A stretch of DNA of 64,000 bases, from positions 17,772 to 81,771 of the forward strand of contig JAWOGF010000050.1 in the NCBI GenBank assembly GCA_046497075.1, in the 5' to 3' direction. A program made the translations under genes and the position numbers. Under the pieces are notes generated by a model. That model did not search any database. It saw nothing but the letters and a program-made list of their open reading frames with translations, and was not told the origin of the DNA. This DNA comes from Candidatus Saliniplasma sp. (lineage in GTDB: Archaea; Thermoplasmatota; Thermoplasmata; Halarchaeoplasmatales; Halarchaeoplasmataceae). Every line of letters begins with the position of its first letter. The first letter of the stretch is position 1. Of this stretch, positions 1 through 64,000 are shown in pieces.

Positions 1-2412
1 ACCGTGAAAATAATTGATTCTGACCTGAAAAATAGTGGGGGTGTTGACATCCAGAAAGATGGAGAAGGCGATCTAATATTGGTCAACTCCTCTTTTGAGG
101 ATCATGAGGTCTCTGGTGAGGGTTACCTCGACATATACCACACCCAGGACTTCGTATTGAGTGATGAACACGGATCGATCTCGAACCGGGAAGTAGAGAT
201 ATTCCATAAGAACAATGCATGGAGTAAAAACTATACCACCGATCCTGATGGAAAGATAAAAGACGTAACATTACTCTGGAGAGGAGTAAATGAAACGGAT
301 ATCTTCAAGAAAACTTATGGTATTAGATACGATGGTAACCAAACGTATTTCTCACCCTCCAATTACAACCGAGTAAGTATCGATTTTTCTGAGGAAGCTC
401 GTTTGTATCTAACGGATGTGTCCGTAGACCCTGATTCATATATCCCTGTAAATAACTCCCTAGTCCCTCAGAACATCACTGTCAGTGTAGAAGGTAAAAA
501 TGATCTCATTTCTGACTACCATGGAAATATTTCGTTCTATTGGGGGGATACGTATATAGATAGATCCGAACTAGATGTGCTAGAGGGAGAGAAATTTAAC
601 TTCAGCTTCGATTGGACCCCTGATATAGAGGGATACGGAAAGGTCCGAGCAGTTTTAGATACAAAGGATAGTATGAGTGAGGATAATCTCGTTAGTTGGT
701 CTGAAACTTTTTTCGCAGGATACTACAACGAGAGTATCATCACTTACGAGAATTTTACGGAGAAATCACTCGAGATGCTGGAACACGGAGTTAGGAATGA
801 AGACGGTGAAGGACACTATACCATCTACGAGAACTGGCTCCCTGACGTACTGATGGAATGCGGCCTCAGTTACTTTGGAGCTTACGAAGTCACGGGTAAC
901 CTCAGTTATTATGAACGCGGGGAAAAGCAGTTCGATTATGCACTAGGCTTTAGAGACCAATGGGGGCTATACAACCGAAGCACATTTTATGAAGTCCGAG
1001 GAAGATTCGAAGATACCTATCACGAATGGAGTACCCATAGGAACGTAAGAGCAGCTCTGGCATTACAGCAGGCCTATCTTTACACAGGTAACGAAACATA
1101 CAAAAACGCAGCGGACCATATGATCGATTTCATTTTAGAAAAGGCTGCACGAGTGAATGTCACATACCACGACGGGACAGATTACAGTGTATTTTGGGAA
1201 TCCACGGAACCGAATGAGGGGAATGGAGGTATCAAGGGTACGAGTAAGAATTTTACATTTTTATTCGTAAACGGTTACATCCAACTTGGAAGATTGTTGA
1301 CTCAAGCTTACCACGATGAAAATATCAACAGCAGTTTCTACCAGAATGACAGTCTCCTCACACACATCAACACTTGCATGGAGTACTTGATCAACGATCA
1401 GATAGATTCTGGAGATTCAACCGGGACCTGGGCTTATTTCAGTTATTATGATGAACCGGATCCATGGAGACGGAGATCGATGATATACGCCGCTTTGACA
1501 GCAAAAGAATTGGCCAGAACCAACACATATCTACACTGGCAGAACATATCTAGGGCGATAAACAACTATACGGAATACGTAGAAGGAAGATTGGACCTTC
1601 GATCCGCTATAGATACCCATAACGGAGGGAACTCTAATATAATGGTTCTAAACCACTGGCGTTCTCTGTATAATACCACCGGTCGCAAACTTTCTAAGAT
1701 CGAGGATTTCATGTTCTCTAATATTTATTTCAATGATGATGGGACCACCAACAGTTATACGCTTTCAAGCGATAGAGCCCCGATCGATCCCCACGATTAT
1801 GGATTTTTATACGTGCACTATAATCCTCTCCGAACCATACTTTGGGATAAGTACTACGAGAGTAGAAAAGACTACTTTAGCTTAAATCTAAAATACGAAA
1901 ATGAAAGCGATGGATGGAACTTCCTTTCAACGAAGCTGGTCCCGGACTTAGTTGACTTAGAGGATATATTGGATCACCCAGATCATGGGATAGAGGGAAG
2001 TTATGATAAAGTGATATGGTATGATGCAGAGGTGAAAACCTGGAAAAGTCACATACCAGATAGAGATGAACACTTTAACGATTGGGGGAGTTGGGATCAC
2101 AGACAAGGCATATGGATACGCATGTTAGACGACGATGAATTGACCATCCAAGGCGTACGTCCATATAGTACCTATATCGAGCTTCACCCCGGTTGGAATA
2201 TGGTTGGGTATCCATCTGAGGGAACGAAAGAGGCTCAAGAATCATTACCTACTGAGGTTACAAAAGTCGCAGTCTTAAATGGCTCTAGGGAATACAATAT
2301 TGAATATAAATATGATCTTACGAACTGCTCTTTAGACCCGGGTAAGGGATATTGGATATTCAACAGCGCTGACGAGAAAGTGATATGGAATGTGGATTAC
2401 CACTATCACTAA
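1..2412 (+). CDS. Large secreted or extracellular glycoprotein, 5'-truncated by the window edge. The aromatic-rich core may be an (alpha/alpha)-toroid glycosidase-like domain; function unknown.
   Basis: The ORF is open from position 1 with no in-window start. It carries more than 20 N-x-S/T sequons (NSS, NET, NQT, NIT, NIS, NFS, NES, NFT, NLS, NRS, NVT, NGS and others). Its W/Y-rich segments (YALGFRDQWGLYN, RAALALQQAYLYTGNETYKNAADHMIDF) are reminiscent of six-hairpin glycosidases. It has no TM helices and sits next to a flippase/GT cluster. Confidence 0.45.
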   Translation, partial: TVKIIDSDLKNSGGVDIQKDGEGDLILVNSSFEDHEVSGEGYLDIYHTQDFVLSDEHGSISNREVEIFHKNNAWSKNYTTDPDGKIKDVTLLWRGVNETDIFKKTYGIRYDGNQTYFSPSNYNRVSIDFSEEARLYLTDVSVDPDSYIPVNNSLVPQNITVSVEGKNDLISDYHGNISFYWGDTYIDRSELDVLEGEKFNFSFDWTPDIEGYGKVRAVLDTKDSMSEDNLVSWSETFFAGYYNESIITYENFTEKSLEMLEHGVRNEDGEGHYTIYENWLPDVLMECGLSYFGAYEVTGNLSYYERGEKQFDYALGFRDQWGLYNRSTFYEVRGRFEDTYHEWSTHRNVRAALALQQAYLYTGNETYKNAADHMIDFILEKAARVNVTYHDGTDYSVFWESTEPNEGNGGIKGTSKNFTFLFVNGYIQLGRLLTQAYHDENINSSFYQNDSLLTHINTCMEYLINDQIDSGDSTGTWAYFSYYDEPDPWRRRSMIYAALTAKELARTNTYLHWQNISRAINNYTEYVEGRLDLRSAIDTHNGGNSNIMVLNHWRSLYNTTGRKLSKIEDFMFSNIYFNDDGTTNSYTLSSDRAPIDPHDYGFLYVHYNPLRTILWDKYYESRKDYFSLNLKYENESDGWNFLSTKLVPDLVDLEDILDHPDHGIEGSYDKVIWYDAEVKTWKSHIPDRDEHFNDWGSWDHRQGIWIRMLDDDELTIQGVRPYSTYIELHPGWNMVGYPSEGTKEAQESLPTEVTKVAVLNGSREYNIEYKYDLTNCSLDPGKGYWIFNSADEKVIWNVDYHYH

Positions 2413-2418
2413 AGATCT

Positions 2419-3864
2419 CTAACCTTTTACGAACTCTTTCACCAATCGGATATCCTTCTCACCGATACCTCCTATGGCGTAAAGGAACACGAAGTATAAC
2501 ACTATACCCAGAGGAAGGAGCCAGAGCACAGAGAACTGCAAGTTCAGTAGGATAGGTAAGTAAAGCAGGCCTCCCATCAGCAAACTCGACAGGTATGGCT
2601 TCCATACGTAGGAGATAGGTGCCGGAGATAGATGGGTACTGACTATATGATAATTGAGTAAAAAGTGTGTTATCTCCGCCAAAACGATAGCTACCGCCGC
2701 ACCTTCAGCACCGTATGGAGGTATCAGTAGGACGCCGCACAAGACCAGTACTGTCGAGGCGCCTAACAAATTTTTTGAAGAGTCGAACGTTCTATCACTG
2801 GACCAGAGTACCATCTTCAAACTACCATTCATGAACAGGAAGGGCAGCATCCAGACTATGGTTCTGAAGACCTGTATCGTCTGTTGATACTCTATAGCGT
2901 AAACCAATTCTAAGGCATCTTCAGCGATGACGTAAAGCCCTAACGTTAGTGGGAGAGATAAGATCAATAAAAATCTGAGTGTTTCTAGATAAGCATGCTC
3001 GATTGTATCTTTCCTAGATGTGTACAATCTGGAGAATACTGGATATACCGCCCTTCCGAAGGAATAGGGGACCACCCCTAAAAAGATGATCACCTTCCAA
3101 CTGGCACTATAAACACCTGTAGTAAAGCTATCACTTAAAAACGAAAGTAAAACGATGATGACCTGCCCATATATGACACTCACTGTGATGAAAAGTGTAA
3201 ATGGAGAAGATTTTTTTAAAAGTGGGACCCACCGCTTTAATGAAGGGTTAGTTATCTTTGAATCAGGTAACTTAGATTCATATATCCAAGCTGAAACGAA
3301 CAGATGGATCATGTAAGATATCAGCAGGAAGAGAAGTATTTTGAAAAGATCATAACCTAAGAAGATGGCAGAGATGCCGAGTAAAAGATACAACATCTTC
3401 CATATCAAAGTCGCATAGGCCTGGAGTTCCATTCGTTCCCGGGCTTGAAACTGAGCTGAGAAGGTATTCGATAATTTCTCGAATATCAGCATGGCTATAG
3501 CTACCATCAGGATAGCGTAAGGGATATCGATCTCTAGTCTTAGTAAGACAAAATGATAAACCACTGAAATAAAGAGTATGGTCAGCAAACCTAAAAATAT
3601 CCTCAAGAACAGAATGTCACTCAGATATCCGGACCCTTTATCCGGCTGTCTAGACACCTCCCTGATGGTCATCTCATCTAAACCCCAATCAACGACCACG
3701 GTGAATAGATAAGAAAAGGCTATCACGGCGTTGTATACTCCAAATGAGGAGGGCAGTAGATGATTGGCCAGCAATATGACAAAAACAGCACTGAGGATAC
3801 GGGCGATCATCTGTGCAGAAGTCAGCCATCCGGCGTTCTTTAATACCTTGATAGGGTCGGTCAC
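2419..3864 (-). CDS. MOP-superfamily oligosaccharide flippase (Wzx/RfbX, AglR-like polysaccharide biosynthesis protein)
   Basis: 481 aa polytopic membrane protein of roughly 12-14 TM helices. The N-terminus 'LKNAGWLTSAQMIARILSAVFVILLANHL...FGVYNAVIAFSYLF' is typical of the Polysacc_synt/Wzx family. Confidence 0.7.
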   Translation of the reverse strand: MTDPIKVLKNAGWLTSAQMIARILSAVFVILLANHLLPSSFGVYNAVIAFSYLFTVVVDWGLDEMTIREVSRQPDKGSGYLSDILFLRIFLGLLTILFISVVYHFVLLRLEIDIPYAILMVAIAMLIFEKLSNTFSAQFQARERMELQAYATLIWKMLYLLLGISAIFLGYDLFKILLFLLISYMIHLFVSAWIYESKLPDSKITNPSLKRWVPLLKKSSPFTLFITVSVIYGQVIIVLLSFLSDSFTTGVYSASWKVIIFLGVVPYSFGRAVYPVFSRLYTSRKDTIEHAYLETLRFLLILSLPLTLGLYVIAEDALELVYAIEYQQTIQVFRTIVWMLPFLFMNGSLKMVLWSSDRTFDSSKNLLGASTVLVLCGVLLIPPYGAEGAAVAIVLAEITHFLLNYHIVSTHLSPAPISYVWKPYLSSLLMGGLLYLPILLNLQFSVLWLLPLGIVLYFVFLYAIGGIGEKDIRLVKEFVKG

Positions 3865-3918
3865 TGGATCACATATTTGTAATAGTTAGGATTTATAAAA
3901 GTTCTTTCTATAGGCAGC

Positions 3919-4962
3919 TTATTTACCGAAGTGTTCAAAAAGTCTTTTCATCCATCTGGTAACATCGATCTTATCTCTTAGAAGTCTTTTACGTGCGGCA
4001 TTGAAATCAACTTCAACTTCCTCTTCAAGTATCGAGCGAAGGGTGAAAAATGCGTCATGGATCGTATTTATCTGTGCACCTAATTCATAGTGCACTTCTT
4101 GATCCTCGAGATAACCTCTAGTTTTGTTAGAAAGGTATATCCACGGTACACCCAGCACACCGGCTTCCGAAGCTGTAGTAGCACCCTCACCGATGTACAT
4201 CCTTGAATACGCCAATATATCGTGAAATCTGTGCTCGGGGATATCCATGCTGTAACTTCTTATCGGTTGAGGTAAGGGGCCCTCGGAATCTACCACCACT
4301 TGACCATAATCACTCAACAGTCTTACTAGGTCTATCTTATCTCTCCTAGTGAGTACTCCCTCATCTGCCTGGTGTCTCGCATCGAAAGAAGAGAACCTCA
4401 CGATCGTGTAGTTTCTAGGGACCAAACCGAGTTTATGAACCACCCATTTTTCAGGTTCGAATCTATTAGGATGTAGATATGCGAGTTCGTGATAACCTCT
4501 GTATTTGAGATGTTTACCCTTCGGTACCTGACTCCGGTAGCAGTCTGGTGTTGCTATCACATCTGCACATGGGAATGTCAGTAGATTGGTGAATGTAGCT
4601 ATTTCAGTATCCATGAAATCTATTGTGGTTGAACCCAACATAGATCCGGCATGAACCGAGTATAATCCGCCTATAGAAGCCGTTATATCCGGTTCGAACT
4701 TTCGAGCTTTACTTACCAAAGAGAGATCATTATGCACGACCCCTATACCTTTACCCAATCTGCTTTTATAAGTCTTACCGAATGTCTCGTATTCAAAACC
4801 TAACAGGTCCATCAATGCAGTAGTATTTTCCCTTTCTTTGACCATCAGATTAAACTCGTGCCCCTCCTCTTCCATTTCCCAGATTAAGTTTTTGAAGAAA
4901 TGCACGTGTGCAGGGTGGGCTATGACGAGCAGGACCTTCAATTGTGACACCGCATAAAACAT
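3919..4962 (-). CDS. DUF354-family protein, a putative GT-B fold glycosyltransferase
   Basis: 347 aa. The N-terminus 'KVLLVIAHPAHVHFFKNLIWEMEEEGHEF' matches the archaeal DUF354 signature. It is adjacent to the flippase. Confidence 0.55.
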   Translation of the reverse strand: MFYAVSQLKVLLVIAHPAHVHFFKNLIWEMEEEGHEFNLMVKERENTTALMDLLGFEYETFGKTYKSRLGKGIGVVHNDLSLVSKARKFEPDITASIGGLYSVHAGSMLGSTTIDFMDTEIATFTNLLTFPCADVIATPDCYRSQVPKGKHLKYRGYHELAYLHPNRFEPEKWVVHKLGLVPRNYTIVRFSSFDARHQADEGVLTRRDKIDLVRLLSDYGQVVVDSEGPLPQPIRSYSMDIPEHRFHDILAYSRMYIGEGATTASEAGVLGVPWIYLSNKTRGYLEDQEVHYELGAQINTIHDAFFTLRSILEEEVEVDFNAARKRLLRDKIDVTRWMKRLFEHFGK

Positions 4963-5037
4963 AGTTGAGGGTAATATAAAGATAACCCAGGTTTCATCAG
5001 AAAATCCTTTAATCAGTTATATCTTTAAGGGTGCAAG

Positions 5038-5541
5038 ATGGACCTTATAGGAATATTGTTGAACGCTGGAAGTGACCCCCTCACTTATTCTATCATATTC
5101 TTCGTGTACGTCGTTCTAGCTGCAGTTGTACTTCCTATACCAGTGGAAATAGGTCTTTTCAATCCCTATATAAACCCCATCCTTTTGATAAGCATACTTG
5201 CTGTTGGTAAAGGAGTAGGCTCTTTCTTCGTTTTCGAGATCGGTACTAAGGCTAGAAAAAAGATGAAGAAGATATCTACCAGCAATTCGTTCATCAATAA
5301 GATAGTGGAATATTCTGAGTGGTTCGTCAAAAAATGGGGCTATTACGGTCTTCTTATAATCTTGAGTACACCCCTCATGATAGATTCTATCAGTCTTTAC
5401 CTCTTTTCACTACTCAATCCAGAGAAGAAAGGGGAAGGTATGGATATGAGGCCTTTCATCTTAGTGAATATAGTGGGGGGAGCTATCAGAGGGATTATAA
5501 CATTAGCCGTATTTTATTATGCAGGTATAAAACTGGCATGA
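5038..5541 (+). CDS. Small membrane protein, DedA/VTT-domain-like (possible polyprenyl-phosphate transporter family)
   Basis: 167 aa with 4-5 hydrophobic segments. 'LAAVVLPIPVEIGLFNP...GKGVGSFFVFEIG' resembles the DedA re-entrant loop region. The assignment is tentative. Confidence 0.4.
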   Translation: MDLIGILLNAGSDPLTYSIIFFVYVVLAAVVLPIPVEIGLFNPYINPILLISILAVGKGVGSFFVFEIGTKARKKMKKISTSNSFINKIVEYSEWFVKKWGYYGLLIILSTPLMIDSISLYLFSLLNPEKKGEGMDMRPFILVNIVGGAIRGIITLAVFYYAGIKLA

Positions 5542-5542
5542 G

Positions 5543-6166
5543 ATGGGCCGTCCCTCGATAAAATTTTATAAGACTACATCAGTTGTTTCATTGATGAACT
5601 GGATCATACTACTTCTATTTACTTTTGGGATAGTGGCCTTGGCTGAAATCGGAGATAAAACCCAGTTGATGACCATATCTCTCGCTTCAAAATACCATGT
5701 AAAACCTGTATTTTGGGGTATATTTTTAGGTATGGGTCTGATAACCGTAGTAGGGGTAGTTGTAGGTACCGTTTTATACAGCTTTATTCCCCCATATTAT
5801 GTGAAAGTTCTTGCATCACTCATCTTCATCTTTTTTGGAGTGTACTCGCTCTACCAGGAAGAAACCGAAGATGAAGAAGATTTCAGCAGTAAAAAGATAT
5901 TCACTACTTCTTTTTTTCTAGCACTGGTGGCTGAATTCGGGGATAAAACTCAACTGGTTGTCATAGCGCTCACCGCACAGTATGAAGCTCCCATCGTTGT
6001 ACTTCTCGGAGCCCTAGCAGGTCTCGGTCTAGTTATCGGTATCGGTGTTGCCTTCGGTTCAAAATTGACCGAGATTGTAGAAAAAGAAAAGATCGAACTG
6101 GCGGCCTCGCTGTTATTCATCATCGTCGGAGTCATCTCCCTGGTAAATACTCTTTTTTGGGGATAA
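5543..6166 (+). CDS. UPF0016 (GDT1/TMEM165) family putative Ca2+/Mn2+:H+ antiporter
   Basis: It has two E-x-G-D-K-T-Q repeats ('LAEIGDKTQLMTISLA' and 'VAEFGDKTQLVVIALTA') in a 6-TM protein of 207 aa. This is the diagnostic duplicated motif of PF01169. Confidence 0.8.
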   Translation: MGRPSIKFYKTTSVVSLMNWIILLLFTFGIVALAEIGDKTQLMTISLASKYHVKPVFWGIFLGMGLITVVGVVVGTVLYSFIPPYYVKVLASLIFIFFGVYSLYQEETEDEEDFSSKKIFTTSFFLALVAEFGDKTQLVVIALTAQYEAPIVVLLGALAGLGLVIGIGVAFGSKLTEIVEKEKIELAASLLFIIVGVISLVNTLFWG

Positions 6167-6197
6167 ATAATATTATTTCGCTCTGTTATCACCAATC

Positions 6198-6734
6198 ATG
6201 TCTAGGTGGAAATGTAAAGATAGCAGGGTGGTAGCAACCTCTACGTTGTTTACACTCAGAGAAGATGACGTGGTACTAAAGAACGACGTTGAAAAAACAT
6301 ACACTATATTGGATATGCCAGATTTTGCTGGTGTCATCCCCGTCATAGATGATAAACTGGTTATGATCAAGAACTATCGTTACCCAATCGATGAGATGGT
6401 ATTGGAACTACCTGCGGGACTCATAGATGAGGGTGAAAAACCTATCGATACTGCTAGACGGGAACTAAAAGAGGAAACTGGATACGTTTTGAAGGATGCT
6501 GAGAAAATCATAGAATATCACCCAATAGCTAGCCTGAACACTCAAACAGCTCACCTTTTCCTAGGGGAAGCAGAAGAGGGGGCATCGGTGAATAGGGATA
6601 TCGGGGAGGATATCGAAGTTGAATTAATTCCGATCAAAAAAGTATATGAGATGTTAAGAAAAAAAGAGATATCACACCCCCACACTATCATAGCCCTATT
6701 TTACTGTGAAAATGTGTTATGTGAAAGAACCTGA
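6198..6734 (+). CDS. NUDIX hydrolase (ADP-ribose pyrophosphatase-like)
   Basis: The Nudix box is 'GLIDEGEKPIDTARRELKEETGY' (GX5EX7REUXEEXGU). Confidence 0.8.
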   Translation: MSRWKCKDSRVVATSTLFTLREDDVVLKNDVEKTYTILDMPDFAGVIPVIDDKLVMIKNYRYPIDEMVLELPAGLIDEGEKPIDTARRELKEETGYVLKDAEKIIEYHPIASLNTQTAHLFLGEAEEGASVNRDIGEDIEVELIPIKKVYEMLRKKEISHPHTIIALFYCENVLCERT

Positions 6735-6821
6735 GAATTCATGTATTTACTAAAAATAGAATATATTCCAATAAAGACCGAAAATGTTTATAGATAAAAA
6801 TTAATTTCGGAAGGCTTGTTT

Positions 6822-8180
6822 ATGGCAAAGAAGGTAAAAAGCGAGAGCGGTACTATATTTTGTTCATACTGCGGTACCGCCGTGAAAAAAGGGGACGATA
6901 CTTGTCCGAGTTGTGGAGAGGAACTAGAAGAAGAGATCGTAGAGGGAAAAGTATGTCCCGCCTGTGGAAACCCTGTTGAAAGTTTGGATGGATCATGTCC
7001 AAATTGCGGTATAGACCTATCTAAAACACCATCTGAAGCAGACCAAGACGACGAATTCCTTTCTAAACTTCTAGGATGGGGAGACGAGACGGAGGGAGAA
7101 TTAGAAAAGAAGATCGAGGAAAAACGCAAAGCAGTAGAAGTTTTTAAAAAGGTTGCTGGCGGGGAGGGAGGTAGTAAAGAAAGTAAAGAAAGTAAAGAAA
7201 GTAAAGATAGTAAAGATAGTAAAGAAAGTAAAGAAAGTAAAGATAAGAAAGAAAAAGATGAGGTCGAAGTGGAAATATCTTATGACTATATGGTCGAACC
7301 CTTCGAGAAAGTGGTAAATTCCACGGAAGAAAATCTCAACGACATAAAATCTGAAATGGTAAAAGTACGCGAGGAACTCGATGAAGCTGAGGGCAAGGAA
7401 AAAGAAAGACTTCAAGAGAAACTAAAATCATTGGAGAGCAGAAAATCAAGATTCCATAAGATAATATCCAACATCGAAGAGATGGATAGAGCCGTGGAAA
7501 GATTATTGGAAAACCAAAGAATAGAACTCGAGGAAAAACAGGAAGAGCTTAAAGACCGTATCAGAGAATTTAAAAAGGTTGTAAAAAAGAAGGATAAGGA
7601 AAGGGAAAACATCGAAGATAAGAAAAACAAACTGGAGGAAAAAGAAGAAAAACTAAAAGAGAGAGAGATGAAACTCAGCGTTTGGGAGGAAAACCTGAGG
7701 AAGAAGGAAAAGGAGTTAGAAGCTGAGGTAGGCCAATACAAAGAAAGCGAGGAGACTCTTGAAAAGATCGAGGAGGATATGCCAGAAGAGGGAAAGGTTA
7801 CCAAAGAAGAATGGTTAGAGGAACAAAAGAAGATCCAGAAAGAACTGTTCGATCTGAAAGATATGTGGGATGATGAAGAGGAAACGATAGATATCAGCGA
7901 AGACTCGATACCGGTAGTAAAAAAGAAACTTAAGGAGAAAGAAGAACTCTGGAAAAAAAAGATCAAGGACCTCAAAGAAGAGTTGGATGAAGTTCGTAAA
8001 GAAAAAGAAAAGATGAGAGAAAAAACCCTCGAGATGGATGTTAAACAAGAAGAGGTGGAGACCATATTATCCGTACTAGATGATCTACTAGGTAATTTAC
8101 CAGATGAACGTATCCATGAATTTGCAAAATCCAAGCATTTTGAACTTTATGAGAAGGTATTGGATGCTTTCGATGTATAA
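6822..8180 (+). CDS. Double zinc-ribbon plus (SKE)n low-complexity plus coiled-coil protein
   Basis: The N-terminus has 'CSYCGTAVKKGDDTCPSCG' and 'CPACGNPVESLDGSCPNCG' (two C-x2-C...C-x2-C ribbons). Then comes SKESKESKESKDSKDSKESKESKD, followed by about 300 aa of E/K/L heptad-rich sequence. ATG at 6822 is preferred over the upstream TTG. TATA-like 'TTTATAGATAAAAATT' lies about 30 bp upstream. Confidence 0.75.
   Translation: MAKKVKSESGTIFCSYCGTAVKKGDDTCPSCGEELEEEIVEGKVCPACGNPVESLDGSCPNCGIDLSKTPSEADQDDEFLSKLLGWGDETEGELEKKIEEKRKAVEVFKKVAGGEGGSKESKESKESKDSKDSKESKESKDKKEKDEVEVEISYDYMVEPFEKVVNSTEENLNDIKSEMVKVREELDEAEGKEKERLQEKLKSLESRKSRFHKIISNIEEMDRAVERLLENQRIELEEKQEELKDRIREFKKVVKKKDKERENIEDKKNKLEEKEEKLKEREMKLSVWEENLRKKEKELEAEVGQYKESEETLEKIEEDMPEEGKVTKEEWLEEQKKIQKELFDLKDMWDDEEETIDISEDSIPVVKKKLKEKEELWKKKIKDLKEELDEVRKEKEKMREKTLEMDVKQEEVETILSVLDDLLGNLPDERIHEFAKSKHFELYEKVLDAFDV
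7173..7244 (+). repeat. Perfect 9-bp tandem repeat (AGTAAAGAA/AGTAAAGAT) x8, encoding (SKE/SKD)n inside the zinc-ribbon/coiled-coil gene
   Basis: Direct reading gives eight contiguous in-frame 9-nt units. Confidence 0.85.
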
Positions 8181-8192
8181 GGAGTAATAGAC

Positions 8193-11100
8193 ATGGGACT
8201 CAGAGAAAAGGCGAAGAAGGCACTAGAAGAAGAGGAAAAAACCTCTGAAGAACTAGAAAAGGAGGAAGAAAGAGTTGAAGATCTGGAGAAAGATATAAAA
8301 GAACTGGAGGAACGCAGATCCGAACTCGAGGATATTGTAAGTGGATTAGAAGATGAAAAGGAAGGACTTGAAGAGAAGAAAAAGGAATTCGAAAATGTTA
8401 AGGAACGGATCAAAGAATCTGTTGAAAGAAAGCAGGAACTTGAAGAGAATATCCAAAAGCTTGAATCGAGATATGAAGAACTAAAATCCAAAAGAGAAGA
8501 ATTTGAAGAGTTGGCAGAAGAGTACGATGAGATTCAGCAGAAAAAGGAGAGTCTTGAAGAGGAGATCGATGAGCTACAAGGTACAAAAGATGAACTTTCG
8601 GAGAGTAAGGAGGAAGTCGAAGAATCTAAAGAAAGATTAGAAGGGGAGATCGAAGAACTGGAAAATAGAAAAGATGAACTTATAGAAAGTGAAGAAGAAT
8701 TAGAGACGGTGAAAGAAGATGTTGAAGAGCTTATACAAAAGAGAGAAACACTTGAAGAGGATATCGAGGAGTTAGAGAAGGGAAAAGAAGAACTCACGAC
8801 CTCAAAAGAGGAATTGGAGGAGAAATCAGAGAAGCTCGATAAAAGGATGAAAGAATTGGAAAAAGAAAAGGAGAGATTGGAAGAGGATAAAGGGGAGATA
8901 GAGGAACTAAAAAAGGAATTAGAAGAAAAAAGGAAGATATTAGAAGAGGAAGAGAAAAAATTCGAAGAGCGAAAGGAAGAACTAGATGGGAAAGAAAAAG
9001 ATTTAAATGAAAAAGAAAAAAGGTTACAACAGAAAGAACAAGGGTTAGAGGATAAAGAACAAGGGTTAGAGGATAAAGAACAAGATATAGATGAAAGGAT
9101 CAGCGAATTGAACGAGAGAGAGGAAGAACTCAAAAAACTCAAGAAAAGTATCGACGGTAAGAAAGGTGCTCTACAGAGATCCAAGAATAAATTGGAAGAA
9201 CAGGAAGAAAAACTGGAGGAACGGAAAAAGGAGCTTGAGAAGAAAGAAAAAGATTTGAGGGAAGAACTCAAAAAAGAACTCCTTGAAGAGAAAAAAGAGG
9301 AATTGGAATCGCTGGAGGCTTCTTTGGAAGAGAAAAGAGATGAGGAAGAACAGCTGGAAGAAAAAATACAGGATTATAGTGAGAGAATAAATGAAATAGA
9401 GGAGAGGGAAGAAGAATTAGATGAAAAAGAGGAAGAACTGAAGCAGAAGGATAATGAACTGGTGGAACGGAGTTCTCTCCTGGATGATAGGGAACAGGGT
9501 ATCGAAGAGAAAGAAGAAAAGATAGATGAAGCAGAAGAAAAGTTGGCAGAATTGGAGGACAAAGATACAAAACTGGAAGAGTGGCACGGGGAACTAGAGG
9601 ATAAAGAAGAAACATTGGATGAGAAAAAAACAGAACTAACTAATCTCGAAAAAACCCTTGAAGATAAAGAAGTGAAGATCGAAGAGAAGGAAGAGGATCT
9701 AGAAGCAAAGGAAGATAGATTATCCGAAAAAGAAAATGAACTAGAAGATAAATCAAAAGAATTAGAAGAAAGGGAAAACAAGATCGATGAAAGATTGTCG
9801 AAGGTGGAACAGAGGGAAGAAGAGATAGAAGAATTAAAGGATTCCCTCGCTAGTAAAGAAGAAGAGCTAGAATCAAGAGAAGAAAATTTAGAGGAAAAAG
9901 AAGATGAGTTAGATAGGTTAGAGGGAGATCTAGAAAAGAGGCGTCAAGAAGTAACTGATACTGAAGCAAGTCTTGAACAAAGGGAAGAAGAATTGATCGA
10001 TTGGGAAGAGGAGATAGAGGCAAGGGAGGAAGATGTATCTGAGGAAAGAACGAGGTTAGAAGAAAAAGATGATGAGTTGGACCAGAAAGAGAAGGAATTA
10101 AAAAAATTGGAAAATGAACTGGAAGATAGAGAGGAACGGTTGGAGAGTTTAGAAGACGATCTGGATGAGGTGCAAAAAGAGCTCGTAGACCGGGAAGAAA
10201 ACATAAGAACCAAAGAGAAGGATTTAGAAGAAAAGGAAGAGGAACTGCAAAATTTCGAAGCCGAGCTTCAAGGATGGGAAGATAATCTAAAATCAAAAGA
10301 GGAAGATTTGGATACAAAAGAATCCGAGCTTCAAGGATGGGAGGAGGACTTAAAGGAAAAGGAGGGTGGATTGGACACTAGAGAAGAAGCGATAAATGAG
10401 AGAGAAGTAGAGCAGGACGAACTGGAAGACACCCTACAGGAAAGAAAAGAAGAACTAGGTAAAAAAGAGAATCACCTGATCGAATGGGAAGCAGAAGTGG
10501 AAGAGAGAGAGAAAAAATTGGATGAGCTTCAGAAAGAACTTGAAGGTAAAGAAGAAAATCTAGATACTATAGAGGATGAACTAGATGAGCGAACTTCAAA
10601 GGTGGAACAGCAGGAAAAAGAGTTAGAGGATAGAGAAGAAAAGATCGATGAAAGAGAAAAGACACTCAACGAAAAAGAAGATGAATTGGACCAGAAAGAG
10701 AGCGAGATAGAAGCAGAAAGAGATGAACTGGAAGAAGAAAAAGAAGGACTGCTCCAATTACGTGAGGAACTGAATAAATTTGATGACACTCTCGATGAGA
10801 AGCAGAAAGAGTTGGAGGGTGAGAGGAGTGAATTCGAAGACAAAGTGGAGATCAAGGAAGAGGAGCTAAGAAAAGAAAGGTCGTCTCTGGAAGAGAAGAA
10901 AGAACTACTAGCTGAAAAAGAAGAAAAGTTGAGTGATCTTGAGAAAGACCTATCGCAGAGAGAGGGGCGCGTATCTAAAAAAGAGAATACTTTGGACGAA
11001 TTAAAAGAGGAGCTAGGTGAAAGAGAAAGGGAAGTAAAAGAAAGGGAGAATGGACTAGACTTACTCCAAGAGGAATTAGAGGATTGGAGAGATGAGTTAT

Positions 11101-12230
11101 CTAATAAGGAAAAAGAACTAGAAAAAGAGAAAGAAGAGCTCAGAGAAAAAGTGAAAGATCTGCAGGAAAAAGAAGCTAAAATCTCTGAAAGAGAAGAAAT
11201 GGTGGAGGAAGAGTTAGAAAAAGTTGAAAGTGAAAGGGACGAACTATCCGAGATGTGGACTAAAATTGGAAGAAAGATGGAAGATGTCGAGGGCAGGGAA
11301 GAGAAACTAGAAAAGGAGCACTCGGACTTAGTGATAAAAAAAGATGAACTGAAAAGGAAAGAAAGAGATTTGGATGAAAGGGAGGGGGTTATCGAAGAGA
11401 AGGAAAAAGAGTTGTCTAAAAAAGAGGAGGGGCTAGAAAAAGAGATAGATGAAGTGGCTAGAGAGATGGAAAAGGCCCGATCCTGGAGTCAGACCGCCCT
11501 CGACAAAGAAGAGGAACTCAAATCATGGGAGTCTGATCTAGAAGATTGGGAAGAGAAACTAGGGGATAGAAGAGAAAAGCTCGAGGAGGAACGTGATGAA
11601 ATCGAAGAACTGCTTGATGAACTGCCAAATAGGGTAGAAGAGGTCGAAGAGAGGGAAGAAGAAGTAATAGAAAGGGAGAAAGAGTTGGATGAGGAAAAAG
11701 AAAAGTTAAAGGCCATTAAAACAGATTTATCAGAAAGGGAAGAAGAACTTGAAGAAGAAAAAGAGCACGTTCAGGAGATCAAAGAAAGTGCATTGAACAT
11801 GATGCAGTATGCAAAATCAAAGAAAGCTCGGGAAGATAAAAAACTGAGAGAAGATATCCAGCAGGAACGTGAGAAATTGGAAAGAGAGAGAAGAAAACTC
11901 GAAGAAGAATTGGCTCAGAAGGAAAAGAATTTAAAGCAAAAGGATAAGAAGCTGGAAAAGAAGAAAGAAAGATTGATGGAAAAGGCTGAAGCCTTGGAAG
12001 AAAAGGAAAAGGAAGTTGAACAGAAACAGCAGAATATAAAAGATGAGAGAGATAAACTTTCTGAGATGTGGTCGGAGATTGAAGAGGAATCGATGAAGAT
12101 GGAGGAATTCAAAGAGCGGGAAAGGGAGATCGAAGAACGTGAGAAAAAGTTAGAGGAAAAAGAAAATCAGTTAGAAAAGAAGAAAGAAAGGATCGAAAAG
12201 ATGAAAAAGCATCTAGATGATCTTCTGTGA
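8193..12230 (+). CDS. Giant (1345 aa) E/K-rich continuous coiled-coil protein
   Basis: The sequence is heptad-patterned throughout (…LEEKEKELEEK…). There is no recognisable globular, ATPase or TM domain. The ORF starts 12 bp after the previous ORF and is probably co-transcribed. Internal near-duplicate segments exist (for example 'QGLEDKEQGLEDKEQ' and 'ELQGWE…ELQGWE'). Confidence 0.8.
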   Translation: MGLREKAKKALEEEEKTSEELEKEEERVEDLEKDIKELEERRSELEDIVSGLEDEKEGLEEKKKEFENVKERIKESVERKQELEENIQKLESRYEELKSKREEFEELAEEYDEIQQKKESLEEEIDELQGTKDELSESKEEVEESKERLEGEIEELENRKDELIESEEELETVKEDVEELIQKRETLEEDIEELEKGKEELTTSKEELEEKSEKLDKRMKELEKEKERLEEDKGEIEELKKELEEKRKILEEEEKKFEERKEELDGKEKDLNEKEKRLQQKEQGLEDKEQGLEDKEQDIDERISELNEREEELKKLKKSIDGKKGALQRSKNKLEEQEEKLEERKKELEKKEKDLREELKKELLEEKKEELESLEASLEEKRDEEEQLEEKIQDYSERINEIEEREEELDEKEEELKQKDNELVERSSLLDDREQGIEEKEEKIDEAEEKLAELEDKDTKLEEWHGELEDKEETLDEKKTELTNLEKTLEDKEVKIEEKEEDLEAKEDRLSEKENELEDKSKELEERENKIDERLSKVEQREEEIEELKDSLASKEEELESREENLEEKEDELDRLEGDLEKRRQEVTDTEASLEQREEELIDWEEEIEAREEDVSEERTRLEEKDDELDQKEKELKKLENELEDREERLESLEDDLDEVQKELVDREENIRTKEKDLEEKEEELQNFEAELQGWEDNLKSKEEDLDTKESELQGWEEDLKEKEGGLDTREEAINEREVEQDELEDTLQERKEELGKKENHLIEWEAEVEEREKKLDELQKELEGKEENLDTIEDELDERTSKVEQQEKELEDREEKIDEREKTLNEKEDELDQKESEIEAERDELEEEKEGLLQLREELNKFDDTLDEKQKELEGERSEFEDKVEIKEEELRKERSSLEEKKELLAEKEEKLSDLEKDLSQREGRVSKKENTLDELKEELGEREREVKERENGLDLLQEELEDWRDELSNKEKELEKEKEELREKVKDLQEKEAKISEREEMVEEELEKVESERDELSEMWTKIGRKMEDVEGREEKLEKEHSDLVIKKDELKRKERDLDEREGVIEEKEKELSKKEEGLEKEIDEVAREMEKARSWSQTALDKEEELKSWESDLEDWEEKLGDRREKLEEERDEIEELLDELPNRVEEVEEREEEVIEREKELDEEKEKLKAIKTDLSEREEELEEEKEHVQEIKESALNMMQYAKSKKAREDKKLREDIQQEREKLERERRKLEEELAQKEKNLKQKDKKLEKKKERLMEKAEALEEKEKEVEQKQQNIKDERDKLSEMWSEIEEESMKMEEFKEREREIEEREKKLEEKENQLEKKKERIEKMKKHLDDLL

Positions 12231-12231
12231 C

Positions 12232-13221
12232 CTATTTCGCTCTTTCGATCATAAACTCTACCAGTGCCATCAAAATATCTTTATATTCACTTTCTGGTAA
12301 AAATTGTATTTCTTCTTTTGCACCGTTGGCGTATTCTTCTGCCAATCTGCTACAATATTCAATAGAATTATTTTTTTCTAACAGTTCGATAGCTTCTAAC
12401 ACAGCTTTCTGATCACTTTCACCATCTAATATTTCGATCAAGCGACGTTTATCCTCATCCCCTAGATGTTCTAAAGCATGGATCACCATCAATGTCCTCT
12501 TCCCCGCCCTGATATCACTTCCAACCGGCTTTCCTAGATCTGTTTCCTCTCCCATAAGGTCCAGATAATCATCCTGGACCTGGAAGGCGATCCCCATCTT
12601 ACGGGCATATTCGCCCATGCGTTCTATCTTCTCATCAGGAGCGCCGGCGACTATAGCACCAGACCTAGCAGCCGCCTGGAAGAGGTAACTGGTCTTTTTC
12701 TCGATCATCTCGATAAACTCTTCTTCTGTTATATCGAAGGTCTTTTCAAACCTCATATCCTCCTCTTGCCCCTCTGCCACTTTTAGGACCGCATGAGATA
12801 TCTCAAATAGGACCCGTTTTATCTTTAAGGGCTCAACATCCATATTCGAGATCAATCGGAAAGATAGGGCAAAAAGGGCATCTCCCACATTTATAGCAGT
12901 CGACAGACCTTCTTTTTTATGCAGTGTTTCTCTACCTCGTCTAAGATCGTCATCATCCATTATATCGTCATGGACTAACGTAAAATTATGGATCAATTCT
13001 ATGGAAAGTCCCGGGATCATACCATCCTCCTCATCACCACCTAAAGCACCACAAGAGACCATAGCCAGAAAAGGTCGAAGTTTTTTTCCACCAGCCTGAG
13101 GATACCATGCCATGTTTTTCCAGATTATATGCTCCCTATCCTTGAATAGAGCATCGATCTCACCGTCTACGATCTTTCTCCTCTTTTCTATCTCAGATAT
13201 TAGATCCGTCATCATCTTCAC
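12232..13221 (-). CDS. idsA: Geranylgeranyl diphosphate synthase (short-chain trans-prenyl diphosphate synthase)
   Basis: FARM 'LVHDDIMDDDDLRRGRET' and SARM 'VQDDYLDLMGEE' motifs are present. The polyprenyl synthase fold is of typical length. Confidence 0.85.
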   Translation of the reverse strand: MKMMTDLISEIEKRRKIVDGEIDALFKDREHIIWKNMAWYPQAGGKKLRPFLAMVSCGALGGDEEDGMIPGLSIELIHNFTLVHDDIMDDDDLRRGRETLHKKEGLSTAINVGDALFALSFRLISNMDVEPLKIKRVLFEISHAVLKVAEGQEEDMRFEKTFDITEEEFIEMIEKKTSYLFQAAARSGAIVAGAPDEKIERMGEYARKMGIAFQVQDDYLDLMGEETDLGKPVGSDIRAGKRTLMVIHALEHLGDEDKRRLIEILDGESDQKAVLEAIELLEKNNSIEYCSRLAEEYANGAKEEIQFLPESEYKDILMALVEFMIERAK

Positions 13222-13275
13222 ATAAAGTGGTAATCATTCGAGATATATAAGAAAAACGCTTGATCTACCCTTGAT

Positions 13276-14322
13276 CTATACAGAACTTATCCAATCCCTC
13301 AGTTCCCCAGTGACTATCATCTTCCTATCCTTCAACTCTTCGATGTTTGAACAACCCTGCAGGAACATTGAGACCTTCAGTCCGTGTATCACGTGCTTTA
13401 GATATCTAACTACTTCATCCTTACCTTTTTTAACGTGAGGTAGGACTCCTCCGGCGATGCCTGTCAACTCTGCACCAAGGGAAAGGGCTTTCGATACTTG
13501 TACCCCATTTCTTATCCCTCCAGTAGAAATTATTGGTATCTCCACCGCACTGCTGCATTCAAGGGTTGATACCGGTGTTGGTATCCCCCAATCCCAGAGT
13601 TCCTTAGCTAATGACTTTTTATGGCTATCTTCCTCTCTAAAGTACTCCACGGCGGAAAATGAGGTACCGCCCATACCGCCTACGTCTAAGGACTTAACTC
13701 CCGTATCACAAAGCTTTCGAGCAACATCGCTAGATAACCCTGCACCTGTTTCTTTAGCTATCGTCGGCACATGGTGAGATAATTCAGACAGAGCTTCCAG
13801 TAGCCCTTTTGCGTTTGTATCCCCCTCGGGCTGAACGACCTCTTGGAGATAATTAAAATGAACCGCAAGTAGATCACCATCGATCATCTCTAAAGCTTTT
13901 TTGGCGTGTTCGATCCCATAAGCTTCATCATCATCCTGTTCTATGAGCTGAGGAGCCCCGAGGTTACCAAGAACTAAAGGGGGATAGTGATCCCTTATAA
14001 CCTCATAGGACCTTCTCAATTTCTTATCTTCTAGAGCTGCCCTTTGGCTGCCAACACCGAAGGGGATACCTATTTCTTCAGCGGCTTCAGATAACCTAGC
14101 ATTTATCTTTTCAGCACCGCCGTAGCCGCCAGTTATAGCTGATATCATTATAGGAGCTGATAATCCAGTACCCAAAAAATCTACGGTTGTATCTATCTCT
14201 TCAAAATCTATTTCTGGTGCAGAGTTATGGTAAAATTTGAGCATGCCCCAGTAATCTTTATCTATCTCAACGTCCTCCTTTAAACATATGTCCATATGGT
14301 CCTCTTTTCGGGTTTCTATCAT
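13276..14322 (-). CDS. fni: Isopentenyl-diphosphate delta-isomerase type 2 (FMN-dependent)
   Basis: The TIM-barrel IDI2 signature is 'ISAITGGYGGAEKINARLSEAAEEIGIPFGVGSQRAAL'. The glycine-rich FMN site is 'GGMGGTSF'. Confidence 0.9.
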   Translation of the reverse strand: MIETRKEDHMDICLKEDVEIDKDYWGMLKFYHNSAPEIDFEEIDTTVDFLGTGLSAPIMISAITGGYGGAEKINARLSEAAEEIGIPFGVGSQRAALEDKKLRRSYEVIRDHYPPLVLGNLGAPQLIEQDDDEAYGIEHAKKALEMIDGDLLAVHFNYLQEVVQPEGDTNAKGLLEALSELSHHVPTIAKETGAGLSSDVARKLCDTGVKSLDVGGMGGTSFSAVEYFREEDSHKKSLAKELWDWGIPTPVSTLECSSAVEIPIISTGGIRNGVQVSKALSLGAELTGIAGGVLPHVKKGKDEVVRYLKHVIHGLKVSMFLQGCSNIEELKDRKMIVTGELRDWISSV

Positions 14323-15071
14323 CTTTTAACCTCTGTATAGATCGTCTCTTTTTTTAAGATCAAACGTTTCAAACGGCCTTCTTCCGTCCCATTTATAACA
14401 AATGTTGGGCAGTGCTCGGAAAGCTCCAACATCTTTTCAACCTTTCCGTTCATCCCGCCTGTGACGTCTATGGAGCCATCTACGCCCGGGATGTCTTTTT
14501 CGGTTAAAGGATACATCTTTTCCGTGAATGTCTTTACTAATTCTTTATCTTTATAGATCCCATCAACGTTGGTGACGAAGATCGCCCTATCTGCTCTTTC
14601 ACCAAGAGCCAACATCAGATCATCCCCGGAACAGATCGTTACTCCTCTCTCATCATCCAAAGCAACATCACCGAAAGTGACGGGAACGTTACCTAAATCT
14701 AGATATCTATTAAAAACATCATTATCTATATCCAATAGATCTCCGTCATCGTATCTTGTTACGACCCCACCAGGTATAGAAATAGGCCACAGTTCTTTTT
14801 TGATCATCATCTCGATTATACGGTTGTTCAATACTCTCATATCATTTTGAACTCTAGAAGTCGCTTCGCATATACTTTTAGGATCCTCACTATTTAGGCC
14901 AAATTTCTCTGCGCCTGGGTGGCCAAAACTACCACCACCATGTACGACAATTAATTCATCTGTAACAGAGGAGGCCATCTCTTGGATCAATCTTTGGGTT
15001 CTCCTGCGTTTAAAAGTATATGGTAAATTCTTATCTGAGATTACACTGCCGCCTAGTTTGATCAAAATCAA
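14319..15071 (-). CDS. ipk: Isopentenyl phosphate kinase (amino-acid-kinase fold)
   Basis: 'MILIKLGGSVISDK…VVHGGGSFGH' is present. The apparent TTG start overlaps the stop of IDI2 by 4 nt. This is the archaeal alternative mevalonate pathway. Confidence 0.85.
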   Translation of the reverse strand: MILIKLGGSVISDKNLPYTFKRRRTQRLIQEMASSVTDELIVVHGGGSFGHPGAEKFGLNSEDPKSICEATSRVQNDMRVLNNRIIEMMIKKELWPISIPGGVVTRYDDGDLLDIDNDVFNRYLDLGNVPVTFGDVALDDERGVTICSGDDLMLALGERADRAIFVTNVDGIYKDKELVKTFTEKMYPLTEKDIPGVDGSIDVTGGMNGKVEKMLELSEHCPTFVINGTEEGRLKRLILKKETIYTEVKR

Positions 15072-15074
15072 GGT

Positions 15075-15236
15075 CTATCCTTCCTTCTTCCTACTGCAGA
15101 TCGCAAACTCATCACCATCAAAAAAAACTTCCCTATCGGGATTCTCCATCTGGATTTTTTCTATCATCTCTTCTATATCTGCGAGCGTGATAGATTCATC
15201 ATGGCGGTCGATCTTTTTATGGATTTTCTTATCCAT
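15075..15236 (-). CDS. Unannotated small ORF (53 aa) immediately upstream of ipk, a possible operon leader protein
   Basis: Reverse-strand reading gives MDKKIHKKIDRHDESITLADIEEMIEKIQMENPDREVFFDGDEFAICSRKKEG*. Its stop lies 3 nt before the ipk TTG start. It is below the 60-aa cutoff of the ORF track. Confidence 0.35.
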   Translation of the reverse strand: MDKKIHKKIDRHDESITLADIEEMIEKIQMENPDREVFFDGDEFAICSRKKEG

Positions 15237-15582
15237 TCAGATTCCTCTAGCTTATTTATGTAGGAGATTTAACTACTTATATTTTTTTGGTAAAGAAAAA
15301 GAATAATTCGTATCGTTTAATGCAGTTTTTTATTCTCGTCATACGCATATATACGCATATAATACATATTCGTTAATTTGACGATAAGTATATATAATGT
15401 CATGACTGTTCTAATAATGTCGGACAAATATATGACAAAATTGGTGTTATAGTATGACAGAAGGAGAAAGTATATGGGATGCAGTCGAGAAATACAAATA
15501 TGCGGTTATGTATTACGTATATTTTGCAACATGTTTAGTCGTTGCACTCTGGCTGGCTAAACCTATTGAGATCCTAGCCTCT

Positions 15583-16539
15583 CTAATCTAGAAGTGACCT
15601 TACGGTCAGGGCGATCGATTCTGCGCTTGTATATTCAGGATTCCAGCCTAATTCTTTCAATTTATCTGTAGATAGAAGCATCACTTTTACGTCACCCTTC
15701 CAGCCTCTACCCCCATCAACACCACCGGTCCAACTGTATTCAACATCATCTAGACCCATCTCTTCACAAACTATATCTGCGATTTCTTTCACGTTGATGT
15801 AATCTTCAGAACCGATGTTGAAGTATTCGATTCTGTTTTCCATATTCCTCGTTCCGTATAACATACCACTTATACAGTCAGAGATGTAGAAATAAGATTT
15901 AGTGGTTCCTGGAGGGCTTCCCAATATCTCCAGATATCCTGGCTCCTCTTTCAATTTACGTACGAAATCATACGTCACCCCATGTGTGCTTCGTGGGCCG
16001 ACAACGTTAGCGAATCTGAAACATACCGCCTGCATATCGAACGTATGACAATAAGCCGAGATCATGGCCTCGCAGGAAAGTTTTGAGGAGGCGTAAAGTG
16101 AGATGGGTTTCAATGGGCCCATATCTTCTGGGGTGGGTATCTCATCGGTTTCACCATAAACAGTCGAGGTCGAGGTAAAAACAATTTCATCAACATCGTG
16201 CTGCCTCATAGATTCTAGAATATTGTAGGTCGCAATAACGTTCTGTTCGAGATGTACATGTGTGTCATCGGCACCGGCTCTCACATCGGGATTAGCAGCT
16301 AGATGAAATACCATATCGCATCTTTTCATCTCCTCGTCCAATCGGTTTTTATCTAAAACGTCAGCTATTACCAACTCGAAATTCTTATTTTCCTGAAGAT
16401 GTGAAACCAATTCTTTACTACCTGATGATAGATTATCATATCCTATGACTTGGTTTTCTTCAGCTAAAGCGTCACTCAGATGACTCCCGATAAAACCAGC
16501 CGCGCCTGTCAAGAGTATCTTCCTATCCTTCAATTTCAT
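15583..16539 (-). CDS. NAD-dependent epimerase/dehydratase (extended SDR; UDP-sugar 4-epimerase or UDP-glucuronate decarboxylase-like)
   Basis: The Rossmann segment is 'LLTGAAGFIGSHL' and the catalytic YxxxK is 'YASSKLSCEAM'. It is 318 aa. Confidence 0.8.
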   Translation of the reverse strand: MKLKDRKILLTGAAGFIGSHLSDALAEENQVIGYDNLSSGSKELVSHLQENKNFELVIADVLDKNRLDEEMKRCDMVFHLAANPDVRAGADDTHVHLEQNVIATYNILESMRQHDVDEIVFTSTSTVYGETDEIPTPEDMGPLKPISLYASSKLSCEAMISAYCHTFDMQAVCFRFANVVGPRSTHGVTYDFVRKLKEEPGYLEILGSPPGTTKSYFYISDCISGMLYGTRNMENRIEYFNIGSEDYINVKEIADIVCEEMGLDDVEYSWTGGVDGGRGWKGDVKVMLLSTDKLKELGWNPEYTSAESIALTVRSLLD

Positions 16540-17285
16540 CCTTTTTCACCTTCTTTTGAGACATTTCTTTTAGAATATTTCATGTGATTCTTAGAAACAT
16601 AATAAATCAAGACAAAAATAATGGCAACTATCACTATGGCGCCGATACCTTGGAAAACACTAGTTTGGAAAGCCTCGAGGATCGCGTCGCTCAAATATAT
16701 CGAAACTACTGCGATGAATGTGCATCCTATGAAAGACCCGATGATGATCGCCAACCATGTCTTAAATTTTTCTAAGCCTACCACTCTCCCAACAATAGAT
16801 GCGCCTACACCCCCACTTCCCTGGAAAGGAAAGACAACGAAAAGAGCTACGCCTATAAACGCGACTTTTGATATCCATTTTTTCTCTTTCATCTTCTGAG
16901 CACCGAACTTCTCGAACTTCTTAATCCATGTTCCGATGAGAGGTATCTTCTCAGCGATGTAAAAATTCCACAAAAGGAAGTAAGAGGTAACTATGTCTAC
17001 AAAAGCTATAGACCCGGCAACCAGTACGATCGTCGTTAAGGGTGTGAGGATACCTTTGGCATTTATTGCACCCACCGTGAGAGGGATAACACTCTCTTTT
17101 CCAGCTGGTGGAAAAAAATAACCAAACATACCTCCACTGTTGAGCCAAAATATACTTCTCTGTTGTATTATTAGATACAACAAAATGATGTATAACGATG
17201 CGATGATGAAAGGTAAAAAGAACATCACTATCTTACCGGCTAGGGTGGTAAAGAATCCATCTAGGTCCTTATCTTCTTCCATCAA
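16536..17285 (-). CDS. Polytopic membrane protein of unknown function
   Basis: It has about 6 hydrophobic helices and its start overlaps the epimerase stop by 4 nt. Confidence 0.5.
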   Translation of the reverse strand: MMEEDKDLDGFFTTLAGKIVMFFLPFIIASLYIILLYLIIQQRSIFWLNSGGMFGYFFPPAGKESVIPLTVGAINAKGILTPLTTIVLVAGSIAFVDIVTSYFLLWNFYIAEKIPLIGTWIKKFEKFGAQKMKEKKWISKVAFIGVALFVVFPFQGSGGVGASIVGRVVGLEKFKTWLAIIIGSFIGCTFIAVVSIYLSDAILEAFQTSVFQGIGAIVIVAIIFVLIYYVSKNHMKYSKRNVSKEGEKG

Positions 17286-17322
17286 TAAAGGAGTAGACCT
17301 AGATATTTAAGAACTTTGGGTT

Positions 17323-17448
17323 TTAAGACTTTGAACTTTCACCAAAAACTACCCTCTTTCCACAGAAAGGACAATCTTTCGATTCCGCTTCCGGATCTAT
17401 CTGGAATTGTGTCCCGCATTTAGGACATACCGCTACAAATTCAGTCAT
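17323..17448 (-). CDS. Unannotated 41-aa zinc-ribbon protein
   Basis: The reverse strand reads MTEFVAVCPKCGTQFQIDPEAESKDCPFCGKRVVFGESSKS*. The C-P-x-C-G…C-P-x-C-G pairing is typical of small archaeal Zn ribbons. It is below the ORF-track cutoff. Confidence 0.35.
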   Translation of the reverse strand: MTEFVAVCPKCGTQFQIDPEAESKDCPFCGKRVVFGESSKS

Positions 17449-17501
17449 ATAATTGATAAAATAAATCAATGATTAAAAGTTATCTCCGATTTTCTAACCA
17501 T

Positions 17502-18002
17502 TCAATCGAGAAGTGTTATATTCTCCCTACCAATATTTTTGATCACCTTATCCGCGATACTAGAATCGATCAGTTTTTCCAATTTGCCTTTAATAGATTT
17601 GTGGATGATAACTTTCTTGATATTCATACGCTCGAATTCTTCGGTTATCTCTTTAGATACATCTCCCCCAGTTCTCAGATAGACTCCATATGGGATATCG
17701 AACTCATCCATTATATCGATAAGATCGGAAGCGACCTCATCAGCATGCTGTTTTTTAGCCTGCTGGACTTCGGCATATATTTTTTCCTTTTTATCATGGC
17801 CTATATAAGCTTCCACTATCTCCGTTTCGGGTCTTTCTTTGATTATCTTAAGGATGGCAACTCTTTCTGGACATGATCTATTAATGATCTTTTTTATCTC
17901 CTCAAGCGATTCTTTAGAATATTTTTGCCCATAGCTAGCTATAAGAAGTGTTTCAGGTTTTTCCTTCTTTTCATCCTTCTTTTCGTCATCCATAATTACC
18001 AC
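17502..18002 (-). CDS. UspA-like / adenine-nucleotide alpha-hydrolase-like protein
   Basis: It has a K/E-rich N-terminus followed by a Usp-like core ('VAILKII…IPYGVYLRTGGDVSKEI…KVIIHKS'). The match is weak. Confidence 0.4.
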   Translation of the reverse strand: MVIMDDEKKDEKKEKPETLLIASYGQKYSKESLEEIKKIINRSCPERVAILKIIKERPETEIVEAYIGHDKKEKIYAEVQQAKKQHADEVASDLIDIMDEFDIPYGVYLRTGGDVSKEITEEFERMNIKKVIIHKSIKGKLEKLIDSSIADKVIKNIGRENITLLD

Positions 18003-18011
18003 CTATTTATA

Positions 18012-19421
18012 TCACCAATATCCTAAAAATTTCCACCAAGCTAAACCTACCGTCAGAAAAGACAATATCCCGAGGATGTTCAATAAAAATCCTGCTTTTA
18101 AAAAATCTTTAGCTTCGAGCTGTCCCGTCCCATAAACGAGCATTGCACTTGGTGTACCGATAGGTAATAAAAAAGCAAATCCGCTTGCGAGCGCTATAGT
18201 GAATACAGGAACGATGATAGGAAAACCCAAGGGTACCATAGCTGATATTCCTATAGGAAGGATTACCGCTGTGACAGCTGCGTTACTCATCGTGCTCGAT
18301 AAAAATACAGTAAGAGTAGCGAATACCGCTATCATCAACACTGGATTATCCCCTACACCAGATATTATGACCGAGGAGATACGCTCTAGTAGTCCTGTAT
18401 GAGGGAGGATAAGGGAGAGGGTTACCGCTCCTACATACAAGAATAATGTACCCCAGGGCATCCTAGATTCTACGTCCTCCCAAGTAACGATTTTAGAAGC
18501 GCCTATGGCGAAAGCCAACATCACCGCCACCACGCCCATGCCGAGTATTTGGCCTACTGTAGCCCAGGCGATGAATCCCGAAAAGAGGAAACCCGCTGCC
18601 ATGCCTTCGCCCATCTTTAGATCACCCATCTCCTTCAGTTCACCTCTGATGTTACTCCTGATGTTCGCCATATCTACATCTTCTAAATCATACAACCAGT
18701 TTAAAACCAAATAAACCACTACAATCATCACCAGGGAGACCGGTATAGAGGCAACGAACCATTCAACGAAGGATATAGATTCACCGGTATATTCTGTATA
18801 TATCTCCACCGCCAAAATGTTCCTAGCACCGCCTAAGAACGTAGCGATACTTCCTACAGAGGTACCGTATGATAGTGCTAGAAGTGTTGCTTTAGCGAAA
18901 TTTGACTCCATGATATCTTTCCTATTCGTGTAAGCGTAGATACCCAATAAGATCGGGATGAATATTGCAGCGATACCATGGGAAGGCATGAGCATGGAAA
19001 GTAATGCACCGACGGCAACGATCCCCAAAAGAAATCTTTTAGTGGACTTCCCAAAGAATTTTAGGAACGTCAATGCTACCCTTTTATGAAGATCCTGAGC
19101 TTCGAAGGCTATAGCTAAAACAAAAGCACCCATTAGAAAGAAAAGGGTACCAGAATGAAAACCATAAAATGCCTCGGAAGGGGGGATAAGACCTAAGATC
19201 ACGGATGTTGATATGATAAGGAATGTAGAGAAGATGAATGAGATAGGTGTGAGCAGCCACATATAAACTGCGAGAAAAACTATAGCTATCCCGTAATACA
19301 GTTTAGGAGCTGAGGCATATAGAGTCGAGAATAATACGATAAGGGAAAACACAGCTAAGCCAAAAGCTGTCTGGAACTTGTCGTTCCTCAGCATACCTAA
19401 TGCATTATTTCGTTCAACCAT
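18012..19421 (-). CDS. IT-superfamily anion permease (DASS/ArsB/CitMHS-like)
   Basis: 469 aa with at least 11 TM helices. Hairpin-tip motifs 'LSSTMSNAAVTAVILPIGIS' and 'ALSYGTSVGSIATFLGGARN' resemble the SNT motifs of DASS/IT transporters. Confidence 0.65.
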   Translation of the reverse strand: MVERNNALGMLRNDKFQTAFGLAVFSLIVLFSTLYASAPKLYYGIAIVFLAVYMWLLTPISFIFSTFLIISTSVILGLIPPSEAFYGFHSGTLFFLMGAFVLAIAFEAQDLHKRVALTFLKFFGKSTKRFLLGIVAVGALLSMLMPSHGIAAIFIPILLGIYAYTNRKDIMESNFAKATLLALSYGTSVGSIATFLGGARNILAVEIYTEYTGESISFVEWFVASIPVSLVMIVVVYLVLNWLYDLEDVDMANIRSNIRGELKEMGDLKMGEGMAAGFLFSGFIAWATVGQILGMGVVAVMLAFAIGASKIVTWEDVESRMPWGTLFLYVGAVTLSLILPHTGLLERISSVIISGVGDNPVLMIAVFATLTVFLSSTMSNAAVTAVILPIGISAMVPLGFPIIVPVFTIALASGFAFLLPIGTPSAMLVYGTGQLEAKDFLKAGFLLNILGILSFLTVGLAWWKFLGYW

Positions 19422-19496
19422 AGCATTGAGTTATGTATCAAAGGGTATAAATTTATTTTCCAGTGGTGTTTAGAACTGTGGAGGCATTTACAATAT

Positions 19497-20150
19497 CTAT
19501 TCCACTATCAATATAGAATGGCCTTTCTGCCATCTAGATATATCTACGCATGTAACCTTCTCATACCCCTCGTCTACAACTTTCCCTACCAAATCATCGA
19601 TGACCTTTTTAGAAGGTTTAGAAACATCTATACTCCTAGATTTGATAGCTATCATACCGTACCCACCCTCTCCGATAAAGGTCAGGTTTTTAAGAAATAT
19701 CTCAAGTTGGTTCCGTTGTGCGATATCCTGGTAGACAAAATCTACCTGTTCTACAATATCCTCATAGGTCTCTAAGTGATTAGCATCCGCCATTATCGGG
19801 AAAATGTTTTTCCTTTTTCTAGACAGTTTCAGGAGGTTGCGATACGGTTTTCTAGCCTTTTCAACAGCAAATATCCTACCATCTGTTAAAATATCTGAGA
19901 CATGCGATACCGTTGTACCGTCCCCGGCACCTAGATATAGGATCTCGTCCTCGTGGCTGAACGGTAAACCGCCTTCCTTTACTAAAAATGCTCCCAATTT
20001 ACTTCGGTTTGGATCCCAGTGCCTGTATTCAAAATCATCTATTTTCAACAAATCTTCCCCGTAAACAGGTTCGCCAGGAACAAGATTCAAGGTAAAATAT
20101 CTACATTCTATGCGGTAGGTACCGTCGGAAACGGGTACGGGTCCTTTCAT
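19497..20150 (-). CDS. flpA: Fibrillarin-like rRNA/tRNA 2'-O-methyltransferase
   Basis: The protein aligns end-to-end with archaeal fibrillarin. Matching segments are 'YRHWDPNRSKLGA', 'ILYLGAGDGTTVSHVSDI', 'IFPIMADAN', 'VDFVYQDIAQRNQLEI' and 'GGYGMIAIKSRSIDVSK'. Confidence 0.85.
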   Translation of the reverse strand: MKGPVPVSDGTYRIECRYFTLNLVPGEPVYGEDLLKIDDFEYRHWDPNRSKLGAFLVKEGGLPFSHEDEILYLGAGDGTTVSHVSDILTDGRIFAVEKARKPYRNLLKLSRKRKNIFPIMADANHLETYEDIVEQVDFVYQDIAQRNQLEIFLKNLTFIGEGGYGMIAIKSRSIDVSKPSKKVIDDLVGKVVDEGYEKVTCVDISRWQKGHSILIVE

Positions 20151-21241
20151 CTCATCTCATCCAAAACCACTGGGAACTTTTCTGCAAACTTTCGAGCACC
20201 TTCTTCAGGAACCGTGAAAGATATCCTTACGAATTTATCACCGGCTTTCTTCGAGAGGTAGTTCCCGCCGCGTACGAATATATCATGCTCGTAAAGGAGC
20301 TTCTCCTGTATCTTTTGTGGGTCCAATCCGGTCTCATCTATATCTATCGCGAACATGTTGGTGTTGGATGGATAAACCGGTAGGAAAACATCGGGAATAT
20401 CCTCTACTGCATCCTTGATTATAGCTTGATTTTTACGTGACTGTTCAAGCATGTCAGGGAGCCATTGTTTTTTGGTTTCCAAAGCCTTTTTCGCTCCGAC
20501 CTGTGCGATGACGTTTGCAGATAGAACGTTGGTCCGGTACTTGTGAAGTATATCAGAGTATTCGTCGGGCATGATCAAGGCACCCAATCTCATCCCTGCA
20601 AAACCTATGTTCTTTGAAAAGGAATATACAAATATAGTCCGTTCAGGAACGAAATCTGATGTGAGGGTATGATCATACGCAAAATCCCTATAGGTAATAT
20701 CATCGATGACTAGTAGATCATTATCCTCAGCTATCTCACAGATTCCCTTTACCTCTTTTTTAGTATAGGAGGAGCCTAACGGATTCAAAGGATCGATCAA
20801 GAGGATCATCTTGGTATCTTGGTCAACTTCTTCATTAACCTCTTCAACTGTCATCCTGTAAGGGTCTTTATAAACCTGGATCTCTTTCGGGATAGCTCCA
20901 CTCAATTCTATCTGATGATGGATCGGCATGAAGCTAGGATCCGACGCGATGACGTTATCACCCTCGTCGAGCAGAGCACGGGTAAGGGTATACGTTCCTT
21001 CGATAGCCCCATTGGTTATTATTGCATCAAAACCATCTTTCAAACCGAGGTCTTCAAGTAACCTTTCTTTCAATCCGAGGACTCCATCTCTATGTGGGTA
21101 AAGATTGAATTTCTTATCTTCTAGAGCTTCTTTCATGGCTTTCAACATCTCCGGTGATGCTTCAAGCTGATTAGTGTTCTGACTCATCCAGACGATCTTT
21201 TCCTCCCTTTCATGGGCGTAAACGAACGGGTCTCTTTCCAT
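20147..21241 (-). CDS. PLP-dependent class I/II aminotransferase (aspartate/aromatic aminotransferase-like)
   Basis: The PLP-lysine region is 'FSKNIGFAGMRLGALI'. It is of typical length and overlaps the flpA start by 4 nt. Confidence 0.8.
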   Translation of the reverse strand: MERDPFVYAHEREEKIVWMSQNTNQLEASPEMLKAMKEALEDKKFNLYPHRDGVLGLKERLLEDLGLKDGFDAIITNGAIEGTYTLTRALLDEGDNVIASDPSFMPIHHQIELSGAIPKEIQVYKDPYRMTVEEVNEEVDQDTKMILLIDPLNPLGSSYTKKEVKGICEIAEDNDLLVIDDITYRDFAYDHTLTSDFVPERTIFVYSFSKNIGFAGMRLGALIMPDEYSDILHKYRTNVLSANVIAQVGAKKALETKKQWLPDMLEQSRKNQAIIKDAVEDIPDVFLPVYPSNTNMFAIDIDETGLDPQKIQEKLLYEHDIFVRGGNYLSKKAGDKFVRISFTVPEEGARKFAEKFPVVLDEMR

Positions 21242-21418
21242 TATACCACCAGGAATGGTATAGCGAAGTGAGTATAAGTTTTTCGGGCAGAACTGAAAAT
21301 CTCTCTTAGAAAATTATTTATCGACCTTTTCTTTTAGGAGGGTTGTAGGCGGCTCGTTGGTTTTATATACCACCTGCTTTTAAGATGAGCACGTGAAGCG
21401 TTTTCAAAATCGCATCTA

Positions 21419-21517
21419 GCTCCCGTGGTGTAGTCCGGCCAATCATCTCGGCCTTTCGAGGCCGATAAAACCGGCCAAAGACAGCCGATCACTCGGGTTC
21501 GAATCCCGACGGGAGCA
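21419..21517 (+). tRNA. tRNA-Glu(UUC) with a 24-nt intron at the canonical 37/38 position (approx 21460-21483)
   Basis: The acceptor stem is GCUCCCG/CGGGAGC with discriminator A. The anticodon arm is UCGGC-CUUUCGA-[intron]-GCCGA. The variable loop is UCAC. The T-arm is UCGGG-UUCGAAU-CCCGA. The mature length is 75 nt and the sequence closely matches canonical archaeal tRNA-Glu. A duplicated GCCGA segment inside the intron is consistent with a bulge-helix-bulge substrate. Confidence 0.8.
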
Positions 21518-21567
21518 TTTTTACTTTCTTTTAAAAATCCGTACGGAGGGATGAGAACCTCGGTTCT

Positions 21568-21587
21568 TAAGGAATTATAATTCCTTA
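21568..21587. repeat. Perfect 20-bp palindrome TAAGGAATTATAATTCCTTA
   Basis: Seen directly. It lies between the tRNA and the tRNA 3'-end repeat. Confidence 0.7.
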
Positions 21588-21618
21588 TCTCACTCACCAG
21601 GTGTGCCTCGGGACGTGA

Positions 21619-21639
21619 GTCTATTTTCAAAAAATAGAC
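21619..21639. repeat. Palindrome GTCTATTTT-CAA-AAAATAGAC (9-bp arms)
   Basis: Seen directly. It lies between the tRNA and the tRNA 3'-end repeat. Confidence 0.7.
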
Positions 21640-21677
21640 GAACGGTTAGAATAAGAACGAAGTGAATATTCTGAGCA

Positions 21678-21700
21678 GAATCCCGACGGGAGCATTTTTA
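21678..21700 (+). repeat. Direct repeat of the tRNA-Glu 3' end (GAATCCCGACGGGAGCATTTTTA), a putative att-site copy
   Basis: The 23 nt are identical to 21501-21523 (tRNA T-loop/acceptor 3' half plus 6 nt of trailer). It is not part of a second tRNA. Confidence 0.65.
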
Positions 21701-21846
21701 CATAAAGTTGGATTCTCCTTCCATCACTATTCTTCTTTTCCAGTAGATGGATCAATATTCTCATAATTACAGAAAACCTAATAACACAAGAGAGGGTTTT
21801 GACTCATGGGTTTTAAATATAAAAAACAGGTATCGTTGATTTGTAT

Positions 21847-23487
21847 ATGCTGATCAATGTAGAAAGTCTGGATAAAACCATACGAGGTAGGAAGCTATTG
21901 AAGGATGTTTCTTTCACTATAATGGAGGGAGAAGGAGTTGGATTTATAGGTCCAAATGGGGAAGGAAAATCTACACTACTGGACATAATCACAGGTAAAG
22001 ATAGCTATTACACGGGAAGTGTAAAAATAAAGAACGGAATTTCCTATTCTTACCTTACTCAAGATATTAGTCTAAGAAATAAGAAAACTGTCGAAGAAGA
22101 ACTCGAAGATGTCGAGGACCCAAATATAGATAAAGTAAAAGAACTCGAAAGATATTCAAAGCTTCTTGAAGAGGATTCAACAGAGGATCAATCTTTAGAA
22201 GTGGCCAAAAAATATTCAGAATTGATGAACGAGATCCATGAGGAGAAAACTGGCAGTTCTAAAGGTATCGCCAAGAATATCCTGATCGAAGACTTTGATT
22301 TCGATGAAGGTATGCTGGATAGAAAGATCGGAACTCTAAGCGGTGGAGAAAAAAGGAAGGTCGAGTTGGCAAACTTTTTCTCTAAATACAAGGATGTAGA
22401 CCTCTTCATAATGGATGAACCTACGAACCATCTAGATCTTGAAGCGAAGAAATACTTTGAAAAGTATATCAACGACTTTAATGGAAGTTATTTTATGGTA
22501 GAACACGACAGGGAATTGCTTGATAACACCGTAGAAAAAATATTGGAGTTGGATGATGGTGAAATAGAAGTATATCATGGAAACTACTCTGATTATGAGA
22601 AGAAAAAAAAGACCCGGACAGTGAACAAACAAATGAAACTTGACCGACTTGAAAAGAAGGTCAAAAGCGAGAAAGAAGCTATCAAGAACTTAGAACTTAA
22701 GGCTAGCGGCGGAGGGGACTATATCAAAAAAGATAGGGTAAGAAGATTGAAAGGGTTAAAGAATAAAAGGGACCGACTGCAAAATGAACTGAGAGCAGAT
22801 GAAGTAGATATCAACCTGAATTTAAAAAAGACACCCGAGGAGTATACTCTTCTAGAAGTTAAAAAATTGACCAAAAGTTACGATGAGTTCGTCTTTGAAA
22901 ACATCACATTCGATATGAAACCTGGAAAAAAGATAGCATTGGTCGGACCTAATGGTTCGGGAAAATCCACATTACTAGAAATAATCTTTGGGAACAATAG
23001 TCCAGACTCCGGAAATGTCGAAGTGGGTAAAAAAACGAAGATAGGTTATCACGCTCAAGAATTTACCCCAGCAAGCGAAGATTATGTAGTACTTGACGAT
23101 ATCTGGGATAAAACCTACGGTGAGCATAGACCGATAACTCACACTACACATCACCTTTCTAAGGAAAAGGAAGAGAAACTAAGGAATTATCTAGGTGGTT
23201 TTGGTTTTACGGGAGATGATGTTTTTAAAGAGGTCTGCGAGCTAAGTGGCGGTGAAAAGACCTTGCTTTCCGTGGCTGAGATGATGTATGGCGGCTGTAA
23301 TCTTATTCTACTGGACGAACCCACCAATAACTTAGACATTGAAAAAAGAAAAAAATTGGAGGAATCTATCAAAGATTATGAAGGCGGTGTTCTTCTAGCA
23401 TCTCATGATAGAAGATTTATAAAAAACGCTTTAGACGAGGCTTGGAGCATCAAAAGAAGTGAGATCGAAAGCTACGTTCTAGATTGA
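21847..23487 (+). CDS. ABC-F-type tandem-NBD ATPase (no transmembrane domain)
   Basis: Two ABC cassettes carry Walker A 'GPNGEGKST' and 'GPNGSGKST' and signatures 'LSGGEKRKVELA' and 'LSGGEKTLLSVA'. A basic/coiled linker 'KKKKTRTVNKQMKLDRLEKKVKSEKEAIKNLE' lies between them. The start may be TTG 21841 or ATG 21847. The TATA-like 'TTTAAATATAAAAAAC' lies about 30 bp upstream. Confidence 0.8.
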   Translation: MLINVESLDKTIRGRKLLKDVSFTIMEGEGVGFIGPNGEGKSTLLDIITGKDSYYTGSVKIKNGISYSYLTQDISLRNKKTVEEELEDVEDPNIDKVKELERYSKLLEEDSTEDQSLEVAKKYSELMNEIHEEKTGSSKGIAKNILIEDFDFDEGMLDRKIGTLSGGEKRKVELANFFSKYKDVDLFIMDEPTNHLDLEAKKYFEKYINDFNGSYFMVEHDRELLDNTVEKILELDDGEIEVYHGNYSDYEKKKKTRTVNKQMKLDRLEKKVKSEKEAIKNLELKASGGGDYIKKDRVRRLKGLKNKRDRLQNELRADEVDINLNLKKTPEEYTLLEVKKLTKSYDEFVFENITFDMKPGKKIALVGPNGSGKSTLLEIIFGNNSPDSGNVEVGKKTKIGYHAQEFTPASEDYVVLDDIWDKTYGEHRPITHTTHHLSKEKEEKLRNYLGGFGFTGDDVFKEVCELSGGEKTLLSVAEMMYGGCNLILLDEPTNNLDIEKRKKLEESIKDYEGGVLLASHDRRFIKNALDEAWSIKRSEIESYVLD

Positions 23488-23591
23488 TTAACGTTCCCTA
23501 TTCCTTTAGCGAGTTTCGAGTTTTCATATAGTCATATTTCGTTTCTTAGCCCTCAAATCTATATAACAGAAATGCGTACTTTATTAATTAG

Positions 23592-24494
23592 ATGCAAAAA
23601 GGAAAAATATTTGATATAAAGCAGTTCGCTGTACACGACGGACCCGGGGTGAGGACTACTGTTTTCTTCAAAGGCTGCCCTCTTAACTGCTGGTGGTGCC
23701 ACAACCCCGAAAGTATCGATGAAAACGACGAGCTGTTTTTCTACGGATCCATGTGTATGGCCTGTGAAGATTGTGTGAGTACCTGTACCGAAGATGCTAT
23801 CCAAAAAAAAGATGGAAAAATAATCATCGATAGAATGAAGTGCAATCTGTGCGGTCGATGCGCCGAGGTTTGTCCAACCGCCTCCTTGAGATTGGTGGGT
23901 AAAACTGTTACAGTCGATGAAGTGATGTCCGAGATTAAAAAGTCTAGAATTTTTTTCGACAGCTCAAAGGGAGGTGTTACGCTGTCAGGAGGAGAACCAT
24001 TCCACCAATACGAATTTATGAAAAACCTGATAGAAGCGTGCAAGGATGAGGATATACACGTAACACTGGATACCTGCGGACACGTTAAAAAAGAATATTT
24101 TAATGCCGTTATCGATGATGTTGACCTATTCTTATTCGATTTGAAGTTGATCGACGATAAACTACACAAGAAATATACAGGGATCTCAAACAAGAATATC
24201 TTGAAAAACCTTAGAAATCTACTAGGTACCAAGGGAAAGGATGTGATAATAAGATTCCCGGTTATCCCAGGAGTCACCGATACGGAAGAAAATATCGAGA
24301 ATCTGATGAATTTCTTATCCCATTTCAAAAGTATCTTAGAGATCGATTTATTACCATACCACGATGTAGAAGGAAAATTCGATAAACTGGGGAAAGAATA
24401 CAGGCTTCCTCCCTTATCCATTTCCAACGGGAAGTTAAAAGATATAAAAAGAAGGTTTGAATCGAAAGGTTACCGGGTGAAAATAGGTGGTTAG
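23592..24494 (+). CDS. Glycyl-radical enzyme activating enzyme (radical SAM, PFL-AE family with extra ferredoxin-like insert)
   Basis: The radical-SAM motif is 'CPLNCWWCHNPE' (CxxxCxxC). Two extra Cys clusters 'CMACEDCVSTC' and 'CNLCGRCAEVCP' are typical of activases for PFL2-type GREs. Confidence 0.85.
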   Translation: MQKGKIFDIKQFAVHDGPGVRTTVFFKGCPLNCWWCHNPESIDENDELFFYGSMCMACEDCVSTCTEDAIQKKDGKIIIDRMKCNLCGRCAEVCPTASLRLVGKTVTVDEVMSEIKKSRIFFDSSKGGVTLSGGEPFHQYEFMKNLIEACKDEDIHVTLDTCGHVKKEYFNAVIDDVDLFLFDLKLIDDKLHKKYTGISNKNILKNLRNLLGTKGKDVIIRFPVIPGVTDTEENIENLMNFLSHFKSILEIDLLPYHDVEGKFDKLGKEYRLPPLSISNGKLKDIKRRFESKGYRVKIGG

Positions 24495-26918
24495 ATGGAT
24501 AACATAATGTCATGTAGTTTAGGAAGGGAAGAAGAGATAGAGGCCAGGAGGTCCTCCATAAAGCCCATCAACGAGAGGATAAAAAGATTGAGAGAGGAAA
24601 GTGTTGAAGGGGCGGTAACGGTGTCATCTGAAAGGGCTGAACTAATAACCGATTTTTACAAAAACGTGGATCTAAAAGATCATTCTGTACCGGTTCAACG
24701 AGCTTTAGCTTTCAAACATTTGATGGAAAATGTTAGCATCCCGGTCGAAAAAGGTCAACTTATTGTAGGGATACGGGGAACTGGAGTGAAAGAGGTACCG
24801 ACCTACCCCGAAGTCTGCTGTCATAAAAAAGAAGATCTCGATGTCCTAGATTCTCGAGAAAACAACCCCTATAAGGTAGATAAAAATACAGAAGAGAGTT
24901 ATGCCAAAGAAATCATCCCGTTCTGGGAAGGGAAAACGATACGGGAGAAAATATTCGACAGGATGAGTGAAGAGTGGAAAGACGCCTATGAGGCTGGTGT
25001 CTTCACTGAATTCATGGAACAAAGAGTACCTGGCCATACATCAGGCGGGGAAAAAATATTCTCTACAGGACTGCTGGAAATAAAAAAAGAGATCCAAGAA
25101 AAAAAGTCTGATGAACAACTGAAAAGCAGAAAACTCGAAGAATTAAAGGCTATGGAGATAACGATAGATGGTATGATATCTTATGCTGAGAGGTACGCGG
25201 ATAAATTGGAAATGATGTCTGCAAAACATGAAGATAAAACCAGAAAAGAAGAACTCAAGTATATGTCTAAAATATGTAGAAAAGTTCCAAAGCATCCGCC
25301 GGATACATACTGGGAGGCCCTACAGCATTACTGGTTCATTCACGTCGGTATCACCACTGAGTCAAATCCGTGGGATTCTTTCAACCCGGGTAGACTTGAC
25401 CAGCACCTTTATCCATTCTACCAAGATGGGATCGAAAACGGTGTTTTGGATAAAAGGAGGGCTAAAGAACTTCTAGAAGCATTTTGGCTCAAATTCAATA
25501 ATCAGCCAGCACCTCCAAAAGTAGGTGTCACCGCCCAGGAAAGCAATACCTATAACGATTTTTCTAAGATCAACATAGGAGGGGTCGATAAAGATGGTTT
25601 TAACGGTGTGAATGAGATCTCTTACCTATTATTGGAAACATTAGAGGATATGAGAACCCTCCAACCGAACACGGCGGTGTTGATCAGCAAGAAGGCCCCA
25701 GATAAGTTTTTGAATAAAGCCCTAGAAGTAGTAAAACCGGGTTTCGGGGAACCTCCCTTTTTCAATCACGATGAGATCATCAAGATATTGTTGAGGCAGG
25801 GTAAAGAATTAAAGGACGCAAGGACCGGCGGGGTCAGCGGATGTATTGAGACCGGTGCATTCGGGAAGGAAAGCTACATACTCACTGGTTATTTTAACCT
25901 ACCTAAAGTATTAGAGATCACGCTTCACAACGGGATTGATCCTATGAGCGGGAAGAAAATAGGATCGAAAACCGGTGAGGTAAAAAATTTTGATACGTTT
26001 TCAGAACTGTTCCAGGCTTTCAAAGAACAACTGAGATATTTTATCGATGTCAAGGAGAAGGGTAACGATACGATAGAAAAAATTTATCACGAGGAGCTAC
26101 CCGTACCTTTCTTATCGTTGTGGATAGAAGATTGTGTGGAAGAAGGAACAGATTATAACAGCGGTGGGGCTCGCTACAATACCCAATATATACAGATGGT
26201 GGGTCTCGGAACGATCGTGGATTCGCTTTCCTCGGTAAAATTCAATATTTTCAACAAAAACAGGTATGATTTTGAGAAAGTGATGACCGCATTGGAAGAA
26301 AACTTCGAGACAGAAGAGCGGATGCGTCAGGTATTCATCAACAAGACTCCTAAATATGGAAACGATAACGATTACGCCGACGACATCGCAAAGAAACTCT
26401 TCGACACATGTATAGATATCGTAGAGAGTTACCCCCCTTCTCCCATAAGAAAGGCATCTAGACGAGTTTACGGACTTCCTACCACAGTTCACGTTTACTT
26501 TGGAAGTATGTGTAAGGCTACACCCGACGGAAGGAAATCCGGAGAGCCTCTTTCGGAAGGTATATCCCCTGTACAGGGTGCCGACAGAAAGGGTATAGGA
26601 GCAGTATTTCGATCTGTAGGAAAATTGGATCATGTCAAATCCGGCGGGACCCTGTTGAACCAAAAGTTATCCCCGGATCTTATCAATGACGAGGAGGTTA
26701 GAAAAAAGCTGGGGGCCTTGATGAGAGGGTACTTCAAGATGGATTCACATCACGTCCAGTATAACGTTGTGAGCACCGAGCTGTTGAGAGAAGCTCAGGA
26801 AAATCCGGACGAGTTCAGGGATCTTATGGTCCGGGTTGCTGGGTACAGTGACTATTTTGTAAATCTTCCAAAGGGTTTACAAGAAGAGATAATAGAAAGG
26901 ACCGAGCAGAATGGATGA
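24495..26918 (+). CDS. Glycyl radical enzyme, PFL2/PflD/glycerol-dehydratase-like family
   Basis: 807 aa. The C-terminal glycyl-radical motif is 'MVRVAGYSDYFVNL'. The single active-site Cys loop is 'GGVSGCIETG' (the dehydratase/lyase-type GCxE rather than the PFL CC dyad). It is adjacent to the activase. Confidence 0.85.
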   Translation: MDNIMSCSLGREEEIEARRSSIKPINERIKRLREESVEGAVTVSSERAELITDFYKNVDLKDHSVPVQRALAFKHLMENVSIPVEKGQLIVGIRGTGVKEVPTYPEVCCHKKEDLDVLDSRENNPYKVDKNTEESYAKEIIPFWEGKTIREKIFDRMSEEWKDAYEAGVFTEFMEQRVPGHTSGGEKIFSTGLLEIKKEIQEKKSDEQLKSRKLEELKAMEITIDGMISYAERYADKLEMMSAKHEDKTRKEELKYMSKICRKVPKHPPDTYWEALQHYWFIHVGITTESNPWDSFNPGRLDQHLYPFYQDGIENGVLDKRRAKELLEAFWLKFNNQPAPPKVGVTAQESNTYNDFSKINIGGVDKDGFNGVNEISYLLLETLEDMRTLQPNTAVLISKKAPDKFLNKALEVVKPGFGEPPFFNHDEIIKILLRQGKELKDARTGGVSGCIETGAFGKESYILTGYFNLPKVLEITLHNGIDPMSGKKIGSKTGEVKNFDTFSELFQAFKEQLRYFIDVKEKGNDTIEKIYHEELPVPFLSLWIEDCVEEGTDYNSGGARYNTQYIQMVGLGTIVDSLSSVKFNIFNKNRYDFEKVMTALEENFETEERMRQVFINKTPKYGNDNDYADDIAKKLFDTCIDIVESYPPSPIRKASRRVYGLPTTVHVYFGSMCKATPDGRKSGEPLSEGISPVQGADRKGIGAVFRSVGKLDHVKSGGTLLNQKLSPDLINDEEVRKKLGALMRGYFKMDSHHVQYNVVSTELLREAQENPDEFRDLMVRVAGYSDYFVNLPKGLQEEIIERTEQNG

Positions 26919-27127
26919 TCGCTGACATACTTAACCCCCCTCCACCCCATGCCTAACTCAGTGTAAAATGTAATTATCCCACCTCTAGCAAATATCTCAA
27001 TGGAGGGGGTATGTTGTACGATATTTATTGAGATTTGAACGGGAAACAAGGGGACGAACAAAATTCGATAACCGCTAAATCGCCCTTATTGATTTATATC
27101 ACCTTATACATACATAATATAGTAAAT

Positions 27128-27676
27128 ATGTTAGACAAAGATATGGTTCAAAAGATAAAAGATCTTTCATTACAGGGTGAAGAGGCCTGCGATATAGCAG
27201 AGAAACTGAATTGTGAAGTTAACGAGGTCCTCAAAATAATCGGTTTGGAAGATATCATCTCTGATGTCGTACCTCAAAAGACGCAATCCAAAGCTTTTGA
27301 AATGTTCGATAAGGGGAAAAAACCCGTTGATTTAGTAAAGGACGAAATCCTAACGGTTGACGAAGCTGGTCTTCTCTATAACAAATTCGTAGAACTTTCA
27401 AAGATAGGCACACCAGAAGAAAGTGAAAAAGAATCTGTCGAAAAATTATCTACACAATTGGGGCTGCTGGGGAGTAGATTATCAAGAGTCGAGTTGAAGA
27501 TAATGAACTCTGTGTTACTTCCAAAAACTAGAGTCTGTAATAAATGTGACACTAGTGCTTCTTACGGTATAGGCATCGTCTGTTCGAACTGTGGCGATAT
27601 GGATATCATACAAAAAGAAAAGAAACCGGCAGATATAGTGAAGGGGATTCACGAGCTTATAAAGAAAAAAGAATGA
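27128..27676 (+). CDS. Hypothetical protein with an N-terminal HTH-like region and a C-terminal zinc ribbon
   Basis: The tracked ORF begins at 27035, but an AT-rich promoter-like 'TATACATACATAATATA' lies just upstream of the ATG at 27128. The C-terminus has 'CNKCD…CSNCG'. Confidence 0.5.
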   Translation: MLDKDMVQKIKDLSLQGEEACDIAEKLNCEVNEVLKIIGLEDIISDVVPQKTQSKAFEMFDKGKKPVDLVKDEILTVDEAGLLYNKFVELSKIGTPEESEKESVEKLSTQLGLLGSRLSRVELKIMNSVLLPKTRVCNKCDTSASYGIGIVCSNCGDMDIIQKEKKPADIVKGIHELIKKKE

Positions 27677-27693
27677 AGAATGATTTATGATTT

Positions 27694-27954
27694 TCATTCC
27701 TCTTGATTCTCTAAGATCGTTTTTACCATACGTTTTCCTTGATCTAACCGATCTAACCACATGTTCTCCCTTTTTGGTTTCCAACGATTGTCTTCAAATA
27801 CAGCTTCTAACCCCGCTTTCATGGCTTCTGTCCCGTTATCCCTAATAAATTCTATCCTTTCTTTTTCAGACATATTTTCAACAACCTCTGTCTTTTCATC
27901 CCGGTCAAAATCTCCAAAAGTTAACTGTTGAATGCTTTCCGCCATGTAAACCAC
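27694..27954 (-). CDS. Small acidic hypothetical protein (86 aa), possibly co-transcribed with the DnaA-like gene
   Basis: It is an ORF only, 50 bp downstream of the 28004..29782 gene on the same strand. It has no recognisable motif. Confidence 0.3.
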   Translation of the reverse strand: MVYMAESIQQLTFGDFDRDEKTEVVENMSEKERIEFIRDNGTEAMKAGLEAVFEDNRWKPKRENMWLDRLDQGKRMVKTILENQEE

Positions 27955-28003
27955 AATATTTTTTTAATCCTTATACATATACCCAATATTTATTTTACGC
28001 TGC

Positions 28004-29782
28004 TCAATCCAAATCCTCAGTTGATAATACTTCCATCTCTCTTTCTAAGATACTTATCTGCCTTTCTTTCAGTGCGGATGGGCTCACGGTTATCAAAAGC
28101 AAAGAGTCTGTTTCCGATATGATGTCTATCATATGTCTGAGGAACTGGATAGTTGCATCAAAACCCGTATTACTTATCAAATATTCAATACCGTCTAGCA
28201 AAATGACCTTCCCTTCATCTATTATCTCTTCAAGTCTGTATGTTATACTCTCTAGGTTGGGACGAATTGTTTCTAGATTTTCGCTGTCTCTACCGGTCAA
28301 CCAGTACATCTCTGCTCCATCAAGGGAATATTCTTTAAGTATCCTATTGGGATTTAGACGGGAGATGATATAGATCTGATTCTCTTTGCGCAGTAGATCT
28401 TCTAACATCCTAAATCCTTTATCGGGACGTTCTTCCTCTATTATATAACTGATTCCGGGCTCGAGTTCATTAGTTATATCAGCTTTAGGTCCCTCTTCCT
28501 CACTTTCGATTTTGTTTCGAAAACTCTTTTTAACAGTCTCCAACGTGATCTCTTCGTTTAAGAGAGAGGAAAAAGCCAATAATCGGTTGATAGCTCCTTC
28601 GATCTCTCTTACATTTTTAGTGATATGGGTGGCTAAGAATTCTTTTACATCTACAGGCACATCCACTCCTTTTTGTTCAATTTTCCGTTCTATGATTTTT
28701 AATCTATTTTCATAGGGGGGAGGGTCGATACTGATAACAAGTCCTGATTTAAACCTAGATACTAATCTTTCTTTAATATCTGGGATCTCCTCCGGAGGTC
28801 TATCACACGTAAATATTATCTGTCGGCCTTCTGTAGTGAGATGATTGAACAGGTAGAATATTATCTCTTGATGTTTCTCTCTACCAGCTAAGAATTGGAT
28901 ATCATCAAGGAGCAGTAAATCAGTATCATAATATTTCTCTCTCACGTCCTTAGAGGTCTCATCTTTTAAGCTCTGTATCAGATCTGCAGTACAGTTTTCC
29001 GTCGTGGAATATACGACATCCAACTCCGGATGATTCTTCCTTGTATAATGTCCGATTGCCTTTAGAAGATGTGTCTTACCCATGCCTGAACCGCTTGTCA
29101 GTACTAAGGGATTGAAGGATCTTCCAACACCCCGAGCTACTTCTCTTGATGCGACATAAGCTAATTTATTATTCTCCCCTACTACAAAATTATCAAAGGT
29201 ATATCTCTCTGGAAATATACTGTCCTCTATTTTTTTCCCCTGCCTTTCTTTTATGATCATATCGTAAACTTCGAGTTCTTTCTCATCCATATCATCACGA
29301 GTTATCTGTTCTTCGATTTCTTTTGATTCAGCAGATATCTCCTCCTCGGTCTCCTCGGAAACCGTTTCCTGCAGACTTTTTGTCTCGTCCCCAACCTGTT
29401 CTAGCATCTCGATTACATCTTCCTCAAAATCGGGAGTCTGTTCAGAGATATTTTCATCGAGTTGGCCGCCTACATCTTTGATCAGTTTGTCGATGTCTAC
29501 CTTTGTATGAACCTCAAGATAAAGTTCCTCTTTATCATCTAAACTTAGTATCTTTTTGTACGCATCCTCACCGGATATCTCCATATCTGATGGGGTATAT
29601 AGAAGAGCATTTTTTGGTGTTCCATCTTTCAATGTGATATAACCCTCAAGCTCTTCGTCCACGGTTACCCGAATATAACCACGGAATGAATACTTTTCGA
29701 GCTTTTCTAGGGTCTTAGAAAGTTTTCCAGGACCTTTTTTATCCTGTATCTTTAATCCTTCGGGGAACTTTTTTCTTGACAA
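28004..29782 (-). CDS. DnaA-type AAA+ ATPase with a DUF4388-like N-terminus and a DUF835-like C-terminus, lacking the DnaA DNA-binding domain IV
   Basis: The core aligns colinearly with bacterial DnaA domain III. Matching segments are 'YTFDNFVVGENNKLAYVASREVA', 'GSGMGKTHLLKAIGH', 'LLLLDDIQFLAGREKHQEIIFYLFNHL', 'IIFTCDRPPEEI…RLVSRFKSGLVISIDPP' and 'NVREIEGAINRL'. The C-terminal 150 aa ('…VILLDGIEYLISNTGFDATIQFLRHMIDI…LLLITVSP…') fits the archaeal DUF835 pattern. The N-terminal 100 aa ('FRGYIRVTVDEELEGYITLKDGTPKNALL…ISGEDAYKKIL') is DUF4388-like. Confidence 0.8.
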   Translation of the reverse strand: MSRKKFPEGLKIQDKKGPGKLSKTLEKLEKYSFRGYIRVTVDEELEGYITLKDGTPKNALLYTPSDMEISGEDAYKKILSLDDKEELYLEVHTKVDIDKLIKDVGGQLDENISEQTPDFEEDVIEMLEQVGDETKSLQETVSEETEEEISAESKEIEEQITRDDMDEKELEVYDMIIKERQGKKIEDSIFPERYTFDNFVVGENNKLAYVASREVARGVGRSFNPLVLTSGSGMGKTHLLKAIGHYTRKNHPELDVVYSTTENCTADLIQSLKDETSKDVREKYYDTDLLLLDDIQFLAGREKHQEIIFYLFNHLTTEGRQIIFTCDRPPEEIPDIKERLVSRFKSGLVISIDPPPYENRLKIIERKIEQKGVDVPVDVKEFLATHITKNVREIEGAINRLLAFSSLLNEEITLETVKKSFRNKIESEEEGPKADITNELEPGISYIIEEERPDKGFRMLEDLLRKENQIYIISRLNPNRILKEYSLDGAEMYWLTGRDSENLETIRPNLESITYRLEEIIDEGKVILLDGIEYLISNTGFDATIQFLRHMIDIISETDSLLLITVSPSALKERQISILEREMEVLSTEDLD

Positions 29783-29867
29783 GGTAAGGGGCTAATCGCA
29801 AATGACTAATAAATATGTTTCCTGTAGAACCCAAAACTCTTATCCATAAAAATTAATAATGAGATAG

Positions 29868-30458
29868 ATGAGATATCTAGCTACACGCTGTCCCGAATGT
29901 ATATCAAGTTTCTACAAAAAGATCGAAAGGGGGCCTTTCGTAGATATCAAATGTCCTTATTGTGGTGAAAAATACGTCGAAAAGGTAAACGAAAACAAAG
30001 TAAAAGATGCCGATTTTTATTGGGAACTCTATATCAACCTGTATCCCCGTCTTAAAAACAGATACCACAATTATAGACTTTTGAAGGTCGGATCGATCTT
30101 CTTATCCATAGCTATACTCATCAATTCTATCAGTATTATCAAAGGAGTAATGGGCCCTGGATTTACATTAGAAAATGTTTCGGTTTTCATATCTGGTTTG
30201 ATTTTGTCAGGTATGATCTTTTTAGGCTTCGCTGTTATTGGAACTGTGAGTGTTCTTCTTAAATATTCCTACTCTATAGCTATATCTGGCGCCTTTTTCG
30301 GAGGGTTGACTTCGATACTGCTTTATATATATGGGGTCTATTCAGGGATATCGGCAGCTCCATTCAGTTTGAGCTTCAATACTATAATCGCATTTTTCCT
30401 GTCGATGATCTCCTTATTTATCATCCTACATAACCGATGGGAATTTTTAAGGAGTTGA
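29868..30458 (+). CDS. Membrane protein with an N-terminal zinc ribbon
   Basis: It has 'CPECISSFYKKIERGPFVDIKCPYCGEKY' followed by 4 TM helices. Confidence 0.5.
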   Translation: MRYLATRCPECISSFYKKIERGPFVDIKCPYCGEKYVEKVNENKVKDADFYWELYINLYPRLKNRYHNYRLLKVGSIFLSIAILINSISIIKGVMGPGFTLENVSVFISGLILSGMIFLGFAVIGTVSVLLKYSYSIAISGAFFGGLTSILLYIYGVYSGISAAPFSLSFNTIIAFFLSMISLFIILHNRWEFLRS

Positions 30459-31430
30459 TCACCCACCGAGATATAAATAGGTAAGATAAAGAAAATATGC
30501 TGCGGTCATGATTACTCCCTCCAACCTACCAAACTTTTTACCCGTATATATGAATGCGGTCAAAGCTATGCTAACCGATATCATAATCATCATATTGGGA
30601 AATATCTCCGGAGTGAATGTTATCGGGGCAAATATAGCACATATACCCAGCACCATCAAAATATTGAAGGTGTTCGAACCGATCACATTACCGATGGAGA
30701 TATCGGACTCCCCTTTATGGGCTGCCATTGAAGAGGCGGCCAATTCAGGGAGCGAAGTAGCGATAGCGATGATGGTAAGACCGACCAAACCTTCTGAAAG
30801 TTGAAATTCATGTATGTAAAAAACTGCGGACCGTATCATCAGTTCAGCACCTATAGCGATACCTACCAACCCTATAATCAACTTTCCAATATTGATTTTC
30901 AACTCCTTCGACCTGACGCGTTTGTATTCTTCGGTTTCAAACTTCTTCTCCACAACTTCCTTCTCACCTTCAACAAAAGCCACCAAAACAAAGAACGCAA
31001 TATATGCAATTAGACCTATGAGAAGTAGGATCCCACCCAACCTATCGATGGTCATCCCGAATGAAACGACCAACAATAATGAAATAGCACCGAACATTAT
31101 CGGGATCTCCCTTTTTATCACCCCAATATTCACCGATATGGGTTTTATCAGCGAGCTGATACCCAATACTAAAAGTATATTCGCGATATTAGAACCGATC
31201 ACATTACCGATAGAGATACCAGTCCTTCCTTTGAAAACTGCGTTCAAGCTAGATGCGAGTTCTGGTAATGACGTTCCGAACGATACTAAGGTCAATCCGA
31301 TGACCAGGGCTGGAACCCCTAGATATGCCGCAGTTTTACTGCCGCCTTCTACCAGATAATCTGCCCCTTTGATAAGTATGACTACACCTATAGCTAAAAT
31401 CACCGTCCATCCTATCAGATTTACTGCCAT
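30459..31430 (-). CDS. CaCA-family cation/Ca2+ antiporter (YrbG / K+-dependent Na+/Ca2+ exchanger-like)
   Basis: The duplicated alpha-repeats are 'GTSLPELASSL' and 'ATSLPELAASS'. It is 323 aa with about 10 TM helices. Confidence 0.85.
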   Translation of the reverse strand: MAVNLIGWTVILAIGVVILIKGADYLVEGGSKTAAYLGVPALVIGLTLVSFGTSLPELASSLNAVFKGRTGISIGNVIGSNIANILLVLGISSLIKPISVNIGVIKREIPIMFGAISLLLVVSFGMTIDRLGGILLLIGLIAYIAFFVLVAFVEGEKEVVEKKFETEEYKRVRSKELKINIGKLIIGLVGIAIGAELMIRSAVFYIHEFQLSEGLVGLTIIAIATSLPELAASSMAAHKGESDISIGNVIGSNTFNILMVLGICAIFAPITFTPEIFPNMMIMISVSIALTAFIYTGKKFGRLEGVIMTAAYFLYLTYLYLGG

Positions 31431-31518
31431 TTCCCATAGATATATGTAGTTTTATTAATAATTGACCGACAACGTAATGAATAAATTATATGTACCGGAA
31501 TAGGTTAGTAATTGATTA

Positions 31519-32703
31519 ATGCAGCAGATGGATGTAAAAAAGGTAGACGGGAATCTCACCCTGCTGGGTGTTGATTATCTCGGCGATGAAGATATCGAAA
31601 AGAATGTATTCGAATTCATCGAAGAAAAGAAGCCTGATAAGGTCGGTATAGCCATCTGTGAAACTAGATTCGAGACTCTAAAAGGGGATGGGAGTTGGAA
31701 AGAAAAACCATTATTACCTACCTATAAAAAAGGAAAAATCGGTCCACTGATCTACCAAACATTCGTGGATTCGATCAATGAGAATCTAAGACAGTTTAAA
31801 AATATCGAACCAGAGATACACGTGGCTCGACTGGTACCTTTTATGGATAAACTAAATACTGATGTAGAGTTCATAGATAGGGATATAACGCTCACTCTTG
31901 GAACAGCTTATCAAAACATGTCTATTTTTGAAAAGCTAAAGATGGTCAAGTACCTAAAGTCTACTATGCTGAGCTTTTCTGGTAAAAAAAAGAGTGACTC
32001 AGTGGACAATATAAAACATCATGACGATCTTGTTGAAGGGGTTTTAGAAAAATTAGAGATGTTCGCACCCTCCGTAGCTAATAAAGCAAGGAAAGAAAGA
32101 AAGGAATATATGGCAAAGATGTTATACGGGTTCAGTAAAAGTGGAACTGTTGTCGCTGTGTTACCAAAAAGTAAGATATATGACGTCTTTAAAGAAGTTA
32201 ACCGATTAAAGATGGAAGAACGGTTTAAAGGTGAAAGTTCAAGTGTTAAACACCTAGAAAATATCGGTAAAAAGGTATATTCTAAAGTAATACGTTACGC
32301 TTCCTCTATTTTCTTCATAGCCCTTGCGATATACCTATTCCTTTTTTCTGACGTTTTAAACATATGGCGTGCTTGGCTCTACTGGTTCTTAGCGGTGGGA
32401 GGTATGTCCGCATTAGGATCCGCATTAGTAAAAGGACATCCATTCTCGATAATCATCTCATTTCTGTTAGCACCATTTATGTCTCTAACGTTGCATGGTC
32501 CCGGTTGGATAGCCGGCTATGTAGAACTGAAGGTCAGGAACCCCACTATGGCTGACGTTAAGAACCTGACCGCTTGTAGGAACGCCTCGGAGTTTTTATC
32601 AAATAACGTGATAAAAGTTTTCCTTGTAGGAACTTTTTCCAATATATTCACGTGGTTAGGGCTCTTTATCATACTCCCTTTATTGATCAGATTCGCCGGA
32701 TAG
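31519..32703 (+). CDS. TraB/PrgY/GumN-family protein with a C-terminal membrane domain
   Basis: The N-terminus 'LTLLGVDYLGDEDIEKNVFEFIEEKKPDKVGIAICETRFETL' resembles the TraB-family GTAHVS region. The C-terminal hydrophobic segments are as in archaeal TraB homologs. The assignment is tentative. Confidence 0.5.
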   Translation: MQQMDVKKVDGNLTLLGVDYLGDEDIEKNVFEFIEEKKPDKVGIAICETRFETLKGDGSWKEKPLLPTYKKGKIGPLIYQTFVDSINENLRQFKNIEPEIHVARLVPFMDKLNTDVEFIDRDITLTLGTAYQNMSIFEKLKMVKYLKSTMLSFSGKKKSDSVDNIKHHDDLVEGVLEKLEMFAPSVANKARKERKEYMAKMLYGFSKSGTVVAVLPKSKIYDVFKEVNRLKMEERFKGESSSVKHLENIGKKVYSKVIRYASSIFFIALAIYLFLFSDVLNIWRAWLYWFLAVGGMSALGSALVKGHPFSIIISFLLAPFMSLTLHGPGWIAGYVELKVRNPTMADVKNLTACRNASEFLSNNVIKVFLVGTFSNIFTWLGLFIILPLLIRFAG

Positions 32704-32746
32704 TGGAAAAAAATATATCACCCTCTATTCATAATGCCAGCATCAG

Positions 32747-33598
32747 ATGAGTCATAAAGAATACTTTAAACGGGTTTTCGAAGGAATCCTGATGGGGATG
32801 GCAAACATCATCCCTGGCGTGTCCGGTGGTACCATGGCACTGGTCACAGGCATATACGATAGGCTGATACATTCCATAAACACCATCCCTATTGATGCGC
32901 CGATGATCTTATTGAAAGGAGATTTTCAAAAGTTTCGAAAAAAACTTCGTGAGATTGATTATCGTTTCCTGATACCCCTGATCTTTGGTATCCTTATAGG
33001 TTCTTTATTATTAGCAAGGGCTATAGAATACCTCCTTGATTCACTCCCGGCAGCTACCTATTCCTTTTTCTTCGGTCTCATACTTGCCGGACTGGGTGTG
33101 ATCTACAAATATATAGAGAAAATCGATCTGAAAACAATATTATGGGGTGTTGGAGGGTTTCTATTCGCATTCCTTATCGTAGGCCTACCTACATTCCAGA
33201 CGGACCCCAGCCTTCCCATCGTATTTATTGCAGGATTTTTTGCCATCATCTCTATGATTTTACCTGGAATATCCGGTGCTTTCATACTTATCTTCCTCCA
33301 GCAGTACGATTATATGCTGCATGCACTCAACGATTTCGATATACCCGTGATACTGACCTTCATCATCGGCGGAACAGTAGGTCTATTTGGATTTTCCAGA
33401 CTACTCGACTTTCTGTTAAAGAATCATAAATCCGTGATGATGGCGTTCCTCTTCGGACTGATGGTTGGGGGACTGAGAGCACCCGGCCTAGAGATCGCCG
33501 CCATATCCCCGCCTCTTTATGAAATCATATTGCCAGCACTGGTGGGTTCAATTTTGGTGATACTTCTAGAATATAGATACGTTGTGTCTGAAAATTGA
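32747..33598 (+). CDS. DUF368-family polyprenyl-phosphate translocase (PopT-like)
   Basis: The N-terminus 'ILMGMANIIPGVSGGTMALVTGIYDRL' and a second 'PGISGAFILIF' half give the duplicated PGxSxSG motif of PF04018. Confidence 0.8.
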   Translation: MSHKEYFKRVFEGILMGMANIIPGVSGGTMALVTGIYDRLIHSINTIPIDAPMILLKGDFQKFRKKLREIDYRFLIPLIFGILIGSLLLARAIEYLLDSLPAATYSFFFGLILAGLGVIYKYIEKIDLKTILWGVGGFLFAFLIVGLPTFQTDPSLPIVFIAGFFAIISMILPGISGAFILIFLQQYDYMLHALNDFDIPVILTFIIGGTVGLFGFSRLLDFLLKNHKSVMMAFLFGLMVGGLRAPGLEIAAISPPLYEIILPALVGSILVILLEYRYVVSEN

Positions 33599-33617
33599 AA
33601 AATCTTGTTATGAAAAT

Positions 33618-34277
33618 TCATATCTTTTTGAAACCCCGGCGAGCGTATCCAAGGATCGCCCTCCTGATATAGAAGAACGTTTGAACAAAAGTCCTATCCT
33701 CTCCACCGGCATCTACATTACCTTTTTCGATCTCTGATACAACATCATCCCATGACTCTATATTTTCAAATATCCCGTAAGCCTTGCCAACGGATTTGAG
33801 TCTATGGGCGTCACTACCACCTATTATAGGCAATCCCAACTTTTTAGCCGCTTTTCTAGCCTTTATATTTTTCCCGTACCAGCTTCTACCGTTGATACCT
33901 TCGATAGCGGTCCAATCGTTTGAAAATAGATTCTCCTCCCCCATCCCAGACCAGTATCGATAGGGATGTGGGGCTGCTGCTATGGCTCCCTGAGCTTGTA
34001 TCTCATCTATGGCTTCAGCGATGGTGGGTTGTTTACCGATCTCTTCCTGTATCCCTATAGCCATCACGTGCCCCTGTTCAGTACTAACTTCTATCCCAGG
34101 GACTACTATAAGAGAGGTTTCTTCGTCCTTTATACTCCTGTAGCCCTCTAAAGTATTGTGATCCATGATTGCTAACCCATCCAGGTCTGTCTTCTCAGCT
34201 TTCTTTAAAATATCCCTAGGTTTACCATTGGAATCGCCGGAGTAAGTGGAATGTACGTGCAGGTCGATCTTCATCAA
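33618..34277 (-). CDS. PHP-domain metal-dependent phosphoesterase
   Basis: The PHP signature is 'MKIDLHVHSTYSGDSNG…LDGLAIMDHNTLEGY…GGSDAH'. Confidence 0.8.
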   Translation of the reverse strand: MMKIDLHVHSTYSGDSNGKPRDILKKAEKTDLDGLAIMDHNTLEGYRSIKDEETSLIVVPGIEVSTEQGHVMAIGIQEEIGKQPTIAEAIDEIQAQGAIAAAPHPYRYWSGMGEENLFSNDWTAIEGINGRSWYGKNIKARKAAKKLGLPIIGGSDAHRLKSVGKAYGIFENIESWDDVVSEIEKGNVDAGGEDRTFVQTFFYIRRAILGYARRGFKKI

Positions 34278-34840
34278 TATCCCTCGATCAAGTCCAATAT
34301 CTTTTCGGTGATCTTATCCTCTTTATTTTCAAGGATTTTATATATCTTTTCCTTTAGTTTCTCTTTATACTTTCCTTCGGCAAGAGGGACCCTAGTGGCG
34401 TAAACCATTGAATCCACTAATGGGTCTTCCCGCTGTATATATCTACCCTCACCGAACTTTTCGATGATCCGAGCGTTGACCTTGGAAACCGTGGTTTTAC
34501 CCAACTCGTCCTCTAACTCATAATCTTGGAGATCAGAGACCTCACAAAGATGAACTATAGACGCTGTTTGGGGATAATAAAATCCGGCCTTATTTTCCAT
34601 GAGGTCCTCAGCTAGCTCTTGATAGCCCGGTTCGTCATGTCCCTTCAAGGACGCTTTGTAAAATAGAGATGGATCATCTACTAAAGAAAATGTGAATCTA
34701 GGATTCTTTCGTAGATTCCTAGCTGAATCCGATGGATGATAGATATCCAATTCGATGAAACCCTCTTCTAACCGAGCACCTGCAGCCGAGGTGTTCATGT
34801 GGCTGTTCCAAGTCACCAGTATACCTTCATATCTCCTCAT
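34274..34840 (-). CDS. Hypothetical protein, possibly an FMN-binding split-barrel-like (DUF447-like) protein
   Basis: It overlaps the PHP gene by 4 nt (operon). The family assignment is weak. Confidence 0.4.
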   Translation of the reverse strand: MRRYEGILVTWNSHMNTSAAGARLEEGFIELDIYHPSDSARNLRKNPRFTFSLVDDPSLFYKASLKGHDEPGYQELAEDLMENKAGFYYPQTASIVHLCEVSDLQDYELEDELGKTTVSKVNARIIEKFGEGRYIQREDPLVDSMVYATRVPLAEGKYKEKLKEKIYKILENKEDKITEKILDLIEGY

Positions 34841-34849
34841 GATCAGTTT

Positions 34850-35317
34850 TCACGCAACCTCCATACCCCTCTGAGGTTTCTCTTTCTTACCTTTTTTTGG
34901 CACATTCACCTTTGGCATAGGTATAGGAGGGGGAAGCTGTACTTCTCTAGCGATCAGAACCGACTTAGGTATACAATTTTGGATCACAGCAGAATGGACT
35001 GTGTTGGCTATCTCGTTAGGCATCTCATTGTCCTTTCTCCACTTCGAGGCTAAATCAGAGGGGGCATCCTTGATCTTCAGCCTTCCTTCCAGCTCGATCC
35101 TGCCGAGACTTTTGTAATTGGCCGTGAACCTAAAGTAAATGTCGAATGAATCTTTTGTGATCTGCTTGATCTTTGTGACCGAACTGTTGTGATCTATTCT
35201 CACATTTTTCTTCCCTTTGCTATTACTAGAGAACCGTTCAGCGTCGATAGATTTGATCTCAAACTTGGTGATTGACATGAGGTGTAATATTCTTTGGTGA
35301 TTTAATAATCTTTCCAT
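34850..35317 (-). CDS. Hypothetical basic protein (K/P-rich C-terminus)
   Basis: The tracked ORF 34850..35494 runs into the divergent AT-rich promoter region. An internal ATG at 35317 (or 35278) is the more plausible start. Confidence 0.4.
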   Translation of the reverse strand: MERLLNHQRILHLMSITKFEIKSIDAERFSSNSKGKKNVRIDHNSSVTKIKQITKDSFDIYFRFTANYKSLGRIELEGRLKIKDAPSDLASKWRKDNEMPNEIANTVHSAVIQNCIPKSVLIAREVQLPPPIPMPKVNVPKKGKKEKPQRGMEVA

Positions 35318-35453
35318 CCAACAAGTCCCACTGGGTTTTGAATAAGAGTATATTCGGATATAGGCAAGAATATAGATAAGAATATAGGCAAAATCTTTAT
35401 AATCTCCCAACCTGATTGTGATATACCTAATTTGTTTAAAAGTCGTGGTTATT

Positions 35454-35810
35454 ATGGCAACGAATACGATAGAGAGGTTATTAAACAAGGTCAAGAAGGA
35501 CCTTGACGTGGATGAGATTACTTTGATTTCCAGAAGTGGTATGCATATAGGAGGAGATGTTCCAGAAAATGCTCATCTCGAAACTTTTGTGGCCATGTCT
35601 GCAATCCTCCTTGGATCCGCTGAAACTGCTACCTCCGAATTGGATGAAGAACTCTCACACGTTGTGGTTGAGTTAAAAAAGTCTCGGGTCCTAGTTATGA
35701 ACGATGGGCCTTCAGCTTTATTAGCGATCAAGATGCCCAAAGACTCAGATATGGATAAAATTTTACAAGGGTTGGAAGAACCGATAGAAGAACTTAAAGA
35801 TCTGCTATAG
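35454..35810 (+). CDS. Roadblock/LC7 (MglB-like) domain protein
   Basis: 'ITLISRSGMHIGGDVPENAHLETFVAMSAILLGSAE…VLVMNDGPSALLAIKM' is typical of Robl_LC7. The ATG at 35454 is preferred over the upstream hydrophobic extension. Confidence 0.6.
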   Translation: MATNTIERLLNKVKKDLDVDEITLISRSGMHIGGDVPENAHLETFVAMSAILLGSAETATSELDEELSHVVVELKKSRVLVMNDGPSALLAIKMPKDSDMDKILQGLEEPIEELKDLL

Positions 35811-35812
35811 GG

Positions 35813-37300
35813 TTGAGAATAATGTCTAAAGCTTTTATCAATTGTAATGTAATCCCTTTAGCTAGTCGTTCCGAAAAATATCATGGATTTTTAGTCGAAG
35901 ACGGGTATATTTCATGCATAGAAGACTATGATAGGATAATGAAAGAAAGCGAAAAAAAGGTCAATTTAAAAGGCTACACGGTCCTTCCTGGTTTTATAGA
36001 TTCTCACGTTCACTTGATGCAGGAAGGGATCAAAGAGGATAGATTAGATCTCTCGGATACGGACAGTTTCGAAGAGGCGAAGTTCTATCTCGAAAAGGAA
36101 TTAGAAAAAAAAGATGGATGGATAATAGGAGTTGATTTTGACGACACAAAGTGGAAAAAATCAAATTATCCGTCTAAACAGGATTTAGACGAAATAAGTG
36201 ACACGCATCCTATAGTCGTGACTAGAGTGTGTGGACATCTCGCCGTTGCAAATTCCAAGGCCCTCGAGCTGATCGATGATGACTGGGAAAAAGTGGATAG
36301 GGATTCTGGAATCTTAAAAGAGGAAGCGGTGTGGAATCTAGATGAAGTGATAGGAGTAGACAAAGAAAAAAGGAAGGCCGCTATCAAGAAGGGTATCAAA
36401 TCTGCCCATGAACTGGGAGTCACAAGTGTTCACGAGATTGTCGATAGAGAGGGGTGGGAAGCCTATGTTGAATTGGATGAAGAGTCGGATCTGAAATTAA
36501 GGACAAGGTGTTATTTGCACTATGACGATGTAGGGGACCTAGAACCTGAGGACAAAAGTGAGTATCTTTCATTGAGAGGTATCAAAATCTTCGCAGATGG
36601 GTCACTTGGAGGACGGACCGCGGCACTTTGGGAAGAATATACCGATGACCCAGGGAACAAAGGCATGTTGCTGCATCAAAAGGAAGAGCTTGATAAGATC
36701 ATAGTTGATGCTGAAAACAAGGGTTTTCAATGTATGATACACGCCATAGGGGATAGAGCTATAGATACGGTATTAGATTCCTATTCGGACTCGACTGAGA
36801 AAACTGACGAATTACGGCATAGGATAGAACATGCTGAGATGCTTTTGGATGAAAACATCAAAAGAGTTCGAGAACTGGGATTGATGCTTTCAATACAACC
36901 AAATTTTGCCTATAATTGGTCACAACCCGGCGGTATGAATGAGAGAAGACTCGGTGAAGAAAGGTTGAAGAAAACAGATCCATTATGGAACATACAGCGT
37001 GCCTTGGTCAAGATGGCTTTCGGTTCAGATAATATGCCGATGTCACCTCTTTTTGGAGTTTACTGTGCTACAAACCATCCTTTATTAGAACAAAGGATAT
37101 CCACATATAATGCACTTCAGAGCTATATAACAAATGGTGCCTACATAGGGAGGGATGAGGAAGAATTTGGAGAAATTCAAGAGGGTAAGAAAGCGGACTT
37201 CGTTGTTCTATCGGAGAATCCTCTAGAAGTCGAGGATATCAAAGATATAGAAGTCAAGATGACTGTTGTGAACGGGGAGATAGTTTATGACGATCTGTAA
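35813..37300 (+). CDS. Amidohydrolase-3 family metal-dependent hydrolase (YtcJ-like)
   Basis: The motifs are 'GFIDSHVHLMQEG', 'HAIGDRAIDTVLD' and 'RIEHAEML'. Confidence 0.8.
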   Translation: MRIMSKAFINCNVIPLASRSEKYHGFLVEDGYISCIEDYDRIMKESEKKVNLKGYTVLPGFIDSHVHLMQEGIKEDRLDLSDTDSFEEAKFYLEKELEKKDGWIIGVDFDDTKWKKSNYPSKQDLDEISDTHPIVVTRVCGHLAVANSKALELIDDDWEKVDRDSGILKEEAVWNLDEVIGVDKEKRKAAIKKGIKSAHELGVTSVHEIVDREGWEAYVELDEESDLKLRTRCYLHYDDVGDLEPEDKSEYLSLRGIKIFADGSLGGRTAALWEEYTDDPGNKGMLLHQKEELDKIIVDAENKGFQCMIHAIGDRAIDTVLDSYSDSTEKTDELRHRIEHAEMLLDENIKRVRELGLMLSIQPNFAYNWSQPGGMNERRLGEERLKKTDPLWNIQRALVKMAFGSDNMPMSPLFGVYCATNHPLLEQRISTYNALQSYITNGAYIGRDEEEFGEIQEGKKADFVVLSENPLEVEDIKDIEVKMTVVNGEIVYDDL

Positions 37301-37347
37301 AATCGATTATATTATATATTCGGAACCTGTTTAGAAAGGTTGATAAC

Positions 37348-37728
37348 ATGGTTGAGATAGATGAGGATTTAAAATATACTAAAAATCATGAATGGATCAA
37401 GGTGGATGAGGATGAGATAACTTACGGTATCACAGATTATGCACAGGAAGAGCTTGGTGATATCGTATACGTCGAATTACCCATTGAAGATGAAGAGGTC
37501 GAAAAGGGCGATGTCATCGGGGTTGTCGAATCCGTGAAAACTGTATCGGATCTTTTTGCTCCTGTATCGGGTACGATCGCCGCTGTGAACTCTGCACTCG
37601 AAGAAGCACCTGAACATATAAATGATGACCCCTTCGGAGAAGGATGGATAGCCAAGCTTGAGATGGACGATAAGTCCGAGCTGGAAGCATTACTCTCTGC
37701 AGAGGAATACGAAGCTCAAACGGATTAA
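37348..37728 (+). CDS. gcvH: Glycine cleavage system H protein (lipoyl carrier)
   Basis: The lipoyl-lysine motif is 'VVESVKTVSDLFAPVSG'. It is 126 aa. Confidence 0.85.
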   Translation: MVEIDEDLKYTKNHEWIKVDEDEITYGITDYAQEELGDIVYVELPIEDEEVEKGDVIGVVESVKTVSDLFAPVSGTIAAVNSALEEAPEHINDDPFGEGWIAKLEMDDKSELEALLSAEEYEAQTD

Positions 37729-37747
37729 AAATAAAAAAAAAGAGTGT

Positions 37748-39043
37748 TTAGCTGTACTTGTCCAGGAATGTGAATCGTTCGTGTGCCGGTAGTCCTTCTT
37801 CGTAGCAGTAATGTATCTCCTGGAAATCGCTCCTGAATTCAACAACGTCCTCTTTGACCCTTTTCGGATCCTCTCCGTCTTTCACGATCCGTTTTATGAA
37901 ATCTGCCACTTCGTCCATGTGGGTTTCTTTCATCCCCAAACGCGTCAATTCTTGGGCACCGAGTCTGATACCGCTCGGTTCTTTTGCGCTGTTTACGTTA
38001 TCCCAGGGCATCAGATTCTTGTTGGCGATCATATTGGATTCTTCCATAGCTTCCACTAGAGTTTCTCCTCCACCTTCTTTCTGAACATCGATGGCTAAAG
38101 TATGAGATTCAGTAAATCCTTTGTGAGAACACATGACGTCGATGTCCCGTTCATGTAGACTTTGACCCAAAGCTTTAGCGTTCTTTATGATCTGCTTGGC
38201 ATACTCCTTACCGAACTCCTGATGCTCTGCTAGAGATACCGCTAGTGCCGCCATGGTGTGCAGATGATGGTTAGATAGTACGCCCGGGAATACACCGAAG
38301 AATATGTTCTTCTCCATACCTTCGTCCCTAGGATTCGATAGGATAATGCCTCGCTGTGGTCCAGGTAGTGTTTTATGGGTACTACCCGTCATGACCTCAA
38401 CTCCCTCTCTAAGAGGATCCTGGAACTCCCCACCCGCGATCAGACCTAAAACATGTGCCGCATCGTACCAGACATAACATCCAGCTTCTTCAAAAGCATC
38501 CCTCAATTCCTCGAGTGGTGGGGGGAACAGATAAACAGACCTGCCGAATAGTGCGATATCTGGTTGTTCTTCTTTTATCAATTTTCTCGCCCCATCTACA
38601 TCGATGTTCATCTCTTCTACATCGAAAGGATACGTCTTGGGTTTCATGCCTCTGAACCCTACCGAACCGAATTTAGCACTGCTTATATGAGCTCCGTCGG
38701 CTACGTCTACTGACGTTATACTCTTGCCCGGACCACCCAATCCCATAAGTACCGCTTGGTTAGCGTTTGTTCCAGATATCGGTCTAACGTCCGCATATTC
38801 AGCATCGAATAGATCCTTCGCGAGTTCTTGGGCCTTCAACTCGACCTTATCCACATATGTGTTACCCTGATAATATCTATCTCCTGGAGGACCTTCTGCA
38901 TATCTATCATGAAAATCGCTGATTAGTAATTCTCTTGCCATCGGACTGATTATGTTCTCCGAGGCGATCATGGGTAACGATTTCTTGAACCATTCATGGT
39001 GTTTTTCCACCTGCTCGTATATATACTCCGCATCTTTCTTCAT
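37748..39043 (-). CDS. glyA: Serine hydroxymethyltransferase
   Basis: The PLP-lysine region is 'VMTGSTHKTLPGPQRG'. The N-terminus is 'MIASENIISPMARELLISDFHDRYAEG'. Confidence 0.9.
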   Translation of the reverse strand: MKKDAEYIYEQVEKHHEWFKKSLPMIASENIISPMARELLISDFHDRYAEGPPGDRYYQGNTYVDKVELKAQELAKDLFDAEYADVRPISGTNANQAVLMGLGGPGKSITSVDVADGAHISSAKFGSVGFRGMKPKTYPFDVEEMNIDVDGARKLIKEEQPDIALFGRSVYLFPPPLEELRDAFEEAGCYVWYDAAHVLGLIAGGEFQDPLREGVEVMTGSTHKTLPGPQRGIILSNPRDEGMEKNIFFGVFPGVLSNHHLHTMAALAVSLAEHQEFGKEYAKQIIKNAKALGQSLHERDIDVMCSHKGFTESHTLAIDVQKEGGGETLVEAMEESNMIANKNLMPWDNVNSAKEPSGIRLGAQELTRLGMKETHMDEVADFIKRIVKDGEDPKRVKEDVVEFRSDFQEIHYCYEEGLPAHERFTFLDKYS

Positions 39044-39154
39044 TAGTACACCTCGACAGGGTGATTGTGCTATCGATATTAAATCATTTTGTTGAAAACG
39101 AAGAAGTCAAGACAATTTTTTTATAGTCCGCAGATGTTGTTATATCAAATATAA

Positions 39155-40330
39155 TTGAAGGAGATAACAATGGCTCGAGTAGAAGATTTCCAGGCAAAAG
39201 ACGTGATGACCAAGAATTTTATAACCGCTAAATCCGATGATAAGGTATCGGATGCTATAGGCATCATGCGTAACAAAGGTGTAGCAGAGATCCCGATCCT
39301 AGAGGACGGGGATATTGTAGGTATTGTAGCGGAAGATATGTTCGTTAAAAAGAGACATCTTCCTTTTTCTACTAAACTAGCGCACGTCATGACTAAACCC
39401 CCTAATGTGAAGGTTGATGACAACCTTATAGAGGTGAGCGAAATGCTTTTATCCTCCGGATATCGAGGTGTACCAGTTCAGGCAAAAAATAAAGAGTCCG
39501 TAGGCTTCGTTTCCCGTACAGATATAATAAAAAAGATACCCGAGATCGACGATCTAAAAAAATCCACAGTCGGAGAATACATGACTCCAAATCCCACTAC
39601 GATTAAAGAACATGACTCCATTAACAAAGCAAAGAATATGATGGAGAACTTGGATGAAAAAGTCATACCTGTTACCGATGAACATGGGAGATTGTCCGGT
39701 ATGGTGGGAATCAAAGATATCATCAAAGATAGTTCTAGACCCGTATCTAGACACGAAAGAGGTGAAAAGAGTGGGGAGAAAGATTCACCATATCAAGATA
39801 TGGAGATCAGGAGTTTGATGGTAACTCCCCCTATCACAACGACACCTGATGAATCTTTACATGACGGTGCTGAAAAGATGACTAAAAATAATATATCGAC
39901 TTTGGTAGCCGTTAAAGGCGAAGATATCAAAGGTATACTCACTCAGATCGATCTGATAGAAACCATCGCGAGTTTTCGAGAATCCGATCAGGTCTACGTT
40001 CAGATAACCGGACTCGAGGAGGATCCTGACGTCTATGATCAGATGTACCAGATGGTTCAAAAATACTTGCAGAAGATCAATAAGGTATTAAAACCTCTCG
40101 TATTAAATCTACATGTGGTCACCCACCAAACTTCAGGACATGAGAAAAAATACAGTATAAGATTGAGACTCAATACGGACCACGGCATGTTCTACGCAAA
40201 AAAATTCGATTGGAATATTATGAGAGCTTTGGATGACGGGATGAACAGTGTACAGAAGAAGATATTCAAGGAGAAGGAAAAGAAATTGGATAGATATCGA
40301 AAACATCCCAAATACAGGGCATCAAAATAG
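39155..40330 (+). CDS. CBS-domain protein (four CBS modules plus a C-terminal domain)
   Basis: It has repeated 'DVMT…I.V.D..G.LVGIV…DI' CBS units. Confidence 0.75.
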   Translation: MKEITMARVEDFQAKDVMTKNFITAKSDDKVSDAIGIMRNKGVAEIPILEDGDIVGIVAEDMFVKKRHLPFSTKLAHVMTKPPNVKVDDNLIEVSEMLLSSGYRGVPVQAKNKESVGFVSRTDIIKKIPEIDDLKKSTVGEYMTPNPTTIKEHDSINKAKNMMENLDEKVIPVTDEHGRLSGMVGIKDIIKDSSRPVSRHERGEKSGEKDSPYQDMEIRSLMVTPPITTTPDESLHDGAEKMTKNNISTLVAVKGEDIKGILTQIDLIETIASFRESDQVYVQITGLEEDPDVYDQMYQMVQKYLQKINKVLKPLVLNLHVVTHQTSGHEKKYSIRLRLNTDHGMFYAKKFDWNIMRALDDGMNSVQKKIFKEKEKKLDRYRKHPKYRASK

Positions 40331-41326
40331 ATCCCAGTACTTCATCAATGCCTCTTTAGTTTCTAATACCTCTTCCTTTCCTTTTTGTGCTGTATCGCTC
40401 ACACGGGTATACTCTAGGGAGATATCTTTACCATGTTCCGAACCTATGATCCCGGCAACTATCTCGGATAAACATCCTAAGTTGTAACCGCCTTCTAGCA
40501 TATATGATACAGCTCCATCACACAACTGTTTTGATAAAGCCGTGATCCTCTCTGCCATGTGTATGTAACACTGGCTGGAATATGTAAGTCCCGTCAACTT
40601 ATCGGCATAATGTCCATCTGTCCCGATAGAAACGATAATCGCTTCAGGATCATACTGAGTCAATATGGGCTTCATGATCTCAGTCCATGCTAAATCCATG
40701 GATGAGTCTCCTCTTCCAGTTTTAAAAGGGATATTTACATTGTAACCCTCACCAGGCCCCTCACCGACTGCTACTGAATCACCCGTTCCTGGATAGATAC
40801 CATAATGATGAGCTGATATATACAGCACGTTCGGATCGGAGTAAAAAATATCGCTAGTTCCGTTCCCATGATGGGCATCTAAGTCTACTATAGCCACTCC
40901 ACCGCCATCAACTAGGTTCGCTGCGATAGCTGCATTGTTCAGATAGCAGAAACCACCACCATAATCCTTACCAGCATGATGGCCGGGTGGTCTAAGTAGA
41001 CCAAGCGTTCTTTCACCATCTAACGCCTTTTCAATCCCCTTTAAAGCACCACCCACTGACAAACTAGCAATCTCAAAGGTGTCCTCATCAAGGTAGGTGT
41101 CACCACCATCGATATACTGCCCAGAACCGCTCTCCAGCAAATCAAGATAACTCGGTGTATGCGTTTTTTCTAAAATCTCTCTCTCTACAGACTCTGGAAT
41201 CAAAACTTCCTCGATGAGTTCCTCATCCTCAAGTCGGTTCAATATGGATTTCAACCTTTCGGGTGATTCAGGATGCGTTCCACGGTGTCTGTGTTCCAGA
41301 TATTTTGGGTGAAAGATTACGTCCAT
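40322..41326 (-). CDS. Histone deacetylase / acetoin-utilisation AcuC-type deacetylase (arginase-deacetylase fold)
   Basis: The motifs are 'FHPKYLEHRHRGTHPESPERL' and 'IVDLDAHHGNGTSDIFY…ISAHHYGIYPGTGD'. Confidence 0.8.
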   Translation of the reverse strand: MDVIFHPKYLEHRHRGTHPESPERLKSILNRLEDEELIEEVLIPESVEREILEKTHTPSYLDLLESGSGQYIDGGDTYLDEDTFEIASLSVGGALKGIEKALDGERTLGLLRPPGHHAGKDYGGGFCYLNNAAIAANLVDGGGVAIVDLDAHHGNGTSDIFYSDPNVLYISAHHYGIYPGTGDSVAVGEGPGEGYNVNIPFKTGRGDSSMDLAWTEIMKPILTQYDPEAIIVSIGTDGHYADKLTGLTYSSQCYIHMAERITALSKQLCDGAVSYMLEGGYNLGCLSEIVAGIIGSEHGKDISLEYTRVSDTAQKGKEEVLETKEALMKYWDLF

Positions 41327-41384
41327 GGTTGTTTAATTAAGCGAAATTATTTAAACGTTGACGTGAAATCTGTAAAGAAAGGAA

Positions 41385-42056
41385 ATGAAGTATGCTGCTC
41401 TGTTCTCAGGAGGCAAGGATTCCGCACTAGCCTTGTGGAAAGCTCAAAAAGATGGTTTGAACGTGGAGTATTTAGTAACTGTATTTCCTGAAAGAGATGA
41501 TTCCTACATGTTCCATAAACCGAATCTAGATCTTGTCCCAGATATCGCTGAATCAGTGGGTATTGAGTTGGTTAAAGTGAGAACGGAGGGGGAAAAAGAG
41601 AAGGAGCTGCAAGACCTGAAAGAGGGTTTGGAGAATTTAAAGATCGGGGGGATCATCACCGGTGCTGTGGCATCTTCTTACCAATATAAAAGACTCGAAA
41701 AACTTTCTTCTCAGTTAGAACTAGAACTGTACGCACCTTTGTGGGGGATGGATCAAGAAAATTTATTAAATGAATTATTAGAAGATGAATTTGATGTGAT
41801 TATAGTGAGCGTTGCGGCCATGGGCCTTGATGAAAAGTGGTTAGGTCGGAAGATCGACAAGTACTGTGTTGATGAACTTGAGGAATTGAACGACAAATAC
41901 GGAATCAACGTTGCAGGGGAAGGCGGTGAATACGAGAGCTTGGTACTAAATGCACCCAATTTTAAATGGGCGTTCGAAGTGGTTGATGCAGATATAAAGT
42001 GGGATGGACATCGTGGGGAATATAAAATTAATAAAATTAAGAAAAAAAGGGAATGA
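41385..42056 (+). CDS. PP-loop ATP pyrophosphatase of the MJ0570/Dph6 type (diphthine-ammonia ligase-like)
   Basis: The PP-loop is 'AALFSGGKDSALAL'. The MJ0570-like architecture covers 223 aa. Confidence 0.65.
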   Translation: MKYAALFSGGKDSALALWKAQKDGLNVEYLVTVFPERDDSYMFHKPNLDLVPDIAESVGIELVKVRTEGEKEKELQDLKEGLENLKIGGIITGAVASSYQYKRLEKLSSQLELELYAPLWGMDQENLLNELLEDEFDVIIVSVAAMGLDEKWLGRKIDKYCVDELEELNDKYGINVAGEGGEYESLVLNAPNFKWAFEVVDADIKWDGHRGEYKINKIKKKRE

Positions 42057-42064
42057 TTTTTAGC

Positions 42065-42616
42065 CTATACTTTCTCAAGCCTGTCCCTTTCTATCATATT
42101 CGAAATGGTTTCGCGAGCGAAACCGGGTGTCTTTTTATCTTTTTGTTTTTCGAATTGGTCTTTTCCAGTTTCATAAAGATATTTTTCAGCTTTCAAACTC
42201 TCATAATGCCCTTTTTCCATCAAAGCGATATATTTGAAAAGTGTGCGGTATTTTTCTTTTCGTTTAGAAAGATGACTATAAAGTTCATAGGCATCATCTT
42301 CTGCTTTCATAGCACGATCTATAGCTTCGATCAGGTTCCTCACGGTTTTTATTTCTTTTACGAATACTCCTTCATGAGGCGGGAGGCCTTCAACGTCAGG
42401 AACAACATAATCTTTATCACCAAATTCCATTTTATGAAGTTTTAAAAGTTCTTCCTTATGTCTTTTTTCATCTTCAGCTAAGCTTTTAAATTTCTTAGAT
42501 GCTAGACCCTCCAACTTTTTAGAAAGGGACATATAGCCCTCATGAGCAGCTTGTTCACCCTCGATAGAATAGCCAACGAGTTCTTTGAAGCTTATTTCAT
42601 CTAATTTCTCATACAT
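42065..42616 (-). CDS. Ferritin-like diiron four-helix-bundle protein (rubrerythrin-like)
   Basis: It has four E/ExxH-type helices (EGEQAAHEGY, EDEKRHKEEL, KAEDDAYELY, MEKGHYESL). The tracked start at 42712 would overlap the divergent tldD promoter, so the ATG at 42616 is preferred. Confidence 0.5.
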   Translation of the reverse strand: MYEKLDEISFKELVGYSIEGEQAAHEGYMSLSKKLEGLASKKFKSLAEDEKRHKEELLKLHKMEFGDKDYVVPDVEGLPPHEGVFVKEIKTVRNLIEAIDRAMKAEDDAYELYSHLSKRKEKYRTLFKYIALMEKGHYESLKAEKYLYETGKDQFEKQKDKKTPGFARETISNMIERDRLEKV

Positions 42617-42684
42617 ACTAATCACTCTAGTTATTTTGATGTTTTCACCGTTATTAAGTTTTTCTATTTTTTCCGCACAACAAC

Positions 42685-42694
42685 CTATATATAA
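42685..42694 (+). promoter_or_regulatory. TATA-box-like element CTATATATAA upstream of tldD
   Basis: It lies about 30 bp upstream of the ATG at 42725. That favours a start at 42725 over 42707. Confidence 0.4.
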
Positions 42695-42724
42695 GACAGT
42701 TAACATTTGCATTACGGTGCAAAT

Positions 42725-44164
42725 ATGCGGGACATCACTAATTATGCAATAAAAAAATTAGAGGACTCAGATATCCAGTACGGTGATATCCGGTTTTCAG
42801 ATATTTTGACTCAATCGATACAGGTGAGGAACGGATCTGTTGAAAGTATCAAAGACAATACCAGTAGAGGATACGGTATCAGAATTATAGACAAAGGCTG
42901 GGGTTTCGCCTCATCTTCTGTATTATCGAAGAAGGGCATTGACGAGACCTTAAAAAGAGCGAAAAAGATCGCAAAAGCCTCTGGAAAAACTTCTGAAGGT
43001 GTAGAACTGAAGGATGTGGAGATCCACAAGGACAAGTATGTAAACGATTACAAAAAAGATCCTTTCGAGGTCGATCTAGAAGAGAAGATTGATTATCTAG
43101 TTGATGCAAACGAGCGGCTTGATGTCGATGATCAAATAAACGTTCGGACTTCCAATTTTAAAGCTTGGAGGTTCTTGAAAGAGTTCGCAAGTACGGAAGG
43201 TGCACGTATAGAACAGGAATTAGTCCAGTGCGGCGGAGGTTTGAGTGTGACCGTTTCTGACGGGGAAGACGTTCAAACTCGAAGTTATCCTAATTCCTTT
43301 GGAGGCGATTACAGTTCAAGAGGATACGAATTCTTCGAAGGGATGGATCTGCTAGGGAATGCGGAGGAAACAGCCCATGAGGGTGTAGATCTTTTAAACG
43401 CTGATCAATGTCCAGAAGGAAAGATGGATATCATATTGAACACGAACCAACTAGCTTTACAGGTCCACGAGAGCTGTGGTCATCCAACAGAATTGGATAG
43501 AGCCTTAGGAACTGAAGCCAGTTATGCGGGGACGAGTTTCATGACTCCTGGCAAACTCGGAAAGCTGAGGTATGGGTCAGATATAGTTCATCTGACTTCG
43601 GATGCCACCGCGAAAGGTGGATTAGGAACGTTTGGGTACGACGATGAAGGAGTTAAAGCCAAGAAAGTCGATCTTGTAAAAGACGGTATTTTCGTTGGGT
43701 ATCAAGCGTCTAGAGAAGATGCGGCCCAGGTAGATGTAGAAGTGAGTGGAAGTATGCGTGCCGACGGATGGAGTAATTTACCACTAGTCAGGATGACTAA
43801 TATCAATTTAGAACCAGGAGATTGGTCCCGGAAAGAGATAATCGAAGAAACTGATAAAGGTATCATCTTCGACGGCGTCAAAAGTTGGAGTATAGATGAT
43901 AAGAGATTGAACTTCATGTTCGGAACTGAGGCCGGTTATTTAGTTGAAGATGGAGAAGTTAAAAAACTGATCAAGAACCCAACCTATACGGGCATCACTT
44001 ACGAGTTCTGGAGAAGATGCAACGCGATATCTGGAAAAGATGATTGGAAACTGCACGGAGTCCCGAATTGCGGAAAAGGAGAACCACCTCAAGTAATGAG
44101 GGTTGGTCACGGTGTTGCGCCTGCTCGATTTGAAGACGTTACAGTGGGGGTGGGAAAATGGTAA
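42725..44164 (+). CDS. tldD: TldD-family metallopeptidase (peptidase U62)
   Basis: The HExxxH-like motif is 'VHESCGHPTE'. It is of typical length and is followed by its paralog. Confidence 0.8.
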   Translation: MRDITNYAIKKLEDSDIQYGDIRFSDILTQSIQVRNGSVESIKDNTSRGYGIRIIDKGWGFASSSVLSKKGIDETLKRAKKIAKASGKTSEGVELKDVEIHKDKYVNDYKKDPFEVDLEEKIDYLVDANERLDVDDQINVRTSNFKAWRFLKEFASTEGARIEQELVQCGGGLSVTVSDGEDVQTRSYPNSFGGDYSSRGYEFFEGMDLLGNAEETAHEGVDLLNADQCPEGKMDIILNTNQLALQVHESCGHPTELDRALGTEASYAGTSFMTPGKLGKLRYGSDIVHLTSDATAKGGLGTFGYDDEGVKAKKVDLVKDGIFVGYQASREDAAQVDVEVSGSMRADGWSNLPLVRMTNINLEPGDWSRKEIIEETDKGIIFDGVKSWSIDDKRLNFMFGTEAGYLVEDGEVKKLIKNPTYTGITYEFWRRCNAISGKDDWKLHGVPNCGKGEPPQVMRVGHGVAPARFEDVTVGVGKW

Positions 44165-45522
44165 ACGAAGATTTAGAGCGCTCTGCTCAGAAGGTACTGG
44201 ATAAAGTTGAAGTCGATGAAGTCGAAGTGCTGATAAATAGAAAAGACAGAGCTTTGACGAGATACGCTAATTCTAAAATCCACCAGAATGTTGGACAAAA
44301 TGATTTCGACGTGTCCATAAGAGCGATTCTTGGAAAGAAAGTTGGATCAGTTTCCACTAACTCCGTCGATGAAAAATCTTTGGTGGAAGCTTTACGAAGA
44401 GCTGAGAATATAGCCAAGCATCAGAAAGAAGACCCTGACTTTATAGGTCTTCCAGAACCTAAAGAGGGGCGTGATGGTAAAGAGAATTATTTCGAAGAAA
44501 CTGCTTCTTTCACACCAGACGAGCGTGCTGAAAAGGTCAAAGAGATCATCGAGTATGCAAGCGGTAAAGGGGTTGACCGTATGTACGGGGCTTTTGAAAC
44601 GGAAACCATCGAAGTACTTGTTGCAAATACTAACGGGATTATGAAAAGTAGCAGGATGAGTAAAGCCAATTTGACCGCTACCGCTATAGCAGACTGGGAT
44701 AACGACCAAGGATTCGGTTGGAGTGAACAGTGCTCCGCTAACGTGAAAGATATCGATCACATGAACGTTGCTAAGACTGCTGTTGATAAAGGCCTGAACA
44801 ACATGAATACCGAGAACATCGAACCCGGTGAGTATACAGTTGTGTTGGAACCGTTAGCAGTTAACACCATGCTCATGTACCTAGCCATGATGGGTATGAG
44901 CGCTAAGAAAGTTCAGGAGAAAAGAAGTTTCATGAACGGAAAATTTGGTGAACAGATCATGGACGAACGGGTAAATATCTTCGACGATGCTATGCACGAT
45001 GAGATGATCGGTTTCCCATTTGATTACGAAGGAGTACCCAAACAGAGAGTAGATATAGTGAAGAACGGGATTGCAAATGATGTCGTTTACGATTCCTACA
45101 CCGCTGGAAGAGAAGAAGAAGATAAAGAATCTACAGGACATGCCTTACCGATGCCGAATCCCATGAGTCCTATGCCTCTAAATCTGATGATGGATACGGG
45201 AGATGCTAGCGTACAGGAGATGATCGAAGATACTGAGAAAGGGATACTGGTCACTAGATTCAATTACTGCAGACCGGTACATCCAGTAAAAGGTATATTG
45301 ACCGGACTTACTAGAGACGGGACCTGGATGATCGAAGACGGAGAGGTTACACAACCGTTGAAGAATCTTAGGTTCACACAGAATCTACTCGATGCTTTCA
45401 GAAACGTCGAATTGATCGGAAAAGAACGGGTAATGTTCTCGCTTGGATTCTACCCGGGTTACTCAGTAGTTCCAGCTTTGAAGATACCCGAGTTTAACTT
45501 CACAGGTACGACAGAATTCTAA
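44158..45522 (+). CDS. tldE: TldE/PmbA-family partner of TldD
   Basis: It is a paralogous U62 fold without HExxxH. Its start overlaps the tldD stop by 7 nt. Confidence 0.75.
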   Translation: MVNEDLERSAQKVLDKVEVDEVEVLINRKDRALTRYANSKIHQNVGQNDFDVSIRAILGKKVGSVSTNSVDEKSLVEALRRAENIAKHQKEDPDFIGLPEPKEGRDGKENYFEETASFTPDERAEKVKEIIEYASGKGVDRMYGAFETETIEVLVANTNGIMKSSRMSKANLTATAIADWDNDQGFGWSEQCSANVKDIDHMNVAKTAVDKGLNNMNTENIEPGEYTVVLEPLAVNTMLMYLAMMGMSAKKVQEKRSFMNGKFGEQIMDERVNIFDDAMHDEMIGFPFDYEGVPKQRVDIVKNGIANDVVYDSYTAGREEEDKESTGHALPMPNPMSPMPLNLMMDTGDASVQEMIEDTEKGILVTRFNYCRPVHPVKGILTGLTRDGTWMIEDGEVTQPLKNLRFTQNLLDAFRNVELIGKERVMFSLGFYPGYSVVPALKIPEFNFTGTTEF

Positions 45523-46213
45523 AAAACACTTTTTTCTTTTTTTGATATATAGTGAATTATACGTAAACATTAGAATAAAAACCGTTTTGTGGGTCATTTG
45601 TTTTCTTCTTGGAAAACAAACTACTGGGTGTGCATAACATCGGGAACAACAAAACTATTCATTTCACAAATAATCTTTTTTTCTCTAAATACAGTGTAAC
45701 CTCATTAACAAATTTCTTAGCACTTTCATTCAAATCTTCAGCCTCGTGATCTGATATTTCAAATGTATATTCATAATCACCTAGTTGTCTTTTATCAAAG
45801 GCTCTGGTGACCTCCTCACCCACCTGGTTTACATCAGGAAGGTGCTTCCTTCCATTTATCCGTGTATACTGGAATTCTGAAGAATTCCAACGAGTCTCAG
45901 AATTATAGAATAATTCTAATTTAGTGATACTTTCTTTTCAAAATTGTTACACTATTTGGAATTTGATTCCAAAAATATCATCTGGTTTTCGGACTACCGA
46001 AGGAATCTATCAGGAACGTCCTGATAGGGCGGAACGTCCACTTTTTTGACGGTTGCCACCTACCTCACCAACTTGCGTTGCAGAGGACGGGTCGTCGGTA
46101 GTGGCTTCGAGCACGGTCACGGTGCTCCAGATACCAGAGGATATGAGAATTCTATTTAGATAACCGAACAGCATGCTAGATACTCATCGCTATTAACGGG
46201 AGTTGTTTCAGGC

Positions 46214-46960
46214 TCATCGGCCGGGGAGTGCCTCCGGATTGAATCCCTTGACGATAAGCCATACGGCCAGTACCATCTCCTGGAGCGCCAGTGGGAGCTG
46301 CAGCAAAGAATCCACTGTGGACATATGACCGATAATACCGAACATGACTAGGAATCCGGCAGCTAGAAAGGGCATCGCTGCGATTAGCCCCCATCCTGAA
46401 ATCCAGCGGGGGACCAGCTGGCTCCGGTAGAGGACAGTGTAAAACATCAGTGCGCCGAGGATGAAAACGATGACACCGATCTTGCCAATCCAAATGCTCG
46501 CATCTTTGAGAGCGGCACCAGTCGCTTCAATAGAAAGCGCCTCTACCCCACCAGTGCCGATGAGTCCCTGAGCGAAGGTTATCAGCACAAGCCAACTTAT
46601 GACGGTTGCGATACAGGTGAACGTTTCCAACGCTCCTCGAAAGATAACGTAACCGAGAGCCAAGGTTTCATTGTGCTTTCTTAGCACAGGATAGACAACG
46701 ACCGGAATCAGCGCAAGCGATAGACTCATCGTGAGCACACATAAAGCGGCGAGGATCAGCCGGTTGGAATGCGCCGCAACCTGATCGAGGTAATCCGGGA
46801 CATCCACGACGGGCCCTGAAAAAACGAGACTCAAAATACCGGCCACGGTACCTATTATGAATAGTACTCCGACGATAATAGCTGTTTTCCTGTGTTTAGT
46901 CCACTTCTCTTCGGCATGTTTTTCCATTCTTTTATTGGTATAGTTTTTAAACATATTCAT
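46214..46960 (-). CDS. Polytopic membrane protein (DUF4386-like); compositionally foreign and probably horizontally acquired
   Basis: It has 6-7 TM helices. The gene body is visibly GC-richer (about 50%) than its surroundings (about 38%). Membrane proteins of this family are typical of bacteria. Confidence 0.6.
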   Translation of the reverse strand: MNMFKNYTNKRMEKHAEEKWTKHRKTAIIVGVLFIIGTVAGILSLVFSGPVVDVPDYLDQVAAHSNRLILAALCVLTMSLSLALIPVVVYPVLRKHNETLALGYVIFRGALETFTCIATVISWLVLITFAQGLIGTGGVEALSIEATGAALKDASIWIGKIGVIVFILGALMFYTVLYRSQLVPRWISGWGLIAAMPFLAAGFLVMFGIIGHMSTVDSLLQLPLALQEMVLAVWLIVKGFNPEALPGR

Positions 46961-47039
46961 TACGATAATCTAAAAAAATACTAAACGCTTGAGCCTTATA
47001 TATATGGTAGTTTAAATAGGTAAACCTCTATCTCTAACT

Positions 47040-47696
47040 ATGAGAAAATTGATCATCGAAATAAGACCTAAAGAGAAAGCGAAAGAAAGGCAAAGTTCGA
47101 TATTCTCAAAAATACATTCTTATGAAGTCTTGGAAGTTCTGAAGATGGATTATGAAGAGAAAATATATGTCGATCTGATCGAGTTCAAACTGAAAGAGCA
47201 TGTATCCATTGAAAATTTGAAATCCATAGGTAATATGGAGATCCTGAGCATTCTAAAATCTGAAGGGAATAAGCATACTTGTTTGGTGAAAGGTCATCAA
47301 CCTGGGATCCCAAGCGATACATACAAAGAACTCGATCTGAATCTGATCTACACTAGACCTAGTCTGATATCTGAAGATAAGGTCGTTGTCAGCTGTATTG
47401 GCAATCAGGAGAACCTCGTGAGATTCATAGATATAGTGAAAAATATCGGTGAGGTCAGTAAGATGAGATTCAAAAAAGTAGCATACCAAAAGAAATACGT
47501 CCTTTCGGTTTTGACTGAAAAGCAAAAAGAGATACTGGTCGCAGCTTTTGATAGTGGATATTATGGCATCCCTAAAAAGATAAGCAGTGAGAGATTATCA
47601 GAAAAACTAAACATCAGTAAACCCACTCTATTGGAGCATCTAAGAAAGGCAGAAAAACGTATCTTTTCAGAGATATTAGCGGGATATTCAGATTGA
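47040..47696 (+). CDS. HTH_10 (bacterio-opsin-activator-type) transcription regulator
   Basis: The C-terminus 'LTEKQKEILVAAFDSGYYGIPKKISSERLSEKLNISKPTLLEHLRKAEKRIFSEIL' is the haloarchaeal HTH_10 signature. Confidence 0.65.
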   Translation: MRKLIIEIRPKEKAKERQSSIFSKIHSYEVLEVLKMDYEEKIYVDLIEFKLKEHVSIENLKSIGNMEILSILKSEGNKHTCLVKGHQPGIPSDTYKELDLNLIYTRPSLISEDKVVVSCIGNQENLVRFIDIVKNIGEVSKMRFKKVAYQKKYVLSVLTEKQKEILVAAFDSGYYGIPKKISSERLSEKLNISKPTLLEHLRKAEKRIFSEILAGYSD

Positions 47697-48644
47697 TATT
47701 ACGATATTCCCCACAAAACTCCCTTTCGCATAATATCGAAATGCTTCTGGGACTTTCTTCAAGGGGAAGATCCTGTCTACCACAGGTTTTATTTCCCCTT
47801 CCCCATAAAATTTATTCAAAAATTCTAGATCTGATGATTTTGGTTTGTGCAACAGCAGGCGTACTTTTTTACCACCTAGGACCCAAGACCCGAGAAATAT
47901 AGCTTGGATGATCTTAGAATCTGAACCTCCTATAAGCACACATATGCCTTTGGGATTTAATGCACGTTTATATTCAAAAACCGAATGTTGTGCTTTTACA
48001 TCGAGAATGAGATCATAACTCTTGCCTTTTTTAGTGAAATCTTCTTTTGTATAATCGATGACGTGGTCTGCTCCTATCGAGAGACACTTATCAAGCTTCT
48101 CTGAGCTGTCTACTCCAGTAACCTCAGCACCATATGATTTAGCAATCTGAATAGCAACTGTTCCTACACCACCTCCTGCACCATTTATCAAAACCTTTTG
48201 GTTCTCATGGATATTCCCTTTATCTCTTAGACCTTGTAAAGCTAGTACCGATGCTTGCGGTGCTGCTGCCGCTTCCTCGAATGACATTTTAGATGATTTT
48301 TGTCCTAATACTTTTTCTCTACAGCACACGTACTCTGCAAATCCACCAAAGTTATCTCTAGATATGTCTCCAAATATGTCATCACCCGGATGGAATCTCC
48401 TAACATCTTTACCTACTCTTTCTACTGTACCCGATATGTCACATCCTAGTATCTCATATTTTGGTTTTAGACGACCTCCTAAGTTAAAGATAGACTTACC
48501 ACTGAGGAGTTCCCAATCCCATGAATTGATAGATGTAGCTTTGACTCTAACCAGTATTTCATCATCCTTAGGATCAGGTTTTCCTACATCTTTTAGCTGA
48601 AGATTATCCGGTGATCCGTAATCGGTCCAGACAACAGCTTTCAC
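47688..48644 (-). CDS. Zn-independent MDR-superfamily NAD(P)H:quinone oxidoreductase-like protein
   Basis: The N-terminus is 'MKAVVWTDYGSPDNLQLKDVGKPDPKDDEILVRVKATSIN'. The Rossmann segment is 'INGAGGGVGTVAIQIAK'. Confidence 0.8.
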   Translation of the reverse strand: MKAVVWTDYGSPDNLQLKDVGKPDPKDDEILVRVKATSINSWDWELLSGKSIFNLGGRLKPKYEILGCDISGTVERVGKDVRRFHPGDDIFGDISRDNFGGFAEYVCCREKVLGQKSSKMSFEEAAAAPQASVLALQGLRDKGNIHENQKVLINGAGGGVGTVAIQIAKSYGAEVTGVDSSEKLDKCLSIGADHVIDYTKEDFTKKGKSYDLILDVKAQHSVFEYKRALNPKGICVLIGGSDSKIIQAIFLGSWVLGGKKVRLLLHKPKSSDLEFLNKFYGEGEIKPVVDRIFPLKKVPEAFRYYAKGSFVGNIVISI

Positions 48645-49126
48645 CTGTTCACCAACCCATCCCTCAAATCTTTTACAAACTCCTCAGCCCTCTTTAGATC
48701 ATCCTCCTCGGGTCTGCCCTTATTAATCCCTCCAAATAACTTAAGGAAACTATTGGTATTCAAACCTATACAGCCAAATTCATCAACAACCGTGTATCCT
48801 TTAGACTGTAATTTTTCCTTCAATCTAGAATGAGTTTTTCTAAAATATTCTTCCCTTAACACCATCTCTGGAGTACCACAGGTCGAGAAGATGAATACTT
48901 TTTTGTTTTCAACCTTGGGTAATTTATCGACAAGAGCGTACAGAGTCTCATGATGTTTTCCACTATAAATTCCAGAACCAAAACCCAGGATATCATATTC
49001 TCCTATCTCATCCAGATCTACTTCTTCAGGCTCCACTACTTCTGAATCCAAGACTTTAGCCATCCTATCTGCGACCTTTTTCGTGTTGCCGTGATGTATT
49101 GATTTACATATTATAAGCGATTTCAT
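48641..49126 (-). CDS. Flavodoxin-like fold protein
   Basis: It is 161 aa. 'MKSLIICKSIHHGNTKKVA…ILGFGSGIY' is typical of the Flavodoxin_4/WrbA-like family. Its start overlaps the previous gene by 4 nt. Confidence 0.65.
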   Translation of the reverse strand: MKSLIICKSIHHGNTKKVADRMAKVLDSEVVEPEEVDLDEIGEYDILGFGSGIYSGKHHETLYALVDKLPKVENKKVFIFSTCGTPEMVLREEYFRKTHSRLKEKLQSKGYTVVDEFGCIGLNTNSFLKLFGGINKGRPEEDDLKRAEEFVKDLRDGLVNR

Positions 49127-49157
49127 AAACTCTCACCTTTACTATCTTTATCATCAT

Positions 49158-49523
49158 TCATAGTGATGACTTCGCTACTTTTTTATGACCCGTGTCGACG
49201 TATCCGTGGACTTTGATGATCTGTTCAAATTGATAACGCCTATCGATTGCTAGTCTTACTTCTCCAGCCTTTAAAAGTTCTTTGTGATAGTTCAGACTCT
49301 TAATGTTAGTAACCGCTTCCTCTACAACCATCTTTTTATCTGCAGTAATAGATGCCCACTTCATTCGAAGACGTACAGCAGGTGCAACGATGAGATGTAT
49401 AATCACCCTTTCTTTTTTCAATGTTCTAAGGCGGGACGATTTCGATCTGTTTCCTACAGCTTCAGAGGTAACATCGTGTTTTTCTCCACTTTCAGTGAAA
49501 TCATCCTCAGTGTAATCCATCAC
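49158..49523 (-). CDS. Hypothetical protein
   Basis: It is an ORF only, 121 aa. Confidence 0.4.
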   Translation of the reverse strand: MMDYTEDDFTESGEKHDVTSEAVGNRSKSSRLRTLKKERVIIHLIVAPAVRLRMKWASITADKKMVVEEAVTNIKSLNYHKELLKAGEVRLAIDRRYQFEQIIKVHGYVDTGHKKVAKSSL

Positions 49524-49795
49524 ATCACGATAACATAATCTTCAAAGACATAGATATGATTTTCGAGGAATAGTTGAAGTATCTGAATCATCTGTTATGA
49601 GTTAGATTCAGTTGTGAAGGTTCAGAACCTTCGTGTCCACATAATTTCTTAGAAAAAAGCGACATCACTACATTGAAATCCACTTTGCGATGATCTGTTG
49701 AAATTTTGATCATAGATATGCTTTGTTCTAGATTTTCCTATTGATTTATCGATCCAAAAAAACCTATACAAAAATAAGGAGAAAAAAGAGAGTTT

Positions 49796-52700
49796 TTAAA
49801 AAGGTTTTATTTTCTTTATGGATCTTACGATATCGTGCTCTATAGATGTCGCTATCTGGTTTATAGATAAGTGCTCTTTTACATCGGTATCACTATGTAA
49901 GGACACTATGTTATCTCTGTGCAATTCCCTTATATGATCTCTGTTTAATGTCTCTATATCCTGTTTGTTCGTAGTCTGTGTCTGATCGACTGTTAGATCC
50001 GATAGCACATCTTCCATCACTGCATTTCTATCCTCTGAGCTTGATATCGCTTCGAAACCGAATCCAAAGTATATCACATCGTGTTCCCCACTGTATTCTA
50101 CCGCTGCTCCCTGAGGGCCTGTCCAATAGCCGCCAGGATATGAAGCGTATTCACTTCCGCCGTTTATAGGGTCGATCTCATCTGGATAGTCCTGGTTATC
50201 TGCACCGTCTCCACCTGATATACTGTACTCCTTGCCGTTCATGTTCACTGCTGTTTCACCCGAATCGTCTGCATTGAACGAAGCGTGTAGATAATCGTTG
50301 TAGAACGTATTATCACCGTTATCATCTAGATGGTAACCTATATCCTGTCCTGAGATGAACAGCTTACCGCCGTTATCTAGATAGTTCGAGATTATCCCTT
50401 GTTCAGTCGATGTAATAGTGTTCTGGTAATCGTCACCTGTGAACCATATAACTGCTGTGTAGTCCTGTAAGTCTCCCTGCGATAATTCAGAAGACTGCTT
50501 TAATTCATAACCGTAGCCCGCTGCCTCAACGGCTTCAGTATAATACGATTCGTAGCTATCGCCGTCATCATCGTCTACTATCAGAATCCCTTGAGTTGAA
50601 ACTTCTTCGAGTGTGAAGTTAGTCCATGTGGTTTCACTAGAATTCACACCAAACGACTTGCTTTCACTCTCATAACCGTCTTTCTCTGCGGTTATCTGCA
50701 TGTCTAATTGGTCGAATTCCGTTATGCCTTCCATCTTGTAATGTCCATCTGAATCTGTGTGATCACTGTGATCTGTTCCTTCTACATAGACATGTGCATC
50801 ATCTACTGCAACACCATAATCGTCTTCAACGTAACCCTCTGCTATTCCTGGTTCTGGTTCTTCAATCACTAGTGTTATGTCTTCATAATGGTTCTCAGTT
50901 ATCGTGATACCTTCAACAGTGTCGGTTTTCTCGTCATCGTCTGCCTTTACTGTATACGTGCCCGGGTTCACCTTGAACTCGAATGGGGCTTCCATACCTA
51001 GGCCGGATTGTGTCTCGTCTAACACATTGTCTTGGTCATCATAAAGTGTTACATTTGCTCCGGTAACCGGTTTGTTCATTCCATTAAGATCTTCCTCGAA
51101 GACTCCTCCTATCACAGATGTGTTCTGCAACATTGTAACGTTCATAAATTTGGTCTTAGATTCCTCTATGCTGAAATTTACAGTAGTATCCTGATGATAC
51201 TCAGCTTTCAACTGCATCGTATTGTTGCCTGAAGTTACGTTCATACTGTATTCGCCGTGATAATCTGTCTCTGTCTGATTATCTCCAATTGTTATCTGTG
51301 CTTCCTTGACTTCCTCACCAGTATTATCCGTTACGTATCCTTTTATGATGGCTATTCCTTCCATCGTTTCATTGAGCCATCTTGTATCCCCTTGTACGAT
51401 TCCAACCTGTTTAGTAACATCTATATAACCCGATACCGAAAATGTAACATTGTATGTTCCTTCCGAGATGTCCTGGTACCGATAATAACCACTCCTGTCT
51501 GTCTGTTTCTCACCGTATCCTGGCAAAGATACTGTAGCAGATATCGGATCACTATCACTGTTTTTCACATATCCTTTTAGTGTACCGTTTCCTAGTGGAG
51601 GTAAAACCGCATCTACTTCTACGGTTTCACCGACTTCCACCGTGATATTTTCCTTGTTTATAGTTTCTCTTCCTTCCTTGGAGAACTCCAACATTTCAAC
51701 CGAGTCCCTCGCTTCCATAAAATATGTACCGTCTTCATCTGTTGTAGTCTCGTTGATCACTATATCTGAAGGGAATCCAGGCGCCAATGCTCTGACCGTT
51801 ACACCAGCTAAACCGTTGGTTTGATCAGAACTTTCCCAAGCAGTTCCTTTAATTGTCCCCTTGGTTTGTTCTTCCTCCATCTCTATCGTGACATCCTTAA
51901 ATTCACCTGTCTCAAGTGGTGATATCTCTTTCACCGTCGTTAAATAACCGTCTTTACTCACATGCACATTTATCTGTTTACCTGCAGGGACATGTCTAAT
52001 AGGTTCTCTTTCAATCGCACTGATCTCCGTCATGAACTGTTCTTCACCGGAAACATACTGGTATACCGTCCCTGATACATGATCTAGTTCATCACCGGAT
52101 TGATCTACAACGGTCATATTGATCTGTGGTGGTTCTTCTACTTCTGGTTTAACATCGTTTAACATCTCTTCCATGAAGTCATTCCTTGTGACCTCATCAT
52201 CTATAGCTTCGTATCCGAATGCTAGATAGACTAGATTGTAATCACCATCATAAGTCACACCTGCAGTTTTATCTGAGCCGTATGATGCGTATTCGGTAGC
52301 CCCATTGACCGGATCGATCTCTGAAGGATACTGCTGATTATCAGCTCCATCTCCTCCGGATATACCGAATGAATATCCTTGTCCATTAACGTCCCTTGAG
52401 TCTACAGCATCGGTAACAAAATCTGCTTTCAGATAATCAGAATAGAATGATGTATCCTTAATATCGTATCCAATATCTTGTCCAGATATTATCAGATTCC
52501 CTCCTTGATCCATATAGCTTGCTAGATTGTCCTGGTCTGTTGACGTCAATGTAGTCTGGTAATCGTCACCTGTAAACCATATCACTACCGGATAGGAATC
52601 TAACCTATCTAATGAGGGGGATCCTTGATTTGGAACATCCCATTCAGTGTATGACCAATCGCTCTTTTCAAGAGCATCTGTATAGTAACTCTTGTATGAT

Positions 52701-55700
52701 GACGTTTTATCACCAGCATCTTCTACCAAAAGGACATCCTGCTGCACGTCTCCATCTTTACTAAGCAGATAGAAATCTTGTGTTGCCACCTCTCCGTTTT
52801 TCAGTGTGTGAATCCTCTCCGCAGTGTAATATGATTCTCCGTCTAACTTAATATGCACGTCATTACTTTCTGTTATGTCTATTTCGCCTATCTTGTAATT
52901 CCCGTTTTGATCCGTAGTACTGGAAAACTCGTTGTCTGCTGTTACCGTTATTCCTTCTAGCGGATCTCCATTTGTATCATATACATGACCTTCTACTGTT
53001 GCATGGTCTTTACTTGTAATTGTGTCTTTCACTAATTTATTTGCGCCTTGTTTATCGTCTAAAGTGAAGGTGCCTCTTCCGGATTCAAAGCCATCTTTAC
53101 TTGTAGAATAATGATATTCACCGATTTCCATGTCTTCTATAACAATTTCTCCATTAGAATCCGTGTAATACTCATCATCGGTCTCGATAACATATACCTT
53201 GGCCTGTTCGACAGGTTCCATGTTGCCATCTTTTTTGGTTTCCAATCTAAATGTTACATCTATCGGTTTGAACACTCTAAAATCATAGTCCTGGTCTGAT
53301 TCATTGGATATTACTGTGCGATTTACAGAATTATAATATCCTTCAGCTTCCGCACGGCCACTGTATACTCCTTTTTCAAGAGAAACTGAATATCTACCAT
53401 TATCATCAGTCACTGTAGTTTTCGAACTTATATGAACTGTTGAATCACTCACTGAGTTCTCTACTTCTTTTGTCCCTTCTGATGTATCTTCCTCAGTAAG
53501 ATGGTATACGGTACCTGTGACGTTGAATGTTTTACTCTCTAAAGTCATATTCTGCTTAGTCAACCCGTTCACATCTACCGTAACAGCGGTGTTAAGAAAA
53601 TCCTCATCGTCTGCTACTATCGTATACTGTCCATCTTCTACATCGAAGTAGTAAGAACCGTCTTCACCAGATGTTGTAGAGTTTACTACGTTTCCATCTT
53701 GTTTTAATGTGACCGTTGTGTCTCTGATAGCAACACCGTTTTCATCGACCGTGTACCCTTTTATTCCATTCAGGGTGGTTTGACCGCCTACACCTAGATC
53801 GCTTAAAACTGTATCCATAACATCTGTTCTGTCTTGAGATGTGGATATTGCCTCAAAACCAAATGAGAAGTAGACTAGATCGTAGTCACCGCTGTATGAA
53901 ACCGCTGAAACCTCGTCGCTATCATATGACATATACTGAGAAGCACCGTTAACAGCACTTATCGCCGACGGGTACTGTTGATTATCTGCTCCATCTCCAC
54001 CGGATATACTGAATGACATATCTTGACCAGATATACTTCTAGAGCTAACACTATCGGTCTCAAAATTAGCTCTCAAGTAATTCCCATAGAATGAAGAATC
54101 GCCAATATCATAACCTATATCCTGACCAGTTACGAACAGTTTACCACCGTTATCCATGTATTGTTGTAGATTAGATTGATCTGTAGAAGTTAGGGTTGAA
54201 TCGTAATCATCACCTGTGAACCATATCACTGCATCGTATTGACCTAGAGTGCTCGAGGACGGACTTCCGTCTGAAGACACTGTCCATGTATCATAATCAT
54301 ATCCGCTTAGAGCGTCCGTGAAGTAGCTTTCGTAGGTCTTACCGTCGTCATCATCGACTACGAGTATACTAGATGATGATGAGGAATCCACTGATATTTC
54401 ACTCTGATATGGCTCGAAATTATGTTTGTTGACTGTTATCTTAACATCTTCTGTAGTCTTAACTGTCAATTCAGCATGACCGGATGAGTCTGTTTTCTCT
54501 GTACTGAATACATTATCACCGGTTACGGTCACTCTTGCATCAGCTACTGCATTACCACTGGAATCTGTCACATCAACAGAAAGTGTATCTTGCCCAGCAT
54601 CTATATTGCTGGTATGTGAGACCGAGAATGTGTCAGGAGTGTCAGTCCATATCGGTACTGCTGGATCGCCCATCAAGTTGAACATAAAGTAGTTGTCTCT
54701 ATATCCTGATCCAGATGATGGAACTCCATTATCTTGGATATAATCTACTTTAGAATCCATTAAGGCACTTCCCTGTCTATAGTTCGATTCATTGAATATC
54801 TGTTCATTGAATCTGTAATTTAATCCTGCATCTCCAGTTCCACCCTGATTGTAATTAGAATCGTATACGAACCCCCATGAAATTCTTGAAGCTCCAACGA
54901 AACCTATAGCATACTTTTCGACCGCAGCTTCAGCTAGAGAATCTCCTAAATCAGAATCAAACTCACCAACACTACAGGCATGAGCGAACATCAGTGGCAT
55001 CTTTTGACCATTTGTTGGTCGTTCGTCTGCTTCCCAATAATGCCCACTTCCAACAGTGCTGTTAACTGATCTGCTAATACCACTACTAGATCCGTGACCT
55101 ATCATATTAACGAATGTTTCTCCTTGGCCTATAGATTCATTAAAATCTGATTTCTTCAAACCATCATCGATGTCTGGGCCGATCTGATCAGGTTTTTCAG
55201 GATTCGCCGTATGAAGATGATCAAAAGTATATCCTTGGTCTTCGAAGAACATATCGTTCATATATTCTGTCCAATTATAGGTTCTCAATTTGGTCTTCAG
55301 TGTAGGCGTTCTATCCAAAATTCCGGATCCAGCAACCACACGATTAAACCAGTCACCAGAAGGGGGGTTCTTCTCGTATGTTAATATGTTATCAACCATA
55401 TCATTCATTTCCTGTTCCGTATTTGCTGGTAATCTTCCAACATCCGCTTCAGGATAGAAGTCTTCTTCTCCTTCTTCACCAAACTTACCATCTTTGTCAG
55501 TATCCCAGTTGCCCGTCAATTCCCCATAAAGGAAATCGCTAGCTAGATCTCCGTCATCATCATGGTTACGTAAGTATGCTGTTGGAACAGTATCCACATC
55601 ACCAGCCATCAGAACATAATCTATACCGTACTTGATGTAATAATCTTGTATGCATCTTCTAACCTTTATGAAATCCTCTCCATCACCGTACTCAGAATAG

Positions 55701-56419
55701 ATTTGATCCACGGTAACGACTTCGGTTCTCATGCCGTCTTCTTCTCTCCACTCGACGAGTGGTTCGATTTCTTCAGTGTAATTATCATGAGTTATTATCA
55801 AGTAATCCACTGATGACTCCGCCGCATCATCATTTGTAGTTCTGACCGAATATTCTCCGAAATTTTGTATCGTCTGTTCCATCTCGTAAGTCTCTTCATG
55901 TACTACTTGTGTATCCTGTCCATTGACGTATTCAACAAATATTTCAGCACTGTCAGCATAATAACCTGATTCTTTAACAGGCCTTATTGTCACTGTGATC
56001 ACATTTCTTCCTCTCCAGTTACCCTGTGTATATACTCTCTCCGTAAAGTCATCCGCTGTAAAATCACCTACTTCGCTTTCTTCACCGTTCAATGGTTCGG
56101 GGGCCTTTGCATCAGGTACGTCACTTACATCGATCTTGCCTTTTAGGTTGTACTCGATATTCACGTCTTTAACCTCTGCATCACGTGGTAATTCAAATGT
56201 GTACCCCTTCTGAGGCAACTTTTTATCACCAGGTAATCCGTACAAAGAAAATCCATCCATCTTTACGTAGTCCCCATCCCTCTGAGGCGATGGAAACTCC
56301 ACTTGAAATGACACTTCTTCATTATCCGTTGTAATCCCCACGGTTGCCGCAGGAATCAGGGAAAGAAGCATCATCCCTATCATTAGAGTTATTACTATCT
56401 TTTTATTCATTAATACCAC
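49796..56419 (-). CDS. Giant (2207 aa) secreted gingipain-like (peptidase C25) cysteine protease with a thrice-repeated about 250-aa module and multiple Ig/CarboxypepD_reg-like beta-sandwich domains
   Basis: The signal peptide is 'MKIVITLMIGMMLLSLIPAATVG'. The C25-like catalytic region is 'DYLIITHDNYTEEIEPLVEWREEDGMRTEVV…YVLMAGDVDTVPT…DVGRLPANT', with a candidate His in 'MIGHGSSSG' and Cys in 'FAHACSVGEF'. Three copies follow the pattern '[IL]VVDDDDG.[ST]YESY[FY]T.A…VIWFTGDDY..T[LI]TSTDQ…GG.LF[IV][ST]GQDIGY…ISGGDGADNQ.YP…NG…YASY…FGFEAI'. Confidence 0.8.
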   Translation of the reverse strand: MVLMNKKIVITLMIGMMLLSLIPAATVGITTDNEEVSFQVEFPSPQRDGDYVKMDGFSLYGLPGDKKLPQKGYTFELPRDAEVKDVNIEYNLKGKIDVSDVPDAKAPEPLNGEESEVGDFTADDFTERVYTQGNWRGRNVITVTIRPVKESGYYADSAEIFVEYVNGQDTQVVHEETYEMEQTIQNFGEYSVRTTNDDAAESSVDYLIITHDNYTEEIEPLVEWREEDGMRTEVVTVDQIYSEYGDGEDFIKVRRCIQDYYIKYGIDYVLMAGDVDTVPTAYLRNHDDDGDLASDFLYGELTGNWDTDKDGKFGEEGEEDFYPEADVGRLPANTEQEMNDMVDNILTYEKNPPSGDWFNRVVAGSGILDRTPTLKTKLRTYNWTEYMNDMFFEDQGYTFDHLHTANPEKPDQIGPDIDDGLKKSDFNESIGQGETFVNMIGHGSSSGISRSVNSTVGSGHYWEADERPTNGQKMPLMFAHACSVGEFDSDLGDSLAEAAVEKYAIGFVGASRISWGFVYDSNYNQGGTGDAGLNYRFNEQIFNESNYRQGSALMDSKVDYIQDNGVPSSGSGYRDNYFMFNLMGDPAVPIWTDTPDTFSVSHTSNIDAGQDTLSVDVTDSSGNAVADARVTVTGDNVFSTEKTDSSGHAELTVKTTEDVKITVNKHNFEPYQSEISVDSSSSSSILVVDDDDGKTYESYFTDALSGYDYDTWTVSSDGSPSSSTLGQYDAVIWFTGDDYDSTLTSTDQSNLQQYMDNGGKLFVTGQDIGYDIGDSSFYGNYLRANFETDSVSSRSISGQDMSFSISGGDGADNQQYPSAISAVNGASQYMSYDSDEVSAVSYSGDYDLVYFSFGFEAISTSQDRTDVMDTVLSDLGVGGQTTLNGIKGYTVDENGVAIRDTTVTLKQDGNVVNSTTSGEDGSYYFDVEDGQYTIVADDEDFLNTAVTVDVNGLTKQNMTLESKTFNVTGTVYHLTEEDTSEGTKEVENSVSDSTVHISSKTTVTDDNGRYSVSLEKGVYSGRAEAEGYYNSVNRTVISNESDQDYDFRVFKPIDVTFRLETKKDGNMEPVEQAKVYVIETDDEYYTDSNGEIVIEDMEIGEYHYSTSKDGFESGRGTFTLDDKQGANKLVKDTITSKDHATVEGHVYDTNGDPLEGITVTADNEFSSTTDQNGNYKIGEIDITESNDVHIKLDGESYYTAERIHTLKNGEVATQDFYLLSKDGDVQQDVLLVEDAGDKTSSYKSYYTDALEKSDWSYTEWDVPNQGSPSLDRLDSYPVVIWFTGDDYQTTLTSTDQDNLASYMDQGGNLIISGQDIGYDIKDTSFYSDYLKADFVTDAVDSRDVNGQGYSFGISGGDGADNQQYPSEIDPVNGATEYASYGSDKTAGVTYDGDYNLVYLAFGYEAIDDEVTRNDFMEEMLNDVKPEVEEPPQINMTVVDQSGDELDHVSGTVYQYVSGEEQFMTEISAIEREPIRHVPAGKQINVHVSKDGYLTTVKEISPLETGEFKDVTIEMEEEQTKGTIKGTAWESSDQTNGLAGVTVRALAPGFPSDIVINETTTDEDGTYFMEARDSVEMLEFSKEGRETINKENITVEVGETVEVDAVLPPLGNGTLKGYVKNSDSDPISATVSLPGYGEKQTDRSGYYRYQDISEGTYNVTFSVSGYIDVTKQVGIVQGDTRWLNETMEGIAIIKGYVTDNTGEEVKEAQITIGDNQTETDYHGEYSMNVTSGNNTMQLKAEYHQDTTVNFSIEESKTKFMNVTMLQNTSVIGGVFEEDLNGMNKPVTGANVTLYDDQDNVLDETQSGLGMEAPFEFKVNPGTYTVKADDDEKTDTVEGITITENHYEDITLVIEEPEPGIAEGYVEDDYGVAVDDAHVYVEGTDHSDHTDSDGHYKMEGITEFDQLDMQITAEKDGYESESKSFGVNSSETTWTNFTLEEVSTQGILIVDDDDGDSYESYYTEAVEAAGYGYELKQSSELSQGDLQDYTAVIWFTGDDYQNTITSTEQGIISNYLDNGGKLFISGQDIGYHLDDNGDNTFYNDYLHASFNADDSGETAVNMNGKEYSISGGDGADNQDYPDEIDPINGGSEYASYPGGYWTGPQGAAVEYSGEHDVIYFGFGFEAISSSEDRNAVMEDVLSDLTVDQTQTTNKQDIETLNRDHIRELHRDNIVSLHSDTDVKEHLSINQIATSIEHDIVRSIKKIKPF

Positions 56420-56456
56420 TTGGATGGGGCAAAGGGGGTATTTATAAAGGATTTGT

Positions 56457-56470
56457 CTACAATTTTGTAG
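56457..56470. promoter_or_regulatory. Palindrome CTACAA-TT-TTGTAG in the 118-bp divergent intergenic region, a candidate operator
   Basis: Seen directly. TATA-like TATTTATAAA (56439-56448) and AATATATAATAC (56472-56485) flank it. Confidence 0.35.
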
Positions 56471-56537
56471 TGGAATATATAATACAGTTGTAAAAGGGGA
56501 AAATAAGATATAACAATTCGAGATATACTGGTCGACG

Positions 56538-59500
56538 ATGATACTCTGCTCCTATTCCGATAAGATACTGATCCATCTTTACGGTCAGGATAAGTACCTA
56601 GATTCATTAGTTGTACCGCAGAAACTATCTCAATCGGGGATCGCTGAGTATATAGACTCTGATGTCCCTTATGTGAACCGATTGTTAAAGAAATTGAAAA
56701 AAAATGATCTCGTTAGGTCCGATAAAAGAAAGGTGAGTGAGACACAGAGGAAAAGGAAGGTCTATTTCCTAACTGATAAAGGAAAAAGAATAGCTGATAA
56801 ACTGATCTCCGATCTAGAAGAAGAGGATGTGACCCTAATAAAAGGTAATGAGGAGAGAGAAGTAAAGATTAGGAGTTTGGACGAACACCTGGATGTAGAT
56901 AATCCTATAATGTTTACTTTGAACAATATGGATGAGGAAGACAGATTGATACCTGAAAAAATAAAAACACCGGAAAAAGATATCTTCGTAGATAGGGAAG
57001 AGGAGAAGGATTCGTTAAAAGAATGTCTAGATATAGTGCGTAATCATGGAGCGCGAACAATATTCATTAAAGGGAAGGCTGGAGTAGGAAAAACAAGATT
57101 TGTAATGGACCTGGAGAGCTATTTTAAATCAAGAGGTTTCAAACTGCTAGTTGGTAAATCATACTACGATACGATAGACCCATATCATCCATTCAATGAT
57201 GCTTTTGAAAAAATTCTAGATGACAACGAGAAAAAAAATCAAGTGCCAGGTGTCAATAGCTCTTCCAGCACGTCCAAAGAAACCAGAGATAAAAATTTCT
57301 TAGACTTTCAAAGGAGGGCAAAATTCTATGAAAGTACAAAATGGGTCAAAAAGATTGCATCTGAACAACCCCTTGTAGTTTTTCTAGACAATTTACAATG
57401 GTCAGACAATGCGACACTTAGGTTACTCCATTACATGACAGATAACCTTGGAGAATCACCTGTACTTTTCATAGGCTCCTACAGGCCTGAAGAGGTATTC
57501 TCCAATCACCCACTGATGGATATAAAACGTAGGATGTCTAGAAGGTCGTTGATCAAAGAGATAGATATAGATAGATTTGATCTGAGTGCCACTCAGAAGA
57601 TAATCGAATCGGTAATAGGTGTAAAAGGTGTACCTGAAGATTTTGTAGATAAGATGTACGAGGAAACGGAAGGAAATCCGCTTTATATAAAGAGATCCTT
57701 AAAAACGTTACTCGAGGCAGGCAAGGTCGATCCGTTAAAAAATAAATACCCTAAAGAGGAAATAGAGCGGATCAATCTAAAGGTATTTAGACGTATAATT
57801 AAAAGAAGAGTTGAAAGACTCCCCCAGAAAACTAAGAATATAATTCAGGTGGGAAGTGTTATCGGAGAAAAAGTAGATTTGAAATTACTATCGAAGGTCT
57901 TGGATAAAAATGAGTTTCACCTCCTAGATATCATAGACACCCTTCTAGAAGCTGACCTATGGTATGATGAGCCTTCCAAAAATAGATTTTCGTTCTCCCA
58001 TAAGGTAGTACACGATGTGGTTTACGAGAATATCAATAAATCAAAAAGGATCAGGGTGCACAAGAAGACCGCTGAAAGTTTAAAGGAACTTGAAGAGGAC
58101 CATTTAGACGAATATTTCGCTGCACTCGGTTACCACTATGAAAAATCTAGACGATTTAGGTCAGCGATGAAATATTATCAAAAAGGGGCTGAAAAGGCAA
58201 AGGATATCTACGCAAATGAAGACGCACTGAAGATGTACGAAAAGGCTCTTGATCTAGAGGAAAAGGTAAGTACGGAAGATAGTACAAAGATATCTCTATT
58301 AGAAAATATCGGTGACGTTCATAAAATGTTGGGGAGATATGAGGCGGCCCGTAATTATTACAATAAAGCGCTTAAAGGAACTAGTGACTCAGAGATAAAT
58401 CAAAGGTTTTATAGAAAGATAGCTGACACGTGGGAAGAACAGAGTGATGTTTCTAAGATCATTTCAGCGACTGACAAAGGGCTTTCTTTAGAGGGAAAGA
58501 CGAATGAGGAGACATGTAAACTTTTGAAGAACAAAGGTTGGGCTTATCTCCGTAAAGGCGAATATGAAGAAGCCTACAGGTACTTCGAGGAAGAAAAAGA
58601 GATCGCAGAGAATTTGGAGTCTGAAGAGGATATATCTAGAGCATTACACGATCTAGGAACTTTGGAGTATTACAAGAATAATTTCGATAAAGCGGTCGAA
58701 CTGCTCAAGAGATCGATCGATATAAGAAAGGATATCGGACTCAAGAAGGGTCTGTCGGCCTCTCTTAATAATCTAGGGATGGTTTATTTGAGGGGGGGCG
58801 ATCAAAAAGAAGCATTAAACCACTGGAAAGAAGCATATAGAATCAATGAAGATACCAATGACAGATCAGGGATGGCACATTCTCTTCACAATATCGGCAT
58901 AGTATATTTGAACCAAGGAAATCTTGAAGAAGCCTTAGATAACTATGAGAAAAGTATAGAGATCAGGAAAAAGATCGGTGATAGATCTGGAGAAGGTGTT
59001 TCTCTAGGAAGTATCGGTAACATCTATGTCAAAAAAGGGGAGATCAAAAAAGGACTGGAATATTATGAGGAAGCATTGAGTATATTCGAGGAGATAGGGG
59101 ACAAACTCCGTATCTCTACGTGGCTGGCAAACAAGTCTGATATCTACATCGATAAAGGAGAACTAGATAAGGCAGAGGAGCATCTCCAAAAAGGTTACGA
59201 TAGATCCCGAGAGATAGGCAATGAATTTAACAAAGGTTTCATCATGAATAAGCTTGGGGTGGTATATAGAGAAAGAGGGGAGTTGAGCAAGAGTATCAAG
59301 GTACACAAGGACTCGATAAAGATGGGGGTAGAGATAGAAAACGAAGAGCTATTGATGTCTTCTAAAGTAAACCTTGCAGATGACTATTTGGGAGAGGAAA
59401 AAGTAAGAAAGGCTGATGACCTGTTAAAGGGACTAGAAGAGTGTATTAAAGAGATAGATAACAGGGAGACTGTACTAGATTATTACAGGGTAACAAGCAA

Positions 59501-59738
59501 ATTTTACAGAATCAAAGAAGAATTAGAGAAGGCAGAGGAGAGGCTGGAAAGTGCAGTCGAGATCGCTGATAATATCAATGATAAACGAAAAAAAGCAATA
59601 TTGGACTTCGAATCCGCATTGCTCCTTAAGAAAAAGGGAGAGGTAAAGCGTGCAAAGGACGTATTTCAGGACGCTTTTGATGCTTTTGAATCGATGGGGT
59701 TGGACTTATGGTCGAAAAAAGTAAGTAAAGAGATATAA
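56538..59738 (+). CDS. wHTH plus STAND/AAA_16 P-loop NTPase plus TPR-repeat regulator
   Basis: The N-terminal winged helix is 'IAEYIDSDVPYVNRLLKKLKKNDLVRSDKRKVSETQRKRKVYFLTDKGKRI'. The Walker A is 'GKAGVGKT' and the hhhhDxLQWaD motif is 'VVFLDNLQWSD'. At least 6 TPR units follow (for example LNNLGMVYLRGGDQKEALNHWKEAYRI and LHNIGIVYLNQGNLEEALDNYEKSIEI). Confidence 0.75.
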   Translation: MILCSYSDKILIHLYGQDKYLDSLVVPQKLSQSGIAEYIDSDVPYVNRLLKKLKKNDLVRSDKRKVSETQRKRKVYFLTDKGKRIADKLISDLEEEDVTLIKGNEEREVKIRSLDEHLDVDNPIMFTLNNMDEEDRLIPEKIKTPEKDIFVDREEEKDSLKECLDIVRNHGARTIFIKGKAGVGKTRFVMDLESYFKSRGFKLLVGKSYYDTIDPYHPFNDAFEKILDDNEKKNQVPGVNSSSSTSKETRDKNFLDFQRRAKFYESTKWVKKIASEQPLVVFLDNLQWSDNATLRLLHYMTDNLGESPVLFIGSYRPEEVFSNHPLMDIKRRMSRRSLIKEIDIDRFDLSATQKIIESVIGVKGVPEDFVDKMYEETEGNPLYIKRSLKTLLEAGKVDPLKNKYPKEEIERINLKVFRRIIKRRVERLPQKTKNIIQVGSVIGEKVDLKLLSKVLDKNEFHLLDIIDTLLEADLWYDEPSKNRFSFSHKVVHDVVYENINKSKRIRVHKKTAESLKELEEDHLDEYFAALGYHYEKSRRFRSAMKYYQKGAEKAKDIYANEDALKMYEKALDLEEKVSTEDSTKISLLENIGDVHKMLGRYEAARNYYNKALKGTSDSEINQRFYRKIADTWEEQSDVSKIISATDKGLSLEGKTNEETCKLLKNKGWAYLRKGEYEEAYRYFEEEKEIAENLESEEDISRALHDLGTLEYYKNNFDKAVELLKRSIDIRKDIGLKKGLSASLNNLGMVYLRGGDQKEALNHWKEAYRINEDTNDRSGMAHSLHNIGIVYLNQGNLEEALDNYEKSIEIRKKIGDRSGEGVSLGSIGNIYVKKGEIKKGLEYYEEALSIFEEIGDKLRISTWLANKSDIYIDKGELDKAEEHLQKGYDRSREIGNEFNKGFIMNKLGVVYRERGELSKSIKVHKDSIKMGVEIENEELLMSSKVNLADDYLGEEKVRKADDLLKGLEECIKEIDNRETVLDYYRVTSKFYRIKEELEKAEERLESAVEIADNINDKRKKAILDFESALLLKKKGEVKRAKDVFQDAFDAFESMGLDLWSKKVSKEI

Positions 59739-60262
59739 GAGCGGTTATCATTCTATTGAGTGAACGTGTACAGATAGGGTGAGATCCCTTGAGTTCCTGG
59801 ATATCGTTGACGCAGTCGCCTATCAGCAACAATATGACCATGGTTCTTGAGGAGATCGATATTGTGATCAGAGTTATTTACGATGATTACCTAGACTTGC
59901 CAAAAGAGACATCGATGAAAGTGAGTAGGAACCACCTCAACGTGCTGGACGATCCGGGACCCTAGGTAAAGATAAAGTCTCTAGGAGACTGTGCGGGGCC
60001 ATCATACAAATTTGGATCTGCACAAGTAATAATACCCTCTTTTCTTATTTTTTTTAAGTCACTCATATTTTTTATTAAACAATTGATTGAGCAAGGAAGA
60101 GAGATGAGAAGGAGTCGGGCTAGGATTTTAGAATCCCCTAGAAAAAACTTCAAAATACTACAAAAGATCATACTATGCTAAATCAGTTAAAAGAAATTAT
60201 TTAATGTTTGCCTGGTATATATTTCGATAGTTTTTTAATCCCTATACCTATTTACCACTAAA

Positions 60263-61276
60263 ATGATAAAGGAGTACCTTAAACTCTCACGGCTTTTTAA
60301 CATGGGTCTTACAGGAGTAGCGCCGATATTCGGTGCCCTAGCCATGTGGAATGTCGGACGCACGTCGATCCTTGGCGTTATAATACTCTTTGTTATCGGC
60401 TGTCTTTCTCACATATATGGTTTTGTGCTGAATGACGTCATAGATGTCGATATGGACAAACTATCGAGTGACCTGAAGGCAAGGCCTCTAGTCAGCGGAA
60501 CGATAACGAGAAGGGAGGCTACCTACTTTGCGGTTTCAGCGATGATCTTATCCTGGATCTTAGCTCTATTCTTCTACGAAGAGCTTTGGCGATTTTTAGT
60601 AATCATTTCGATACTGATCCTTGCAGATTTCCTCTCAACGATCTATAATTTCATTAGCAAAAAATACCCAGGGATGGATATATTTGTGACAGGTGCCGTC
60701 TTCTTCCTCATAATATTCGGTGGGGCAACCGTATCAACTGAAAAATTATTCTCGACTCCGATCCTGTGGATAGTAGCTTCTATAGGTAGTATACAGGTGT
60801 TGTTCATGAACATGATAAACGGGGCCTTGAAGGATATAGACCACGACGCGGAAGGTAGTGGTAGAACACTCGCGATCCGATTAGGAGCGAAAGTGAGTGA
60901 TGAAAAATTGATCATCCCCAACGCATTCAAGATCGCCGGTTACTCCATTGAAGGGTTAAGAACCGCTCTAGTGTTTCTTCCTTTCGTCATTCTATCAGAG
61001 CAGTTCTCACTTCTGTCATGGCAGATAGCCCTCCTACTAGGCCTCACGGTGATAACATTCTATCTTATCCATACGTTGTTCTCCCTGGATAAATTTGTAA
61101 GAGGAAAAGTCAGAAAGAAGATAGGTATCATCGTTATCTTCATGTACGCGTCGACGCCTGTGATGCTCTATTCTCTGCATCCCTATATAATATTGATAGC
61201 GCTCGTCCCACCACTATGGTTCCTATCCAGTAACACTTTCCTACACTCATCAGCATTCGAACCTGAAACCATGTGA
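60263..61276 (+). CDS. UbiA-family membrane prenyltransferase (a candidate digeranylgeranylglyceryl-phosphate synthase)
   Basis: The Asp-rich motif is 'LNDVIDVDMDK' (NDxxDxxxD). It has about 8 TM helices and is 337 aa. Confidence 0.75.
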   Translation: MIKEYLKLSRLFNMGLTGVAPIFGALAMWNVGRTSILGVIILFVIGCLSHIYGFVLNDVIDVDMDKLSSDLKARPLVSGTITRREATYFAVSAMILSWILALFFYEELWRFLVIISILILADFLSTIYNFISKKYPGMDIFVTGAVFFLIIFGGATVSTEKLFSTPILWIVASIGSIQVLFMNMINGALKDIDHDAEGSGRTLAIRLGAKVSDEKLIIPNAFKIAGYSIEGLRTALVFLPFVILSEQFSLLSWQIALLLGLTVITFYLIHTLFSLDKFVRGKVRKKIGIIVIFMYASTPVMLYSLHPYIILIALVPPLWFLSSNTFLHSSAFEPETM

Positions 61277-61573
61277 AGATCACAGCTCCTCCGATAGCTG
61301 TACGACAGAGTCCACTACAAAATCCATGCTGATTCCAGATGATTTTATACAATCGCCGACCATGTAAAGACCTTCTACGGGCGGTCCGAAGTCGGCTTTT
61401 CATTATCGATCGTCTTCGCAACACCGTTCGGATGGTGGATTTTCAGCTGGATAGCAAATTTCAGGCTATAGGGACATAAGGTCCGACATTTCTTGGAAAG
61501 CTAAGACTACATGTAAGTATATCTGTCCTTATAAAAATAGAGGGAAAATTGAAAATGGGTTGTTATCTCATGC

Positions 61574-64000
61574 TCATAGTCGTCGTTTCTTATTTTGATA
61601 GGCTGCCAAAGCTATGGATAAGGCCAATAGCATCAGGATCGAAGTGAATCCGGGCGTACCGTTATCCCCGTCACTTTCATCACCACCGTCTTTGTCCACT
61701 TCTTCAATGTTTACCGTCTCTGTCTGATCGCTAAATTCTATAGTATGTTTTCCTTCCTTTTCAAACTCATGAGTATAATCGAGATCCTCCGCCTCACCGG
61801 CTCCTAGTGTTATACTTTCGATCTCCTCACCATCTATCATCAATCCTAAAGATCCTTCAGCGTTTCCGACATTCTCCACATCGGCTGTTATGTTTAATTC
61901 GAGTCCGTTCTCTTCAATACTAAAGTAGGGTACTTCAAATTCTGCTACCAATTTTTCAAAGTTGACTGTTATCGATTTGTTTTCGTCCATCGTGATATTT
62001 ATCTCTAGCCCTTCTTCATCTTCAGGTACATTTCCAGTCCACTCTACGAATTCCCAGCCATCAACGGGCGTAGCTTCTACCATCACAATATCTCCCTCTT
62101 CATAGGTGTGGTTGCCTTCTGAAGGATATATGCTGCCCTCTCCGTCAACCTCTACAGTGAGATCATATGATTGGACTGAACTCTTTTCTTGGAAGAAAGC
62201 TGTTATCTCTTTATCTTCGTTCATCTTTACCGTTATCTCTTCCCCAGTCTTGTCGGTTCCGCTCCACCCGTCGAAGTACCAACCTTTATCTGGGTTGGCA
62301 GTTATCGTCACCTCTTTTCCTTCGATATGGGTATATTTTCCAGGTATAGGTTCAGTAGTGCCGCTTCCCTTTACACCGAGAGTTAAGTCGTACTCCTGTA
62401 GAACCATTACAGTTCTTTCATCCTTGGTGTCATCGCTGCTCACAATCAGATCGTATCCCCCAGCATCACCTTTTTCTGTCTGCCAGATGAAAGAAGCGGA
62501 ATGATCCTCTTCCGGTCCAAGCTGTAGTCCCGAGAAAGCATCCTCGTAAACCTTTCCTCCGTTATCATAAACGGTGAGCACTATATCTTGTGTACCTTCG
62601 CTTATTCCAGTGTTCTCTACTTCATAGTCGACTGTTATTTTATCTTCTTCAACAAAATTTTCTTCTCCTTCAGGTGAAGTGATATCTACATCGAAGTTCG
62701 CTCCTCCTGCTGTAGTGAAACTCCATGTCTTGGATTCGTAATTTTTGTCACCGCATTCAGCCACGGCGTACCACCCGTATGTAGTGTTGGGTTTTAAATC
62801 GTCCCAAGTAGTTCTAGCATAATCACCGCTGGATACTCTTTCTTCAGACCCTATGAAACCCCCGTCGGAACCGTAGAAATCGATGTCCATCTCTTCACCA
62901 TTTTGGTGACCGACGATCACGCTCAATTCTGTGTCCAAACCCACTCCTTCATTTCCATCTTTTGGCTCAGGGAACTTCGGGCTGTTATCGTGGTGTATAC
63001 TCAGAGTGGCCACAGCATATTCATCTTCCTCCCCGTCTATCTGTGCGATCAAACCAACAGATGAAAATTCATATGTGGTTTCAGTCATGTCTTCGGCTAT
63101 AGGCACCTCTATAACATTTTCAAAATATCCATTTTCATCGGTAGTAGTTTCCCATCTCTCTCGCGGTTCCGCTCCCTGACAGATATCGATGATAACGTGC
63201 TCATTAGCTTTATCCGGAAATTGTCCTGAAAGAGTGACTTCCTCTCCGACTTGTGCTTCTGATGGTTCTATAGATAATTCGTTGGTGGTCTCATGGACCT
63301 GATAGCCCGTGAGACTCCTTCTCATATCCCCCTGCTCTGTATGGCTGACCTCTTTCACTGGCATCCCGATGTCCGGGCTGTACCATATCTCTTGAGTTCC
63401 ATTACTATCACCTGATACAGTGTTATTTATGTGATAACATTCGAACTCACCAGCCGCTACCTGGACAGTTTCCTTAGTATCCACAGTGGTTTCACTTAGA
63501 GAGCTTGTATTTCCCTCAGTATGATTCTCCTGTGTATTATCGCCAACTTCGATCCTATTGTACCCCCAATTATGTATGGTTGTGTTGGCCCAAAATGAAT
63601 CGCCGATATTTACCGGGGAATCATAAGTTTCCGCTGGAGGACTGTAACTCTGATTCACGTATGACCATCCTTCTAGTTCACCGAAGGCCCCTTCGCCATA
63701 ATAATATCTCAACTTACGGCGTTCAACAACAGCTAGATCACTCATCCTCAGCAGATTATAACCTTCAATATGGCCTCCCTTGATATCTATATTAGTGGAT
63801 GATGTTTCTATATAACCATCAACGACCTCACCTTCTATGGAGATATTATACGCTAAATATGTCTCCCCCTCGTGGTCGATTTGCTCTATCGAGTCGACTG
63901 TGAAGTTGAGTACATCCTCGAAGTGCAAATATTGCTCCTCTTCTGTATTATTCGTCCAAACGAGATTATCATATGTCCAATAACTACCTATCTCCCAGGT
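61574..64000 (-). CDS. Cell-surface protein with CARDB-like and InlB-B-repeat-like domains and a PGF-CTERM archaeosortase sorting signal; N-terminus lies beyond the window
   Basis: The C-terminus 'GTPGFTSILMLLALSIALAAYQNKKRRL' is the PGF motif plus a TM helix plus a basic tail. The repeats '…GSGTTEPIPGKYTHIEGKEVTITANPDKGWYFDGWSG' occur twice. The segment is acidic and T/S-rich. There is no signal peptide at the in-window Met, so the true start lies beyond position 64000. Confidence 0.75.
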   Translation of the reverse strand, partial: TWEIGSYWTYDNLVWTNNTEEEQYLHFEDVLNFTVDSIEQIDHEGETYLAYNISIEGEVVDGYIETSSTNIDIKGGHIEGYNLLRMSDLAVVERRKLRYYYGEGAFGELEGWSYVNQSYSPPAETYDSPVNIGDSFWANTTIHNWGYNRIEVGDNTQENHTEGNTSSLSETTVDTKETVQVAAGEFECYHINNTVSGDSNGTQEIWYSPDIGMPVKEVSHTEQGDMRRSLTGYQVHETTNELSIEPSEAQVGEEVTLSGQFPDKANEHVIIDICQGAEPRERWETTTDENGYFENVIEVPIAEDMTETTYEFSSVGLIAQIDGEEDEYAVATLSIHHDNSPKFPEPKDGNEGVGLDTELSVIVGHQNGEEMDIDFYGSDGGFIGSEERVSSGDYARTTWDDLKPNTTYGWYAVAECGDKNYESKTWSFTTAGGANFDVDITSPEGEENFVEEDKITVDYEVENTGISEGTQDIVLTVYDNGGKVYEDAFSGLQLGPEEDHSASFIWQTEKGDAGGYDLIVSSDDTKDERTVMVLQEYDLTLGVKGSGTTEPIPGKYTHIEGKEVTITANPDKGWYFDGWSGTDKTGEEITVKMNEDKEITAFFQEKSSVQSYDLTVEVDGEGSIYPSEGNHTYEEGDIVMVEATPVDGWEFVEWTGNVPEDEEGLEINITMDENKSITVNFEKLVAEFEVPYFSIEENGLELNITADVENVGNAEGSLGLMIDGEEIESITLGAGEAEDLDYTHEFEKEGKHTIEFSDQTETVNIEEVDKDGGDESDGDNGTPGFTSILMLLALSIALAAYQNKKRRL

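Follow-up and report, generated by a model that had tools for sequence, protein, structure and literature searches.

Genes A and B, two neighbours within the 64,000-nucleotide stretch of archaeal DNA analyzed here (the window), are tentatively proposed to encode a two-part structural complex, in which protein A would be docked on the N-terminus of the giant rod protein B, and which may serve as a cytoplasmic scaffold or tether. This proposal builds on features that were observed directly, namely the operon structure, the conservation of both genes, the heptad chemistry of B and the strict adjacency of a C-terminal module and an N-terminal MGLR motif, which extends over different cargo types and two domains of life. 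Comparative data mark the C-terminal module of A and the MGLREKAKK head of B as the conserved core of the system.

Organization and conservation of the gene pair

Both genes are located on the plus strand and are separated by 12 nt (positions 8181–8192, GGAGTAATAGAC), as had been noticed in the preliminary description of this region. Gene A ends with the stop codon TAA at 8178–8180, and gene B starts with ATG at 8193. The elements of the pair are:

6778–6793, +: BRE/TATA-like promoter element CCGAAAATGTTTATAG, approx. 30 nt upstream of the gene A ATG
6822–8180, +: gene A, open reading frame (ORF) of 452 aa
8181–8184, +: Shine-Dalgarno sequence GGAG within the A–B spacer
8193–12230, +: gene B, ORF encoding a 1345-aa acidic heptad rod

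Alignment of orthologues places the start of gene A at ATG 6822 and not at TTG 6816. The core of the promoter element does not vary among six loci encoding A proteins of just 46–69% identity. Its similarity to the consensus suggests that it represents an archaeal promoter, and the gene A transcript is probably near-leaderless. Likewise, a GGAG or GGTG Shine-Dalgarno sequence upstream of the B start is kept in eight aligned loci. Neither protein contains a transmembrane or signal segment, the maximal Kyte-Doolittle value in a 19-aa window being 0.24 for A and −0.43 for B. The minus-strand ORFs across the region encode 36–50% Ser and are frame artefacts, in agreement with the earlier interpretation.

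The host lineage and all related loci belong to uncultured Thermoplasmata archaea and not to DPANN, which had initially been considered as a possibility. For A, five full-length homologues sharing 41–49% identity were found, and a profile search yielded 23 cluster representatives with E-values up to 1e-30, a number rising to 91 when the limit was relaxed to 1e-10. Orthologues of B (37–59% identity, 1289–1352 aa) originate from independent assemblies. Gene B directly follows gene A in 10 of 11 species-level genomes, while in the eleventh the contig ends. The pair, whose conservation in related genomes had been put forward for checking, recurs in every informative related locus, and A homologues always reside beside a giant partner, contrary to the scenario that homologues are never paired with the zinc-ribbon gene. 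Even in distant A-like lineages (L018, L020, L024, L022 and L023), where the neighbouring genes are unrelated, the pairing is retained, the giant partners comprising 1402 aa in L018, 1772 aa in L020 and 1544 aa in L024. A–B is a real conserved operon. The genomic neighbours of the pair vary among lineages and give no functional clue.

Features of the adaptor protein A and the rod protein B

Protein A is composed of two zinc ribbons, an amphipathic helix, an SKE linker, long helices and a C-terminal three-helix module (AF2 model, pLDDT 73.5):

6861–7007, +: double zinc ribbon, CxxC-x10-CxxC at aa 14–31 and aa 45–62
7053–7088, +: conserved amphipathic motif EFLSKLLGWGDE, aa 78–89
7173–7254, +: SKE linker, a lineage-specific 9-nt tandem repeat encoding (SKE/SKD)n
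7281–8030, +: helical region, aa 154–403, including a 128-residue helix at aa 192–319
8046–8177, +: C-terminal three-helix module, aa 409–452, ...ILSVLDDLLGNLPDERIHEFAKSKHFELYEKVLDAF..

The two C4 zinc ribbons recognized earlier were corroborated by the Pfam models Zn_ribbon_3 (48.8 bits, cut-off 27, E = 3.9e-13) and DZR (33.9 bits, cut-off 27.3, E = 3.4e-8), both exceeding their gathering thresholds. Their cysteines are C14/C17/C28/C31 and C45/C48/C59/C62; all four of ribbon 2 are invariant in the orthologue alignment, and the ribbons are modelled as beta-hairpins by AF2. Within the amphipathic motif, L80, L83, G85, W86, D88 and E89 are invariant among close homologues, and FLxRLLxWG is still recognisable in distant ones; the motif is a candidate helix for binding a partner or the membrane. 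The SKE linker, also listed previously, consists of a repeat of period 9 with 9.1 copies and 93% matches (TRF). It corresponds to a gap in all aligned orthologues and is disordered (pLDDT 30–36). The AF2 helices of the following region span residues 154–188, 192–319 (pLDDT approx. 90), 328–348 and 363–403, the last one being basic (net +5). This region shows a lag-7 autocorrelation of 0.34 and is regarded as a spacer because it is missing in the mini-A homologue P0036.

The C-terminal module folds into helices 409–424, 428–435 and 438–449 in the AF2 model. Pfam family PF27359 ('TP_0179') is precomputed on the A homologues P0001–P0006 and on distant homologues, whereas A of the window was assigned to it indirectly, with 71.9 bits against our own module HMM built from 22 diverse modules. 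With its C-terminal helical unit of approx. 45 aa (LDxLLxxLPxxxIxxFxxSxxFxxYxK), A has the characteristics of this family, which owes its name to an uncharacterised ORF of Treponema pallidum. The module is proposed to function as docking domain.

Protein B is dominated by few residue types (E 33.5%, K 15.2%, L 12.3%, D 7.5% and R 6.6%) and carries a net charge of −258. The following features were located in B:

8193–8231, +: N-terminal signature MGLREKAKKALEE, aa 1–13
9552–10835, +: longest unbroken heptad register, aa 454–881, 428 residues, approx. 64 nm
10128–10187, +: mid-rod site RLESLEDDLDEV, aa 646–665, among the most conserved 15-aa windows in 10 orthologues
11781–11846, +: non-heptad island KESALNMMQYAKSKKAREDKKL, aa 1197–1218
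12180–12227, +: C-terminal end motif ..KKKERIEKMKKHLDDLL, aa 1330–1345

B had originally been regarded as a pure coiled coil. Its heptad rod was verified: the lag-7 hydrophobic autocorrelation amounts to 0.59 vs. 0.00 ± 0.026 in shuffled sequences (approx. 23 SD above), and 1236 residues fall into 10 heptad-register segments according to our own segmentation, which is not a dedicated coiled-coil predictor. A canonical hydrophobic core at both a and d is absent from B, however. Only one position per heptad is hydrophobic (p0, 98%; 97% within aa 454–881), whereas the +3 position is mostly Lys/Arg (58%, with 21% hydrophobic residues) and the +4 position mostly Glu (48%, with 14% hydrophobic residues), resulting in approx. 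1.45 hydrophobic residues per heptad overall. This pattern is kept in all 10 orthologues and also in distant homologues having only 19–23% Glu and therefore represents a family trait rather than a salt adaptation. With Leu set at d, 66 g-to-e' pairs are attractive and 22 repulsive, a charge pattern that fits a parallel, leucine-zipper-like register. If fully helical, B would measure approx. 200 nm, in line with the 150–200 nm estimated before. It contains one Pro, and a single-sequence AF2 model is of low confidence (pLDDT 55.6), showing many non-helical breaks. A crescentin-type match was not obtained for B (Pfam Rod_CreS, 19.5 bits vs. a cut-off of 100).

The orthologue alignment of B features 142 invariant columns as well as separate conserved islands, and the N- and C-terminus account for two of its four best conserved 15-aa windows. 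The head follows the consensus M-G-L-R-[DE]-[KR]-A-[KR]-K-x-L-[ED]-E, deduced from 31 unique sequences, and is proposed to be the ligand of the A module. The conservation peak of B is the island at aa 1197–1218 (67% invariant), where the register breaks (residues 1200–1236); a distant homologue (L018) retains it as QSALSLMKYAKS. At the C-terminal end, RxxxMKKHLDxLL is invariant in close orthologues and appears as YLDRMKEHLSSIL in the L018 homologue.

Coupling of the C-terminal module to MGLR-headed proteins

The C-terminal module of A and the MGLREKAKK motif of B were overlooked in the preliminary description. In 130 of 134 module proteins, the module forms the very C-terminal end. In a reciprocal metagenome scan restricted to start-like MGLR[DE]KAK ORFs for which 200 nt or more of upstream sequence were available, all 16 were directly preceded by a module-ending ORF (E-values of 1e-16 to 1e-22, gaps mostly of 4–17 nt). 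Clients at this junction are giant rods, by far the commonest type, DUF835-plus-rod proteins, a T2SSE/PilB ATPase and GAF-like proteins. The T2SSE/PilB client belongs to an archaeal type IV pilus operon, which comprises a prepilin peptidase gene, two pilin-like genes, the module gene, MGLR-ZnR-PilB and a pair of PilC genes. Moreover, the junction is present in the spirochaete Turneriella with a GAF-like client, and a mini-A consisting of just ZnR and module still precedes a rod gene. Locus L062 harbours a three-gene chain, whose middle 250-aa protein possesses an MGLR head and a module tail. Hence, a C-terminal element and the N-terminal element of the next gene's product co-occur independently of the protein bodies, as is characteristic of docking pairs. 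Their charges are complementary (means of −3.6 for the module and +2.7 for the MGLR motif), and no fused module-MGLR polypeptide occurs among the 134 module proteins.

In some rods, DUF835 is inserted after the MGLR motif, and a TM/TSP3/CBM96 surface protein carries the module on its cytoplasmic tail. A literature search returned neither a functional study of TP_0179 nor a report on its coupling to an MGLR-type downstream gene; the coupling is apparently undescribed so far.

Proposed function, competing explanations and known systems

Physical docking, the oligomeric state of B and the cellular role of the pair are inferred from these data. According to the proposed two-part complex, A and B would be produced from one transcript, and B would form a long helical rod of up to approx. 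200 nm. Its Leu/Ile/Val seam at d, combined with basic g and acidic e positions, may support parallel, in-register pairing of two strands, so that paired B would resemble an extremely long leucine zipper with charged a positions. The three-helix module of A is predicted to dock on the basic MGLREKAKK peptide, probably while B leaves the ribosome, given that the genes are only 12 nt apart. The double zinc ribbon and the FLxxLLxWG helix of A would then constitute a free head fixing the rod to a target, and the assembly would act as a cytoplasmic scaffold or tether and not as an SMC-type machine. Judged from the sequences, a cytoskeleton or tether role is plausible. Pairing is opposed by the single hydrophobic residue per heptad and approx. 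50% Glu at a, representing a very weak dimer interface, and by the strongly self-repulsive net charge of B. Accordingly, B may stay unpaired, require high salt for pairing or depend on a basic partner.

A broader interpretation, possible but doubtful, is that the TP_0179-type module and MGLR[DE]KAK constitute a hitherto unrecognised head-to-tail docking code of archaea and bacteria, with the B family, its commonest client, as a new class of prokaryotic cytoskeletal rods. Such a code would string the proteins of consecutive genes together, possibly co-translationally, and the approx. 200 nm rod with its leucine-only heptad would have no counterpart among characterised coiled coils.

Knowledge of how the cells of Thermoplasmata and other uncultured archaea are built internally is scarce. 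With its approx. 200 nm, the conserved rod is of a length similar to that of a small archaeal cell and is therefore a concrete candidate for a cytoskeletal or tethering element. A leucine-only heptad with charged a positions that extends beyond 1200 residues and is retained in deep lineages calls the usual a/d rule of coiled coils into question and makes B a natural test case between coiled coil and single alpha-helix. Furthermore, the junction assigns a specific, testable function to the uncharacterised Pfam family TP_0179, which is also found in spirochaetes, and connects a type IV pilus ATPase with coiled-coil adaptors. A true docking pair would provide a small, transferable tag by which proteins could be assembled in a defined order.

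Several other explanations were considered. Module adaptors may bring any MGLR-tagged client to a common site, e.g., the membrane or a pilus-like machine, making A–B an accessory of a surface, secretion or signalling apparatus rather than a free-standing cytoskeleton. The junction inside a complete type IV pilus operon, the module on the surface protein tail, DUF835 behind the MGLR motif and weak GAF matches in other clients agree with such recruitment; DUF835 is known as iKaiC, a signalling output domain (PMC5847659). However, no pilus, secretion or signalling gene resides near A–B in the window or in most rod-type loci, and rods prevail among the clients. This unlikely explanation partly overlaps with the two-part complex, since the docking step is identical and just the cellular role differs. 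The adjacency could also be a relic of gene fission or a constraint of translational coupling, A and B cooperating without module-peptide contact, for instance along their helices. Very short spacers (1–17 nt), the lag-7 signature shared by the A helical region and B, and the basic A helix 363–403, which could bind the acidic rod, are compatible with this scenario. It is nevertheless improbable: synonymous variation at the junction indicates protein-level selection on MGLR, mini-A retains zinc ribbon, module and rod partner without any long helix, the junction persists with clients devoid of coiled coils (PilB and GAF-like proteins), and fused polypeptides are missing among the module proteins.

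Regarding B itself, a monomeric spring or spacer of the ER/K-type single alpha-helix (SAH) would be in accordance with its high E/K/R content and few hydrophobic residues, and SAH domains are known to be mis-called by coiled-coil predictors (PMC5812594). SAHs are defined by a dense opposite-charge network without a hydrophobic seam (PMC5812594), which does not apply to B. Opposite charges are enriched at i,i+5 (z = 2.0) but not at i,i+3 or i,i+4 (z = −0.7 and −1.6 vs. shuffles); per residue, B features 0.16–0.17 opposite-charge and 0.20–0.21 like-charge i,i+3 and i,i+4 pairs (i,i+4: 0.16 and 0.21 vs. 0.69 and 0 in a model SAH). Charged or N/Q residues account for 68% vs. approx. 80% in SAHs. 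Moreover, the seam is occupied at 98% and runs over up to 428 residues, and a strict heptad hydrophobic seam favours supramolecular pairing over SAH (PMC5812594), making a monomeric helix quite improbable. A headless SMC/Rad50-like scaffold or, as initially considered, a nucleoid-associated one, with zinc ribbons on DNA, is suggested by the ribbons of A and by NCBIfam and PADLOC matches to SMC, ASRP, Rad50, JetC and LmuB. These matches map to coiled-coil arms only and stay far short of the family cut-offs (e.g., SMC 154 bits vs. 567, ASRP 150 vs. 300). As anticipated earlier, B possesses neither SMC heads nor a TM segment; a scan of its 1345 aa revealed no Walker A motif and zero Cys, hence no zinc hook, and a hinge is absent as well. 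In addition, its g/e charges disfavour the antiparallel fold-back defining SMC arms, and its charge of −258 would repel DNA. Such a role is therefore very improbable. Finally, B could be a polyanionic cation buffer or storage protein, with −19 charges per 100 aa vs. −2 to −9 in other soluble proteins of the window, or else a non-functional low-complexity product or assembly artefact of repeats. These scarcely credible options are largely refuted by conservation: distant homologues of 1400–1770 aa with far lower net charges (−57 to −141) keep seam, length and end motifs, and the invariant columns and islands described above point in the same direction. The DNA within B is non-repetitive apart from a diverged (64–85%) 21-nt periodicity, synonymous codon use is mixed and host-like, and orthologues exist in many independent assemblies; the locus is not an assembly artefact.

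Among known systems, Scy is a giant 1326-aa protein consisting almost entirely of non-canonical coiled-coil repeat, which cooperates with a smaller coiled-coil protein and does not require a nucleotide-binding domain (PMC3718342). The size and overall logic of B plus A match those of Scy; Scy, FilP and the crescentin type, however, are coiled-coil-rich cytoskeletal proteins of bacteria and share no sequence homology with B, whose host is archaeal. Scy uses a 51-residue repeat, whereas B follows a strict heptad, in which a single position is hydrophobic. Compared to Scy and FilP, the partner A differs by its zinc ribbons and docking module, and B filaments are a prediction. EEA1 and golgins combine a zinc-binding head with a rod of approx. 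200 nm; they are eukaryotic, single-polypeptide, canonical coiled coils, and their likeness to A–B is an analogy only.

Leucine zippers of the bZIP type share with B the Leu at every d, basic g, acidic e and g-to-e' salt bridges, but comprise approx. 30–35 residues with a positions about half hydrophobic, compared to approx. 1236 heptad-registered residues and a positions that are 14% hydrophobic and approx. 50% acidic in B. ER/K SAHs are similar in being long helices of extreme E/K/R content that are often mistaken for coiled coils; B differs by its strict seam and the missing i,i+3 and i,i+4 salt-bridge network. SMC, Rad50 and the archaeal ASRP (Sph) have long E/K-rich helical arms as well, and some archaeal SMC-like proteins affect cell shape (PMC10869688). 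B lacks their ATPase heads, hinge and zinc hook, and its charge register predicts a parallel instead of an antiparallel arrangement. The A module belongs to Pfam PF27359 (TP_0179) according to precomputed matches on its homologues. In PKS/NRPS docking, the upstream protein ends in a short helical domain, which associates with an N-terminal element on the product of the next gene and thereby sets the assembly order (PMC1994986, PMC8251938). The sequences of A and B are unrelated to these docking domains, their context is non-enzymatic and their binding is predicted; the three-gene chain of L062 mirrors the same logic.

Gene pair, host and operon layout

The two plus-strand open reading frames of the preliminary description were both confirmed at their positions, along with further features of the window:

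6822-8180, plus strand: gene A, 452-aa zinc-ribbon protein
8193-12230, plus strand: gene B, 1345-aa acidic heptad-repeat protein
12232-15071, minus strand: archaeal isoprenoid-lipid cluster of GGPP synthase, type-2 IPP isomerase (IDI) and isopentenyl-phosphate kinase (IPK), syntenic with A-B only in the closest clade
49796-56410, minus strand: 2204-aa ORF, hydrophobic at its N-terminus and strongly acidic (net -13 per 100 aa), which probably encodes a giant protein of the secreted or surface type
61574-63745: 723-aa very acidic ORF

No tRNA or Rfam features were detected anywhere in the window. Based on alignment with homologues, the ATG at 6822 (MAKK...) was assigned as the start of A and an upstream TTG was disfavoured. 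The stop codon (8178-8180) is followed by a 12-nt spacer, GGAGTAATAGAC, which holds the Shine-Dalgarno sequence, and B starts at 8193. The ATG of A has an invariant BRE/TATA-like element, CCGAAAAnGTTTATAG, approximately 30 nt ahead of it, and B is preceded by GGAG/GGTG at every aligned locus. This arrangement suggests a near-leaderless first gene A and a Shine-Dalgarno-led second gene B, the usual archaeal operon layout. Only one base lies between B's stop codon (12228-12230) and that of GGPP synthase, encoded convergently on the minus strand (12232-12234), leaving no room for separate terminators.

The genes flanking the pair (isopentenyl-phosphate kinase, type-2 IDI, GGPP synthase) are archaeal. 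A close homologue of A was found in 11 species-level genomes, all of them uncultured Thermoplasmata MAGs according to their labels and several originating from soda-lake sediments; a DPANN-like host, as considered previously, is unsupported. The Thermoplasmata bins in the source paper of some of these MAGs were collectively related to KTK 4A, an uncultured, salt-loving group (PMC6146748). In nine of the 11 genomes, a B of 1289-1352 aa starts 11-18 nt after A, while B is split by a frameshift in a tenth and the contig ends in the last, so that the gene pair is indeed conserved among relatives. Identities to the window proteins amount to 46-69% for A and 37-59% for B homologues.

With the A profile, an exhaustive search yielded 23 cluster representatives at an E-value cut-off of 1e-30, rising to 91 at 1e-10 and 2139 at 1e-3. 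The A architecture was present in 56 of 164 proteins, comprising the matches listed, earlier homologues and their cluster members; the named proteins among these are annotated solely as 'hypothetical' or 'zinc ribbon domain-containing', and all belong to Thermoplasmata. Distant A-like genes reside in unrelated neighbourhoods, where a giant partner is still the next gene (1402 aa at locus L018, 1772 aa at L020, 1544 aa at L024, partial at L022 and broken by a scaffold gap at L023). Breaks of the B gene in two relatives, a frameshift at L014:9291-14221 and a 100-N scaffold gap at L023:4420-8251, probably represent assembly problems of a purine-rich gene rather than pseudogenes. Apart from the IDI2/IPK synteny of the closest clade, the flanks of A-B vary by lineage and provide no functional hint. 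A search of viral contigs revealed no relatives.

Architecture of the two proteins

Both zinc ribbons of A are of the C4 type and exceed Pfam thresholds. The (SKE)n linker is encoded by nine tandem copies of a 9-nt unit, a near-perfect microsatellite (AGTAAAGAA) at 7173-7254. Because this repeat is missing from all orthologues, it is a lineage-specific, recent expansion, probably of variable length. Modelling with AlphaFold2 (AF2) on six family members (pLDDT 73.5) gave the ribbon hairpins, a helix (72-112), a disordered linker, helices within 154-403, one of them spanning 128 residues at a pLDDT of about 90, and a small three-helix C-terminal module (409-449). Neither sequence searches against the PDB nor Foldseek with the A model, whose best PDB match was no better than E=0.8, provided a sequence or fold relative. 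Profile positions 119-213 (approximately residues 150-245 of A) repeatedly but weakly matched residues 39-134 of influenza haemagglutinin HA2, its long helix (about 25 bits, E ~4e-5); this match and one to the DC-SIGNR neck, a repeat artefact, were judged to reflect generic heptad similarity.

B consists of 33.5% Glu, has a net charge of -258 and contains 20.7% hydrophobic residues. As described before, it lacks SMC heads and transmembrane segments: no Walker A motif, no Cys, a single Pro and neither a transmembrane nor a signal segment were observed. The Ser-rich minus-strand ORFs (36-50% Ser) are frame artefacts, also in agreement with the preliminary description. Its term "pure coiled coil" holds for the heptad periodicity (hydrophobic autocorrelation of 0.59 at lag 7 vs 0 +/- 0.026 in shuffles), but lags 3 and 4 are only about 0.03 and each heptad carries a single hydrophobic residue. 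The register could be assigned to 1236 residues in 10 segments, including unbroken runs of 428, 223 and 182 residues. Counted from the dominant hydrophobic position (98% L/I/V), positions +1 and +2 are acidic, +3 is 58% K/R and only 21% hydrophobic, and +4 is 48% E and 14% hydrophobic. Since this rule is kept in 10 of 10 orthologues of B and also in distant homologues, where Glu accounts for only 19-23% and net charge is far smaller, the leucine-only heptad is characteristic of the family and does not stem from a halophilic bias; other proteins of the window are only moderately acidic.

With Leu set at position d, K/R occupy g and D/E occupy e, resulting in 66 attractive and 22 repulsive g-to-e' pairs; those between g and the 'a' that comes next number 80 attractive and 19 repulsive. 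Electrostatically, this is the hallmark of two parallel strands in register, and the same charges would be repulsive in an antiparallel fold-back. On this pattern, B is predicted to be a parallel coiled coil akin to a leucine zipper, very long and marginal. The single-sequence AF2 model of B(146-1345) (pLDDT 55.6) is mostly helical, with nothing finer interpretable. Tracks of charge, polar residues and Trp revealed no super-repeat beyond the heptad. The best-conserved parts of B are its two extreme termini, residues 646-665 and residues 1203-1218, where the register breaks. Looked up by exact match, B had no record in public assemblies; a word-indexed search with full-length B gave no match at E<=1e-30 among 8000 candidates swamped by E/K words, which does not imply absence.

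The module-to-MGLR junction and its clients

The C-terminal module of A homologues corresponds to Pfam PF27359 ('TP_0179'), for which no functional study was found in a literature search. Its consensus is LDxLLxxLPxxxIxxFxxSxxFxLYxK; 130 of 134 module proteins carry it at the very C-terminal end. Some proteins have it in duplicate. Furthermore, it occurs in minimal proteins of 81-111 aa consisting of zinc ribbon plus module, and in acidic-repeat proteins of Leptospiraceae. In the Thermoplasmatota proteins P0114 and P0163, two tandem modules constitute the cytoplasmic N-terminal tail of a transmembrane surface protein featuring a CBM96 domain and TSP3 repeats of the bacterial type. The module can therefore connect proteins of the cell surface with its own binding partner.

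All giant partners begin with MGL[RK][DE][KR]. In a reciprocal test, metagenome DNA was scanned for the motif MGLR[DE]KAK, listing at least 80 loci, 56 of which were internal or random matches. Among the matches listed, 16 start-like ORFs had 200 nt or more of upstream sequence, and every one of them was preceded on the same strand by a module-ending ORF (E 1e-16 to 1e-22), mostly with a spacer of 4-17 nt. Three more module-preceded matches had been classed 'internal/short' by the filter, and in the three listed start-like ORFs without an upstream module the true starts are MGF.. or MGLS... The window contains no module or MGLR genes beyond A-B. The 49-aa module profile, too short a query for a word-indexed search, returned a single 38-aa match. 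By these comparisons, the conserved core of the pair is the junction of module and MGLR start, the simplest reading being that the module serves as a docking domain for the N-terminal peptide of the next gene product. Module and motif carry opposite mean net charges, -3.6 and +2.7.

The downstream protein is not a rod at every locus:

L040 and L034: DUF835 (E=2.6e-30) followed by a rod, as in L020 (L020:8082-13400)
L082: client with a weak GAF match
L065, L076 and L049: MGLRDKAK, zinc ribbon and T2SSE/PilB-type ATPase (E=1.4e-29)

DUF835, considered to be a signalling domain of KaiC-like, inactivated type (PMC5847659), is inserted directly after the MGLR motif in some B-family rods, and the L018 rod carries a zinc ribbon in its place. 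The PilB-type gene starts 1 nt after the gene for a 304-aa coiled-coil protein with a terminal module (L076; also L065 and L049). At L076:5693-13962 it is part of a complete archaeal type IV pilus operon, including a prepilin peptidase, two pilin-like and two PilC genes. In the spirochaete Turneriella sp. (Leptospiraceae; L145:5001-8531), a 634-aa acidic protein with 'EPIALSxDELDxIL' repeats and a module at its end is followed after 3 nt by a 540-aa MGLRERA protein with a weak GAF_3 match. Moreover, L062 encodes a three-gene chain of a module-ending protein, a 250-aa coiled-coil protein with both MGLR head and module tail (L062:879-1631) and an MGLR rod, the middle protein suggesting chain-forming adaptors. 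At L146, sharing the GDT1-NUDIX synteny with the window, a 111-aa mini-A with ribbons and module and without the coiled coil precedes the rod. A third gene at L018 (L018:7912-9249), located 20 nt after the rod gene, encodes a 445-aa product, probably a surface protein, with a right-handed beta-helix match and a hydrophobic segment at either terminus.

Proposed function and comparison with known systems

Tentatively, at somewhat less than even probability, a cytoplasmic scaffold or tether is proposed, in which the module of A would dock onto the N-terminus of B, B would form a rod with a leucine seam and parallel strands, reaching about 200 nm at most, and the zinc ribbons and FLxxLLxWG helix of A would represent a free head. 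A general client-recruitment system tied to pilus-like or signalling machinery, to which the PilB-type, DUF835 and GAF clients point, shares the docking step with this scaffold and is considered unlikely as the overall explanation. Adjacency of A and B without direct binding between module and peptide was rated less probable still.

An improbable reading is that B acts as a spring of the ER/K-type single alpha-helix (SAH), since B failed the corresponding test (criteria from PMC5812594): like-charge i,i+4 pairs (0.21 per residue) exceed opposite-charge pairs (0.16), which are not enriched over shuffles (z=-1.6), in contrast to 0.69 opposite-charge and 0 like-charge pairs in a model SAH. A headless SMC-like or nucleoid scaffold is very improbable; PADLOC defence models matched only SMC-like arms, far below cut-offs. 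Hardly any weight was given to B being a polyanion or artefact. An assembly artefact of repeats, raised in the preliminary description, was ruled out for B by the 21-nt DNA periodicity being present only in diverged form, by mixed synonymous codon usage like that of other genes and by near-equal-length orthologues in independent assemblies.

The locus was rated as belonging with prokaryotic coiled-coil-rich structural proteins. Literature on TP0179, SpiroCoCo and Thermoplasmata cytoskeletal or coiled-coil proteins yielded no description of the A-B pair. Its closest functional analogue is the bacterial coiled-coil cytoskeleton of the Scy/FilP type, Scy being a 1326-aa, mostly non-canonical coiled coil (PMC3718342); there is no homology and the repeat chemistry is unlike. 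The proposed capture of the next protein's N-terminal peptide by the module recalls PKS/NRPS docking domains in its logic (PMC1994986, PMC8251938). The two unusual features of A-B are the leucine-only heptad and a portable module-to-MGLR junction that crosses the boundary between archaea and bacteria.

Follow-up and report, generated by a model that had tools for sequence, protein, structure and literature searches.

A conserved, hairpin-rich module between two copies of a tRNA-Glu 3' end in a halophilic archaeon: a candidate relic of integrase activity

Why should the 3' end of a tRNA gene recur, letter for letter, a short distance downstream of that gene, with two palindromes lying in between? 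The question is raised by the tRNA-Glu locus of a 64,000-nucleotide stretch of archaeal DNA ('the window'), which comes from a little-known halophilic lineage of the Thermoplasmatota. A first-pass annotation of this DNA had pointed to the attachment-site (att) signature of integrase-mediated insertion into a tRNA 3' end, and had named as possible outcomes a scar, a miniature non-autonomous element, or a second att copy whose partner lies farther away. The explanation favoured here, to which we give roughly even chances, is that an ancient, integrase-made duplication encloses a fixed, non-autonomous, att-flanked module.

The gene itself, a tRNA-Glu(UUC) on the forward strand (21419-21517), is the single tRNA encoded in the window. 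It is interrupted at position 37/38 by a 24-nt intron (21459-21482), which separates exon 1 (21419-21458) from exon 2 (21483-21517), and the CCA of its 3' end is not encoded. [quoted passage not shown] The motif is canonical (helix-bulge-helix-bulge-helix), with 3-nt bulges (CG|A and AC|A), a central helix of 4 bp (CUUU/AAAG) and an energy of -16.7 kcal/mol, against -17.9 for the minimum free energy (MFE) fold, and with its 37/38 intron in such a motif the gene belongs among the intron-containing tRNAs of archaea. A duplicated GCCGA within the intron, proposed at first reading as a possible aid to BHB formation, was judged essentially rightly, and corresponds to the intron's own 5-bp helix (GGCCG/CGGCC). 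Directly 3' of the tRNA lies a T-rich spacer (21518-21532, forward strand), in which a T5 run is followed by T3 and T4 runs, and which we take to be a likely archaeal oligo-T termination signal.

The direct repeat is real, and is one nucleotide longer than the 23 nt originally ascribed to it: the exact repeat, GAATCCCGACGGGAGCATTTTTAC, measures 24 nt and occurs on the forward strand at 21501-21524 (copy 1) and 21678-21701 (copy 2), with a start-to-start spacing of 177 and with 153 nt between the copies. When up to 3 mismatches were allowed, the 64 kb yielded these 2 matches only (0 being expected from shuffles), and the window likewise contains no 23-mer beyond the two first described. Each copy is composed of a 17-nt core, GAATCCCGACGGGAGCA (21501-21517 and 21678-21694), followed by the trailer TTTTTAC. 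The core begins in the 3' half of the T-loop, takes in the 3' strands of the T-stem and acceptor stem and ends at the discriminator A73; it holds an 11-bp palindrome, TCCCGACGGGA (21504-21514 in copy 1). One copy of a tRNA 3' segment thus completes an intact tRNA while the other stands alone, as in the att duplications made by integrases, and copy 2 is a potential secondary att site.

Both perfect palindromes reported between the copies are present, namely a 20-bp palindrome, TAAGGAATTATAATTCCTTA, with arms of 10+10 (21568-21587), and a hairpin, here called P3 (21619-21639), in which GTCTATTTT (21619-21627) and AAAATAGAC (21631-21639) are separated by CAA. These lie within a more extensive fold, of which all elements are given on the forward strand. 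An inverted-repeat search identified a segment (21532-21552) whose complementarity to each of the two repeat copies is 71%; within it, a 5' arm, AAAAATCCGTACGGAGGGAT (21533-21552), is complementary to copy 2 (and also to copy 1) apart from purine-purine mismatches that are conserved (GUA/GGA and GA/GA), and forms with copy 2, as the 3' strand, a closing stem both in the MFE fold and in RNAalifold. A consensus computed by RNAalifold from the window and three relatives that are described below (L004, L017 and L110) recovers the closing stem together with two further hairpins, P2 (GAACC-TC-GGTTC, 21555-21566) and P4 (GGTTAGAAT ... ATTCTGAGC, 21644-21676). P3 is flanked by GTGAG and CGAAC, which supply a tandem G·A frame.

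Comparison of the four sequences indicates how these elements have changed. Purine loops that are symmetric (GNA/GGA and GA/GA) have been retained in the closing stem, and a mutation of G to A in the core of L017 is matched by a change of C to U in its 5' arm. P2 is kept in L004, L017 and L110, with compensatory changes in its apical and basal pairs; a U·G wobble in P4 is common to the window, L004 and L110; and the site of P3 is occupied by hairpins in the relatives too, with a sequence that differs by lineage. The 20-bp palindrome TAAGGAATTATAATTCCTTA lies within an insertion of ~48 nt that is found in the window and L004 only and is missing from L017 and L110. Double-sided changes affect 5 of the 27 consensus pairs, a count that is drawn from four independent sequences only (window, L004, L017 and L110) and that quasi-palindrome correction is able to imitate; moreover, because the core is palindromic (TCCCGACGGGA), the 'complementary' arm also resembles the core, and may be a degenerate direct copy of it. 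The single-sequence fold of the window insert has a z-score of -3.1, and the duplexes of the 5' arms have weak z-scores (-1.1 for the window and -1.7 for L004). The insert is conserved at ~75% amino-acid host divergence, at which the upstream intergenic DNA cannot be aligned by eye. Such conservation, together with the compensatory changes, would be unexpected for a dead scar; the insert is an old, conserved, hairpin-rich non-coding module rather than a live mobile element. As a separate observation on the palindrome TAAGGAATTATAATTCCTTA, an independent Logan assembly (L001) begins in the middle of it, with its position 1 at window 21582, which probably reflects a break in the assembly or its graph and not biology.

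A number of other identities for the insert were considered and rejected. Its short forward-strand reading frame differs between the window and L004 through indels, and a 98-aa minus-strand ORF overlaps the tRNA. A box C/D sRNA is contradicted by sequence (AUGAGAA is not a C box, RUGAUGA; CUGA stands 4 nt from the stem; C' and D' boxes are absent) and by size, the unit being ~160 nt long as against ~50-70 nt for the class. For a hammerhead ribozyme, a split or permuted tRNA, or a T-loop intron, either the defining motifs are absent or copy 1 already completes the tRNA. A MITE or IS-derived miniature element was set aside on the grounds that the insert is single-copy in the window and has no real counterpart in viral contigs, metagenomes, plasmids or phages. 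A module-specific pattern, TTCTGANNNGAATCCCGACGGGA, had no match in viral contigs and 1 match in metagenomes, in unrelated, coding-like sequence; plasmid and phage collections had no match to the module; and the 17-mer core, searched in viral contigs, returned only a chance coding-region match and a bacterial tRNA.

The arrangement of tRNA, insert and core is old, being shared with two sister species and with a genus-level relative. In L004/L005, the same tRNA with the same intron is followed by a homologous insert that is 91.5% identical to that of the window, and by a second core; in L017, whose aminotransferase is 91.5% identical to the window's, the homologous insert is shorter and terminates in GAATCCCGACGGGAACA. 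The genus-level relative is a single MAG in which the locus is spread over separate contigs: L027 encodes an aminotransferase 75% identical in amino acids to that of the window, and L110 carries 3 tandem, near-identical units of 185 bp, each made up of one module A, which is of window type, and one shorter module B, with a core at the end of every module. As to presence and absence among related genomes, the tRNA-insert-core arrangement is present in the window, L004/L005, L017 and the L110 MAG; its presence in relatives, like the lack of an integrase nearby, is among the outcomes that the first-pass annotation had named as telling against its reading. It is absent in L143, an 83%-aa relative in which the T-stem of tRNA-Glu differs (a diverged core), there is no extra core and synteny is broken. 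More distant relatives identified through ABC-F (P0003, P0005, P0008-P0010 and P0013) do not have that gene beside tRNA-Glu, and are hence uninformative.

The modules do not follow their hosts. L004 and L017, with hosts that are 96% identical (aminotransferase), have modules that are 71% identical and differ by a 54-nt indel, whereas L017 and L110, with hosts that are 75% identical by the same gene, have modules that are 83% identical; judged from these sequence comparisons, the module variants appear not to track the host tree. The cores of other lineages (L033, L061, L062, L071 and L077/L112) enclose inserts of unrelated sequence, many with an inverted partial core and hairpins and some with neither. 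A search of genome contigs with the 17-mer gave at least 119 loci, and extra cores downstream were counted at 9 of 31 Thermoplasmatota tRNA-Glu loci, as against 1 of 24 loci of other tRNAs (Fisher p = 0.03), a count biased by the choice of loci for containing the core. For searches of GTDB and metagenomes, a paired-core pattern is proposed: CCCGACGGGAGCA, with copies <600 nt apart.

What links the core to integrases is its use, at the same position and with the same extent, by elements that do encode one. L138 contains a 6.5-kb element (integrase, HTH protein and terminase) flanked by a 16-nt repeat, AATCCCGTCGGGAGCA, one copy of which is the end of a tRNA-Glu(CTC) gene, with identity from the T-loop to A73; the window core agrees with this att core at 15 of 16 bases. 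A 415-aa tyrosine recombinase is encoded in L110 (PF00589, 2e-18); it carries a zinc ribbon at its C-terminus, shares 64% identity with the integrase of L138 and is divergently oriented from the module array, which lies directly upstream of it; Orc1/Cdc6-like and TIR-domain genes then follow. The family is large and archaeal, with 2651 homologues at E < 1e-10, and a search for the L110 integrase in viral contigs gave no confirmed locus. A third member (42% identity), in L114, lies 53 nt from an isolated fragment, GTTCGAATCCCGACGGGAGCA. The core is flanked by conserved element arms, GGGAATACGAACCC and GGGGTTCGTATTCCCC, one to each side, and in L027 the syntenic aminotransferase is followed by tRNA-Glu and then by an arm of the element's P' type. 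An integrase/Orc1 element thus appears to have inserted into the syntenic tRNA-Glu of the genus-level relative, in a reconstruction that joins L027 and L110 by inference; the arm after the L027 tRNA-Glu would place the L110 element between that tRNA and the module array, and the modules would then belong to the chromosome and predate the insertion. Between the insert and the arms P and P' no homology was detectable, which argues against the insert being a simple collapsed copy of an element of that family. The TIR-domain protein of the L110 integrase/Orc1 element (494-1492, minus strand) may represent defence cargo.

The att signature first proposed is accordingly upheld in one respect, since the core is that of a real integrase family, and not in another, since no integrase or element is left here: between the copies lie 153 non-coding bases, and the 40 long ORFs scanned with Pfam, which cover most of the window, show housekeeping genes, with no recombinase, transposase or PF00589 integrase found, so that the nearby integrase envisaged at the outset is lacking among them. 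Of the outcomes originally listed, a scar or miniature non-autonomous element fits best, an equivalent core being used by the L138 and L110/L027 elements. Partial tRNA genes created by integration are well documented in the Thermococcaceae, where repeats of ~44 bp surround 9-23 kb (PMC9897764). The present locus resembles integrative elements of tRNA genes in that a direct repeat of the tRNA 3' end, one copy of which completes the gene, has a core reaching from the T-loop to the 3' end; it differs from them in that 17-24-nt repeats enclose only 153 bp, an integrase is missing, and the insert is conserved and structured. Identity of the repeat also runs 7 nt beyond the tRNA end in the window, while that of L138 stops at A73. 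The module may also be likened to non-autonomous, att-flanked remnants of the kind termed CIME-type elements.

Under the favoured explanation, an ancient duplication around a fixed module, the second tRNA-Glu 3' end would be an att-type duplication produced by site-specific recombination with a tyrosine-integrase element, the core site of the integrase being the stretch of tRNA-Glu from T-loop to discriminator. The order tRNA(core)-insert-core would have been left by an integration in an ancestor, or by the capture of a small segment with an att site; any coding part that the element may once have had would since have been lost, and the remnant, a non-autonomous module of 153 bp flanked by att cores, would now be passed on by vertical inheritance. 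Its two direct cores may remain substrates for integrase-mediated or homologous recombination, and this would explain both the tandem amplification in one relative and the incongruence between modules and host tree. The retention of the shape of the insert (closing stem plus three hairpins) points to exaptation: the insert has probably been exapted, most plausibly as a structured RNA that would be transcribed by read-through from the promoter of the tRNA.

The alternatives can be weighed against the same evidence, beginning with a very improbable one, in which copy 2 would delimit a large integrated island on one side, with the downstream genes for ABC-F, a glycyl-radical enzyme (GRE) and a DnaA-like protein as its cargo. 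The GRE (PFL-like, 807 aa) and its radical-SAM activase (23592-26918) do form a variable gene slot, which speaks for such an island, and in L004/L005 and L017 the pair is replaced by an unrelated 389-aa protein without a Pfam match, between the same flanking genes. The surroundings of that slot tell against it. A partner copy farther away, with the whole block on an island between, would require a third core, which is absent from the 64 kb, and an integrase, which is missing among the ORFs scanned; base composition is flat across the region; and the sister L004/L005 shares the order of fibrillarin, aminotransferase, tRNA-Glu, ABC-F and later DnaA-DUF835 and Na/Ca exchanger, with amino-acid identities to the window of 86% for ABC-F and 92.6% for the aminotransferase. 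Because the sisters have ABC-F, DnaA-DUF835 and the Na/Ca exchanger in synteny with the window, the downstream block is not an island bounded by the repeat, and this option is refuted. The ABC-F protein of the window is itself 100% identical to that of a MAG named Candidatus Saliniplasma sp. A mobile mini-cassette, moved in trans by an integrase in the manner of a cis-mobilisable element or of an integron cassette with a folded attC-like site, is unlikely rather than refuted. Recombination between its direct cores would excise a circle of module plus core that could re-insert at any core, and the three near-identical A+B units of L110, which end in cores and diverge from an adjacent integrase gene, would fit such traffic, as would the incongruence of module variants with hosts (83% for L017/L110, 71% for L004/L017) and the conservation of structure with variable sequence. 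Yet no other copy is found in the window, among viral contigs or in collections of plasmids and phages, and the single metagenome match lies in unrelated sequence; the L110 array resembles the tandem duplication of one unit and not separate acquisitions, and is probably chromosomal and distal to the inserted element; and a circle of ~180 bp is a poor recombination substrate.

A tentative but serious possibility is that the insert and copy 2 constitute a small structured RNA gene of a tRNA-Glu operon, as an archaeal analogue of the RtT RNA of E. coli. It would be made by read-through from the tRNA promoter, its ends would be set or stabilised by RNase P, tRNase Z and perhaps CCA addition in the style of t-elements, and the use of copy 2 by integrases as an att core would be secondary. 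In tyrT of E. coli K-12, the last 19 nt of tRNA-Tyr recur at a spacing of 178 nt and RttR ends on the first copy, and in the Rfam consensus of RtT (RF00391) a 5' arm paired with the tRNA-end copy closes the structure. Window and E. coli have this architecture in common: a unit 3' of the tRNA and on the same strand, ending in an exact copy of the tRNA from T-loop to 3' end, whose 5' arm and end copy close a multi-hairpin fold, with a period of ~178 nt and the possibility of tandem repetition. To our knowledge no integrase is involved in the tyrT repeats, and by analogy this same architecture would count against the main, integrase-based reading. The retention of the closing stem, P2 and P4 through compensatory changes and the shared U·G wobble favours an RNA, as do alignment cells with G·U as against A·C (~10 to 2, favouring an RNA of the forward strand), the fold z-score of -3.1 and the conservation of the module at ~75% amino-acid host divergence. 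Further precedent lies in the t-elements of Haloferax, which are substrates of RNase P and tRNase Z (PMC4326828). As in t-elements (the element upstream of Haloferax 5S rRNA, and those of plant mitochondria), the 3' strand of the acceptor and T-stem is paired with an upstream complement, and the modelled closing stem could thus present a minihelix to both enzymes; unlike theirs, the helix is broken by 3x3 and 2x2 purine loops, and ~125 nt occupy the position of the T-loop. Against an RNA gene stand an oligo-T run (T5 or longer) between tRNA and 5' arm in the window, L017 and L110 unit A1, with T4 and T6 runs at that place in L004, and no conserved promoter ahead of the 5' arm. Module interiors are unrelated across lineages, and several extra cores have no 5' arm; the covariation comes from only four independent sequences, and, the core being palindromic, may reflect degenerate direct copies or quasi-palindrome correction; and the arm duplexes score weakly (-1.1 and -1.7). 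No Rfam family matches the insert, RtT included: the RF00391 covariance model had no match at E <= 10 in 21300-21850, while the four E. coli copies score 133-138 bits. The two systems also differ in tRNA, in domain of life and in the lack of a Tpr-like ORF here. The integrase-made relic and the RNA gene overlap, as a relic can be exapted. A broader proposal, which we consider doubtful, joins the two, and would make the insert a member of an undescribed Thermoplasmatota class of structured non-coding modules 3' of tRNA-Glu, each with a helix between 5' arm and tRNA-end copy. These would be the archaeal counterpart of RtT (tRNA-operon sRNAs with ends set by tRNA-processing enzymes, and with tandem G·A motifs that may bind protein) and at the same time secondary att sites for tRNA-Glu integrases, which would act on the modules and amplify them.

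Sequence homology of the insert to RtT was considered separately and set aside as marginal: a local match of 14/16 (GGAGGGATGAGAACCT / GGAAGGATGAGAAGCT) lies at the equivalent place, is equalled by 18 of 1000 shuffles, and is absent in L110. Another short identity is that of window 21549-21560, GGATGAGAACCT, with 12 consecutive positions of the Rfam RtT consensus (GGAUGAGAAcCU); it is statistically marginal, and is placed as in RtT, immediately 3' of the closing helix's 5' strand, and in both CUGAG precedes the tRNA-end copy. The transcription and processing of RtT have been demonstrated in E. coli, in original experiments that PMC3318445 cites.

If the main reading holds, the kind of feature is an ordinary one, the footprint of integration into a tRNA, in an unusual state: miniature, ancient, conserved and structured. 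Annotators would gain from it a defined core, GAATCCCGACGGGAGCA with its palindrome TCCCGACGGGA, by which to recognise att sites of a large archaeal integrase family, and the locus warns against taking every small tRNA-end repeat for the border of an island. If instead the insert is an RNA gene, archaea would have their first analogue of RtT, and the locus would hint at how tRNA-linked repeats arise; were the broader class real, the origin of RtT-type repeats would be linked to integrase crossover in the T-loop. So far as we are aware, the function of RtT has been obscure since 1991.

Some minor observations concern the surroundings of the locus. Homology between the window and L004 stops right after copy 2 (window 21702-21800; L004 5745-5890), where L004 and L017 have a minus-strand ORF of ~46 codons with a hydrophobic stretch (by eye); most of this ORF seems to have been deleted from the window, and the break may be due to that. 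The DnaA-like gene encodes a 592-aa protein (28004-29782, minus strand) in which a bacterial-type DnaA ATPase domain (PF00308, 2e-57) is fused to DUF835, and its position is conserved in L004, L005 and L017. At window 6000-12000, both GC skew and AT skew reach extreme values (~+0.5) over a 1345-aa ORF (8193-12230), the coding strand of which is thus very purine-rich.

Comparable oddities occur at other tRNA loci. In L021, a Methanobacteriota MAG, the last 12 nt of tRNA-Thr(GGU) and 4 nt of trailer recur 672 nt downstream (470-1230), and the copies flank an apparent gene for a small RRM-type RNA-binding protein (by eye), so that the locus is a possible mini-islet at another tRNA. L068 contains, between tRNA-Gln and tRNA-Glu, a pseudo-tRNA (3314-3388) that consists of the first 16 nt of tRNA-Glu (GCTCCCGTAGTGTAGG), 51 unrelated nt and then CGGGAGCA. 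On the reverse strand of L143, ~120 nt upstream of tRNA-Glu, a leader (…AAGTTCC…TCGCAAATTAC…CGTAATTT) is tandemly duplicated together with tRNA bases 1-5 (GCTCC), and a similar duplication of the 5' part of a tRNA is present in L060.

Follow-up and report, generated by a model that had tools for sequence, protein, structure and literature searches.

A giant secreted C25 protease with a triplicated GATase-like module, and a divergently encoded putative STAND-type regulator, in a Candidatus Saliniplasma genome

Why would an archaeon secrete a cysteine protease of more than two thousand residues that carries the same module three times, and why should its gene lie back to back with one for a STAND-type regulator? 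The locus comes from a MAG of 'Candidatus Saliniplasma', a halophilic Thermoplasmatota archaeon whose genome-based description is that of a salt-in heterotroph; the encoded proteome is halophilic and acidic (19% D+E). An initial annotation had suggested a role in host or prey interaction in a symbiotic lineage, a framing that does not fit an organism so described, which is not a documented symbiont. In related sediment archaea, extracellular C25 and C11 peptidases have been reported (PMC6461988). The explanation favored here, which we judge rather probable as a whole, is that the locus encodes a C25 zymogen on a module-bearing stalk, together with a MalT- or PH0952-like regulator of the protease gene. 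The coordinates previously assigned to the two open reading frames were exact, as was the 118-bp intergenic region when counted from the GTG start of the protease; public gene calls use the ATG at 56410 instead, which shortens the protein to 2204 aa (NCBI MFO7792416.1). Positions below refer to the window, that is, the whole 64-kb stretch analyzed. The protease gene is laid out as follows:

49796..56419, minus strand: C25 protease gene, 2207 aa from the GTG at 56419
56339..56410, minus strand: Sec-type signal peptide MNKKIVITLMIGMMLLSLIPAATVG (aa 4-27), from direct reading and a hydrophobicity scan
55820..56338, minus strand: prodomain-like N-terminal beta region (aa 28 to ~200), from the Foldseek match of the model
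54653..55804, minus strand: Peptidase_C25 catalytic domain (aa 206-589), from Pfam, the RgpB alignment and the fold
55094..55096 and 54974..54976, minus strand: codons of the catalytic His442 and Cys482, respectively
54365..54592, minus strand: Ig-like domain (aa 610-685) after the catalytic domain, from Pfam Big_1 and CarboxypepD_reg
53780..54364, minus strand: module copy 1 (aa 686-880), class-I GATase-like and predicted to be non-catalytic, model pLDDT 90.7
52766..53767, minus strand: four CarboxypepD_reg beta-sandwich domains (aa 885-1218), from Pfam
52145..52738, minus strand: module copy 2 (aa 1228-1425), from the copy alignment
50609..52123, minus strand: second beta-sandwich stalk (aa 1433-1937), with four CarboxypepD_reg copies recognized
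49985..50593, minus strand: module copy 3 (aa 1943-2145), from the copy alignment
49799..49972, minus strand: hydrophilic, His-rich C-terminal tail of 58 aa, from the hydrophobicity scan

The catalytic head belongs to peptidase family C25 (the gingipain family of clan CD), an already known family. Pfam Peptidase_C25 (PF01364) matches over profile positions 1-373 of 374 with an E value of 9.7e-62 and a score of 209.8 bits, against a cut-off of 23. The GHG (aa 441-443) and AHAC (aa 479-482) motifs align with the GHG and VAC motifs of RgpB (in the HMMER alignment to 4ief_B and 1cvr_A, NMIGHGSS pairs with NYTGHGSE and MFAHACSVGEF with IFDVACVNGDF), and the dyad is conserved among C25 homologues, His442 in 31 of 33 and Cys482 in all 33. 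Cys482 is moreover one of only two cysteines in the entire protein, the other being residue 256. With a full-length family match and both dyad residues pairing with the RgpB motifs, the earlier reading of a secreted clan-CD protease with GHG and AHAC as catalytic residues stands, and the domain is presumably proteolytic. Among C25 sequences, its closest relatives carry the annotations Promethearchaeota and Thermoplasmata, with identities no higher than ~30%.

The fold, of the caspase-hemoglobinase alpha/beta type with an Ig-like domain behind it, leads to the same family. An AlphaFold2 model of aa 28-885 matches RgpB (1cvr) with a TMt of 0.81 and an E value of 1.2e-26 in Foldseek, and the catalytic plus IgSF domains of Kgp (4rbm) with a TMt of 0.74; the model is of moderate confidence (pLDDT 72), and the packing of the domains therefore cannot be read from it. 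The Ig-like domain takes the position of the gingipain IgSF domain, in keeping with the alignment to 4rbm. Upstream of the catalytic domain, aa 28-200 match the prodomains of RgpB and Kgp (4ief_A/C, 5mun; prob 1.0, TMt 0.41-0.44, with patchy pLDDT). Pfam Propeptide_C25 has no direct match in the protease itself; the region is collinear with another protein, P0080, in which the equivalent part does match this profile. The enzyme would thus be a gingipain-type cysteine endopeptidase, exported by the Sec route and made as a zymogen of prodomain, catalytic domain and Ig domain.

Could the C25 domain rather act in the manner of PorU, as a sortase or processing peptidase cleaving other surface proteins and attaching them, with the stalk positioning the enzyme in the envelope? 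PorU is itself a C25 member, and NCBIfam returns a partial match of the protease to the T9SS sortase PorU model (NF033707). The score of that match, 93.6 bits, falls far under the cut-off of 420, so that the protein is not assigned to the PorU equivalog, and to our knowledge type IX secretion is absent from archaea. The top structural matches are the catalytic domains of RgpB and Kgp together with their prodomains, the products of the related STAND-paired genes are ordinary S8 subtilases, and the protease lacks a membrane anchor to retain it in the envelope. Taken together, these points make a sortase role very improbable.

How, then, would the gingipain-type enzyme be held, if at all? The signal peptide has neither a lipobox nor a twin-arginine motif as read from the sequence. 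The C-terminus carries neither a PGF-CTERM nor a transmembrane anchor (no TM-like window occurs after aa 13), nor is a PGF-CTERM hidden downstream of the gene in any frame, which bears out what the initial annotation had said on this point; the motif is present in related giant proteins at two of the comparison loci discussed below (L104 and L102). Because a C-terminal anchor is absent, the enzyme is probably released from the cell, where it would serve in extracellular protein scavenging.

Behind the enzymatic head there would be a non-enzymatic stalk of ~1,500 residues, built from about ten CarboxypepD_reg beta-sandwich spacers and the three modules. (In the second stalk, the recognized CarboxypepD_reg copies fall outside aa ~1433-1550 and ~1764-1858.) The triplication had been correctly noted from the sequence: the copies lie within aa 679-885, 1220-1432 and 1937-2152, are 53-54% identical in pairwise comparison, and contain all the motifs quoted. 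The module is, however, ~200 rather than ~250 aa long, and only copies 1 and 2 are followed by beta-sandwiches, as had been described for all three; copy 3 precedes the 58-aa hydrophilic tail.

What is this module? In Foldseek, the closest folds come from ThuA-like proteins, from GATase1 enzymes and from the GATase-like domains, themselves non-catalytic, of glycosidases, with matches at prob 1.0 to the GATase domains of GMP synthetase, PabA-type proteins and Pdx2 as well as to ThuA-like proteins. A GATase-like or flavodoxin-like fold had been among the initial guesses and is borne out by the structure prediction. The module has the fold of a class I glutamine amidotransferase without the Cys-His-Glu triad of the enzyme: there is no Cys in any of the three copies, the elbow reads G-Q-D-I-G (the third residue being Asp, Gly, Ala or Asn in homologues), the position of the GATase His is taken by Gly (FGFE), and only the Glu of the triad is retained. 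The module would accordingly have arisen from a class-I GATase-like fold by loss of the Cys-His part of its triad.

Pfam and NCBIfam hold no model that covers the module. Copy 2 has a weak match to DUF4159 (aa 1267-1314, profile positions 43-88 of 202, 33 bits) and another to GLMA_2nd in the same residues (27.8 bits), each over a stretch of ~46-48 residues in the central beta-alpha-beta element, which amounts to a distant relationship short of membership. The family as such is large, comprising 8,656 clusters at 50% identity from many bacterial phyla and from archaea, with 1 to 6 copies per protein and a single copy in most members. At least eight unrelated families of secreted peptidases carry it on their C-terminal side: C25 accounts for 23 of the top 145 matches, and the other fusions are to C1, S8 and M28, and further to M14, C11, M6, CBAH and Omp28. 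The module is therefore by no means peculiar to the giant C25 protease. It is a widespread, so far unnamed and undescribed accessory domain of secreted peptidases, which is moderately surprising, and evolution would have fused it to the C-termini of peptidases of many catalytic types.

The function suggested by this fold and context is that of a non-catalytic, multivalent element for binding or self-association, whereby the modules would keep the enzyme on a polymeric or particulate substrate, or in multimers; the strong conservation of the module might just as well stem from some catalytic or chaperone role. One might suppose instead that the module is itself an enzyme of the GATase1 superfamily, an amidase or peptidase (similar to S51, C56 or gamma-glutamyl hydrolase) that uses a non-canonical nucleophile and acts on the products of the head. 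The superfamily is rich in hydrolases, the triad Glu is kept (in FGFE), and the module is better conserved than the catalytic domain, being 56% identical to a copy from Anaerolineae compared with at most 30% for the C25 domain. Against this stand the missing Cys, the variable elbow residue and the Gly at the His position; the only conserved polar residues across 347 family members are D690, Q766, E856 and R864, and no Ser, Cys or His reaches 80% conservation among them. The structural neighbors are likewise non-catalytic, namely the copies in glycosidases and the ThuA-like proteins, and an enzymatic module of this kind is thus highly unlikely.

A milder alternative is that the module serves mainly in oligomerization, like the GATase-like trimerization domain of GH42 beta-galactosidases, either by forming an intramolecular pseudo-trimer or by cross-linking molecules, rather than in substrate binding. 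The best fold matches are to the non-catalytic GATase-like domains of multimeric glycosidases (7vkw, 6jow, 7oms) and to oligomeric ThuA-like or STM3548 proteins, and the protein has three copies; on the other hand, most family members have a single copy within the overall range of one to six. We regard this as possible though doubtful as the main role, and it overlaps with the favored explanation, which includes both binding and self-association.

The second part of the question concerns the divergent gene, whose product had been described as a wHTH-STAND-TPR protein. Pfam finds all three parts (AAA_16, TPR and a PadR-like wHTH):

56538..59738, plus strand: wHTH-STAND-TPR regulator gene, 1066 aa (NCBI MFO7792417.1, 'tetratricopeptide repeat protein')
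56538..56822, plus strand: PadR-like wHTH (aa 1 to ~95), with the wing motif RKRKVYxLTxKG conserved
56985..57473, plus strand: AAA_16 P-loop NTPase (aa 150-312), with Walker A GKAGVGKT and Walker B VVFLD
58275..59735, plus strand: TPR sensor array (aa ~580-1065), from Pfam TPR_12 in 7 stretches and TPR_MalT

When the N-terminal 150 aa are scanned alone, Pfam PadR scores 28.1 bits against a cut-off of 27, and a PDB profile search matches the wHTH to the DNA-binding domains of NtcA, CRP and MarR. The domain is conserved in eight homologues, of which six match HTH_Crp_2 and five PadR. AAA_16 scores 58.5 bits and the STAND core extends to ~aa 560; both Walker motifs are invariant in close homologues, with G179, G182, G184, K185, T186 and D284 among the invariant residues. 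The TPR array matches TPR_MalT with 75 bits and, in the PDB, the TPR sensor of PH0952 (6mfv). With an AAA_16/NOD P-loop, a C-terminal TPR array and an effector domain of a DNA-binding type, the protein shows the domain features of a putative STAND NTPase transcription factor.

If so, where would it bind? Two elements stand out in the intergenic region:

56457..56470, no strand assigned: palindrome CTACAA-TT-TTGTAG (core TACA-N4-TGTA), candidate operator with perfect 6-nt arms
56441..56448, no strand assigned: TATA-like TTTATAAA, putative protease promoter from sequence reading and archaeal promoter geometry

The palindrome, already proposed as a candidate operator, is present as described. In the direction of protease transcription it lies 9 bp ahead of the TATA-like element, whose center precedes the GTG at 56419 by ~25 nt and the ATG at 56410 by ~34 nt, a geometry that suggests an archaeal promoter of the protease gene. 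The core occurs twice in the whole window, the candidate operator included, and ten times in 2.35 Mb of other loci. Two of these ten fall inside the intergenic region of comparison locus L100, compared with 0.0004 expected for a motif that was defined after inspection of the data. The same TACA and TGTA half-sites occur in everted order in the intergenic region of L101, whereas that of L099 has a differing sequence, CGCACATGTGCG, and that of L104 only a weak palindrome.

Does the pairing itself recur? A regulator gene that is adjacent to, and divergent from, the gene for a giant secreted protein is found at six of the seven loci with wHTH-bearing homologues, with the reservation that a single soda-lake metagenome supplies five of the six supporting loci, which could be paralogues from just a few genomes. 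Most of the neighbors are S8 subtilases, the contigs being those of related halophilic archaea, and the giant proteins have signal peptides. The wHTH-STAND gene faces an S8 protein of 1340 aa at L101, one cut by the contig end at L102, and one of 2458 aa with one module copy at L104; at L100 it faces a 1222-aa NosD protein, behind which comes an S8 protein of 2017 aa, and at L099 a PQQ propeller of 2015 aa. The immediate divergent neighbors at the last two loci are hence non-proteases, and a protease is part of five of the six paired units. L103 has a wHTH-bearing homologue without a giant neighbor. Distant homologues that lack the wHTH are not adjacent to giants; they occur in tandem paralogue arrays or beside housekeeping genes.

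In the closest relatives, the conserved TldD and UbiA blocks have no such pair between them, and orthologous synteny is therefore not demonstrable: co-conservation of the C25 protease and its STAND neighbor fails at the syntenic position. The segment from 45.6 to 60.2 kb lies where synteny breaks off, with a gene fragment, and protease and regulator are each singletons at 90% identity. Could the adjacency then be a coincidence of a strain-specific rearranged segment, with the STAND protein regulating something else or having a non-transcriptional role, for example in conflict or defense? The synteny data point that way, as does the surrounding of the distant homologues, and in other phyla the 10 kb around 80 module-bearing genes contained no STAND gene. 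Against it speak the divergent adjacency of wHTH-bearing homologues to giants at six of seven loci and the related palindromes, with a doubled copy exactly in the L100 intergenic region, and the N-terminal effector is a DNA-binding-type wHTH, neither a nuclease nor a protease. We consider a chance arrangement unlikely. The initial idea of a dedicated regulator-effector pair is partly supported: the recurrent pairing of wHTH homologues with giants and the related palindromes lend it comparative support, in a form other than that proposed, while the syntenic site offers none. A pairing of this kind between regulator and giant protease is undescribed and moderately surprising.

By analogy with MalT or PH0952, the regulator in the favored explanation would be autoinhibited until a ligand binds its TPR sensor; exchange of ADP for ATP would then lead to multimerization, and wHTH dimers would bind TACA-N4-TGTA just upstream of the protease TATA box, so as to activate rather than repress transcription of the protease gene and, probably, of the regulator gene itself.

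The closest counterpart in architecture is PH0952 of Pyrococcus horikoshii (6MFV), a predicted archaeal transcription factor (PMC6468293) with the same order of N-terminal wHTH, NOD P-loop core, arm and TPR sensor. The sequence match is confined to the TPR region (33 bits), and the wHTH is PadR-like in the present regulator and ArsR-like in PH0952. For MalT, inducer-released autoinhibition and multimerization are established (PMC6468293). MalT itself carries a C-terminal LuxR HTH. In the literature searched, giant secreted protease genes are not reported as targets of this class. The NTPase core also matches homologues of the AfsR/LAL type from actinobacteria; SARP-type AfsR likewise combines an N-terminal DNA-binding domain, a STAND NTPase and TPRs, whereas AfsR and LAL proteins are bacterial, have OmpR/BTAD or LuxR DNA-binding domains, and control secondary metabolism.

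The module shares its fold with ThuA-like proteins (4JQS/4PXY), STM3548 (2GK3), the second domain of GlmA (6JOW; GLMA_2nd), the Ignavibacterium beta-1,2-glucosyltransferase 7VKW, which has a comparable GATase-like domain, and DUF4159. Compared with the non-catalytic class-I GATase-like domains (Foldseek prob 1.0, TMq ~0.6, identity 9-16%), it has lost the Cys nucleophile just as they have, but it is extracellular and fused to peptidases rather than to glycosidases, and it has conserved motifs of its own (VIWFTGDD, GQDIGY, SGGDGADNQ, FGFEAI).

As for the enzyme, RgpB and Kgp of Porphyromonas gingivalis (MEROPS C25; 1CVR, 4IEF, 4RBM, 5MUN) have in common with it the order of prodomain (a putative one in the present enzyme), catalytic and Ig-like domain, the His/Cys motifs, the fold (TM-score 0.74-0.83 on target), secretion, and a large non-catalytic C-terminal extension. 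Sequence identity is only 16-18%, however, and the present enzyme comes from an archaeon; it has neither a T9SS C-terminal domain nor haemagglutinin/adhesin domains, in place of which it carries CarboxypepD_reg spacers and three GATase-like modules. The C25 and C11 peptidases of sediment archaea (Thermoprofundales/MBG-D, Bathyarchaeia, Promethearchaeota) are likewise secreted clan-CD cysteine peptidases, for which degradation of detrital protein has been proposed (PMC6461988). They measure 540-700 aa and are at most 30% identical to the present protease, which has 2,207 aa and the triplicated module.

Both open reading frames of the divergent pair were recovered as first called, with the following extents.

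49796-56419, (-) strand, protease gene, 2207 aa from a GTG start
56538-59738, (+) strand, regulator gene, 1066 aa (MFO7792417.1, "tetratricopeptide repeat protein")

Public gene calls (two Logan contigs and the NCBI MAG) use the ATG at 56410 as the protease start, giving 2204 aa. The protease record, MFO7792416.1, is named "carboxypeptidase regulatory-like domain-containing protein", and Pfam finds ten stretches of CarboxypepD_reg in it. The protein is strongly acidic (D+E 19% vs K+R 6%) and has two cysteines only, at positions 256 and 482. The Pfam match to Peptidase_C25 is complete over the profile (aa 206-589, E 9.7e-62), and a Big_1 Ig domain follows (aa 610-663). The proposed catalytic dyad, a His in GHG and a Cys in AHAC, is borne out by HMMER alignment to PDB sequences: NMIGHGSS of the protease pairs with NYTGHGSE of RgpB and MFAHACSVGEF with IFDVACVNGDF, segments that carry the catalytic His and Cys of gingipain R. 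All 33 aligned C25 homologues have Cys482, and 31 of them have His442. An AlphaFold2 model of aa 28-885 (mean pLDDT 72, pTM 0.62) matches RgpB (1cvr; E 1.2e-26, TM 0.81 on target) and the Kgp catalytic-plus-IgSF structure (4rbm; TM 0.74), and its N-terminal beta region resembles the RgpB and Kgp prodomains (4ief_A/C, 5mun; prob 1.0, TM 0.41-0.44). Because of these matches, the head is predicted to be laid out like a full gingipain zymogen, with the catalytic domain between a prodomain and an Ig domain, and we regard its identity as C25 and the integrity of its dyad as established. Its nearest relatives, from Promethearchaeota and Thermoplasmata MAGs, are 25-30% identical, and the protease represents its own cluster in a 50%-identity library; it is new to family C25 and very divergent. 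For sediment archaea, C25 and C11 enzymes acting outside the cell have already been predicted (PMC6461988).

The N-terminus of the protease, MNKKIVITLMIGMMLLSLIPAATVG, reads by eye as a typical Sec signal peptide. The C-terminus is a hydrophilic tail of 58 aa, and neither a TM segment nor PGF-CTERM was found in this tail or downstream in any frame (the case of a frameshift included), in keeping with the absence of PGF-CTERM noted at first.

Within the protease there are three copies of a repeated module, 53-54% identical to one another.

aa 679-885, module copy 1
aa 1220-1432, module copy 2
aa 1937-2152, module copy 3

The triplication is real and all the motifs quoted for it are present, but a copy spans about 200 aa and not the ~250 aa of the initial annotation. 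No model in Pfam and NCBIfam scans covers the module (DUF4159 and GLMA_2nd give weak partial Pfam matches in the protease, ~46-48 residues each), and comparison with the PDB by sequence alone returned nothing meaningful, the best match being a beta-agarase CBM (E 1.2). The idea that the module is a rare orphan, suggested by a word-indexed search that retrieved only 26 short metagenomic hypothetical proteins, was overturned by an exhaustive profile search, in which the family comprises 8,656 clusters at 50% identity (E <= 1e-3), 2,142 of them with E <= 1e-30. The fold was revealed by the predicted structure only, and not by the sequence-only searches of the PDB. In a Foldseek search of the PDB, a model built with the 26 homologues (pLDDT 90.7, pTM 0.90) falls into the class-I glutamine-amidotransferase (GATase)-like fold (TM ~0.6, identity 9-16%), which had been among the initial guesses. 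The nearest folds are non-catalytic GATase-like domains of glycosidases and glycosyltransferases (7vkw, 6jow GlmA, 7oms); also near are ThuA-like structures (4jqs, 4pxy) and STM3548 (2gk3), with true GATases after these. The catalytic triad is absent from the modules: there is no Cys, and the His position is the Gly of FGFE. The nucleophile-elbow motif reads G-Q-D-I-G, its third residue being variable, and D690, Q766, E856 and R864 are the only well-conserved polar residues among 347 distinct family members.

What else carries this module? C25 is N-terminal to it in 23 of the top 145 matches, and in other members Pfam scans place it C-terminal to Peptidase_C1, S8 and M28, and also to M14, C11, M6, CBAH Ntn-hydrolase and Omp28; behind the module there are often FlgD_ig and Por_Secre_tail sorting domains or a dockerin. 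By local profile searches, the module-bearing ORFs in the 80 loci kept include S8 (14), C25 (8), C1 (3) and M28 (1). (Some C1, papain-family, module proteins, P0069 and P0108, have an inhibitor built into the chain, in the form of an N-terminal chagasin-type I42 domain.) Scanning of GTDB species genomes gave 234 module relatives, both bacterial (Anaerolineae, Zixibacteria, WOR-3, KSB1, Cloacimonadota, Eisenbacteria, Gemmatimonadota and Ignavibacteriales) and archaeal (Methanothrix/Methanocrinis, Nitrososphaerota and Thermoplasmatales). Strikingly, the module is better conserved than the enzyme carrying it: copy 1 shares 56% identity with an Anaerolineae copy, and the C25 head has nothing above ~30%. 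The fold of the module, its non-catalytic nature and its wide fusion to peptidases are firm, and we conclude that it serves secreted peptidases as a promiscuous accessory domain without catalysis of its own. No description of it was found in the literature searched; the fold is known, but its role here is new and apparently undescribed. That role may be multivalent binding to polymeric or particulate material or, alternatively, self-association, by analogy with the GATase-like oligomerisation domains of glycosidases.

The wHTH-STAND-TPR architecture assigned to the regulator holds. A scan of only the first 150 residues gives 28.1 bits against Pfam PadR (threshold 27). An AAA_16 P-loop NTPase occupies aa 150-312 (Walker A GKAGVGKT, Walker B VVFLD), and a long TPR array is matched by TPR_12 in seven stretches and by TPR_MalT. 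Homologues of the regulator match the Crp-like, PadR and MarR wHTH families, and a PDB profile search with the wHTH found the DNA-binding domains of NtcA, CRP and MepR. In another MAG, three tandem AAA_16-TPR STAND paralogues (L097:4992-14721) stand beside a NosD/beta-helix protein and a ferritin-like gene, which shows that the regulator family has expanded locally there.

Protease and regulator are each singletons at 90% identity. In the comparison relatives, UbiA and TldD fall into the same 90%-identity clusters as those of the window, and between the conserved flanks (PHP...SHMT...TldD on one side, UbiA and a CARDB/Flg_new_2 protein on the other) the protease/regulator pair is absent, the gap being filled by other genes. 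The region 45.6-60.2 kb is thus a strain-specific segment at a synteny break. A 121-aa ORF at 49158-49523(-), which adjoins a flavodoxin gene and a full-length alcohol dehydrogenase (ADH; 47688-48644), corresponds to the C-terminal part only of a zinc-type ADH and probably represents what is left of a gene where the strain-specific protease/regulator segment borders on its surroundings. The right-hand edge of conserved synteny is marked by the CARDB/Flg_new_2 (InlB B-repeat) gene at 61574-63928(-), whose secreted product has 784 aa; it lies beside the UbiA prenyltransferase gene here and in all close relatives (L006-L013), where the protein has 881 aa.

The closest full-length homologues of the regulator retain the wHTH, and their neighbours are as follows.

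Genes adjoining the regulator and its wHTH-bearing homologues (L099-L104, fetched loci)
Window: C25 protease, 2207 aa; divergent
L099: PQQ beta-propeller protein, 2015 aa; divergent
L100: NosD/beta-helix protein, 1222 aa, then a same-strand S8 subtilase, 2017 aa; divergent
L101: S8 subtilase, 1340 aa; divergent
L102: N-terminus of an S8 giant, ending at the contig end and matching L100b (E 1e-97); divergent
L103: no giant secreted neighbour
L104: S8 subtilase, 2458 aa, with one GATase-like module copy; divergent

The regulator gene is divergent from that of a very large ("giant") secreted protein in six of the seven wHTH-bearing loci, and five of the six units include a protease (five loci, L100-L104, were found by metagenome scan and are all from one soda-lake sediment metagenome, which also holds a Saliniplasma-like contig). 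More distant homologues lacking the wHTH were not placed beside giants. This recurrence speaks for a pairing; against it stand the singleton status of both genes, their absence from the syntenic site in the relatives and the lack of STAND genes near the module in other phyla. The proposal of a dedicated pair survives as a recurrent divergent arrangement of wHTH homologues and giants, but not as this very pair. The literature searched yielded no case of regulators of this kind recurrently linked, with a shared operator, to genes of giant secreted proteases. A general association of STAND genes with the module across phyla was rejected: 80 loci from other phyla that carry the module were searched to a distance of 10 kb, and none has a homologous STAND NTPase. 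On two related, bacterial-looking metagenome contigs (L003:4301-8834 and L004:717-4299), a truncated module (P0015) on an unrelated N-terminus lies directly 3' of a STAND gene (BTAD-AAA_16-TPR and AAA_16-TPR, respectively) whose NTPase core matches that of the window regulator as a homologue, at 62.7 and 63.5 bits; the adjacency may be coincidence or a second instance of linkage, and is treated as anecdotal.

All giant neighbours have signal-peptide-like N-termini, and several have PGF-CTERM or a TM anchor at the C-terminus. The giants at L104:162-7535(-), L102:4992-11705(-) and L100 (three giants) end in PGF-CTERM (…IPGFTTMLLILGVVIAIAIYHKKEK, …IPGFTILLLVPSVILAIAIYHKRLQ) or in single TM anchors, and the lineage therefore seems to use archaeosortase-type anchoring, an anchor of this kind being absent from the window protease. 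The S8 giant of L101:680-4699(-) and the PQQ-propeller giant of L099:1680-7727(-) have in common a C-terminal domain of ~90 aa with no Pfam match (…GW.MVG.PS…GYW..N…WTV.Y), which may be a shared attachment or sorting module.

The candidate operator in the 118-bp intergenic region was confirmed as a palindrome with the core TACA-N4-TGTA.

56441-56448, TATA-like TTTATAAA, centre ~25 nt from the GTG start
56457-56470, palindrome CTACAA-TT-TTGTAG, 9 bp upstream of the TATA-like element

From known archaeal promoter geometry, this would be the position expected of an activator site. TACA-N4-TGTA occurs twice in the 64-kb window (0.54 expected). A further 2.35 Mb of unrelated loci contain it ten times, and two of these ten are adjacent copies in the regulator/giant intergenic region of L100 (TACACATGTGTA, TACACAAGTGTA), where ~0.0004 would be expected. 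The palindrome recurs in other forms, with everted half-sites at L101 (CTTGTAG-AA-CTACAAG), in the same 12-bp frame as in the window at L099 (CGCACATGTGCG) and as a weak version only at L104. The motif was defined post hoc from the window palindrome, and L100 is therefore the sole clean independent test, though a strong one.

By exact-sequence look-up the window lies on an 89-kb contig of a MAG named Candidatus Saliniplasma sp. (Thermoplasmatota). An origin from Nanohaloarchaeota or another symbiont was rejected, as was the bacterial origin that a DnaA-like ORF had suggested. Saliniplasma belongs to a halophilic order described from soda-saline lake sediment MAGs, from which a salt-in strategy and heterotrophic metabolism have been inferred (PMC11332174); there is no sign of the symbiotic lineage first suggested. 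Among the other genes of the window are those for TldD/PmbA peptidases, an amidohydrolase/Xaa-Pro-dipeptidase-like protein, SHMT and a HypD-type glycyl-radical enzyme, a set in keeping with the use of amino acids and peptides. The glycyl-radical enzyme at 24495-26918(+) scores 1125 bits, over the equivalog cut-off for trans-4-hydroxy-L-proline dehydratase, which fits an anaerobic life degrading proteins or collagen. An ABC-F family ATPase at 21841-23487(+) has 362 bits to a ribosomal-protection-like ABC-F model; both of these are typically bacterial functions. Against TIGR00362, the model for the bacterial replication initiator DnaA, a 592-aa ORF at 28004-29782(-) reaches 313.8 bits, a little below the cut-off of 343.9; a bacterial-type DnaA AAA+ homologue is unusual in an archaeon. 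The 1345-aa ORF at 8193-12230(+) has only coiled-coil-type Pfam matches (RNase_Y_N, crescentin rod) and lies in a region of extreme GC skew (+0.52) and AT skew (+0.50). Rfam and tRNA scans of the window gave no matches.

How might the protease and its regulator work together? The protease would be exported by Sec, activated by removal of the prodomain and, since no anchor is present, released from the cell; its three modules on beta-sandwich spacers would then provide for multivalent attachment or assembly. The TPR array of the regulator would sense a ligand, leading by ADP-for-ATP exchange to multimerisation and binding of the palindrome, from which the regulator would activate the protease promoter and probably its own as well. 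It is tempting to think that the ligand might be a peptide released by proteolysis; induction would then be feed-forward. We think it rather unlikely, taken as a whole, that the module is a major unrecognised protease-associated class with a single common function (such as capture of polymeric substrates or assembly of multi-enzyme particles) for bacterial and archaeal secreted peptidases of eight or more catalytic families, and that a dedicated wHTH-STAND-TPR family in halophilic Thermoplasmatota senses products of proteolysis by its TPR array, as RRNPP peptide sensors do, and induces individual giant protease genes via TACA-N4-TGTA-type operators. If true, this would be a feed-forward circuit for protein scavenging.

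Detrital protein turnover is thought to be driven by extracellular peptidases of uncultured sediment archaea, and the locus offers three handles on it: what is predicted to be a complete zymogen of gingipain type, encoded by a halophilic archaeon and remote from all characterised C25 enzymes; an accessory-domain family, unnamed and very large (thousands of clusters), on many peptidase classes, whose definition would improve the annotation of secreted proteases across many candidate phyla; and a candidate one-regulator/one-protease design with a defined candidate operator, which would make the regulator one of the first archaeal STAND transcription factors to have a concrete target assigned. 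The regulator itself is of a known kind, that of PH0952 and MalT. Pyrococcus PH0952 (PDB 6MFV), a predicted transcription factor and MalT homologue (PMC6468293), has the same domain order of wHTH, NOD and TPR, although by sequence the TPR region alone matches. MalT is established to work by an autoinhibition that the inducer releases and by multimerisation (PMC6468293).
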